Shown piece after piece: positions 1 through 38,548 of a stretch of DNA of 38,548 bases. The stretch is taken from the IMG/VR virus record IMGVR_UViG_2718217885_000011. One strand, written 5' to 3'. A model generated the notes under the pieces. The model did no database searches, was not told the origin of the DNA, and saw nothing but the letters and a program-made list of their open reading frames with translations. Origin of the DNA: a virus (taxonomy: Duplodnaviria > Heunggongvirae > Uroviricota > Caudoviricetes). Made by a program: the position numbers and the translations under genes. Each line of letters starts with the position of its first letter. The first letter of the stretch is position 1.

Positions 1-258
1 ATGCAAACCGTTATTTTTGGTCGTCCGGGTTGCCCTTACTGTGTGCGTGCAAAAGATCTGGCTGAGAAATTGAGCAATGAACGCGATGATTTTCAGTATC
101 AGTATGTAGATATTCGTGCGGAAGGGATCACTAAAGAAGATCTACAACAAAAGGCAGGTAAACCCGTAGAAACCGTGCCGCAGATTTTTGTCGATCAGCA
201 ACATATCGGCGGCTATACCGATTTTGCTGCATGGGTGAAAGAAAATCTGGACGCCTGA
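1..258 (+). CDS. grxA: glutaredoxin 1
   Basis: 85-aa ORF beginning at ATG pos 1; CPYC active-site motif (GRPGCPYCVRAKDLA); full-length match by recollection to E. coli GrxA. Confidence 0.95.
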   Translation: MQTVIFGRPGCPYCVRAKDLAEKLSNERDDFQYQYVDIRAEGITKEDLQQKAGKPVETVPQIFVDQQHIGGYTDFAAWVKENLDA

Positions 259-267
259 TCGTCTGAC

Positions 268-300
268 AAGCCCTCGCGTTGAGGGCTTTACTGATTTTTT
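268..300. terminator. hairpin plus T-run between convergent grxA and ybjM (bidirectional intrinsic terminator)
   Basis: aagccctc-gcgtt-gagggctt followed by ctgatttttt; lies between the two convergent stop codons. Confidence 0.5.
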
Positions 301-665
301 CTGTGCTGTGGTTTAAACAAACTACTGATAAATAAGAAACACAGTGCCCCCAGCGCACACCAGAACACCGCGCTTAGTAACCATGCCAGCTCTTGCCAGA
401 ATGAGCGCGTCGGTGAAAAAAACAGCCGCATAATGAGCATCGAACAGGGTGCCGCCAGCATTGCGCCAAACAGAGGTTTCAGGACTTCTCTACGCTGTGA
501 AAAGAAGCTGGCGACTGCTCCAGGAAGAATGAAAAATAGCAAGCCGATTTCAGGATGCCCGGCAGCCCGAAAAGCGCCTTTCATGTGCGTCGCCAGAAAA
601 AGGCACACCACAATGAAGAGGACAAAACAGCAGATTGCCCCCGCCCAACGTTGTTTATGTTTCAC
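288..665 (-). CDS. ybjM: inner membrane protein YbjM
   Basis: 125-aa hydrophobic ORF; sequence and position between grxA and ybjL as in E. coli. Confidence 0.9.
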   Translation of the reverse strand: MKHKQRWAGAICCFVLFIVVCLFLATHMKGAFRAAGHPEIGLLFFILPGAVASFFSQRREVLKPLFGAMLAAPCSMLIMRLFFSPTRSFWQELAWLLSAVFWCALGALCFLFISSLFKPQHRKNQ

Positions 666-934
666 TCGTTCCTCCTGACACTGCGTCTATCGAACACATT
701 TTTCGCCAGTGTGGCGTTCAGTAAGATAAAGCCGCTTCGCATTCCATGCTAATATAGGCCAACGCAATTCATATAGCCGTTGATACCTAATGTGATTACA
801 CTAGTAAAATATATTGTTACTTTACTATCGTTTAGGTGCGCTGAATGAATCTGCGCCCTGAATTCTGGTAAAAAACATTATCGTAAATTACCATTTCTTT
901 CAACAGCTTACTAGTAAACAAGAAGTTAGCCTCC

Positions 935-2620
935 GTGAATATAAACGTCGCCGAATTGTTAAATGGGAATTACATTCTGTTATTATTTGTGGTCCTCGCG
1001 CTTGGGCTATGTCTCGGAAAGTTACGACTTGGTTCGATCCAACTGGGTAATTCCATTGGCGTTTTAGTCGTATCGCTGTTATTAGGCCAACAACATTTCA
1101 GCATTAACACCGATGCGCTTAATCTTGGCTTTATGCTGTTTATTTTCTGCGTCGGGGTCGAAGCCGGACCGAACTTTTTTTCCATTTTTTTTCGCGATGG
1201 GAAAAATTACCTAATGTTAGCACTGGTGATGGTTGGCAGTGCGCTGGTGATCGCCTTAGGGTTAGGTAAGCTGTTTGGCTGGGATATTGGCCTGACGGCC
1301 GGTATGTTAGCAGGCTCTATGACGTCGACACCGGTTCTGGTCGGTGCTGGCGATACACTGCGTCATTCCGGCATGGAAAGCAGGCAGCTCTCACTGGCAC
1401 TGGATAATCTGAGCCTCGGGTATGCCTTAACCTATTTAATCGGTCTGGTGAGTTTGATTGTTGGTGCGCGTTACTTGCCGAAATTGCAGCATCAGGACTT
1501 ACAGACCAGCGCCCAGCAAATCGCCCGCGAACGTGGCCTGGACACTGATGCCAACCGTAAGGTTTATTTACCGGTGATCCGCGCCTATCGCGTCGGCCCG
1601 GAGCTGGTGGCCTGGACCGACGGCAAAAATCTGCGTGAACTGGGTATTTATCGACAAACCGGCTGCTACATTGAACGTATTCGACGTAACGGGATTCTGG
1701 CAAATCCAGACGGTGATGCCGTGCTACAAATGGGCGATGAAATAGCGTTGGTAGGCTATCCCGACGCCCATGCCCGACTCGATCCCAGCTTCCGTAACGG
1801 TAAAGAAGTTTTCGATCGTGACCTTCTCGACATGCGTATCGTCACTGAAGAAGTGGTCGTTAAAAACCATAACGCTGTAGGTAAACGTCTCGCACAACTG
1901 AAGTTGACCGATCACGGTTGCTTCCTTAACCGCGTCATTCGTAGCCAGATTGAGATGCCGATAGATGACAACGTCGTGCTTAACAAAGGTGACGTTTTAC
2001 AAGTCAGCGGTGATGCCCGTCGCGTAAAAACCATCGCCGATCGCATCGGCTTTATCTCGATTCACAGCCAGGTCACTGACCTGCTGGCATTTTGCGCCTT
2101 CTTTGTTATTGGGCTGATGATCGGGATGATCACCTTCCAGTTCAGCACATTCAGTTTCGGCATGGGGAACGCTGCCGGGTTGTTATTCGCCGGAATTATG
2201 CTGGGCTTTATGCGTGCTAACCACCCGACCTTCGGTTACATTCCGCAAGGTGCATTAAGCATGGTGAAAGAGTTCGGCTTGATGGTGTTTATGGCAGGCG
2301 TTGGTCTGAGCGCCGGTAGCGGTATTAATAACGGCCTGGGCGCGATTGGCGGTCAGATGTTGATTGCCGGATTAATTGTCAGTCTTGTGCCCGTGGTTAT
2401 CTGTTTCTTGTTCGGTGCTTATGTATTGCGAATGAACCGCGCACTGTTGTTCGGCGCAATGATGGGCGCACGCACCTGCGCGCCGGCAATGGAGATCATC
2501 AGTGATACAGCTCGCAGTAACATCCCTGCGCTGGGCTACGCGGGCACCTACGCAATCGCCAACGTCCTGCTGACGCTGGCAGGGACAATCATCGTCATGG
2601 TATGGCCAGGATTAGGATAA
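935..2620 (+). CDS. ybjL: putative transporter YbjL (AspT/YidE/YbjL family, two TrkA-C domains)
   Basis: 561-aa polytopic membrane ORF with GTG start; recognised as E. coli YbjL over full length. Confidence 0.95.
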
Positions 2621-2732
2621 AACTGAAGTTGCCCTGAAAATGAAATTTTTTTGCACAACCGCAGAACTTTTCCGCAGGGCATCAGTCTTAATTAGTGCCA
2701 CTGCTTTTCTTTGATGTCCCCATTTTGTGGAG

Positions 2733-2776
2733 CCCATCAACCCCGCCATTTCGGTTCAAGGTTGATGGGTTTTTTG
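2733..2776 (+). terminator. rho-independent terminator downstream of ybjL
   Basis: perfect 10-bp stem cccatcaacc / ggttgatggg with 17-nt loop followed by TTTTTTG. Confidence 0.6.
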
Positions 2777-2855
2777 TTGCCTGAAATTTATGCCTTTTAA
2801 AATCATGATGTTAGAAGCACTGTTTTTTAACGATGGCGACATAATGGCGGCAGCG

Positions 2856-3074
2856 TCAAAGAGAGAGCGCCACCTGTCCTGATTTCATTGGATGCGGCTG
2901 AACCGGATTTGACTCTTTTGGCGTTGCAATCGAACGAACAAAAGTTTCATGGGTAACAAAAGTATGGCTGCAGTTAATGTTCTGGCACTGGTTGTAACGC
3001 TCTTTGGTCAATGAAGATACCTGAAAACTGCTGCGAGTATGGGCGGCACTTCCACACAGTGGGCAAATCATCAT
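2856..3074 (-). CDS. ogr: Ogr/B-family zinc-finger late transcription activator
   Basis: CPLCG...CQNINCSHTF C4 zinc-finger pattern as in P2 Ogr; probable start at internal Met (MICPLCG) giving ~72 aa; ORF track extends to 3107. Confidence 0.8.
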   Translation of the reverse strand: MMICPLCGSAAHTRSSFQVSSLTKERYNQCQNINCSHTFVTHETFVRSIATPKESNPVQPHPMKSGQVALSL

Positions 3075-3164
3075 TTTTCGAGTTCTCCCCATTTTTGCTA
3101 AATTCACAACAATGATACCGCATTATTCCATTTTGCAAACTTAAAAGTTCTCCATTGCGAAGAA

Positions 3165-4265
3165 TCATTCCATTTCGAAATCATCAATCCTCACTTCAAG
3201 CTCCAGACTGGTTGTAAAACCGTTATCCGGGCTGACGGTATGTGTCAGAGTCGTAATGGTCCATTCCGCATCATCTATCGGCTGTTTAAAACCACTGACC
3301 TTCACAGGCATTTCCGTGTAGAGATCTGCCCGCCCTTCTGCCAGTTGTAGCGAAAATGACGCAACGCCGCGTTGCAGGCGTTCCCACTGCATTTTCGCCG
3401 CTCGTTCGGCGTTGCTCCGGTTGGCATAAGTGCGATTAAGTACCAGCACGTTTTCATCCGTACCCACCAGGTAATCGCCCTGCTTCGCTTCTGGCTCTTT
3501 CTTCTGCTTCTTAGTTCTGCGCTTACGCTTCACCGTGGTGCTTTCTTTCTTTGCAGGTTCGCGGGTATGCAACCAGCTGGCAATTACGCCCGTGTAGGCT
3601 CCGCGATCTGCTAGGGTAAATCGGTGACTGTCGCCGTCCTTGCGTGTGATAGTGATCACTGGCAGAGGTTTACCAGTGGCGCTTTTGCCCTGCCCCTGCC
3701 GGATGAATAACAGATTGCCATTTTTCACCGACGCGATGGCACCGTACTGTCGCGCCAGCCGCATCAGAAAACTGCCGTCACTCTCATTAGTCTGGTCTAT
3801 ATGCTCCACTGGCTTATCCGACAGGTCTTTACCCAGTGCCATCTTCAGCTTGTGCCGCGCGGCTATTTCCTTCACCACTTCCCCGACGGTGGTCTTATGC
3901 CACGATTTTTCACGGCGGGTATTCAGCGTTTCCCGAAAATCAGCACTTCGCGCCCGGATAGTCAGGCGGTCCGGTGCGCCAGTGTGTTCAATCTCGTCCA
4001 CTGTGAATGCCCCTTTCGGGAAAAGCGGCTGCCCCTTCCAGCCCAGCGCCAGCGTAATAACCGCACCACGGCGCGGCAGCACGATTTTTCCGTCAGCGTC
4101 ATCCAGCTCCAGATCAAGCTGGTCCGCTTCAAAGCCCCGGTTATCCGTCAGCGTCAAACTCATCAGGCGGTTATCCAGCACAGTGGTGATATCCCTGCCC
4201 TCAATACTGATGCTGAATGCGGGAGTTTTGTTGCCTTTGTTAAGCAGTTCAGAGCTGAAATTCAC
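3165..4265 (-). CDS. tail protein D (late control gene D)
   Basis: 366-aa ORF, position and size as P2 gpD, immediately upstream of ogr and overlapping U stop. Confidence 0.9.
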   Translation of the reverse strand: MNFSSELLNKGNKTPAFSISIEGRDITTVLDNRLMSLTLTDNRGFEADQLDLELDDADGKIVLPRRGAVITLALGWKGQPLFPKGAFTVDEIEHTGAPDRLTIRARSADFRETLNTRREKSWHKTTVGEVVKEIAARHKLKMALGKDLSDKPVEHIDQTNESDGSFLMRLARQYGAIASVKNGNLLFIRQGQGKSATGKPLPVITITRKDGDSHRFTLADRGAYTGVIASWLHTREPAKKESTTVKRKRRTKKQKKEPEAKQGDYLVGTDENVLVLNRTYANRSNAERAAKMQWERLQRGVASFSLQLAEGRADLYTEMPVKVSGFKQPIDDAEWTITTLTHTVSPDNGFTTSLELEVRIDDFEME

Positions 4266-4747
4266 GACAGCAGCCCTCCCACCGTTTTACTGATATCGCT
4301 TAAGGCAGACGTTGCCGTGTCCTGCAGATTATTCAGTTGCGCACTGAGATCACCGAACATATCGGACAGGGATTCATCCACTCGTTTGAGCGACAGGGTG
4401 AACTCAATCCGGCGCGGCATACCGTCGCGGAAAAACTCCGTTTTAGTCTGATTCAGTCCCTCAATCACATACATGCCGTAAATCGTGCCGCTGCCTTCAA
4501 TCAGGGGCCATGCTTTCCCCTGTTCTGCCATCTGCTCCAGTGCCAGCAACGACAGCCTGCCGCCTGTTATTTCCGGCATAAGAACACCGGAAAGCGTCAG
4601 CATGTCGTTTTCCGGTCCCAGAAACTGCGTGGACGGACGTCGGTTTACCCGACTGTTTGCCGCATGTCGCCAGCTGCGTTGATACTGCAGTTCCTGATAC
4701 GGAACGGTGCGCAGCATAAACACGTACAATCCCAGCACCATCATCAT
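4262..4747 (-). CDS. tail protein U
   Basis: 161-aa ORF, translationally coupled between T and D as in P2. Confidence 0.9.
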   Translation of the reverse strand: MMMVLGLYVFMLRTVPYQELQYQRSWRHAANSRVNRRPSTQFLGPENDMLTLSGVLMPEITGGRLSLLALEQMAEQGKAWPLIEGSGTIYGMYVIEGLNQTKTEFFRDGMPRRIEFTLSLKRVDESLSDMFGDLSAQLNNLQDTATSALSDISKTVGGLLS

Positions 4748-7700
4748 GCGTCGTATCCCCCCTGATCGCTGTAGTTACTCCTGGCTTTTGCCTTCAGCCT
4801 GCGTTCACGTTCATCAAGCTGGCGTGCCACCTCCCGCGCAATATCCTGCGCACTTTGTCCTAGCTGCGTCTGAATGATGATCTGCGTCGGTGCCTCAATC
4901 CGTTGAACGAGCGGCACAGTGGCTGCGCGACTCACAATTGCTTCTCCACCTTTCGCGGGAAGTGCCAAAGGGTGCAACGGTGGAAGCTCTGCTGGCGCGG
5001 CAGCAACGCCCATCATTCCGGCAACAACGGCAGCCAGTGCAGCTGTATTTCTCCGGCTGGTCACATTTGCCGGGCCGTTAACAATTTCCGGCCCGTTTTC
5101 ACCGACGATGCCAAACTGCCCGCGCGGGATATACCCGCCGCTGTCATACATCCCCGCAAAGCCATATCCCCATGATGGAAAACCACCCGATGGCATCATC
5201 ACTTTACCGTCTGCATTCACCGTCGCAGGTTGCTGACGCGTCACGCTTTCCGGCAGTTTTGCCTTTGCGGCCTCTTTACTGACAATGCCGAGCTTCTCCA
5301 GCAACCAGGAAACGCCGGATTTCAGGGAGTCCAGCGGATGCATGACCATATTCAGCCCTTCCGCCAGTGCCTCCCCGAATCGCCGCCCCATTGCCGCTGC
5401 GCTCTGCAGTTCGGCAGCGGTCGACTTAACGGGCGTCAGCAGATCAGTAAACCAGCCCCACAGCGCCTGCACTTTGTCGCCAATCCACTGGAACACGGGC
5501 TTAAGCGGTTCGAACGCTGCACTGATGGGACCTGCCGCCGCTTTGAATCCTTCCACCACGCCACCGAGAAATGCGGTGATGGGTTGCCAGTATTTCCAGA
5601 CAACCAGCGCCACGCCCGCCAGTGCAGTAACCACAAGACCTATCGGACTGAGCAGAGCACCTAACAGACCAGATATGGCATACAGGGCAACGCGCAGCAT
5701 CGCCAGTGGACCAGATGCCAGTACTCGCAGCACCGTGCCTGCGGCGGCCAGTCCACCGCGCAGTACCGCCAGAGGATTCATAAACATCACAGCAACAGCA
5801 CGTAAACCGGATAATCCAGACCGCAAAAGTGCAACCGGCGCACCTGCTACAGTTTTCAGGACATTTCCCGTCAGTGATGCCGTGCGGCGCAAAGACGACA
5901 ACGGCGCAGTAAGTAAACCTGCGGCGTTGCCCGATGAAGCAAGCCCGCGTCGCAGCAGTGCCAGTGGTGCGCCAGCCAGCCAGGACAACGCGCTGCTGGT
6001 TCGAGTTACTGCTGCCGTAACGGAAGATAACGTTTTGATACCCAACACAGAGAATCCCAGACGGATCACTGCCAGCGGCCCCAGCACTGCAGCCAGCGCC
6101 ACCGCTAAGGTGCCGAGGCCGACGGTAACCGCAGCCACAACAGCCGATGCTTTCATCAGTGTGCCTGTCAGTTCCGGGTTAGCTTCCACCCAGCGACGCA
6201 ACGCCCCCGTGACGCTTTTCACCGTGTACAGAATATCCATCAGCGGCTGGCGCAGCGTTTCGCCCAGGCTGCTGAAGGTGTTCTGCGCTCCGGTTTTGAC
6301 CAGCAACCACTGCGCAGAAAGTGAATCCTTGTTAATGTCGGATTCTTTCTGCATGGAGCCGAGCGCATCATTGCCCGCTGTCAGTTTTAACTGACGCTGC
6401 AGTTCCGGCAGGTTGTTTGCCAGTTTCGCCGCGTCATCGCCAAACTCTTTACCAAACAACATAGTCATGGCAGACAGGCGCTTGTCCTGCGGCAGCGCGT
6501 TTACCTTCTCCAGCACGCGCTGGATGGTTCCCATCGCATCCTTCGTCATCTGCTTTTCAATCACTTCAGGATTGAGTTTCAGCAGATTCATCCCTTCAAA
6601 GAAACTCTTGCTTTGCATGGTGGCAATGGACAATTCACGCACCATCGCGTTTGCTGCACTGGCTGCAACCTCTGGCGCAGCGCCCAGTGTCAGGAAGGTG
6701 GAACCCAGCGCCGCCGCTTTACGATAATCCAGACGGTCAGCCACACCGCCCAGACGTTGCATCACATCAATGATGTCTGCCCCTTTCGACATGGCGTTAT
6801 CATCCAGATAGTTCAGCGCATCACCGAGCTGTTCAATATTGCGGGTGGGGATTTTGTAGAGCTGGGCGATTTTCCCCAGACTTTCTGACAGTTCATCCGC
6901 TGGCAGCTCAAAGGCTGTTGCCGCCTTTGCTGCCGTACTGGCGAAGGCCAGCAGGTCACGTTTCTGATCTTCCCAGCTGTCGTCAGGGTTTGCGACGTTC
7001 ATGCGCGCACCACCTTCAACCAGTGCAGCGAAGTCCACCGCACCGTTTTCCATCGGCAACTGTTCGCTGGCAGCCTTGATGGCATCCTGCATTTCATAAA
7101 AACGTGCAGTGCGGTTGCCATTATCGTCACGCAGACCATTGACCTGCTTTGCCACACCTTTCATGGCATCTTCCATGCTGGTATAGCTTTTTACTGCCGC
7201 CATCACTGGCGCACCCATTGCCAGCCCTGCAGCCGTGGTGGTGGCTCCGGCACCTGCAATACGATCACGCACCTCCAGCGAACGGGCATAACTGGCACGC
7301 GCTGCATTCATCCTGCGCTGAGCTTCCCCCAGTCGCTTCAGCCGCGCCTCCTGTTTCGAAAGTTCCTGGTTATAACGTGATGTTTCACGGGCTAAACGGG
7401 CAGTTGCTCCCGCATCGTCTTTCGCAGAAATTCCCGCCCGGTACAGTTCAGCACGCACAAGCGCCGTCTGCTGCTGCAGCTTTTTCTGGCGTTCTTCCAG
7501 GCGCTGAACAGCCAGCCGTTGACGGCCCAGAGCAACAACCTGACGTTGCGAAGGCGGCCCCATCGCTCCCAGTTCCTGACTGAGCAAATTTGCACGCTGG
7601 CGGGCATAGTTCAGCCTGTCGCCTAATTTCTGATTTTCTGCCTGCAGCTTTCGGAAGCTGTCCAGACTGATCCCGGCCTGATCAAGCTGCTTTATTGCAT

Positions 7701-7821
7701 CGCGGGATTTTTTGACAGCAGCAGCCAGTTCTCTTGAACTGGCCTGCGCAGCACGGAATGGGCGGGTGAGTTTGTCAACCGCATTAAGAATGACCTGCAG
7801 ACGCAGGTTATTATCACTCAT
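4744..7821 (-). CDS. tail tape measure protein T
   Basis: 1025-aa ORF, coiled-coil N-terminal region and Ala/Gly/Leu-rich repeats typical of tape measure proteins. Confidence 0.9.
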   Translation of the reverse strand: MSDNNLRLQVILNAVDKLTRPFRAAQASSRELAAAVKKSRDAIKQLDQAGISLDSFRKLQAENQKLGDRLNYARQRANLLSQELGAMGPPSQRQVVALGRQRLAVQRLEERQKKLQQQTALVRAELYRAGISAKDDAGATARLARETSRYNQELSKQEARLKRLGEAQRRMNAARASYARSLEVRDRIAGAGATTTAAGLAMGAPVMAAVKSYTSMEDAMKGVAKQVNGLRDDNGNRTARFYEMQDAIKAASEQLPMENGAVDFAALVEGGARMNVANPDDSWEDQKRDLLAFASTAAKAATAFELPADELSESLGKIAQLYKIPTRNIEQLGDALNYLDDNAMSKGADIIDVMQRLGGVADRLDYRKAAALGSTFLTLGAAPEVAASAANAMVRELSIATMQSKSFFEGMNLLKLNPEVIEKQMTKDAMGTIQRVLEKVNALPQDKRLSAMTMLFGKEFGDDAAKLANNLPELQRQLKLTAGNDALGSMQKESDINKDSLSAQWLLVKTGAQNTFSSLGETLRQPLMDILYTVKSVTGALRRWVEANPELTGTLMKASAVVAAVTVGLGTLAVALAAVLGPLAVIRLGFSVLGIKTLSSVTAAVTRTSSALSWLAGAPLALLRRGLASSGNAAGLLTAPLSSLRRTASLTGNVLKTVAGAPVALLRSGLSGLRAVAVMFMNPLAVLRGGLAAAGTVLRVLASGPLAMLRVALYAISGLLGALLSPIGLVVTALAGVALVVWKYWQPITAFLGGVVEGFKAAAGPISAAFEPLKPVFQWIGDKVQALWGWFTDLLTPVKSTAAELQSAAAMGRRFGEALAEGLNMVMHPLDSLKSGVSWLLEKLGIVSKEAAKAKLPESVTRQQPATVNADGKVMMPSGGFPSWGYGFAGMYDSGGYIPRGQFGIVGENGPEIVNGPANVTSRRNTAALAAVVAGMMGVAAAPAELPPLHPLALPAKGGEAIVSRAATVPLVQRIEAPTQIIIQTQLGQSAQDIAREVARQLDERERRLKAKARSNYSDQGGYDA

Positions 7822-7947
7822 CGTTGGCCCCGCTTCTCTGAATCGCTTTATACCGCCATTCCAGCACTTCGGTCAGCGGCATAACGTCAGTAACGGATGG
7901 CGGCCAGTGAAAGATGGTGGCGATATCTGCCACCAGATCGTCAACCG

Positions 7948-8250
7948 TCAGGCTGTCGGTAAACCGGCAAGCACCGACTTCTTCAACAAAAAAGTGACAA
8001 CCTCAACCGACATGGCAGTGAGATCTGCCGGGTCCATCTCTGCAATTTCCTGTGCAGTCAGTGCCGGGCTGGAGATGCGGGGGATCACGGTCATCATCGC
8101 GTTCACATCCATATCCATAATCGCCTGCAGGCGTGTACCGCGCAGCGCACCGGACTGCGGTTTACGCAGCACAATTTCGGTGATTTCTGTTTTACCGCGC
8201 TTGATGGGGGTATCCAGTTGAATAGTCTTTTCAGTCTGCTTATCGCTCAT
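7948..8250 (-). CDS. tail assembly chaperone E; an E+E' frameshift product would extend to ~7814
   Basis: 100-aa ORF upstream of T; a -1 frame stays open from the TTTTTTG heptamer to a stop overlapping the T start codon. Confidence 0.85.
   Translation of the reverse strand: MSDKQTEKTIQLDTPIKRGKTEITEIVLRKPQSGALRGTRLQAIMDMDVNAMMTVIPRISSPALTAQEIAEMDPADLTAMSVEVVTFLLKKSVLAGLPTA
7987..7993 (-). other. slippery heptamer TTTTTTG, candidate -1 programmed frameshift site for E+E'
   Basis: T TTT TTG in the E frame (codons F-L) 14 codons before the E stop; -1 frame open to ~7814. Confidence 0.5.
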
Positions 8251-8304
8251 TTTGCTGTCCTGTAAATTGGGTTCTGGCGCGGTATCCCGCGCCGTTCAGA
8301 TACA

Positions 8305-8820
8305 TCAGAGGCCGAGGGCGTTGCGGTGCGCTTCCATCAGGTCCACACCGTCCACAATTTCCACCATGTTGATAAGGTCCACTTCATAGAGCACCTCACC
8401 ATTTATAGTCAGCTTCGCGTAGCTGTTGGTACTGGTCACTTTGGTGGTGTTGCTTTCGCCCGTCTTCCACTCGCCGGAATCCACTTCTTTGTGACGTCCA
8501 CGCACCACAAGCTCCACGGCCTGCACTTCCCCGGTATCGTCACGCTGGATAGAGCCGGTAAAGCGCAACTGGATACCATCCACCGTGGCTTTGCCCATCT
8601 GCTTAAACAGCAGCAGTTCAGTACCACCAATGGAAAATTCCGTATCCAGTGCGCCGTCATCCAGCCCCAGATCCACATCCACTGCACCCGGCATTCCGCC
8701 GCCGCGATACTTCTCATATTTGCGGGTAAATTTCGGCAGCGTCAGCGACTCAACGATCCCCTGCCAGTTGTTCCCGTCGTTAAACAGGTTCAGGTGTTTT
8801 AATTTGCGTGGTAAAGCCAT
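8305..8820 (-). CDS. tail tube protein FII
   Basis: 171-aa ORF, P2 FII position and size. Confidence 0.9.
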   Translation of the reverse strand: MALPRKLKHLNLFNDGNNWQGIVESLTLPKFTRKYEKYRGGGMPGAVDVDLGLDDGALDTEFSIGGTELLLFKQMGKATVDGIQLRFTGSIQRDDTGEVQAVELVVRGRHKEVDSGEWKTGESNTTKVTSTNSYAKLTINGEVLYEVDLINMVEIVDGVDLMEAHRNALGL

Positions 8821-8829
8821 GTTGTCCCC

Positions 8830-10002
8830 TTACGCGCTGACCTGGCTGGCGAAATTCACCAGGTACTGATCGGTGATGCGCTGACGCAGCATCAGGTTTT
8901 CAAGTGGCGGCACTGGCGTGTAGTCGTAGTCGATGGTGAGTTTTCCGGCTTTCAGCGTGTCTTTGTCGTTCACCGACTCATCCAGCCAGCAATCACCACC
9001 AATGAGATAGCCCTGACTGACCAGGCTGCGCATTTTGGCGCGGATACCCTCGATAATGTCGCGCGCCAGCGACGGGTTAAGCGGTTTATCCACCGCCCAC
9101 ATGTGTGCTTCTGCCATCGTGTCCATCAGCACCTGCGCCGTGCGGGTGTAGTTTTCGAAGGCAAAGAGCGGGTCATCACTCAGGCAGCGGGAACCCCAGA
9201 AGCGGAAACCGTCTTTACGCACAAGCGTGGTGACGTCGTTCTGGTTCAGCAGACCTGCATCGGTTGCCGGGTCCTGCAGATCCCAGAACACATCTGCAGA
9301 AATTCCGGTGACACCGTTCACGCCCACGTTGGACAGGCTTTTGTGCCATCCGGTCTGCTCGTCAATTTTGGCGCGCAGACCAAGCGCACGGGCGGTAGCA
9401 TATGCCGTTGCTTCGGCATTCAGCACCGTGTCCCAGCCAGTAAAGTCAGGCCAGATCAGCATCCCTTCGCGCTGGCTGAAGTTTTCGCGGTAAGTGATCG
9501 CCTCCTGCACTGTCTTGCAGCCATACGCTGACAGGTAAGCAAATCCACGCAGGCTTTGCGCCACGCCCAGCAACTCAGTAGCTACCGCCTTGGTGTCGTG
9601 GCCTGGCACGCCGAGAATGCGCGGTTTAACGCCGAGCTGTGACTGGGCAGATAACAGGGCTTTCATACCTGTTTTTTTACCTTCAGCAGTCACTGCGCCG
9701 ATGATATTGGTCGTGGTTTCGTCTTCCGTTTCACCCTGCGGCACACGCACAACAATGGTCACGGGTTTTGCCTGGTCAGCGATGGCATCCAGCGAACGGG
9801 CCAGAGTACCTGACTCACCCGCTTTACCGCTGGCAGTCAGCACATCAGTGATCAGCACGGGTTTATTAAGAGGAAACATTTTTGCATCGGCATCATCGCC
9901 CGTGCAGACCATACCCACGATGGCGGTGCTCACCGTGGTAATAGATCGGGTGCCTTCGTTGACTTCAACAACGCGCACCCCGTGGTGGTAATCCTGAGCC
10001 AT
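8830..10002 (-). CDS. contractile tail sheath protein FI
   Basis: 390-aa ORF, P2 FI position and size. Confidence 0.9.
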
Positions 10003-10078
10003 AGTGGCGAACCTCCTGATTGGATTAGGCTTCGCCCTATGTTGAAGTGATTGTGCCTGACAAACAGCTAAGCGCAGT

Positions 10079-10096
10079 TGTGTCGTTATTCACACA
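10079..10096. promoter_or_regulatory. candidate Ogr-dependent late promoter element (TGT-N12-ACA dyad) upstream of FI
   Basis: TTGTGT-cgttattc-ACACAA palindrome about 85 bp upstream of the FI start codon. Confidence 0.4.
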
Positions 10097-10144
10097 AAAT
10101 AACGGTATTTGTCTGCTTGCAGGGATAATCAACATAATGCTGAT

Positions 10145-10711
10145 TCAGGGGGATTCATTGATCTTATTTGCCGGAAATTTTCTATAAATGGTAGAAACGC
10201 CTACATCAAAAATCAGTGCAATACGCTGTCTTGATTCTCCGGCCTCGAGTAAACGCCCAATCTGTGCCCACTGTTCGGTGGTCAACTTAGGACGGCGTCC
10301 ACCTACTCTGCCTTTGGCACGAGCTGCAGCCAGCCCTGCCCTGGTACGTTCAACTATCAGTTCGCGTTCCATTTCAGCTAGGGCACCCATGACATGAAAA
10401 AAGAAACGGCCCATTGGGGTACTGGTATCAATACTGTCAGTCAGGCTTCTGAAATTCACACCACGCTGGCGCAACTCTTCTATCAGCGTAACAAGATGCC
10501 GCATACTGCGCCCCAACCTGTCCAGCTTCCAGACAACCAGCGTGTCTCCTGCCGATAGTGTCCTGAGTAGTTTTTTCAGCCCCGGTCTGTCGGACTTAGT
10601 GCCACTGATTTTGTCCTCAAAAATCCGCTCACATCCCGCGCAGTTCAGTGCATTACGTTGCAAATCGGTGTTCTGGTCATTTGTTGACACGCGTACATAG
10701 CCAATAAGCAT
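10145..10711 (-). CDS. serine recombinase, DNA invertase of Pin/Gin/Cin/Hin family
   Basis: N-terminal GYVRVSTNDQ catalytic serine motif, C-terminal HTH; near-identity in motif blocks to E. coli e14 Pin by recollection; second ATG chosen for SD spacing. Confidence 0.9.
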   Translation of the reverse strand: MLIGYVRVSTNDQNTDLQRNALNCAGCERIFEDKISGTKSDRPGLKKLLRTLSAGDTLVVWKLDRLGRSMRHLVTLIEELRQRGVNFRSLTDSIDTSTPMGRFFFHVMGALAEMERELIVERTRAGLAAARAKGRVGGRRPKLTTEQWAQIGRLLEAGESRQRIALIFDVGVSTIYRKFPANKINESP

Positions 10712-10738
10712 GATCATCCCCCTGAATAAAAACCGGAG

Positions 10739-11152
10739 ATGATGCCAGTTAGCTGTTACCTCTGCATTTTCTTAAACGTTGGTTTGGGAGAAGCGGCAAA
10801 ACGGGATGTGGGGACAGGGGAAAATCAGATACCGGACATGGCCTCTTTTGCCAGTGGTGATGGATGGATGAAATTACCCAACGGGAAAATCCTGCAATAT
10901 GGTCGTGGTGCGGTTACGCCGACATTATCGACGCAAACAATGAGAATTACATTCAGCATCCCTTTCCCCAAAAAAGCGGACTGCGCCATGCTTACTCATT
11001 CTGGTGATGGCGGTGCGCCTTTAGGCGCTGGGCGAGGGTTCGTGATGACTGCAGAAGGCCCAACGTTAACCGGCTTTAATTCTGCTTACAGAACGTCATC
11101 AACCAGCGACACGGTATCGATGAATTACAGTTGGTGGGCTGTTGGTGAGTAA
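10739..11152 (+). CDS. alternative tail-fibre C-terminal segment (Sv'-like), silent in current orientation
   Basis: 137-aa ORF inside the invertible segment, opposite orientation to H, Gly/Thr/Ser-rich receptor-tip-like sequence. Confidence 0.55.
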   Translation: MMPVSCYLCIFLNVGLGEAAKRDVGTGENQIPDMASFASGDGWMKLPNGKILQYGRGAVTPTLSTQTMRITFSIPFPKKADCAMLTHSGDGGAPLGAGRGFVMTAEGPTLTGFNSAYRTSSTSDTVSMNYSWWAVGE

Positions 11153-11163
11153 TTTTATTCAGG

Positions 11164-11616
11164 GTGATTTATATGAACGAATATGTTTATAGCGCAAGGC
11201 ATAATGCTTTTTTCCCTGTGGATATGATTGATAAATATAAATCAGAGGGATGGGATTTATCAGACGCTAAGGAAGTAAATCAAAATATTATCAGTGAGTT
11301 TATGGCTGAACCGCCACAAGGAAAAATCCGTATTGCCGGAGATGATGGGCTGCCTGCGTGGGCAGATATTCCTCCACCCACGCATGAAGAACTTATTGAA
11401 ATTACAGAATCAGAAAGACAGCTACTAATTAACCAGGCCAACGAATACATGAACAGTAAGCAATGGCCCGGTAAAGCCGCTATTGGTCGTCTGAAAGATG
11501 ATGAACTGGCGCAATATAATTTGTGGCTGGATTATCTGGACGCACTGGAACTGGTTGATACCTCCAGTGCTCCAGATATTGAATGGCCTACGCCTCCGGC
11601 AGTTCAGGCCAGATGA
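11164..11616 (+). CDS. tail fibre assembly protein (alternative copy, tfa')
   Basis: 150-aa ORF; C-terminal SSAPDIEWPTPP motif shared with the opposed tfa copy (TSTAPDVIWPELP). Confidence 0.8.
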   Translation: MIYMNEYVYSARHNAFFPVDMIDKYKSEGWDLSDAKEVNQNIISEFMAEPPQGKIRIAGDDGLPAWADIPPPTHEELIEITESERQLLINQANEYMNSKQWPGKAAIGRLKDDELAQYNLWLDYLDALELVDTSSAPDIEWPTPPAVQAR

Positions 11617-12190
11617 CATCCGGCGCGGTGCTGGTATCTGTTGCCGTCACCGCGTCAATGTAATCCAGCACGGCGTTAAGTCGGGTTGTTTCTGCCTGCG
11701 TCAACTTCCGTCCGGCCTGTAATTTCAGCTGAATCAGACTAATGGAAACCATTGCTGCATCAATCAGTGACTGGCGCTGTGCTTCTGCCGCTTCTACTGC
11801 GGCGCTATGCTGTGCCTCAGTATCCGTCACCCATTTCTCACCATCCCATTTATCATATGGCGTTAACGGGGCGATAGTGGTTGTATTTTCAGGGTAATCA
11901 CCCGGAGCTGTGATTTCTTTGGCGTCTCCCGTTTCGGTGTTATAGACGATTTCACCGCGATGGTCTGACACATATTCCCATGATTTTAAATCCACAGAAC
12001 GGCAAATTGTATAACCAGCTTTATGTGTAACTGGTGCATCTAAACAAGAACATGCCGGGATACCGACGCCAACCGCAAGATATTCAGTTGATGTGGAAAT
12101 ATATTCCCGCGTTTCACCATCATAGTTATAAACGGTAATATCCCCTGCCTTTGTAGCAACAAGTCCACTATTTAATATTGCTTTATCCAT
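11588..12190 (-). CDS. tail fibre assembly protein (Tfa/G-like), active orientation
   Basis: 200-aa ORF; start ATG overlaps stop of the tail-fibre C-terminal reading frame (TAATG). Confidence 0.85.
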   Translation of the reverse strand: MDKAILNSGLVATKAGDITVYNYDGETREYISTSTEYLAVGVGIPACSCLDAPVTHKAGYTICRSVDLKSWEYVSDHRGEIVYNTETGDAKEITAPGDYPENTTTIAPLTPYDKWDGEKWVTDTEAQHSAAVEAAEAQRQSLIDAAMVSISLIQLKLQAGRKLTQAETTRLNAVLDYIDAVTATDTSTAPDVIWPELPEA

Positions 12191-12468
12191 TATGCTGCTC
12201 TCACGATATAGTTAAATGCAATGCTTCTTGGTCTGTTCTCTGAGGCAGTTGGCACTACTCTTGAAGCATCAAAATTGACTAAATGAGGATTGTTTGGGGT
12301 ATTTGGAATGATTGTGGTGTTACCTATCGTATTACGAAGTGCTGATTGACTTACAAAAACACCACTCGCTGTATTAAAGCTAATAGCCGCATTAGCTTCG
12401 GTTTGTCCATTACCAAATGTGCCGGTTATATTACGAATAGCATCCCCCTGAGCAGACAGAATTTCGCG
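12190..12468 (-). other. tail-fibre C-terminal coding segment, out of frame with the H ORF
   Basis: frame +1 relative to H encodes REILSAQGDAIRNITGTFGN...ENRPRSIAFNYIVRAA (conserved Mu/P1/e14-type fibre C-terminus) and ends TAA overlapping the tfa ATG. Confidence 0.6.
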
Positions 12469-13727
12469 CCCGCGTCAATACCGCGCCCGTCATCCCAACC
12501 ACGAATAAACTCACCACGTAAATCAGGCAATTTATTTGTCGGATAAGCCTTTGCCAGTTCCGGATATTCTTCAGCAGAAAAAACCGCACCGTTGCATTTC
12601 AGCCAGCCTGTTGGCGGAGTGGCGGAAGGCCACGGAACAGGGACACCAACAGGTAATGCAGAGCCTTCTCCCAAACCAAGGTATGCGAGAAGACCAGCTA
12701 CATCCTTTCCACTCAAATTGGTAAGCGTATTGTCCAGCGGTTGTTTACCTGCCAGCGCATTAAGCATTGTCGTGGCAAAGTTCGGATCATTCCCCAGTGC
12801 CGCCGCCAGTTCGTTCAGTGTATCCAGTGCAGCAGGTGCAGAACCCACCATTCCTGCAATCGCCGATTTCACAAAAGCCGTAGTGGCAATCTGTGTATTG
12901 TTGACCGACTGCGCCGCCGTGGGGGCTGTTGGCGTTCCGGTGAGTGCCGGACTCGACAACGGTGCTTTTAGTGCCAGCGCATTGTTAATGGTGGTACTGA
13001 AATTCGGATCATTGTTAATGGCTGCGGCTATTTCTTTCAGCGTGTCCAGCGTGGCTGGTGCACCATTAATAAGGGCCGTCAGTGCCGCCTGTACAAACGC
13101 AGTGGTCGCAACCTGCGTGGTATTATTCCCCGCCGCTGGCGTTGGCGCTTTGGGGGTTCCGATAAATGTCGGGCTGGCTTTTGGCGCGTACTGTGAATGC
13201 GGGTCCGGTGCGGCAAGATGTTTTGCCATCTGATCATCCGCGTACACCTTCAGCTCCAGTGCCTTGTCATCCACATACTTGCGGGTTGCCAGCACTACAG
13301 CAGGGTCGATTTTCAGGGTGATATTGTCCGTGCTGCTGGTAATCAGCACCATGCGCACGGTCTGAGTGCGCCCGCTACCTTCAGCCAGTTGCGGCTTATA
13401 GCTTTCCGGGCAGTTGCCCACGGCAATCAATGCCCCGGACTCATCAAACAAGCCCACTTCACGTATCCACCAACCGCCCTCGTTTTCAGGGATCACCTGT
13501 TCGGCAATAATCTGGCTGCTGTTCTGCGGGTCGATATAAAGCATATTCAGCGCAGCCCGGCGTTTCTCATTTACCAGTGCCGTCTGCTTTGCGTCCGGCG
13601 TTGGCAATACTCCACCGCCATCGCCCACCGCCATATGGGTAATTTTTAGCGGCACACCGAGCGCGGCGGCGCTGGCAAGTTTCGCCGCGCCAATATCCGT
13701 CAGCAGGGTATAAAATTTTGTGCTCAT
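12426..13727 (-). CDS. tail fibre protein H (N-terminal and shaft part; ORF terminates prematurely, see findings)
   Basis: 433-aa ORF with P2 H-like N-terminus and internal NDPNF-containing repeats; ends ...GRGIDAGAKFCLLRGMLFVI*. Confidence 0.85.
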   Translation of the reverse strand: MSTKFYTLLTDIGAAKLASAAALGVPLKITHMAVGDGGGVLPTPDAKQTALVNEKRRAALNMLYIDPQNSSQIIAEQVIPENEGGWWIREVGLFDESGALIAVGNCPESYKPQLAEGSGRTQTVRMVLITSSTDNITLKIDPAVVLATRKYVDDKALELKVYADDQMAKHLAAPDPHSQYAPKASPTFIGTPKAPTPAAGNNTTQVATTAFVQAALTALINGAPATLDTLKEIAAAINNDPNFSTTINNALALKAPLSSPALTGTPTAPTAAQSVNNTQIATTAFVKSAIAGMVGSAPAALDTLNELAAALGNDPNFATTMLNALAGKQPLDNTLTNLSGKDVAGLLAYLGLGEGSALPVGVPVPWPSATPPTGWLKCNGAVFSAEEYPELAKAYPTNKLPDLRGEFIRGWDDGRGIDAGAKFCLLRGMLFVI

Positions 13728-14329
13728 GGATTCACTCTCATTGTGTCAATAACATGGACCGCCCCGCCTTCATGCGCGGTGCCACCGGAAATAATCGTTT
13801 CGTTGATATACGGATAGATCGTGATTTCTTCGCCAAGATAGCTGGCGGCTCCCACCCAATGCGGGCCGCTGGTCTGCAGATTGATGGACATGCCGATCAT
13901 GTGGCGGCTACATGGTTTGGCATCGCTTATCAGTCGCTCAAGTTCCAGATAGGTATCTTCAGTGATGCCCTGGTCCTGCACGCCGATATCCAGGCGAAAC
14001 GTGCCCGGTGTTTCTCCGGTCTGCCACCACTCAATAATGCGGATCAGGAATCCGAACGGTTCCACCACCCGCCGCACGGCACTGGTGGTTCCTTTATGCT
14101 GATGAATATAAAAAGCATCCTTCACTACCTGGCGTTTGACGCTTTCTGTCCAGCCCTCGTCCCAGCGATCCACAGAGAACGCCCAGGCGAGATAAGGCAG
14201 GAAGCTGACCGGACAGGTAGCCGGATTCCACAAGTCACGCAGCGGCACCTGCAAATCAGAAATCCCGCTACAGGTTTGCGCCAGTCGGCGCTCCAGTGAA
14301 GTTGAACCCGGTGGCAGCAGACTATTCAT
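13724..14329 (-). CDS. baseplate protein I
   Basis: 201-aa ORF, P2 gpI-like (LWNPxTCP...LAWAFSVDRWDE). Confidence 0.85.
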   Translation of the reverse strand: MNSLLPPGSTSLERRLAQTCSGISDLQVPLRDLWNPATCPVSFLPYLAWAFSVDRWDEGWTESVKRQVVKDAFYIHQHKGTTSAVRRVVEPFGFLIRIIEWWQTGETPGTFRLDIGVQDQGITEDTYLELERLISDAKPCSRHMIGMSINLQTSGPHWVGAASYLGEEITIYPYINETIISGGTAHEGGAVHVIDTMRVNP

Positions 14330-15230
14330 CCGTTCCTCCGTTGGTTACGCTCCACTGCGTACATGATGCCGCCTGTGTTTTGTTCAGGACCACATCCGCC
14401 AGCGGAGAAGCCAGTTCCACACGTTGAACACCCTCAACATGCAGAGCAGCAAAGATGGCGCTACGGCGAATATCCCGACCAAGCCTCGTCTGGCTGGCAA
14501 TGTACTTCTGCAGACTGGCTTTTGCCGCTGCCATTACCGGCTCTGCTTCCGGTCCCGGATAGAGAAAAATGGTGGCTTCCACGCGATACGGGATGATTTC
14601 TGCGCTGCGAACCGTAAGACGGTCAGCCACCGGGCGGACGTTCTCACTGTTCAGAGCTTTTTCCACCACGTCCAGCAGGTCTTTTTCTGCAGTTCCATCG
14701 CCTTCGCGGCTAAGGACAGTCAGCACCACCTCTGCAGGTGCCGGGCTGGTTGCACTGGCATCCGCCACCCGACCGTCGGCGCTTCGGGCATGAAATTCAT
14801 AAGCTGCAGTTGGCCCCGCAACAGAAAGCCCTTCAAAGGCTGCTGGCACACGCAGGCGCAACGCTTCATCGCTTTCCATCACAGCTGCAACGGGCGGCAC
14901 AGCATCATTATCAGCAGGCGTCACCGTCAGGCGTGTCACGTTGTAGTTGGCAGCGAGCTGGTCAAGATCGCCGCCCATCGCGTAAGCCACCATCACCGCC
15001 TGCGCGGCTTCGTTAATACGCTGGCGCAGAAGCAACTCACGGTAAGCGTTCTCCTGCAACAATTTAGTGGCGGGTTCAGATTCCAGTTCCAGCGTGCGGA
15101 TCACTGCTTCCTGCTCATCTTTCGGATGAAGCGCCACAAATTCGGCCTTGCGTTCGGCAAGCAGCGTCTCAAAGTCCGGCACATCCACAATCTGCGGTGC
15201 AGGCAACTGCGAAAGGTCAATCACTGCCAT
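14322..15230 (-). CDS. baseplate assembly protein J
   Basis: ~302 aa from internal Met (MAVIDLSQLP); ORF track extends to 15269. Confidence 0.85.
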   Translation of the reverse strand: MAVIDLSQLPAPQIVDVPDFETLLAERKAEFVALHPKDEQEAVIRTLELESEPATKLLQENAYRELLLRQRINEAAQAVMVAYAMGGDLDQLAANYNVTRLTVTPADNDAVPPVAAVMESDEALRLRVPAAFEGLSVAGPTAAYEFHARSADGRVADASATSPAPAEVVLTVLSREGDGTAEKDLLDVVEKALNSENVRPVADRLTVRSAEIIPYRVEATIFLYPGPEAEPVMAAAKASLQKYIASQTRLGRDIRRSAIFAALHVEGVQRVELASPLADVVLNKTQAASCTQWSVTNGGTDE

Positions 15231-15576
15231 TCTCTGCTCCTGTTGATACGGAAAGGGACACAGGCACACCGTTATTCCGCCGCCCGGTCAGCTCCACCAC
15301 CATTGAACCGTCAAAATTGCTGTTGATGGTGATGGAATCCAGCGTCAACCGTGGCTCCCAGCGACTCAGCGCCACATACACTGCCGACATGACCTGCAGG
15401 CGTAATGCCGGATTTTGTGGCTGATCTATCAGTGCCGACAGCAGGGAACCATATTCCCGGCGGGCAATACGGCTACCCTGCGGTGTCAGCAGAATGTCCC
15501 GCACCGACTGGCGCAGATGATCAATATCAGTAATGACTTTGCCGCTGGTATTGTTCATCCCGCTATAAAGCGTCAT
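15217..15576 (-). CDS. baseplate protein W (GPW/gp25 family)
   Basis: 119-aa ORF, P2 W position and size. Confidence 0.85.
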   Translation of the reverse strand: MTLYSGMNNTSGKVITDIDHLRQSVRDILLTPQGSRIARREYGSLLSALIDQPQNPALRLQVMSAVYVALSRWEPRLTLDSITINSNFDGSMVVELTGRRNNGVPVSLSVSTGAENGSD

Positions 15577-16151
15577 ACCGGGCCTCCGGTTGTATCGCCG
15601 CCTTTCAGGACGCCAGTATGCTGATGCGCATCAACCACGATCCCGTTAGAACTCATCGCTCCGCCGCCCTGGGTAACGCCACCATTGATCACCACTTCGC
15701 TGTTAATGCGCGTGCGGTCAGCCTCCAGTACAAACTCACTGGTTTTCATGGTGATGTTGTCAGCAGCCTCAATGACCATTGATTTGATGCCCCTGACATA
15801 CCAGCGCCCGGTGGCGGGTTCGTATTCAAACCAGCCACCGTCAGGATGTTCTGTCACGCAGGCGTCCGCCGACGTCGACGGTGGTGCGAACTGATTCGAA
15901 TAGACAGCGGGCAGCGCAAAGGCGGTTTCCAGATTGCCGCCCAGACTCAGCAGCACCACCTGCTCACCTTCCGATGGTCGCCACCATGTACGGGCATTCC
16001 CGGCACGCAGCGTCAGCCAGCTGATCCAGTTGGTTTCAAGCTCGCCCGTTTTCACCCGGCAAAGCCAGTTTTCCCTGTCCACTTCGGTGACTACCCCTGT
16101 GCGGATCAGGTTGGTGATAAGGCGCATGATTTCGGTTAATTGTGCGTTCAT
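15573..16151 (-). CDS. baseplate spike protein V
   Basis: 192-aa ORF, N-terminus resembles P2 V. Confidence 0.85.
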   Translation of the reverse strand: MNAQLTEIMRLITNLIRTGVVTEVDRENWLCRVKTGELETNWISWLTLRAGNARTWWRPSEGEQVVLLSLGGNLETAFALPAVYSNQFAPPSTSADACVTEHPDGGWFEYEPATGRWYVRGIKSMVIEAADNITMKTSEFVLEADRTRINSEVVINGGVTQGGGAMSSNGIVVDAHQHTGVLKGGDTTGGPV

Positions 16152-16197
16152 AGGGAAAGGTTGCCATCAGGGGAAGAAAGGCGGCAGTGCTGCAACT

Positions 16198-16215
16198 TGT
16201 ATCAGTGCTGATACA
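16198..16215. promoter_or_regulatory. candidate Ogr-dependent late promoter element upstream of V
   Basis: perfect palindrome TGTATCAG-TG-CTGATACA (TGT-N12-ACA) in the S-V intergenic region. Confidence 0.45.
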
Positions 16216-16219
16216 AAGA

Positions 16220-16666
16220 TCACCCCGCCAGCCATTGCAGAATCATGTCGCGGGTCATTGCCTCAACATCATCATTTACACCCAGCAGGCGGCGCTCTGC
16301 GTAACGGACCTCCGGTCCTTTGCGACTGACGCGATCACGCAGGCCGTAATGGTGAACACGGGCAATACGCTGCACCTTGCCTTCAAACTGTACGCTGGCA
16401 GAGTCGGCGCTGGCGGCAGTTTTCAGGTATTTTGTGGTGCGCAACTTTGCAAACATCTGACGTTTGATGCGGCCTTTTTTGCTGCGTGCTGTTACCCTGC
16501 GCGGTTCATAACTGCTGCCATCTGGATTGCGCTGCATCCTGATATTCTGCTGCTGTGTCCGGCGCAGTTCCTGCGCCAGCTGGCGCATCATGCGGCTTCT
16601 CGTGGCTGGTTCCAGATTCGCCAGCAAGGCACTCAGCCAGTCGTCCACCTTCTGCAGTTCAGCCAC
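16220..16666 (-). CDS. tail completion protein S
   Basis: 148-aa ORF, P2 S position. Confidence 0.85.
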   Translation of the reverse strand: MAELQKVDDWLSALLANLEPATRSRMMRQLAQELRRTQQQNIRMQRNPDGSSYEPRRVTARSKKGRIKRQMFAKLRTTKYLKTAASADSASVQFEGKVQRIARVHHYGLRDRVSRKGPEVRYAERRLLGVNDDVEAMTRDMILQWLAG

Positions 16667-17111
16667 GTTTCACCGTCCACATTTCTTCAGGTTCATCGGG
16701 TTCTGCTACAGCTTCAACGCTCGACACACTGCCGTCAGTACTGACCAGCACACGTTCCGTCAATTGCAGGTTAAGGCTGATATCACAGACATCGTTGCGC
16801 AAAATATCCACCTCAAAGGTGAATAGCTTTTCCCGTAACGCCGGGTTATTGATGGCATCGGGCTGGTTATCCCGAAGCCACAGTAAAACCGGGGCCATCA
16901 GCAGATTCTGGTCGCCGCTGAAATCCTCTATCACCACGTTCAGGGTATAGCGGTACTCCCATGACATGGAGCTGGCCCCCGTGGCAACCAGCGAACCGTT
17001 ATCCACAAACAGATGCAGTTTGTCCGGGTTATTGCGGACATAAGGCACCGCTTTATTGAGGGCGTGGCGCAGGGATTGTGGTTTGTTCACTGTTTCGCTC
17101 CTGACACGCAA
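16659..17111 (-). CDS. tail completion protein R
   Basis: 150-aa ORF, P2 R position. Confidence 0.85.
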   Translation of the reverse strand: MRVRSETVNKPQSLRHALNKAVPYVRNNPDKLHLFVDNGSLVATGASSMSWEYRYTLNVVIEDFSGDQNLLMAPVLLWLRDNQPDAINNPALREKLFTFEVDILRNDVCDISLNLQLTERVLVSTDGSVSSVEAVAEPDEPEEMWTVKRG

Positions 17112-17343
17112 TAATCATGTCCACTTTGTCTGCACAGACCGCCCAGGCGGCCTCCGTTTCATCCAGCAACGCATTCAGATCACCGTTAGTGCGCGGTGCT
17201 GCCTGCTCCAGCCGACACGGCGTCACTCGCGGACAACCACTGACGGTAAGCTGCACCTCCGGTGAGTGCCGGACGTTCCCGCAGCCGGATAATGTCAGCA
17301 GGCAAAGGAGTATCAGCCCAGTGGCGTAAATCCTCGTTCTCAC
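17053..17343 (-). CDS. LysC / Rz1-like outer-membrane spanin (lipoprotein), embedded in lysB in another frame
   Basis: signal peptide with lipobox LTLSGC; ORF nested out of frame in the 3' part of lysB, as for Rz/Rz1. Confidence 0.6.
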   Translation of the reverse strand: MRTRIYATGLILLCLLTLSGCGNVRHSPEVQLTVSGCPRVTPCRLEQAAPRTNGDLNALLDETEAAWAVCADKVDMIIACQERNSEQTTIPAPRPQ

Positions 17344-17614
17344 GTTTCAGTTCCTCGATCCGGCGTTGTCGTTGTCTCAGCTGTGCGCTGGTCTGTTCTG
17401 CTTCGGCATAGAGCCGCGCCTGCTCCCGGTTATTGGTTTCAGTCAGAATGGACAGGCTGATAAGCTGGCTGTTGCTCTTTGCCAGTGCCTGGCTTTTGCT
17501 CTGCAGCTCGTTTGCCTGCGTGCTGATGGTCTGGCTGGCATCAGCCAGCCGCCACGTCTGCCAGCCCAGCGCCGCCAGTAATAACGCCAGCACAACCAGC
17601 AGCAACCGGTTCAT
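17186..17614 (-). CDS. LysB / Rz-like inner-membrane spanin
   Basis: 142-aa ORF with N-terminal TM helix and coiled-coil. Confidence 0.75.
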   Translation of the reverse strand: MNRLLLVVLALLLAALGWQTWRLADASQTISTQANELQSKSQALAKSNSQLISLSILTETNNREQARLYAEAEQTSAQLRQRQRRIEELKRENEDLRHWADTPLPADIIRLRERPALTGGAAYRQWLSASDAVSAGAGSTAH

Positions 17615-17988
17615 GCTGCTACCTGTTGCGCCATCTGATTACGGGTGATCCAGAAGGCAATAACGGTCAGCAGATAAAAGACCAGGGTAATAGCCCACCC
17701 CGTCCATGCGAGACTTACAACAATCAGCAATCGCATCACCCAACAGATAAATACATTTTCTTTTCGGGTAATTGTCTTCAGCAAAGATGCCCTTAACTCC
17801 TGCCAGAGCGGGCCATTCTGAATTAACGCAGCCAGTGCTACCGGAATTACCGCCCATGTCAGCAAACAGGCTACCCAAACGCCGGACGCTGCCAGTACCG
17901 GAAAGATCCCCTGCGGATACATCATTGCTGCGATTAACAGCGCCATCCATAACATCAGAAACAGTCCGCTGATTAATTTCTTTTTCAT
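17611..17988 (-). CDS. LysA-like lysis-timing membrane protein
   Basis: multi-TM ORF after endolysin; probable start at MKKKLISG; ORF track extends to 18060. Confidence 0.7.
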   Translation of the reverse strand: MKKKLISGLFLMLWMALLIAAMMYPQGIFPVLAASGVWVACLLTWAVIPVALAALIQNGPLWQELRASLLKTITRKENVFICWVMRLLIVVSLAWTGWAITLVFYLLTVIAFWITRNQMAQQVAA

Positions 17989-17989
17989 T

Positions 17990-18463
17990 TCAGTTTGCTC
18001 CCTGTAAACACCAGGCCATCTCCCGCGCACGGCGGTTATCCAGCCCCTGATTAAACACACCTTTTACATAAACCCAGCGCGGCAACTGTCGGCACGCATC
18101 CGCCCAGCGCCGCTGATTGAGCAATTTCACCAGCGTGGAACTACAGGCATTGCCCGTTCCCACGTTGAAGGCAAACGACACCGTAGCGTCATACACCTTC
18201 TGTGGTGGCTGTTGCTTCACACACCTTTCCAGCGCCCGCTCCACACGCAGCACGTTGGAGATCAGCCCTTCTGCTGCCTGTCGTTCCGTGATTGTTTTGC
18301 CGGGAATGACGCCCGATGTATTACCAATGCCGTCGGTCCAGACACCCGCGCTGCACTGATACGGCTGCAGACGACAGCCTTCGTAATCGGCAATCAGTTT
18401 CAGCCCCTCCACGGAGGTGTGAAGCTGCTGAAAACCCGGCAGCGTGGCAGCAATAGCCAGCAC
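17990..18463 (-). CDS. endolysin K (phage lysozyme, glycoside hydrolase family 24)
   Basis: E-x8-D-x5-T catalytic pattern (YEGCRLQPYQCSAGVWTDGIGNT) and FNVGTGN / RR motifs of P21 R-type lysozymes; GTG start. Confidence 0.85.
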   Translation of the reverse strand: MLAIAATLPGFQQLHTSVEGLKLIADYEGCRLQPYQCSAGVWTDGIGNTSGVIPGKTITERQAAEGLISNVLRVERALERCVKQQPPQKVYDATVSFAFNVGTGNACSSTLVKLLNQRRWADACRQLPRWVYVKGVFNQGLDNRRAREMAWCLQGAN

Positions 18464-18481
18464 GGCCCGACAAGGCAGCGT

Positions 18482-18697
18482 TTAACGATTGATGGATTCA
18501 TAGTCCTCCCGCGAGATCTGCCCGTCGCGCAGAAGCTGGTAGGCTTTGTGTTTGTAGTACCAGTTGATAGCCAGCATCAGCACACCAATCATCAGGCCGC
18601 CCAGCGTTGAGGCATCCTTGATGGACAAATCGCCCAGCCAGGCCAGCACGACGGCGATGCAATACGTGATAAAGGCGCTGATTCGCTCAAGCGTCAT
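18482..18697 (-). CDS. holin
   Basis: 71-aa ORF with two hydrophobic helices and charged C-terminus, immediately upstream of endolysin. Confidence 0.75.
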   Translation of the reverse strand: MTLERISAFITYCIAVVLAWLGDLSIKDASTLGGLMIGVLMLAINWYYKHKAYQLLRDGQISREDYESINR

Positions 18698-18700
18698 AAT

Positions 18701-18904
18701 TCAGTCCCATAGCTGGACGGTCTGCACGGTGGTGGTGGTCGGTATGTCCGGCAGCTCCACCTGCAGCCCGTGAGGTAAAAAGGGGCCGTATTCGGCAAGC
18801 CCCGGATTTGCCTTCAGTACCTGCTCCGTGACACCCTGCGTGCGCCCGTAATGACGCCAGCAAAGCGCGTCCACCGTGTCATACTGATACGCACGCACTT
18901 TCAT
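18701..18904 (-). CDS. tail protein X
   Basis: 67-aa ORF, P2 X position and size. Confidence 0.8.
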   Translation of the reverse strand: MKVRAYQYDTVDALCWRHYGRTQGVTEQVLKANPGLAEYGPFLPHGLQVELPDIPTTTTVQTVQLWD

Positions 18905-19431
18905 CAGATAAGCTCCACTGTGCAGTGCGGCGCATCCTGCACCCGGCTGATGGCCCAGCGGGCGTCACGCCACAAATCACCGCTGGCTTCCGCCAGTTCT
19001 TCGCCTCGCTTCACACCGGATGCCGTGGCGTCATAGTCCTGGTATCGTTCGTTGAGCATGGCGCGTGCCCAGCAGTAAACCGCGTTGAAATAGTGCTGAA
19101 TGCGCTCACTTTTCCCGTCCAGCTGTTCCGCCGGAACCTCTGCCAGCGAGGCATACCCCAGCATCTGCTGGCGTCTGCGAAACTCATACAGCTCTGCGTT
19201 GACCTCCGAAATTGCCGACAGGGCAACCTGCTTTAAACGCGGCTGCGTCACCGTGCCGTCAGTGCGCATGACACTGCGAAACTCCGACAGGTCCACATCA
19301 GGCCAGAACGGCGTATTTCTGATGATTTCCGCCTGTTCCGGTGCCTGTTCTGGCGCAACAAACTTCATGCTGCTTTCTCCTGAAATAGAGGGCGGTGGAC
19401 GGGGTTTTGATGAGGCTGTGCCTTTCGCCAC
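18904..19431 (-). CDS. head completion/stabilisation protein L
   Basis: 175-aa ORF, P2 L position. Confidence 0.85.
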   Translation of the reverse strand: MAKGTASSKPRPPPSISGESSMKFVAPEQAPEQAEIIRNTPFWPDVDLSEFRSVMRTDGTVTQPRLKQVALSAISEVNAELYEFRRRQQMLGYASLAEVPAEQLDGKSERIQHYFNAVYCWARAMLNERYQDYDATASGVKRGEELAEASGDLWRDARWAISRVQDAPHCTVELI

Positions 19432-19463
19432 CCCGTGCCGCCCGTGCGCGGGGGCACGTTCTG

Positions 19464-20114
19464 TCAGCGGCTGTCATTGCGCAGTCTGCGCTCCAGCTGC
19501 TGTTTGTCTTTTTTCACGCCACAGCGGGGATCGAGCTGTAACGCATGGTTGAGATGATTAAGGGCGGACGCCGGATTGCTTTCACTCAGGACAACGCCAA
19601 TCGCTTTATGCAGACGCGCCCGTGACTGGTCCGGCATATCCAGACCGTCTGTCAGCTCCAGCGTCTGCAGCAACAGATCAGCATCAAAGCCGGTGGCGGC
19701 AAGCATTGCGCTCTGCGCGGCGTCTGCCATTTCCTCTGCCAGCACGGTCTGCACGTTGCGGTTACCCAGCGGCATCACCCAGCCATGACGCAGGGCATGA
19801 CGCCCGATCTCCAGCGCTCCGGCATAATCTCCGGCATCAATGCGCCACAGCATCACGTACATCAGCACGTCATCCTGTTGAGCGCCTCCGGCAGCCAGGA
19901 CACCCTCTGCCCAGGCGGCGTACTTCGGCAGCAGCTCCACCTTGATTTCCGCTTTTTTGACCGTGGACTGAACGCCCTTGAGACGGCGGCGGTCTTCCGC
20001 CAGTTGCAGCAGCATCAGGTCATAGCCCGATGCGTGGCGAACACTGCCGCCCTCGCGGGCGGCCTGTTCAGCCTGAACGCGCAGGCGATGCTGCCGTGCG
20101 GGACTCAGGCTCAT
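19464..20114 (-). CDS. terminase endonuclease (small) subunit M
   Basis: 216-aa ORF, P2 M position. Confidence 0.85.
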   Translation of the reverse strand: MSLSPARQHRLRVQAEQAAREGGSVRHASGYDLMLLQLAEDRRRLKGVQSTVKKAEIKVELLPKYAAWAEGVLAAGGAQQDDVLMYVMLWRIDAGDYAGALEIGRHALRHGWVMPLGNRNVQTVLAEEMADAAQSAMLAATGFDADLLLQTLELTDGLDMPDQSRARLHKAIGVVLSESNPASALNHLNHALQLDPRCGVKKDKQQLERRLRNDSR

Positions 20115-20117
20115 GGA

Positions 20118-21176
20118 TTACGCTCCTGTTTCGGCTGCGGCGGCGCTGAAATCACCAATCTGGATGTTTTCCACCAGTGCGGCGCAGCGGTAGTCCTCAA
20201 CCACATAGGCTTCGTTAACGGATTCAAAGTTTTCAATCCGGTCACGTTTCGGGTTGTCGATAACTGAACGGCGGCGGGTGTCTTCCTGCCAGTAGATGGA
20301 CAGGTTATCCAGACGGGTGATCAGCAGCGCATTCGGCGGGAAGAACGGCGCACGCACGGCCTGCAGGCCACCCATGCGTTTCTGACTGATGATCATATCG
20401 GCAGCCAGTTTTTCACTGTTTTCCTGCTCTTTGTTGACCAGCGGGAAATACTTGTCAGACAGCAGTTCACGACCGCAAATCACCACCAGATCGTCATCGT
20501 CCTGATAGACCACGTCGATAAGCTCGTTAACGGCATCCATCACCACGGCGTCCAGGTTGGCATATTCGCCACCTTTCCCGACTTTCACTGCACCCGGTGT
20601 GGTTTCACCGCCCGTGGTGCTGCTGCCCATGACGTGATCCGGTGCATCCTCACGGATTTTCTGCAGCCAGCCTTTATTCACATCCTGCAGTAGCGGGTTT
20701 TCGCTACGGTTGGAGGTTTTCGCACGCTTCACGCCGTTAAAGCCGATCATGATGCGGTCCAGTGCCTGACGTTTCACGATGGCGTCACGGATACGCACCT
20801 GGAAATCCTGAAACTTCGCCCACAAGTCCAGCTTCGCGTAGGTCAGCACCGTGTCAAAGTTGGTCTGCTCGCATTTGTATTCCACATCGACCATCAGCGT
20901 CGGATCGACAGGTTCACGCTCTTTCGCGGTGGTGTCAGTGGTTCCGGCAATGGTGCTGCCAACACCCAGCCCCAGCAGCTGACCGGACTGCTCAGTCACT
21001 GGCGTGACGTTAATCAGCGTCAGGAAAGCGGCGGACTGCTGGATCTGGTCTTCCAGCGTCTGCTGTACAGACGGCTCCACGGTGAACTTGCTGGACAGTT
21101 CTTCAACTGCCACACCGTTCAGACGCGCCAGCTGCTGCAGGTAAGCGTTAAAAGCAAAGCGGGTATTCTTCTTCAT
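20118..21176 (-). CDS. major capsid protein N
   Basis: 352-aa ORF, P2 N position and size. Confidence 0.9.
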   Translation of the reverse strand: MKKNTRFAFNAYLQQLARLNGVAVEELSSKFTVEPSVQQTLEDQIQQSAAFLTLINVTPVTEQSGQLLGLGVGSTIAGTTDTTAKEREPVDPTLMVDVEYKCEQTNFDTVLTYAKLDLWAKFQDFQVRIRDAIVKRQALDRIMIGFNGVKRAKTSNRSENPLLQDVNKGWLQKIREDAPDHVMGSSTTGGETTPGAVKVGKGGEYANLDAVVMDAVNELIDVVYQDDDDLVVICGRELLSDKYFPLVNKEQENSEKLAADMIISQKRMGGLQAVRAPFFPPNALLITRLDNLSIYWQEDTRRRSVIDNPKRDRIENFESVNEAYVVEDYRCAALVENIQIGDFSAAAAETGA

Positions 21177-21192
21177 CAGGTTTTGTGCTCCA

Positions 21193-22026
21193 TCAGCAAT
21201 TGGTCAGAGTGTCAGCGGGGGCGTTACCGCCTGTTGCACGCTGGCGGTAGTCCTGGCGGCTGTCTTCATGGCTCAGCTTGTCCACCAGTTCGTTAAAAGC
21301 TGTCAGCTGTGCCTGCAGGGCTGTCTCCAGCTCAGACAGGCGTTCTTCCTGTTCAGACAGGGATTTTTCGGTGCGCGCACTCAGGTTTTGCTGCTCAGTG
21401 GCAACCAGCTCCACGGCCTTATGCACATCAGAGAACCGGGCATCATCGGACTGCTCTTTTTTGGTGAACAGCGCCGTGACACGGGCAAACAGGGATAGTT
21501 TTTCGTCCTGGACTTCTTCCAGTTCGATCACCGTTTCCTCTGCAGCGGTAAAAAGATTGGCGGGATTCTGCTTGCGGTTTGCCAGCGGGTTATGGGCTGC
21601 ACTGGCGCTGAATGTCAGCATTTCCGTACCCAGACTGGCAGGGTCATCAGTGGCAGCCAGACCGACCAGGTAGGCTTTGCCCGTATCAGCAAACTTCGGG
21701 CTGACTTCCATAGAGGTGAATAATTTCTGGCCTTTTTTCACCAGTTCCACCAGTGATTCCGTTGGCTCAACGTCGGCATACAGTGCCATCTTGCCCGCCA
21801 GCGGACCCTCCGTGATTTCTTCAGCAAACAGCGCCGTCACCTTGCCGTAACGGTTAAAGGTGCTGTCCGGCAGATAAGACTTGATGTGCTCAAGGTTAAT
21901 CAGCGCGGTATACACCGCCGGGTTGTAGCTGGCTGCCATCTGTTCCAACCATTCACGCTGGATTTCGCGCCCGTCGGTGGTGGCACCTTCCACCCCGATG
22001 CGAAAACGCTTTGCTTTCACTGTCAT
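21193..22026 (-). CDS. capsid scaffolding protein O
   Basis: 277-aa ORF, acidic/coiled-coil, P2 O position. Confidence 0.85.
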   Translation of the reverse strand: MTVKAKRFRIGVEGATTDGREIQREWLEQMAASYNPAVYTALINLEHIKSYLPDSTFNRYGKVTALFAEEITEGPLAGKMALYADVEPTESLVELVKKGQKLFTSMEVSPKFADTGKAYLVGLAATDDPASLGTEMLTFSASAAHNPLANRKQNPANLFTAAEETVIELEEVQDEKLSLFARVTALFTKKEQSDDARFSDVHKAVELVATEQQNLSARTEKSLSEQEERLSELETALQAQLTAFNELVDKLSHEDSRQDYRQRATGGNAPADTLTNC

Positions 22027-22104
22027 GAGCCGTGCTCCGTTAGAAAAAACTTACTGGAGCCTTATGGTTGCGGTGATGGGGGCAGTGAAACAATGCGCGG
22101 TATT

Positions 22105-22122
22105 TGTACCGACAACCACACA
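22105..22122. promoter_or_regulatory. candidate Ogr-dependent late promoter element in divergent O/P intergenic region
   Basis: TTGT-accgacaaccac-ACAA (TGT-N12-ACA). Confidence 0.35.
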
Positions 22123-22168
22123 AACCGCAGGCGGGGAAAGCCTTCATTCAAGGCTGTAGGTTTGTGCC

Positions 22169-23935
22169 ATGAACACCACACTGACACCCGCAGATCTCGA
22201 TCCCCGTCGGCAGGCCATGCTGCTGTACTTTCAGGGATACCGCGTAGCCCGCATTGCTGAAATGCTGGGCGAGAAAGTTGCAACCGTTCACAGCTGGAAA
22301 AAACGCGACAAGTGGGGTGACTATGGGCCGCTGGATCAGATGCAGCTCACCACCGCCGCACGCTACTGCCAGCTCATTATGAAGGAGCACAAAGAAGGGA
22401 AAGATTTCAAAGAGATTGACCTGCTGGCGCGCCAGTCGGAACGCCACGCGCGGATCGGCAAGTTTAACAATGGCGGCAACGAAGCCGACTTAAACCCTAA
22501 CGTCGCCAACCGCAACAAAGGCCCACGCCGGCAGCCGGAAAAGAACGTTTTCACCGATGAACAGATTGAGAAGCTGGAAGAAATTTTCCATTCCTCCATG
22601 TTCAACTACCAGCGCCACTGGTGGGAAGCCGGAAAAACCAACCGCATCCGCAACCTGCTGAAGTCACGCCAGATCGGCGCGACCTTTTACTTTGCCCGTG
22701 AAGCCCTGATTGACGCCCTGCTTACCGGACGTAACCAGATTTTCCTTTCCGCCAGTAAGGCACAGGCCCACGTCTTTAAACAGTACATCATCGACTTCGC
22801 CAAAGAAGTGGAGGCGGAGCTGAAAGGCGATCCGATGGTGCTTCCCAACGGGGCCACGCTTTACTTCCTCGGCACCAATGCCCGCACTGCCCAGAGTTAC
22901 CACGGCAACCTGTATCTGGATGAATACTTCTGGATACCGAAATTCCAGGAGCTGCGCAAAGTGGCTTCCGGTATGGCTATTCACAAAAAATGGCGACAAA
23001 CCTATTTTTCCACACCATCCAGCCTGACACACAGTGCTTATCCGTTCTGGTCCGGTGCGCTGTTTAACCGTGGGCGCAACAAAGCCGATAAGGTGGACAT
23101 CGACCTGTCCCACAACAATCTGGCCCCCGGCCTGCTGTGCGCAGACGGGCAATACCGCCAGATAGTCACCGTGGAAGATGCGGTACGCGGCGGCTGTAAC
23201 CTGTTCGACCTCGACCAGCTACGCATGGAGTACAGCCCGGACGAATATCAGAACCTGCTGATGTGCGAGTTCGTGGACGATCTCGCGTCCGTGTTCCCGC
23301 TCAGCGAACTGCAGGCGTGCATGGTGGACAGTTGGGAAGTCTGGACCGATTTTCATGCACTGGCCCTGCGCCCGTTTAGCTGGCGCGAGGTGTGGATCGG
23401 TTATGACCCGGCAAAAGGTACGCAGAACGGCGACAGCGCCGGATGCGTGGTGGTGGCACCGCCAGCCGTGCCAGGCGGTAAGTTTCGCATTCTTGAGCGT
23501 CACCAGTGGCGCGGGATGGACTTCCGCGCCCAGGCTGATGCAATCAAAAAACTGACCGAGCAGTACAACGTGACCTATATCGGCATCGACTCGACAGGCG
23601 TCGGTCACGGGGTTTATGAGAACGTGAAAGCGTTCTTTCCTGCCGTCCGGGAGTTTGTCTACAACCCCAACGTTAAAAACGCTCTGGTACTCAAGGCCTA
23701 CGACATTATCAGCCACCGCCGTCTGGAGTTTGACGCCGGACACACCGACATAGCGCAGTCCTTTATGGCAATCCGTCGCGCCACCACCGCCAGTGGCAAC
23801 CGCCCGACCTATGAAGCCAGCCGCAGCGAAGAAGCCAGCCACGCCGATCTGGCATGGGCAACGATGCACGCACTGTTTAACGAACCGCTGCAGGGCGAAT
23901 CCGCCAATACCAGCAATATTGTGGAGATTTTTTGA
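22169..23935 (+). CDS. terminase ATPase (large) subunit P
   Basis: 588-aa ORF divergent from O, P2 P size. Confidence 0.9.
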   Translation: MNTTLTPADLDPRRQAMLLYFQGYRVARIAEMLGEKVATVHSWKKRDKWGDYGPLDQMQLTTAARYCQLIMKEHKEGKDFKEIDLLARQSERHARIGKFNNGGNEADLNPNVANRNKGPRRQPEKNVFTDEQIEKLEEIFHSSMFNYQRHWWEAGKTNRIRNLLKSRQIGATFYFAREALIDALLTGRNQIFLSASKAQAHVFKQYIIDFAKEVEAELKGDPMVLPNGATLYFLGTNARTAQSYHGNLYLDEYFWIPKFQELRKVASGMAIHKKWRQTYFSTPSSLTHSAYPFWSGALFNRGRNKADKVDIDLSHNNLAPGLLCADGQYRQIVTVEDAVRGGCNLFDLDQLRMEYSPDEYQNLLMCEFVDDLASVFPLSELQACMVDSWEVWTDFHALALRPFSWREVWIGYDPAKGTQNGDSAGCVVVAPPAVPGGKFRILERHQWRGMDFRAQADAIKKLTEQYNVTYIGIDSTGVGHGVYENVKAFFPAVREFVYNPNVKNALVLKAYDIISHRRLEFDAGHTDIAQSFMAIRRATTASGNRPTYEASRSEEASHADLAWATMHALFNEPLQGESANTSNIVEIF

Positions 23936-24966
23936 TGGGAAAGAGTAAGAAGAACCGAGCTGCGGCGACGAAACAGATCCAGCTTAAAAGTCAAACTACA
24001 GCCGAAGCATTCAGCTTCGGCGATCCCGTTCCTGTTCTGGACCGCCGTGAACTGCTGGACTATGTGGAATGCGTACAGATGGACCGCTGGTATGAGCCTC
24101 CCGTCAGCTTTGACGGACTGGCGCGCACCTTCCGCGCTGCCGTGCATCACAGTTCCCCGATTGCAGTAAAGTGTAACATTCTGACCAGTACCTATATCCC
24201 TCATCCTCTGCTCAGCCAGCAGGCTTTTTCGCGTTTTGTGCAGGACTATCTGGTATTTGGCAATGCCTATCTGGAGAAACGCACGAACCGCTTCGGTGAA
24301 GTGATCGCCCTTGAACCTGCGCTGGCAAAATACACCCGACGCGGATTAGACCTAGATACCTACTGGTTTGTGCAATACGGTATGACAACCCAGCCGTATC
24401 AGTTCACGAAAGGCAGCATTTTTCATCTGATGGAACCGGATATTAATCAGGAGATCTACGGCCTGCCCGGTTATCTTTCTGCCATTCCGTCAGCCCTGCT
24501 CAACGAGTCCGCCACGCTGTTCCGCCGTAAGTATTACATCAACGGCAGCCATGCAGGCTTCATCATGTATATGACCGATGCCGCGCAGAACCAGGAGGAT
24601 GTGAACAACCTCCGCAACGCGATGAAAAGCGCCAAAGGCCCTGGCAACTTCCGCAATCTGTTTATGTACTCGCCTAACGGCAAAAAGGACGGACTTCAGA
24701 TTATCCCGTTGTCAGAAGTCGCAGCGAAGGATGAGTTTCTGAATATCAAGAACGTGAGCCGTGATGACATGATGGCTGCGCACCGCGTGCCACCACAGAT
24801 GATGGGGATTATGCCAAGTAATGTTGGCGGGTTTGGGGATGTGGAGAAGGCCAGTTGCGTCTTTGTCCGTAACGAACTGATGCCTCTACAAAAACAACTC
24901 GAGGGGCTCAATGAATGGTTAGGGGAGAAAATTATGCGTTTTGAAAAATATGAACTAACTCTTTGA
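23932..24966 (+). CDS. portal (capsid vertex) protein Q
   Basis: 344-aa ORF, start overlaps P stop, P2 Q size. Confidence 0.9.
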   Translation: MMGKSKKNRAAATKQIQLKSQTTAEAFSFGDPVPVLDRRELLDYVECVQMDRWYEPPVSFDGLARTFRAAVHHSSPIAVKCNILTSTYIPHPLLSQQAFSRFVQDYLVFGNAYLEKRTNRFGEVIALEPALAKYTRRGLDLDTYWFVQYGMTTQPYQFTKGSIFHLMEPDINQEIYGLPGYLSAIPSALLNESATLFRRKYYINGSHAGFIMYMTDAAQNQEDVNNLRNAMKSAKGPGNFRNLFMYSPNGKKDGLQIIPLSEVAAKDEFLNIKNVSRDDMMAAHRVPPQMMGIMPSNVGGFGDVEKASCVFVRNELMPLQKQLEGLNEWLGEKIMRFEKYELTL

Positions 24967-24984
24967 GTTTCAGAGAAAATAGAG

Positions 24985-25006
24985 GCGGCGGTATGAATAC
25001 CGCCAA
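24985..25006. terminator. hairpin between convergent Q and cargo operon
   Basis: ggcggtat-ga-ataccgcc inverted repeat between the two stop codons. Confidence 0.4.
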
Positions 25007-25009
25007 CTA

Positions 25010-25711
25010 TTAAATTTCCCTTTCAAGAATATGAGAAACTATTGTCTCAGTTAAATATTTAACCATACCCTCGTTAGCACAGACAGAACCATTCTTCGAT
25101 ATCTCAAATTCACAACGATGTCCTAGAACATATCCTGCCGCCCTGACCTTATCAAGAGAATATGCTTTATCCCCAATAATATCCTTCACATCATCAAATG
25201 CATTTTTCTTAGATGTAACCTCTACGGTTGCCTTAGAGTTATCATTAACTATCAAATTACTAACCTTAACCTTCTTGATACTAACAAGTTCCAAATCATA
25301 TTTTTTATGCAGCGAATCCAAATACTCAGACAGTTTAATATCAACGATGCCAAACCCTATTTTATAACCTGAATCCGCACTAAGTCGCTCTGTCAAAGCC
25401 TTTATTGATTTTGGTGGATTGTAAACTGATAATAAATATAACCTACCTATGAGTTTAGATATAGAGAACTGAATTGACTCATAAGTAATGAACTCTTGTT
25501 CATTTTCGTTACCCAAAGGATCAACTGAAGTCTGTTTATTCAACTTAGCTTCAGTATACTTAGCTGATAGTACGTCAGATGAAACTTCAAAGTCAGAATA
25601 ACCATAGCCAAGTTCTTCAGAGTATTTGTTACTCTTTATATAAAAAGCAATCTCACTTAATGTAAGATTAGACTTCAATCTATTCCATTTAACTCTGATC
25701 AGACTTTCCAT
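25010..25711 (-). CDS. cargo operon gene 3, hypothetical protein (233 aa), no recognisable domain
   Basis: ATG start with GGGGAAG SD-like sequence, 23-nt overlap with the upstream gene; AT-rich codon usage unlike the phage core. Confidence 0.7.
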   Translation of the reverse strand: MESLIRVKWNRLKSNLTLSEIAFYIKSNKYSEELGYGYSDFEVSSDVLSAKYTEAKLNKQTSVDPLGNENEQEFITYESIQFSISKLIGRLYLLSVYNPPKSIKALTERLSADSGYKIGFGIVDIKLSEYLDSLHKKYDLELVSIKKVKVSNLIVNDNSKATVEVTSKKNAFDDVKDIIGDKAYSLDKVRAAGYVLGHRCEFEISKNGSVCANEGMVKYLTETIVSHILEREI

Positions 25712-26813
25712 CTTTCTTCCCCTGAGCCTGTTTATTTAGTTCAATTATAATGGAACGGGCTGCCTTTTCAATCATACGACTAAAAAATAACTTCTGACTA
25801 TCTTTCAACTGGACTGTTGACTTATTATACTCGCCACCCCCTTTGTATTTTTTAATACCTTTAGCTATATATGAAAACCCCTTAAAATTTTGAGCGTCGT
25901 TAAATTGCGCTTCAAACTCAAAAATATTTGGATCCGCACCTTTCTCTTTAACTCGCCATTTAATTTTACATATATAAAAGCCACGCTCATAAAGTGAGTA
26001 GATTTCTTCAGATTTGAGCACCCCTTCCCCTTTCAACGATGCCTTACTAACATGTACTCCTAAATCTGTTTCGCCGTCTTCCTCTTCAATCTCTTCTGGT
26101 TTTGGGTGATAAACATAAGCATCTGTTACATCATCGAGTTCATAACCTTCAAGCCCATTTATTAATTTCGTAAAGAAATCAGTTCTGGACTGAGGGGAAT
26201 CAATGTTTTCTAGACTTATTTCTTGGATATCGAGAGTAGCGTCCGAAATTGGTTTTCCTTCCTCAATCGCTCTTTCCTTTGATAATCTTTCAACGATAGC
26301 AAGTAACTGATTCTCATAAACCTCAGTTTGCTCATTATCTGGACGGCGAATCACATAACCAGCTTCTGTTGGCTCTACCTCTATGACAGCTTGCTTTTTA
26401 ACGACTTGTTTGAAATCACTTTTTGAAAAATTTGTTGACATATAAGTTATATGAATATTTATCATGCCACTTTTATCAGCAACTATATGGCAGAGGTCTT
26501 TTTGGTCTGTTAACTCTTTTTTTAGCGAATCCGCCGCTTTTAATAAAATTGTTTTTTCAGGCATATTAGATACTAATCTTGAAGTAGAACGCTCCCTCCG
26601 AGGCTCACTTCCTAATATCTCTGCAATTTTCTGATGATCATAGTAATCATGAGTGAACTTTGAGAAGTTTTTAGCTAATAATTTTCTATCGGTGTTTTTT
26701 GAAATAATTATACCTCTTGAAAGATAAAGCTCTCTCATCTCATTTTGAGTTACTTGTGACTGGTTAAGAGCATCACATAAAACCTTATCCGTCACACTAT
26801 AAATATTGCTCAT
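25689..26813 (-). CDS. cargo operon gene 2, hypothetical protein (374 aa) with acidic stretch, no recognisable domain
   Basis: ATG start 1 nt after the stop of gene 1 (TGA-T-ATG); long uninterrupted AT-rich ORF. Confidence 0.7.
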   Translation of the reverse strand: MSNIYSVTDKVLCDALNQSQVTQNEMRELYLSRGIIISKNTDRKLLAKNFSKFTHDYYDHQKIAEILGSEPRRERSTSRLVSNMPEKTILLKAADSLKKELTDQKDLCHIVADKSGMINIHITYMSTNFSKSDFKQVVKKQAVIEVEPTEAGYVIRRPDNEQTEVYENQLLAIVERLSKERAIEEGKPISDATLDIQEISLENIDSPQSRTDFFTKLINGLEGYELDDVTDAYVYHPKPEEIEEEDGETDLGVHVSKASLKGEGVLKSEEIYSLYERGFYICKIKWRVKEKGADPNIFEFEAQFNDAQNFKGFSYIAKGIKKYKGGGEYNKSTVQLKDSQKLFFSRMIEKAARSIIIELNKQAQGKKDGKSDQS

Positions 26814-26814
26814 A

Positions 26815-27879
26815 TCAATAATCCCAAGATGTTGATTCAGTACTATAAAACTCTTTAACTGTAGGAACTAAATAAATATCCATAGAAAGTAGTTTTTCCT
26901 TTGCACTATCATCATAATTCCAATCAAAAGCATACTTCTGAAGTGCCCGTTTAAAATGCGATCTTATTGAATCATTCCGATCTTTTGTCGCGATACGTAT
27001 TCTTATGTTGTTTTTTCCATTCAGAATCTGGTAGTTAGTTAAAAGATCAAAGAGATAATAAAACTCCATATCTGTGGAGCCCGGACGATTATAATATACA
27101 ACATACCCTGCAGGATAAACTTCAACTTCTCTTTGTAGCTCGCGATTATACGAGTAAACTGCATCATGTTTAATAATTAAAAATGGAGCAGTCAAAGACT
27201 CTATCGTTGCAGGTAAATAATCATCGGTGACAATTACCTTATGATATGTAAGTTGAGGGTAATAAAAACCATACTCATCTCTCGGGAATTGATTATCTCT
27301 GATTAATTCATTCATATCTGCGATTATAGATAACATATAGCTAATCGACTTAGGCTCAATTATATGTATTTGTTGCCCATCAGACACTTTTATATTATCT
27401 AATTTAACTGCCTTCGGCTTTCTTTTTCTTCCTGCAGGTTTGGGAGGATCGAAGAAATCATAAAAGTTATGCTCAAAATCGTTATCATGATTATAAACAA
27501 ACAATAACCCTCTAACCTCACTATCCCCAACGCATATATTATATTTCTCTCTCCACTCCGGACTATATTGAGCACAGGAAATTGTATACCCTAGGGATGT
27601 CAGCGCTTTTTCTATCATGTCAGGATTAATAGAACCCTTAGAGTAACTTTTTAGGTCAGTATTCAATAAAATAGTTTTATTTAAATAAGGGTCTTTATAG
27701 CTAAAAACCACATCGACAGGGTGTGTATGAGCCTGCTTTTTTTCGAGTGGTTTATGATTTTCTTCGTCAATACATCCAAAGTCCTGATCACACGGCCCTG
27801 ATATGCTCCATTTAAAGCGCTCAAAAATCTTCGATGATACTATCTTTGCTAATTCTTCTATCGGTCCGTTCTCAGCCAC
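26815..27879 (-). CDS. cargo operon gene 1, hypothetical protein (~354 aa); possible PD-(D/E)xK-like motif (HPVD ... ILLNTDLK)
   Basis: ORF open to TTG at 27912; GTG at 27879 preceded by AAGGGGA is the preferred start; no P-loop. Confidence 0.65.
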   Translation of the reverse strand: MAENGPIEELAKIVSSKIFERFKWSISGPCDQDFGCIDEENHKPLEKKQAHTHPVDVVFSYKDPYLNKTILLNTDLKSYSKGSINPDMIEKALTSLGYTISCAQYSPEWREKYNICVGDSEVRGLLFVYNHDNDFEHNFYDFFDPPKPAGRKRKPKAVKLDNIKVSDGQQIHIIEPKSISYMLSIIADMNELIRDNQFPRDEYGFYYPQLTYHKVIVTDDYLPATIESLTAPFLIIKHDAVYSYNRELQREVEVYPAGYVVYYNRPGSTDMEFYYLFDLLTNYQILNGKNNIRIRIATKDRNDSIRSHFKRALQKYAFDWNYDDSAKEKLLSMDIYLVPTVKEFYSTESTSWDY

Positions 27880-28007
27880 AATACATCCCCTTAACCTGAT
27901 CTTTCTCGGCAAAATCCTATGGACAAGATAAGTAAATCATTGTTCCTTTGCAAGAATGGAGGCGCATTATGCTTAGTAGTGAAATATGACATCAAGCGCG
28001 CGCTCGT

Positions 28008-28026
28008 ATCCCCGCCACGCCTGCCC
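28008..28026. other. probable cos site (cohesive end region)
   Basis: reverse complement reads GGCGTGGCGGGGATACGAG; first 12 nt match the 19-nt cohesive end of phage 186 as recalled, P2's differs at one of them. Confidence 0.45.
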
Positions 28027-28400
28027 GCTTTATGCAGTGGTTTTCATGCACATGCATAACATGAGCAAAAGCCCGCCAGTTCTGGCGGATCTGAGCAAAG
28101 ACGATCCTCAATCGATCATGCGATTTCATGCAGCATAGTCATGCACTGTCAAGGAAGTGAAAATCCGTATCTGAATGGCCACTTGAAAAACGGATCATAC
28201 GGGTTTACAAAGATGAATGTTCGCTGTGAACGGGAAGCGGAAGTTAACTTTCAGATAACATAATCCATATGCACGAGAACCTCTAAAATAGAATGGGACA
28301 CCTAAGCGGGGTACTTACAACGATTCTTTCCATATTCACAGTTAACACTCTGTTTGGCGTATTTTTATTCAAATAGCAAACACCAATAAAAGGAGTTTCC

Positions 28401-28736
28401 ATGAACAATATTCCCCCTATACCACAGTTAGGAATTTATGTCTCAAAAATCGATCCCACCCTACGTATCACTGTAACCGATGTTGATATTGTTGATGGTG
28501 AGGATGATTCTCCTGATGATGAATTGTTTTATTTAGTCCACTGGATCGAGGGGGAAGATGAAAGTGATATGACAGCAATGGGATTTGAGCTAGACCCAGT
28601 AGAGTGGCAGGCTTTCGTTGAATCTGAGCAATTAGTGTTTGAGCGTGATCCGTACATGGATTCAATCCCCGAAAATTCAAACTTGGCAAAGATTCGGGAT
28701 TTTCTCATGAAGACTAAACAGAATGATCATTCGTAA
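28401..28736 (+). CDS. small highly acidic hypothetical protein (111 aa)
   Basis: ATG preceded by AAAGGAG SD; strongly acidic (Asp/Glu-rich); AT-rich. Confidence 0.65.
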   Translation: MNNIPPIPQLGIYVSKIDPTLRITVTDVDIVDGEDDSPDDELFYLVHWIEGEDESDMTAMGFELDPVEWQAFVESEQLVFERDPYMDSIPENSNLAKIRDFLMKTKQNDHS

Positions 28737-28928
28737 GTGTAAGCATCCATCAGGAAAATGGTTTTGTAAGTGAATCATCAACTTTTAGAGAGTCTCAGAC
28801 ACTCCCACTTCTGCTTCTGACACAAAGCGGACGATCACTTATCAAAATAACCGCCCACCTTACGCCTTATTTCACTCATTGCCCAAACTAGCCCCCATCA
28901 GAATGAATCCTCCTGGGGGCAACATTTC

Positions 28929-29162
28929 TTAATGCAGCCAGCTGTCGTCCTCCCACACCTTCTGCATAATTTTCATCACTTGTTTTCTTTCTTCATCCAG
29001 TTGCAGTCCGGTTAGTTCCACACCGTTAGAGCTACCTTTGCGAATGCGAATTACCGTTTTGGGATACAGGGGGCGCAGATTGCGGTAAAGCTCGGATTCA
29101 AGGGCGTCCAGGGTAGACTGGCTAATCTTCTGCTCTTTATCGATCATTATTTCAATGCGCAT
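28929..29162 (-). CDS. DinI-family protein
   Basis: MRIEIMIDKEQ...VWEDDSW resembles E. coli DinI (MRIEVTIAK...TWESADDW); GAGGTGA SD before the internal ATG; ORF track extends to 29234. Confidence 0.75.
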   Translation of the reverse strand: MRIEIMIDKEQKISQSTLDALESELYRNLRPLYPKTVIRIRKGSSNGVELTGLQLDEERKQVMKIMQKVWEDDSWLH

Positions 29163-29172
29163 AAAAGTCACC

Positions 29173-29361
29173 TCAGCTGATGACATCCATTGAGCGGTTG
29201 TATTCGTGGCTTCTGATTTTTGCCATGAGTTCATCAGTCAATTCAGAAACCCACTGCAGAGCCAGCCCCTTCTCTTCATCACTACACTCACTAGCCGCTA
29301 CAAGCTTAAGAAAAAAATCAATGCGCTGGAGCTTCAAAGACTCCAAAAAATAGTCCTGCAT
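29173..29361 (-). CDS. small hypothetical protein (62 aa), first gene of SOS-box operon
   Basis: ATG with AGGAGG SD; LexA box about 45 bp upstream. Confidence 0.55.
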   Translation of the reverse strand: MQDYFLESLKLQRIDFFLKLVAASECSDEEKGLALQWVSELTDELMAKIRSHEYNRSMDVIS

Positions 29362-29403
29362 CTTTCCTCCTATGACACCAAAACAATACTGTATAAATAA
29401 CCA

Positions 29404-29419
29404 CTGTTTATATTTACAG
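29404..29419. promoter_or_regulatory. LexA (SOS) box CTGT-N8-ACAG
   Basis: aCTGTttatatttACAGta matches the consensus taCTGTatatatataCAGta at all conserved positions. Confidence 0.6.
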
Positions 29420-29513
29420 TATATAATAATCTTACTGATGTAAAACGTTTTTTTACGTTCATCGGCCTGATATGCCTGGTATTATTAAGAGCACGAATTG
29501 TCAACCCGCGTAA

Positions 29514-31928
29514 TTAATACAGGTTCCGCCACTTATCATCTTCCTTCAGACGCTGGTTCCGATAGAAGATACGCAGGCCTGCTCCTGACGGAATACTGCC
29601 GCCGCGAAGGAGCAAATCGACTTCTTTCTCGCTGCCATCAAATCCCCTGGACTTCAGTTCATAGACGAGCTGCTGTCGCTGATGGTCTGTAATTCGCTGT
29701 TTGTAGTCTTTACGCCGTTTCGGTTTCACCTGGCGTAACCTTGCAGCCAGTTCCCGGCGCTCTTTTTTGCTCATACTGTGCAGGTAATTGTGCAACTCCT
29801 TGTCATTCATACGGGTAATATCCGTTCTGGAGTCCCCATCAGCTGATTTGTCTTTCCCTTGCTGGTTCAAATTTTCAGCAAGGGGACAGTTATTGCCACG
29901 AGTCCAAGGGGCGCAAGCGCCCTGGTCGGCTGCCGCCTCCTGAACGTCAACGGCCTTACGAACCATTTTCCACTTCACTGCATGAGTGCAGATCTTGCCC
30001 TCTGCAATGGGTGACCAGATGCCATAAATACGAATGCCGTGATCGCCATAGGCGGTCGGCTCTTCGTTGATTTCATAAGCGGTTCTGATGAGGTGATATT
30101 TGCGGGGAACCAGTACGCCGCCCTGCTTCATGATGTAGGTGGCAAAACAACCAGCATCAGCAGCAGCCAGGATGGCATCAAGGCGTGGGTTATCCAGTAC
30201 CGGCGCACCTGCTTTTTTGTCCCCCTGTTGCCTTGCCGCCTGACCAGCCAGCAATCGCAGTTCACGGTAAGCCTGACGCCCCGGAATGCCAAAGAAGCGG
30301 AATTGCTGAACACGATGCAGAGACGCCCAGGCATTAACGTATTCAGCGTTATCACGCAGGGATTTACCCGTTTCCTTGCTGATCTCGCCAGCCAGACCAC
30401 GCCCGTCAATGTTCTTACTGATGTATTTCGCGATGTAGCTTGTTGGCGTACCTTTGCGCGGGTTTATCAGCTCAGACTTAAAGCGTGGTCCTGTGTTATT
30501 ACCCAGCTCCTCGCGGTCTTCACGAATGGCAAACTTACGCAACAAAGCAGTAATGGCGCGGCGATCTTTTTTGCGCATAAAACACAACAGGTGCCAGTGA
30601 ACTGTACCGTCATGATGCGGCTCAGCCACCCGCACGCCATACCAGCGCAATCCGGCTTTGTACATCGCCTTACGAAATGCAGCAAACATGCCGACCAGAT
30701 AATCACTGCTTTGTCTTACCGTCGCATTTGTCCAGGTCGGGTTGGGCCTGCCGTTATTTAGCGTGGAATGGAAACGTGACGGACAGGTGATGGTGTAGAA
30801 AACGGCGCAGTCGCCACGCATTTCCGCGATAAGCTCCAGACCTTTAACACAGGCCATCATCTCATTGCGGCGATGCGCAGGGTTGCTGCTGCTGGCGTTT
30901 ACCACATCCTCCATGTCCAGAGTGTCGCCGTCTTCGTTCACCAGTTCATGAGAACGGAAAAACTCCAGCGACTTACGGCGCTGCTCACGTTTATGCATCA
31001 CGGCTTCATAGCTGACATAGGGAGATGCTTTTTTGCTGACAAGGCAGACAGCACGCAACTGCTCTTCCCGCCATTCGCAACGCATCTTCCATAATTTCCG
31101 ATACCACCAGTCGGCGCACAACATACGCGCCAGCGAACCCGGAATGAGTTCATAGGGCACGGGTTTACGGCGGTTTCTTTTCCGACGGAGTTGCTCAAAC
31201 GCAGGCGGGATGACATCCAGACGCACGGTTTCCGCTGCCACCTTTTCCCATGTCTTGCGGATTTCTGCTGGCTTAACGTCATCGGTGGCATACAAATCGC
31301 CACAAGCTGCATCAAGGCACATGCTCATATGCGCAGCTACCAGGGTGGACAGGCGTTTCACCTGATCCTGACTCATTTCAGGCAGGATCAGCAGGCCGTC
31401 CAGCCCTTCATGGCTTGCCATAAAGCGAAAAGAAGTGGATAGCTGACTGTCGCGTACATGCTCCAGTCGTTCAAGACATGGCTTAATCGTCTCACGCAAA
31501 TAGCGGAAATAAGCCTTTGGCCTGCCCAGGCTGCTGAAGTATTCAATACGTTGCATCAGCGGCTTGCTGATGTGGGAAGGCTGGGCATTGACGTCCGCCA
31601 GAATGACCATTTCTGGATTAAAACGCTGCTGCTCATGCGCCAGCTTTGCCCGGCTAATGAGCTTATCCTGCTCCATTCCGCGTTGGACAGGATCACGGGA
31701 TTCATTAAAGAAATAACGCTCCCAGACCTGCTCACTCAGTGCCTCGTGGCGCAGTTGTTCCTGCTCGTTATCGGCAGCGTACAGAGTGATCAGGTTTGAA
31801 AGTGCAGACTCCGGCGCAACTTCCGCCGGGTCCAGATAAGGGTTAATGGCCTTTTTCGGGCCGTTCCATGAAAATGATGCAGCGGCCTCGTTAAAGCCGC
31901 TAGAGTTGCTCATATCGTCATAACTCAT
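29514..31928 (-). CDS. replication initiation protein A (rolling-circle HUH endonuclease)
   Basis: 804-aa ORF with HWHLLCF (HUH) and YIAKYISK (catalytic Tyr) motifs as in P2 gpA. Confidence 0.9.
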
Positions 31929-32782
31929 ACACGCACCTCGTACACAGCAGAACTATCTACGCCACGCGAAGGATCAAATCCCACCCAGCAGCGCGCCCCG
32001 GAAACAGCAATGATTTCTGTTGCAGATTTACTCTCGCCAGCCGACACGCCGATGCTGCGTTTTGCCTTGATGTAGTGGTGAGTGAAATTGCGATACAGCG
32101 AACGAATCAGGGATGTGTCACTGTTAGAAACAATGACCGGATGACCTTCAGATGATCGATGTTCAAGAACGGATGCCAGGTGATACTGGTCATCTTCAGT
32201 GAAGCCATCAGTGTGATAGCCGGAAAACGTACCGTCATAAGGCGGATCGCAATACACCACATCCCCCACCTTCAACATCGCCAGCGTTTCATCAAAGCTG
32301 GCGCAGATAAACGTTGCCCGCTGGGCTTTCTCTGCAAATGCGCGAATTTCTTTTTCAGGGAAATACGGATTTTTATAATTACCGTAGGGAATGTTGAAAT
32401 ACCCGCTCTTGTTATAGCGACATAACCCACGGTAACCATGACGATTGAGATACAGAAAATATACCGCTTTCATGAAATCAGTAATTTCAGTGGAGTAATT
32501 AAACTCCTGCCTTATGTTGTAATAAGCCACCTCCCTGTTTGCTTCCTCAAATAAAGCTCTGGCACGAGATATAAACGCCTCACAATCAGCAGCAACCTTT
32601 TTATAGAGGTTGATTAAATCAGGATTAATATCCGCAACAAGATAGCTGGGGTAATCCGTCTCCATCATCACTGCACAGGAACCCGCGAAAGGTTCAACCA
32701 GTCGCGGGCCAGCAGGAAGATGCTTTTTCAGTTCGGACATTATGGCGGTTTTATTTCCCGCCCATTTCAGGATGGTGCTCAT
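31925..32782 (-). CDS. dam: DNA adenine methyltransferase (Dam family, N6-adenine)
   Basis: [17 protein letters not shown] and DPPY motifs; collinear with E. coli Dam throughout; start at [11 protein letters not shown] overlapping upstream stop; ORF track extends to 32842. Confidence 0.9.
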
Positions 32783-33006
32783 ACAGCACCTCCGTTGTAA
32801 TGTTTGCCTTTCAGCTCTGCGATTTCCTGACAGGTAATGCAAAGCTGCACACCCGGAATGGCACGACGGCGTGCTGGCGGAATTGGCGCTTCACACTCAA
32901 CGCAAAGCACGCGGGACACGCCCGGCGTTTTGGCACGGGCAGCACGGATATGACGTTGGCGTTCTTCTTCAACTCGCTGCTGTACGAGATCCATTGCATC
33001 AGCCAT
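32779..33006 (-). CDS. TraR/DksA-family C4 zinc-finger protein
   Basis: CVECEAPIPPARRRAIPGVQLCITCQE four-Cys motif, 75 aa. Confidence 0.75.
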   Translation of the reverse strand: MADAMDLVQQRVEEERQRHIRAARAKTPGVSRVLCVECEAPIPPARRRAIPGVQLCITCQEIAELKGKHYNGGAV

Positions 33007-33245
33007 CAGTGGATCTCCTGCGCTTCGTTCTGGATTGCTTCAGCAGTCACACGCAGCAGTTCTGCCGCTTCGACGTGGTTTAACTGGCGGGATGTGATAT
33101 GACACGCCAGGCGATCAAGGCGAGCTGCCATTGCTTCAGCCCTTGCCCGGCGTTCTTCCAGACGAGCCTCTGTCAGTAAAATATTAAGCCCTGCATCATC
33201 CGGTCCGGTTTTAGTCGTGAGGGTATCAATATTACGCATAATCAA
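33006..33245 (-). CDS. hypothetical early protein (79 aa)
   Basis: ORF in the early leftward operon, translationally coupled to the downstream gene. Confidence 0.5.
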   Translation of the reverse strand: MIMRNIDTLTTKTGPDDAGLNILLTEARLEERRARAEAMAARLDRLACHITSRQLNHVEAAELLRVTAEAIQNEAQEIH

Positions 33246-33306
33246 TTCTCCTGAATTTAGATAAAGGGATGCCCGGCGGGTTTACGCCATTAATTTCATT
33301 AGTTGG

Positions 33307-33648
33307 TTAATTCGGCATGGTTAGCCGTCTGGGAAATAAGCTCACCACTGCACGAAAATGATTCATTGCTTTAATCAGCTCCCGCTTTTCGTCAGTGGTC
33401 AGCTCATTAATGCTGATGCTATGACGTTCAGCTGGAATTTTTGCCATAAAGAATATGGCAGCCAGTGCCCGTTTATTTTGTTCATTATTGATATCCCGTG
33501 GATCACGCATATCTTTAATAAACCGCTCAAGCTCTGACTCAATATTCAGGCCAAAAACTTTCGCCCTTAACTCCGCAATATGATTAAGTCCATTCAGGCG
33601 TTCACCGGGGCTTAATGGAACAGTCGCCGCAGCGCCTTCAATAGCCAT
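33307..33648 (-). CDS. hypothetical early protein (113 aa)
   Basis: ORF in the early operon; start uncertain. Confidence 0.5.
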   Translation of the reverse strand: MAIEGAAATVPLSPGERLNGLNHIAELRAKVFGLNIESELERFIKDMRDPRDINNEQNKRALAAIFFMAKIPAERHSISINELTTDEKRELIKAMNHFRAVVSLFPRRLTMPN

Positions 33649-33812
33649 TGGTTCCCCCGTTTTTTCGTTGATAGTTCTGCCAGCAATTCATCTTGTGAAC
33701 GGCACGGATGCCAGCGTTTACCATCCTCACCCATGATCCAGCCGTGACCGTAGTGCATTGCCGGGCTTTGTTTTACCAGCAGCGATGCAAATGATGGTTC
33801 TTTCGTCAGCAT
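33612..33812 (-). CDS. hypothetical early protein downstream of cII (position of 186 fil)
   Basis: ORF 33612..33842 in track; internal Met preferred to avoid overlap with cII; assignment by position only. Confidence 0.4.
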   Translation of the reverse strand: MLTKEPSFASLLVKQSPAMHYGHGWIMGEDGKRWHPCRSQDELLAELSTKKRGNQWLLKALRRLFH

Positions 33813-33819
33813 AAGCACC

Positions 33820-34329
33820 TCACAGCAAACCAAATGAAGCACCGAGGCCAGTCACGGTATCAACTGCACTCGCCATCGCAGGGTTAGCCTGTAAACGGGC
33901 CTGCAATGAAACAGCAGCCAACGCCATCAGTCGTGTTACAGAGTTAATGCTGCTGATAGCATCACGACGGCCTGCACTGGTTTTTACATCGCCAGACACC
34001 GCGCCTGCAGCTACACGCCCGATCTCTGCTGTTGCACTCATGACGTAATGCGGCAGTTTCTCTTTTGCCACCTCATTAATCGGAACACATGGCAGGCAGT
34101 GAATCTGTGCCAGAAAACCATCTACCAGTGTTGAGTCTTCTGTCAGATCAGTAAGCAACCAAATTTCTGGTGCGGTTAATAAATGAGGTTGAGCTGGATT
34201 CAGCTTGTTCCGCAGAATCTGCACATTCATACCTGCACGTTCTGCCAGTTGCACCAAGTTGTGGCGCAATGCAAATGCACGACAGGCTTCATCAAAATGT
34301 GGATGTTTGGAAACTTGGTAATCAAACAT
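33820..34329 (-). CDS. CII-like transcriptional activator (phage 186 CII family)
   Basis: [20 protein letters not shown]...[25 protein letters not shown] closely resembles 186 CII as recalled; start at internal Met, ORF track extends to 34383. Confidence 0.85.
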
Positions 34330-34361
34330 AGTCGACACTCCTGATGCATCCCAAAATGGAA

Positions 34362-34583
34362 CTAGTTGAATACAACATTGCAATCAGCAAGTGCATCAAC
34401 GGTAAGAGCAGCAAGGTTGATCATTACCTTTTCTCTTTTCTTGTCTTTCCGAAGGCGATGGCGAGGGATACGACCATCAGCCAGCATATCGTTGATGGTG
34501 TCGATAGAAAGACCAGTAAGTTCGCTATAACGCTCAATTGTGACGTGTGGCGTATTCAGAGTTATTGAAATGTTAGGGGTCAT
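34362..34583 (-). CDS. Apl/Cox-like excisionase and repressor of lysogenic promoter
   Basis: 73-aa HTH protein, first gene of the operon divergent/convergent with cI. Confidence 0.7.
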
Positions 34584-34670
34584 GATGCAACATCTCCTAT
34601 TGGCTTGTGGTGAGCCGGTATTAATCGTGACAAAACATCACAAAACGGAGAATAGGTTCACATAAAGAAT
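34584..34670. promoter_or_regulatory. immunity switch region (lytic and lysogenic promoters, operators)
   Basis: 87-bp AT-rich interval between apl and cI starts; repeated acaaaac and cctatt/aatagg inverted elements. Confidence 0.45.
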
Positions 34671-35609
34671 ATGTCAACTCAAAAAATCACATTTCGCCAT
34701 ATTGAAGATAGTCTGAAAGCTATGGTCATGCAGAATCGTGGAGGGCAAAAAGTCATTGAGAGGATACTCAAGGCCTATGGTTTCAAATCACGCCAAGCCT
34801 TCTGTAAGCATCTTGGTATTTCACAAAGCACAATGGCTAATAGATATGCACGCGATACCTTCCCTGCTGATTGGGTTGTTATATGTTCAATGGAAACTGG
34901 CGCATCCCTAGAATGGCTGGCCTTTGGTTCTAACAATGCAGAAGAAAGTTTCCCCCCTTATGTGGAACAACATGATGAAACAGTCCCACATGAGGGGTTT
35001 AACAGCAACGCTCATCAATCATCCTTTAAGCGCCGCATTGAGAATCACATTGAGCTTACTAACGGAGGAAAAGCCGCGATAGAGAGGATTGTTAATGCTT
35101 ACGGGTTTAAAACCCGCCAAGCCTTAGCCGACCACCTTGGTATTTCAAAAAGCACATTAGCCACACGATACATGCGAGATTCTTTCCCTGCGGATTGGGT
35201 GATTAAATGCGCATTAGAAACCAAAGCGGATCTCGCCTGGCTAGTTACAGGAATCGAAACACCAAATAGTTCACAAGAAGAAAACACTGTAATTTTAAAT
35301 AAGTTCAATTTGGTCAATGGCGTGCTTGTCGAGTCAGGTTTTTTATCCATGGATCGGTGTCTACTTCCGAAGCAAGAAACTAGCAGCTTGATGTTTGTAA
35401 GCAATGGAGAAAAACATGTCATATGTGATAAAGAATTTCACCTAATTAGAGATGGAAAATGGTTAGTAGGAATTGACAATGAGTTATCTTTAAAAGAGTT
35501 AACTCGTTTACCTAAGAACAAAATTCTTGTTTCTGGTGGGAGTAAGGATTTTGAGTGTTCCATTGAGGATATTCAAATTATAGCCAGCATTATCTTAACA
35601 ATACAATAA
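34671..35609 (+). CDS. CI-type immunity repressor (186 CI family) with tandem duplicated N-terminal HTH domain
   Basis: two ~65-aa repeats (IERILKAYGFKSRQAFCKHLGISQSTMANRYARDTFPADW... / IERIVNAYGFKTRQALADHLGISKSTLATRYMRDSFPADW...) plus a C-terminal domain resembling 186 CI. Confidence 0.8.
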   Translation: MSTQKITFRHIEDSLKAMVMQNRGGQKVIERILKAYGFKSRQAFCKHLGISQSTMANRYARDTFPADWVVICSMETGASLEWLAFGSNNAEESFPPYVEQHDETVPHEGFNSNAHQSSFKRRIENHIELTNGGKAAIERIVNAYGFKTRQALADHLGISKSTLATRYMRDSFPADWVIKCALETKADLAWLVTGIETPNSSQEENTVILNKFNLVNGVLVESGFLSMDRCLLPKQETSSLMFVSNGEKHVICDKEFHLIRDGKWLVGIDNELSLKELTRLPKNKILVSGGSKDFECSIEDIQIIASIILTIQ

Positions 35610-35652
35610 CATTGCAGACATTACTTTTAAATACTTACTGGAGGAGTCTAAA

Positions 35653-37422
35653 ATGAATCATCATCTTTCAAAGATTTCTATAAAAAACTTTAGATCTTGC
35701 AAAGATATTGATATCAATTTTTCTTCATTCACGCCTTTAATCGGTTACAACAATGCTGGTAAGTCAACGATTTTAAATGCTATTGAATGGCTTTTTAAGA
35801 AAAAACTTTTGTCCTCTGATGATTATACTAATCCAGATAACCCTATAGAAGTTATAGGTACAGTTAAGGGTATTACTGAAGATATTTTGTCAGCTTTAAC
35901 AGAAGAAAACAGAACTAGAATTTCACCCTACATTATTGATGGGGTATTGATATTTAAGCGTCAACAGACTGTTGGTGCTCAAAGTGCAAAAGACGTCAGA
36001 TTATTAATTAAAAACCCAGAAAATAACGAATTCAGGACATCACCAACGGGTATTGAGAATGCGATAAAAGCTTTATTTCCAGACCCAATACGTATAGGTG
36101 CAATGGAAAATGCAGCGGATGATTCTTCAAAATCAAAAACAGGAACTACAATAGGTAAGTTGCTGGCAGAATTGAGTTGCAAAATAGAAGAGAAGCACAC
36201 TCAAAGGATACTAAGCCATTTAAATGCCGTTAATAGAAGAATGACTGCAACCGGTAATAAACGAATATCGGACCTCAATGATATTGATGATTCAATAAGT
36301 AGTAAACTTGCTGATTTCTTCCTTGGGATAAGTTTAAAACTACACTTCGAACTCCCTGACTTCAAGGATATATTTAAATCTGGGACTGTAAAAGTATATG
36401 AAGATTCATTTCCCGGCATTGCTCGTGACTGTTCTTCTTATGGTCATGGCACACAGCGTTCGATTCAGATGTCTCTAATAAGACATTTAGCTGATATAAC
36501 CAACGGTGATGATATTAAAACAACTACTCTACTGTTAATAGATGAACCTGAGTTATATCTTCACCCATTTGCTATCGAACAAATTAGAGAATCTCTAAAA
36601 ACACTATCTCATCATGGATATCAAATAATTTTCTCTACCCATTCATCTCAAATGATTACCTCTGACTTAGCAAAAGACACTGTGTTAATCAGAAAAAACA
36701 GTCAGCGTGGCACTCATTGCAGATTAACATTAAAAGAAGCAGTCAATAAAGTAATCGAACAACGACCAGCACAAGCAACCCATTTATTTTCATTAACACA
36801 GTCTTCAAAAGTTTTGTTTGCTAACAATGTAATACTAACAGAAGGTAAAACAGAGACTACTCTGCTCCCATTTATTTTTAACAAAGTTAAAAATAAAACA
36901 TTAGGTCAGATGCAAATAGCACTAATTGAAACAGGGTCCGTTGAAAGTATATCTAAAACGATGCAAATTCTAAATTCAATGGATATACCTACAAAAGCAA
37001 TTGTTGATTTAGATTTTGCGTTCCGCGGTGCAATAAGGAACAACTTCTTAGAACATAATGACGAGGATATTTTACGACTAAAAGAAATCTTGAGAAGTAT
37101 GCATGCTAATGGAGAATGCACTCTCGATGGATCCGGTTTGCCTACAAAGGGTAGTAACACTACCGCAGCTGAAGCATTTGCTATTATGTCTCAAAAGCCC
37201 GGCGCCAGAGAATTTTTGTCATCATTAGCCGCAAAACTGAGAAATGCAAATATTTGGATTTGGCTAAATGGTTCGATAGAAAACCATTTGGGTCTTACAG
37301 AAAAAAATGAATCAGTATGGGCTGATTTCAAAACAAAAGCAGATACACAACCTCTTTCAGATATCTGTGCAGATTTCGAAAGTATTGAGGCTTTAGTCGA
37401 CTGGATTACCCCTGACGTATGA
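35653..37422 (+). CDS. OLD-family ATP-dependent endonuclease (ABC-type ATPase + TOPRIM), P2 Old-like class 1
   Basis: Walker A GYNNAGKST, Walker B LLLIDEPELYLHP, FSTHS, then TOPRIM-like VILTEGKTE and VDLDF; 589 aa (P2 Old ~586 aa); strong GGAGG SD. Confidence 0.85.
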   Translation: MNHHLSKISIKNFRSCKDIDINFSSFTPLIGYNNAGKSTILNAIEWLFKKKLLSSDDYTNPDNPIEVIGTVKGITEDILSALTEENRTRISPYIIDGVLIFKRQQTVGAQSAKDVRLLIKNPENNEFRTSPTGIENAIKALFPDPIRIGAMENAADDSSKSKTGTTIGKLLAELSCKIEEKHTQRILSHLNAVNRRMTATGNKRISDLNDIDDSISSKLADFFLGISLKLHFELPDFKDIFKSGTVKVYEDSFPGIARDCSSYGHGTQRSIQMSLIRHLADITNGDDIKTTTLLLIDEPELYLHPFAIEQIRESLKTLSHHGYQIIFSTHSSQMITSDLAKDTVLIRKNSQRGTHCRLTLKEAVNKVIEQRPAQATHLFSLTQSSKVLFANNVILTEGKTETTLLPFIFNKVKNKTLGQMQIALIETGSVESISKTMQILNSMDIPTKAIVDLDFAFRGAIRNNFLEHNDEDILRLKEILRSMHANGECTLDGSGLPTKGSNTTAAEAFAIMSQKPGAREFLSSLAAKLRNANIWIWLNGSIENHLGLTEKNESVWADFKTKADTQPLSDICADFESIEALVDWITPDV

Positions 37423-37470
37423 TTTAATATTTACATACATTGACCACTGGTCAAACATACAGTTAAATTT

Positions 37471-37495
37471 AGCCCTCTGACATGAGGGCTTTTTT
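37471..37495 (+). terminator. hairpin plus T-run immediately upstream of int start
   Basis: agccctc-tgacatg-agggct followed by TTTTT, ending 1 nt before the int ATG. Confidence 0.5.
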
Positions 37496-38548
37496 ATGGC
37501 AGTACGAAAACTCACCACAGGAAAATGGCTTTGCGAATGTTACCCCGCCGGACGTAGTGGGCGTCGGGTGCGTAAACAATTCGCCACCAAAGGCGAAGCT
37601 CTGGCTTTTGAGCGCCACACGATGGAAGAAACCGAAGCAAAGCCCTGGCTGGGTGAATCAGTGGATCGTCGAACACTGAAAGACGTGGTTGAGCTATGGT
37701 TCAAACTACATGGTAAATCTCTGACAGCTGGGCAGCATGTCTATGACAAATTGCTGTTGATGGTTGACGCTCTGGGTAATCCTCTTGCAACCGATCTCAC
37801 CTCTAAAATGTTTGCCCACTATCGAGATAAACGCCTGACAGGCGAGATCTACTTCAGCGAGAAATGGAAGAAAGGAGCAAGCCCGGTCACCATTAACCTG
37901 GAGCAAAGCTATCTAAGTAGTGTTTTTAGCGAACTATCCCGTCTGGGCGAATGGTCGTATCCGAACCCACTGGAGAACATGCGAAAATTCACCATCGCAG
38001 AAAAAGAGATGGCATGGCTTACCCATGAGCAGATTGTTGAATTGCTGGCTGATTGCAAACGTCAGGACCCAATTCTGGCACTGGTAGTTAAGATATGCTT
38101 AAGCACAGGCGCACGCTGGCGTGAAGCCGTAAATCTTACCCGCTCACAGGTGACCAAATACCGAATTACCTTTGTCAGAACGAAGGGGAAGAAAAACAGA
38201 AGCATCCCTATCAGTAAAGAGCTTTACGAAGAGATCATGGCGCTTGATGGGTTCAATTTCTTTACAGACTGCTATTTTCAATTTTTATCCGTGATGGAAA
38301 AAACGTCTATCGTGCTCCCTCGCGGTCAACTCACACACGTTCTGCGCCATACGTTTGCGGCGCACTTCATGATGTCGGGTGGAAACATTCTCGCCTTACA
38401 AAAAATTCTCGGACACCACGATATAAAAATGACTATGCGTTACGCACATCTGGCACCAGATCATCTGGAAACGGCGCTCCGTTTCAATCCTCTGGCAACG
38501 CTGCCAAGTGGCGACAAAGTGGCGGCAGCGGTTGGCATTACCCCGTAA
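37496..38548 (+). CDS. int: tyrosine integrase (P2/186 family)
   Basis: 350-aa ORF; N-terminus like 186/P2 Int; C-terminal HxxR...Y catalytic region (LRHTFAAHFMMSGGNILALQKILGHHDIKMTMRYAH). Confidence 0.9.
   Translation: MAVRKLTTGKWLCECYPAGRSGRRVRKQFATKGEALAFERHTMEETEAKPWLGESVDRRTLKDVVELWFKLHGKSLTAGQHVYDKLLLMVDALGNPLATDLTSKMFAHYRDKRLTGEIYFSEKWKKGASPVTINLEQSYLSSVFSELSRLGEWSYPNPLENMRKFTIAEKEMAWLTHEQIVELLADCKRQDPILALVVKICLSTGARWREAVNLTRSQVTKYRITFVRTKGKKNRSIPISKELYEEIMALDGFNFFTDCYFQFLSVMEKTSIVLPRGQLTHVLRHTFAAHFMMSGGNILALQKILGHHDIKMTMRYAHLAPDHLETALRFNPLATLPSGDKVAAAVGITP

What the first reader, a model, noticed from the sequence alone, without database searches (positions are those of the whole stretch)
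35653..37495. OLD-family ATPase-TOPRIM nuclease inserted in the lysogeny operon between cI and int
Seen: a 589-aa ORF with Walker A (GYNNAGKST), Walker B (LLLIDEPELYLHP) and a C-terminal TOPRIM-like region, the architecture of class 1 OLD nucleases such as P2 Old. It is co-oriented with and between the CI repressor and the integrase, has its own strong SD, and is followed by a terminator hairpin abutting the int start. AT-rich relative to the phage core. Established: P2 Old excludes lambda and is the founding member of the OLD/Gabija/PARIS nuclease clade, but in P2 it lies near cos, not in the immunity region. Inference: this position means expression from the lysogenic promoter in every lysogen, a defence cargo site distinct from the cos-flanking hotspot.
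Basis: partly seen in the sequence, partly recalled or inferred. Interest (0 to 1): 0.65.

Follow-up and report, generated by a model that had tools for sequence, protein, structure and literature searches.

The report
Old-type defence nuclease beside prophage repressor
A P2/186-like E. coli prophage carries an intact relative of the classic P2 "Old" anti-phage nuclease between its repressor and integrase genes, which is a real but already described cargo site, so this is a good but ordinary example.

Summary
ORF 35653-37422 (+, 589 aa) is an intact, stand-alone (class 1) OLD-family ABC-ATPase/TOPRIM protein. It matches PADLOC's Old model end to end (770 bits) and is 37% identical to P2 Old. 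All 11 P2 OLD residues shown essential in vivo are conserved or conservatively replaced. Its AlphaFold model matches Thermus OLD best, and dN/dS is 0.07.

It lies 43 nt after cI and 73 nt before int, co-oriented, in a 186-like prophage of E. coli (100% identical in strain GB089). Related phages hold other cargo in the same slot: PD-Lambda-1, a two-TM protein family, a 63-aa secreted peptide. Phage 186 holds nothing there. Old orthologues at 83, 77, 62 and 52% identity occupy the same slot in Citrobacter, Klebsiella and Serratia.

Two corrections:
- The "terminator" hairpin belongs to the conserved int leader, not to old.
- The swapped AT-rich block begins inside cI, so CI's C-terminal domain travels with old.

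The site is already published (Rousset 2022; Egorov and Atkinson 2024; NAR 2026). Expression from the lysogenic promoter and a P2-Old-like abortive tRNase mechanism are inferences, not shown. Verdict: new member of a known kind, modest interest.

The parts
35653..37422 (+). old homologue: 589-aa stand-alone (class 1) OLD-family ABC ATPase plus TOPRIM nuclease
   Evidence: ORF. Pfam AAA_15 and OLD-like_TOPRIM. PADLOC Old, 770 bits, full length. 37% identity to P2 Old. Catalytic residues K37, D297, E298, H304, H330, E397, E401, D452, D454, S541, E543, K551. AF2 model matches Ts OLD 6P74 best. dN/dS 0.07.
35640..35646 (+). Shine-Dalgarno GGAGGAG, 6 nt upstream of the old ATG
   Evidence: Read directly from the sequence.
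34671..35609 (+). cI repressor, 312 aa, with two tandem N-terminal HTH domains and a CI C-terminal domain. It is a mosaic gene.
   Evidence: Pfam Phage_CI_repr (2 stretches) plus Phage_CI_C. The N-terminal domain is 89% identical to 4LV2017 CI. The C-terminal domain is 64% identical to the Citrobacter CI that sits next to the 83% old orthologue.
35222..37428 (+). AT-rich exchangeable block: CI C-terminal domain, 43-nt spacer and old
   Evidence: BLAST breakpoints against relatives fall at 35221 and 37417-37434. GC is 0.353 in the CI C-terminal domain and 0.351 in old, against 0.439 in the CI N-terminal domain and 0.488 in int.
37429..37495 (+). Conserved int leader. It contains the palindrome TTGACCACTGGTCAA, a promoter-like TTGACC-18-TAAATT (37440-37469), and a hairpin at 37471-37490 whose 3' arm GAGGG can serve as the int SD. 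A T-run follows that contains the int ATG.
   Evidence: Conserved in all six slot variants aligned, with a C-to-T (G-U) stem change. Terminator and promoter scan. Folding -13.3 kcal/mol, z -3.7; the 1EC213 variant folds at -17.5, z -5.75.
37496..38548 (+). P2/186-type tyrosine integrase, 350 aa. Its stop codon is the last base of the window.
   Evidence: Pfam Int_N plus Phage_integrase. 95-98% DNA identity to int of relatives that carry other cargo.
34362..34583 (-). apl/cox-like small regulator, divergent from cI (lytic side of the switch)
   Evidence: ORF. The same 73-aa gene is annotated Cox/regulator in relatives.
33820..34383 (-). cII-like (CP76) lysogeny-establishment regulator
   Evidence: Pfam Phage_CP76, 4.4e-42.
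25010..27912 (-). Context only: a three-gene 3HP-type (Hp1/Hp2/Hp3) candidate defence system in the classical gpA-gpQ hotspot of the same prophage
   Evidence: PADLOC Hp1 5.5e-64, Hp2 2.5e-47, Hp3 6.9e-09. GC 0.34-0.36.

Best explanation
The ORF is a functional, stand-alone (class 1) OLD-family protein: an ABC-type ATPase sensor fused to a TOPRIM nuclease. P2 Old is its closest characterised relative.

It is carried as lysogenic-conversion (anti-phage) cargo in the variable slot between cI and int of a 186-like prophage integrated next to rcdA/ybjL in E. coli.

Most likely mode of action, with the basis for each step:
1. Inferred: it is transcribed together with cI from the lysogenic promoter(s), as cI-int is in phage 186, and translated from its own strong SD. 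Every lysogen would then hold a low, CI-coupled level of inactive Old.
2. Inferred by homology to P2 OLD: infection by another phage creates aberrant DNA structures or RecBCD inhibition, which the ATPase module senses.
3. Inferred: the TOPRIM site, whose two-metal residues are all present, then cleaves nucleic acid. For P2 OLD the target is the anticodon stem of tRNAs. Translation stops and the infection aborts.

Shown here: the cargo arrived and is exchanged by recombination between the conserved HTH-coding part of cI and the conserved int leader. The block that moves is 'CI C-terminal domain + old'.

Shown here: the hairpin before int is a backbone element of the int leader. Its role as an attenuator, or in sequestering the int SD, is inferred.

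My sub-probabilities:
- Class 1 OLD identity and cargo-slot status: about 0.95.
- Anti-phage function: about 0.8.
- Co-transcription with cI: about 0.65.
- tRNase rather than DNase effector step: about 0.5.
For: Family and intactness:
- Pfam AAA_15 plus OLD-like_TOPRIM.
- PADLOC Old, 770 bits over residues 3-585 of 589.
- 36-37% identity to P2 Old over 99% of its length.
- All P2 OLD residues essential in vivo (PMC7049728) map to identical residues. The exception is D541->S541, which matches Ts OLD S478.
- AF2 model pLDDT 84.8; best PDB match is Ts OLD 6P74, E 1e-22.
- dN/dS 0.07 against the Citrobacter orthologue.
- 14 E. coli genomes carry it at >=99.5% identity, full length.

Stand-alone status:
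- Flanked only by cI and int.
- No conserved partner gene in 80 loci from other species.

Cargo slot:
- Same flanks, different content in 4LV2017, 813R9/KP12 (PD-Lambda-1), CFT073, WCHEC035125, ET210 and 1EC213.
- The slot is empty in phage 186, where cI abuts int in one operon.
- Old orthologues at 83, 77, 62 and 52% identity sit in the same cI-old-int arrangement in Citrobacter, Klebsiella and Serratia.

Operon logic:
- 43-nt spacer with no terminator or significant structure.
- No promoter-like site on the + strand between 34200 and 35625.
- Annotated 186 lysogenic operon: pL/pE -> cI-int-orf69 -> terminator.

Block exchange: breakpoints at 35221 and about 37429; CI domain identities.

Mechanism of the closest relative: PMC12445682 and bioRxiv 10.64898/2026.07.10.737580.
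Against: - No expression data exist. The lysogenic promoter could not be located by the consensus scan.
- The block is very AT-rich and could be silenced by H-NS (general knowledge, not tested).
- At 37% identity to P2 Old, the trigger and substrate may differ. Another class 1 OLD, Vc OLD, is a RecBCD-independent DNA nickase, and Ts OLD degrades DNA in vitro.
- A 56%-identical homologue is coupled to a NERD-UvrD helicase, so the clade is not uniformly stand-alone.
- No phage-challenge data exist for this allele.
Confidence: 0.7

Rival explanations
1. Same gene, different effector chemistry. This Old clade acts on DNA, nicking or degrading the invading or replicating phage genome as reported for Vc OLD and Ts OLD. 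It would not be a tRNA anticodon-stem nuclease like P2 OLD, and it may not depend on RecBCD status.
For: Only 37% identity to P2 Old. The metal-B position is Ser/Ala as in Ts OLD rather than Asp as in P2. Ts OLD degrades DNA in vitro. Vc OLD is a nickase and is RecBCD-independent. The best structural match is Ts OLD.
Against: P2 Old is by far the closest characterised relative: PADLOC Old 770 bits against at most 119 bits for other models. Vc OLD is <25% identical to P2 and Ts OLD. Purified P2 OLD did not cut plasmid or lambda DNA, although earlier work reported DNase activity, so in-vitro DNase reports for this family are unreliable guides.
Confidence: 0.3
2. The position is incidental for expression. 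Old is transcribed from its own promoter within the AT-rich block, or is largely silenced, so it is not part of the lysogenic operon. The slot is simply a place where insertions are tolerated.
For: P2 old has its own mapped transcript starts. The AT-rich block contains promoter-like hexamers, for example 35626-35654. The conserved int leader has its own promoter-like element, which suggests that genes here need not rely on pL.
Against: The 35626-35654 site overlaps the SD and ATG, so a transcript from it would lack the ribosome-binding site. Promoter-like hits are no more frequent than in shuffled sequence (13 found against 11.2 +/- 3.4 expected). All slot cargos in all relatives are co-oriented with cI and start 3-52 nt after its stop codon, as expected for operon members.
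Confidence: 0.2
3. Old serves the prophage's own biology, such as control of replication or recombination intermediates, lysogenisation, or prophage stabilisation/addiction, rather than defence against other phages.
For: OLD homologues can regulate DNA replication in archaea (cited in the introduction of bioRxiv 10.64898/2026.07.10.737580). The gene sits in the lysogeny module and is linked to CI's C-terminal domain.
Against: It is dispensable. Most relatives lack it: 14 of about 1136 E. coli genomes with this backbone carry it, and phage 186 has nothing there. The same slot carries a validated defence system, PD-Lambda-1, in 164 genomes. Outside prophages the clade lives in defence islands and type I RM operons. 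The CI C-terminal domain linkage fades at greater divergence (29-31% at 62 and 52% old identity), as expected from mere adjacency.
Confidence: 0.07

Closest known systems
Bacteriophage P2 Old (class 1 OLD; PADLOC 'Old')
   Same: Same length class (589 vs 586 aa) and the same ABC-ATPase plus TOPRIM architecture. 37% identity end to end. All functionally tested catalytic residues are conserved. Both are single-gene lysogenic-conversion cargo of a P2-family prophage, are AT-rich, and are expected to be made in the lysogen.
   Different: It sits between cI and int in the lysogeny module, not between gpA and gpQ next to cos with its own promoter and tin. It belongs to a different, very widespread sub-clade that is 44-55% identical across phyla. 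Metal-B residue 541 is Ser, not Asp. Trigger, substrate and phage range are untested.
Thermus scotoductus OLD (PDB 6P74)
   Same: Best sequence and structure match in the PDB. ATPase residues K34/E276/H283/H310 and TOPRIM residues E377/D381/D431/D433 align by sequence. S478/E480 correspond by the G-S-I-E motif. All match K37/D297/H304/H330/E397/E401/D452/D454/S541/E543.
   Different: Only about 16% identity in the structural alignment. The window protein has an insertion of about 40 aa between the DxD and the metal-B motif. Ts OLD has no known biological role.
Defence hotspot between cI and int in P2-related phages (Rousset 2022, K139-like Vibrio prophages; Egorov and Atkinson 2024 'third P2 hotspot'; NAR 2026 'integrase-primase' hotspot, 8% of P2 systems)
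   Same: Same position relative to the lysogeny genes. Cargo varies between related phages and includes known defence systems (and my survey).
   Different: The papers as read here do not single out Old in this slot. They also do not describe the CI C-terminal domain co-transfer, the conserved int leader, or the persistence of the cI-old-int arrangement down to 52% identity.
Lambda rexAB (defence genes co-transcribed with cI from PRM)
   Same: Abortive-infection cargo placed directly downstream of the repressor gene, so it is made in every lysogen (established knowledge, recalled from memory, not tested here).
   Different: Unrelated proteins and a different phage family. Co-transcription is demonstrated for rexAB and only inferred here.
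PD-Lambda-1 (DUF4041 plus T5orf172; annotated 'SNIPE associated') in E. coli phage vB_EcoM-813R9 and Klebsiella phage KP12
   Same: Occupies exactly the same slot with the same int leader. It is also AT-rich, single-gene and co-oriented.
   Different: Unrelated protein. More common in E. coli (164 vs 14 of 5426 genomes). Associated with a short, single-HTH cI.
Vibrio cholerae Vc OLD (class 1, DNA nickase)
   Same: Stand-alone OLD on a mobile defence element next to an integrase. Walker and TOPRIM residues are required for defence.
   Different: <25% identical to P2 and Ts OLD and placed in a different clade. RecBCD-independent.

Membership tests
OLD family (ATPase plus TOPRIM nucleases) | N-terminal ABC-type ATPase with Walker A Lys, Walker B acidic pair, D-loop His and H-loop His | tested here: met
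   K37, D297-E298, H304 and H330 align with P2 K37/D299/H306/H332 and Ts K34/E276/H283/H310. Pfam AAA_15 and AAA_21.
OLD family (ATPase plus TOPRIM nucleases) | C-terminal TOPRIM domain with metal-A ligands (E, DxD), metal-B ligands (E/D, S/D, E) and a conserved basic residue | tested here: met
   E397, D452 and D454; E401, S541 and E543; K551. Pfam OLD-like_TOPRIM 1.5e-16. Invariant in a 43-sequence alignment, except that position 541 varies.
OLD family (ATPase plus TOPRIM nucleases) | Overall fold like a solved OLD protein | tested here: met
   AF2 model (pLDDT 84.8, pTM 0.77). Top Foldseek PDB hit is 6P74 Ts OLD, E 9.9e-23, TM 0.57/0.64, followed by GajA and the retron Eco8 effector.
OLD family (ATPase plus TOPRIM nucleases) | ATP hydrolysis and metal-dependent nuclease activity | not testable with these tools
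   Needs purified protein.
Class 1 OLD (stand-alone) | Single isolated gene: no UvrD/PcrA/Rep-like helicase immediately adjacent (class 2), no reverse transcriptase or ncRNA (retron-associated), and no split ATPase and TOPRIM genes (PARIS) | tested here: met
   The neighbours are cI and int only. The same holds in orthologous loci L009-L014. There is no conserved partner in 80 other loci. Caveat: one 56% homologue overlaps a NERD-UvrD helicase gene.
P2 Old-type defence protein (PADLOC Old) | Full-length match to the Old profile, far above other ATPase-TOPRIM models | tested here: met
   PDLC02358 Old, 5.6e-232, 769.6 bits, residues 3-585 against profile 2-578. The next best are AriA at 119 bits and GajA at <=97 bits.
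P2 Old-type defence protein (PADLOC Old) | Phenotypes: exclusion of lambda (Spi), killing of recB/recC hosts, tRNA anticodon-stem cleavage | not testable with these tools
   Known for P2 OLD only.
Gabija (GajA/GajB) | GajA-type OLD nuclease encoded next to a GajB UvrD-like helicase | tested here: not met
   No helicase gene adjoins old: its only neighbours are cI upstream and int downstream. The rest of the window was not scanned for helicases. GajA models score <=97 bits against 770 for Old.
PARIS (AriA/AriB) | Separate AriA ATPase and AriB TOPRIM/DUF4435 proteins (or their fusion) | tested here: not met
   The AriA model matches only residues 5-335, at 119 bits. The TOPRIM part matches Pfam OLD-like_TOPRIM. 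No AriB model appeared among the 25 hits shown of 152.
P2-like prophage accessory/defence hotspot at cI-int | Conserved flanking core genes with unrelated, variable cargo between them in related phages | tested here: met
   At least six cargo types lie between cI and the 95-98% identical int leader. Frequencies in 5426 E. coli genomes are 632, 164, 14 and 7.
P2-like prophage accessory/defence hotspot at cI-int | The cargo includes experimentally validated defence systems | tested here: met
   PD-Lambda-1 (PADLOC 400 bits) and Old. Validation is from the literature, not done here.
186-type lysogenic operon member | Transcribed from pL/pE together with cI | not testable with these tools
   Supported only by gene order, a 43-nt spacer without terminator or structure, and the annotated 186 operon.

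The most novel reading that the evidence does not exclude
Placing Old in the cI operon is functional rather than incidental, in three ways.
- Old synthesis would be tied to the lysogenic state and shut off by convergent lytic transcription when the prophage itself is induced. The phage's own replication intermediates would then not trigger its abortive nuclease.
- The conserved terminator-like int leader would insulate int from whatever cargo is swapped in.
- This widespread Old sub-clade (37% identical to P2 Old, 44-55% identical across phyla) would have a trigger or substrate different from P2 OLD's tRNA-Thr.

By extension, the uncharacterised slot occupants would be new superinfection-exclusion or defence genes. 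These are the ~320-aa two-TM family, the 349-aa 4LV2017 protein and the 63-aa secreted peptide.
Probability: 0.2. Interest if true: 0.5.

Novelty: new member of a known kind. Interest (0 to 1): 0.3.

Why it matters
It gives a clean natural example of the founding abortive-infection nuclease family sitting directly behind a prophage repressor gene. That makes two questions easy to test:
- Are class 1 OLD proteins made as part of the lysogenic transcript?
- Do the newly described properties of P2 OLD (tRNA anticodon-stem cleavage, sensing of RecBCD-related DNA structures) extend to a much larger and more widespread sub-clade?

It also documents how cargo is swapped in this minor P2-family hotspot. 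Recombination occurs between the HTH-coding part of cI and a conserved int leader, and it drags the repressor's oligomerisation domain along. The survey points to several uncharacterised occupants of the same slot as candidate defence or exclusion genes.

None of this overturns current understanding. The gene family, the defence role of prophage cargo, and the existence of a hotspot at this position are all published.

Tried and rejected
- Hairpin as old's own terminator: rejected. The hairpin, T-run and int ATG are conserved in phages with other cargo, or only a 63-aa ORF, in the slot.
- Vc OLD as a closer characterised relative than P2 Old: rejected. It is <25% identical to P2 and Ts OLD and lies in another clade.
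- Search for a conserved partner gene (helicase, RT, antitoxin) around 80 homologues from other species: none found. The neighbours are heterogeneous defence-island genes.
- Locating pL or an old-specific promoter by consensus scan: uninformative. It found 13 sites against 11.2 expected from shuffles, and none on the + strand between 34200 and 35625.
- Gabija, PARIS and retron-effector assignments: rejected on gene context and much lower model scores.
- Supplementary tables of the 2026 NAR survey, to see whether Old is listed in the int-gpA hotspot: not held.
- Vassallo 2022 text for the position of PD-Lambda-1: the term was not found in the main text.
- tRNA genes in the window, as possible rescue tRNAs or an att site: none.
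- Functional coupling between CI's C-terminal domain and Old: considered. The linkage holds only among the closest alleles (64% and 54%) and vanishes at 62% and 52% old identity (29-31%). Adjacency explains it better than function.
Full report

Yes. An ATG-initiated ORF occupies 35653-37422 on the + strand and encodes 589 aa. GGAGGAG lies 6 nt upstream of the ATG.

Pfam finds AAA_15 (3.8e-33), AAA_21, and OLD-like_TOPRIM at residues 388-454 (1.5e-16). The upstream co-oriented gene (34671-35609) is a 186-type CI repressor. The downstream co-oriented gene (37496-38548) is a P2/186-type tyrosine integrase. cII (CP76) and an apl/cox-like gene lie divergently upstream.

GC falls to 0.29-0.37 over about 35300-37400, against 0.54-0.60 in the structural genes. 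A terminator-like hairpin at 37471-37490 is followed by a T-run that contains the int ATG. It folds at -13.3 kcal/mol, z = -3.7.

**2. What is the window?**

It is a complete P2/186-like prophage in reverse orientation, plus about 3 kb of host DNA. The host genes ybjM (288-665) and a ybjL-like permease (935-2620) are at the left end.

The 34300-38548 stretch is 100% identical to E. coli GB089 (NZ_CP013663.1), where RefSeq calls the ORF 'ATP-dependent nuclease'. In relatives the prophage abuts rcdA beyond int.

The classical P2 hotspot between gpA (29514-31928) and the portal gene (23932-24966) is also occupied. Three AT-rich genes there (25010-27912) match PADLOC Hp1/Hp2/Hp3. This phage therefore carries cargo at two separate sites.

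**3. What is the protein?**

- PADLOC's Old model matches residues 3-585 at 769.6 bits. AriA and GajA models score at most 119 bits.
- tBLASTn finds P2 old at 36% identity over 99% of the query. A multiple alignment gives 37%.
- Schiltz et al. 2020 (PMC7049728) showed that P2 OLD K37, D299, H306, H332, E398, D453, D455, E402, D541, E543 and K550 are each needed for killing of recBC(ts) cells. Through alignment A3 these map to K37, D297, H304, H330, E397, D452, D454, E401, S541, E543 and K551.
- The single difference, S541, reproduces the metal-B serine (S478) of Thermus OLD.
- The best PDB sequence hit is Ts OLD 6P74.
- An AlphaFold2 model built on 43 homologues (pLDDT 84.8, pTM 0.77) matches 6P74 best (E 1e-22, TM 0.57/0.64). 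GajA and the retron Eco8 effector follow.
- dN/dS against the 83%-identical Citrobacter orthologue is 0.07, with synonymous sites near saturation.

The gene is intact, constrained, and a bona fide OLD-family member. With only cI and int as neighbours it meets the class 1 (stand-alone) definition.

**4. How widespread is the clade?**

There are 1812 hits at E<1e-20. Relatives occur in 430 species-representative genomes. Identities are typically 44-55% in Gamma- and Betaproteobacteria, Bacteroidota, Cyanobacteria, Campylobacterota and even CPR bacteria. That is closer to the window protein than P2 Old is.

In 80 such loci no partner gene recurs. The neighbours are type I RM genes (HsdR in 6-8 of 74 downstream ORFs, HsdM/S upstream), nSTAND3, Mrr, RT and others. 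This is the pattern of a stand-alone resident of defence islands.

One metagenomic homologue at 56% identity overlaps a NERD-UvrD helicase gene. The class 1 / class 2 boundary is therefore not sharp within this clade.

**5. Is the position special?**

Phages with the same backbone have different content between cI and int.

| Phage or strain | Content of the cI-int slot |
|---|---|
| Klebsiella phage 4LV2017 | unannotatable 349-aa protein |
| E. coli phage vB_EcoM-813R9, Klebsiella phage KP12 | 558-aa PD-Lambda-1 (DUF4041 + T5orf172) |
| CFT073, WCHEC035125, ET210 | 314-324-aa proteins of one family (38-47% identical; coiled-coil N-terminus, two TM helices; no Pfam or PADLOC match above threshold) |
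| Many strains, including E. coli B | 63-aa signal-peptide, Cys-rich ORF |
| Phage 186 | nothing: the cI stop overlaps the int start |

In phage 186 the annotated lysogenic operon runs pL/pE -> cI-int-orf69 -> terminator.

Among 5426 complete E. coli genomes the counts are 632 (63-aa ORF), 164 (PD-Lambda-1), 14 (old) and 7 (CFT073-type). All 14 old copies are single, full length, >=99.5% identical and in this slot.

The arrangement is not a one-off. cI-old-int recurs with old orthologues of 83% (Citrobacter freundii), 77% (Klebsiella michiganensis), 62% (Serratia) and 52% identity (K. michiganensis, again with a long double-HTH cI).

More distant homologues also sit beside integrases in other elements. 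One is a Vibrio island (int-old ... nSTAND3/Mrr ... S24 repressor). Another is a Pseudomonas Pf-type filamentous prophage.

**6. How is the cargo exchanged, and what is the hairpin?**

Pairwise BLAST puts the right breakpoint at 37417-37434, immediately after the old stop codon. The left breakpoint, against long-cI relatives, is at 35221, inside cI at about codon 184. The AT-rich exchangeable block is therefore CI's C-terminal domain plus old. GC is 0.353 and 0.351 in those two parts, against 0.439 in the CI N-terminal part and 0.488 in int.

Protein comparisons agree.
- The first HTH domain is 89% and 78% identical to 4LV2017 and CFT073 CI, which carry other cargo.
- The C-terminal domain is only 28-30% identical to those two.
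- The C-terminal domain is 64% and 54% identical to the CI of the Citrobacter and Klebsiella prophages that carry the closest old alleles.
- At 62% and 52% old identity the linkage is gone (29-31%), so adjacency explains it better than functional coupling.

The 67 nt before int (37429-37495) are conserved in every slot variant aligned. They include a promoter-like TTGAC(C/A)-17/18-TAAA(T/A)T. They also include the hairpin, which shows a C-to-T (G-U) change and, in the commoner variant, an A-tract/U-tract form of -17.5 kcal/mol.

The hairpin is therefore a backbone element of the int leader, not old's private terminator. Its 3' arm GAGGG is the only SD-like sequence for int. It may attenuate read-through into int, mask the int ribosome-binding site, or both. 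This is inference.

**7. How it most likely works**

Shown: an intact class 1 OLD protein with complete ATPase and two-metal TOPRIM sites. It sits 43 nt behind cI, with no terminator or significant structure in the spacer, and has a strong SD.

Inferred from the 186 operon: it is co-transcribed with cI, and is therefore present in every lysogen at a CI-coupled level.

Inferred from the closest characterised relative: P2 OLD is constitutively made in lysogens and is harmless until RecBCD is compromised or particular phage DNA structures appear. It then uses ATP hydrolysis to cut the anticodon stem of tRNA-Thr(UGU) and other tRNAs, which arrests translation and aborts infection (PMC12445682; bioRxiv 10.64898/2026.07.10.737580).

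At 37% identity the trigger and substrate may differ. Vc OLD is a RecBCD-independent DNA nickase, and Ts OLD degrades DNA in vitro. I put tRNase against DNase at roughly even odds.

**8. Comparison with what is known; novelty**

- The protein family is known and is recognised by PADLOC and by RefSeq annotation.
- The idea of defence cargo behind a repressor gene is classical (lambda rexAB; from memory).

What this analysis adds is incremental:
- An Old sub-clade that keeps to this slot across enterobacterial genera down to 52% identity.
- The breakpoint inside cI, with co-transfer of CI's C-terminal domain.
- The conserved int leader.
- A list of uncharacterised slot occupants.

**Verdict:** new member of a known kind; interest about 0.3.

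Noticed in passing
window 34671-35609: The CI repressor is 312 aa and has two tandem Phage_CI_repr HTH domains (residues ~20-86 and 135-197) before the CI_C domain. Phage 186 CI (192 aa) has one. The same long form occurs in Klebsiella phage 4LV2017, CFT073, ET210 and a K. michiganensis remnant, always with large cargo downstream.
   Followed up: partly
window 25010-27912 (- strand): Three AT-rich genes in the classical gpA-gpQ hotspot match PADLOC Hp3/Hp2/Hp1 (3HP-type candidate system of Rousset 2022). The prophage therefore carries cargo at two hotspots at once.
   Followed up: partly
window 28929-29234 (- strand) and 28401-28736 (+ strand): A DinI-like protein (Pfam 1.2e-22) and an unannotatable 111-aa ORF lie between the 3HP genes and gpA.
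   Followed up: no
window 288-2620: The host genes ybjM and a ybjL-like Asp-Al_Ex/TrkA_C permease are here, so the left ~3 kb is chromosome. The prophage sits at the ybjL/rcdA locus, and the window ends exactly at the int stop codon.
   Followed up: partly
window 37429-37470: The conserved int leader contains a perfect palindrome TTGACCA-C-TGGTCAA flanked by ACATACA repeats. It overlaps a promoter-like -35/-10 pair (TTGACC-18-TAAATT). This could be a protein-binding site or an int-specific promoter.
   Followed up: partly
L007:1612-2583, L102:1520-2464, L103:1530-2504: A family of 314-324-aa proteins (38-47% identical; coiled-coil N-terminus, two predicted TM helices, conserved C-terminus) occupies the cI-int slot in CFT073, WCHEC035125 and ET210. 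It has no PADLOC hit and only a sub-threshold DUF2207_C hit. It is a candidate exclusion or defence gene.
   Followed up: partly
L006:1295-1486 (and L104:1195-1386): The commonest occupant of the slot (632 of 5426 E. coli genomes, including E. coli B) is a 63-aa ORF with an N-terminal signal-like hydrophobic segment and six cysteines. Its function is unknown.
   Followed up: partly
L008:2860-4088; L105:2615-3337; L104:2698-3030; L007:3760-4029: A second variable site lies between int and the attachment site or rcdA. It carries a Panacea-domain protein plus a 251-aa protein, a 240-aa protein, a 110-aa protein or an 89-aa protein. This matches the 'integrase-att' hotspot of the 2026 NAR paper.
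   Followed up: no
L017:4614-9984: A 54%-identical Old homologue sits in a Pseudomonas aeruginosa Pf-type filamentous prophage (Zot, DUF2523). It lies between small regulator-like genes and a 615-aa integrase, a position analogous to cI-old-int in an unrelated phage type.
   Followed up: no
L019:4137-7830: A 56%-identical homologue overlaps by 17 nt the end of an upstream NERD-UvrD helicase gene. The helicase comes first, whereas the class 2 definition places it downstream. Sequence clade and 'class' therefore do not coincide.
   Followed up: no
L022-L101 (80 loci): All same-slot old alleles keep a low GC (0.35-0.38) despite saturated synonymous divergence. Outside prophages the clade is repeatedly embedded in type I RM operons, between hsdM/S and hsdR.
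   Followed up: partly
L001:3867-4634: In Klebsiella phage 4LV2017 about 770 nt between the 349-aa cargo gene and int carry no annotated gene.
   Followed up: no
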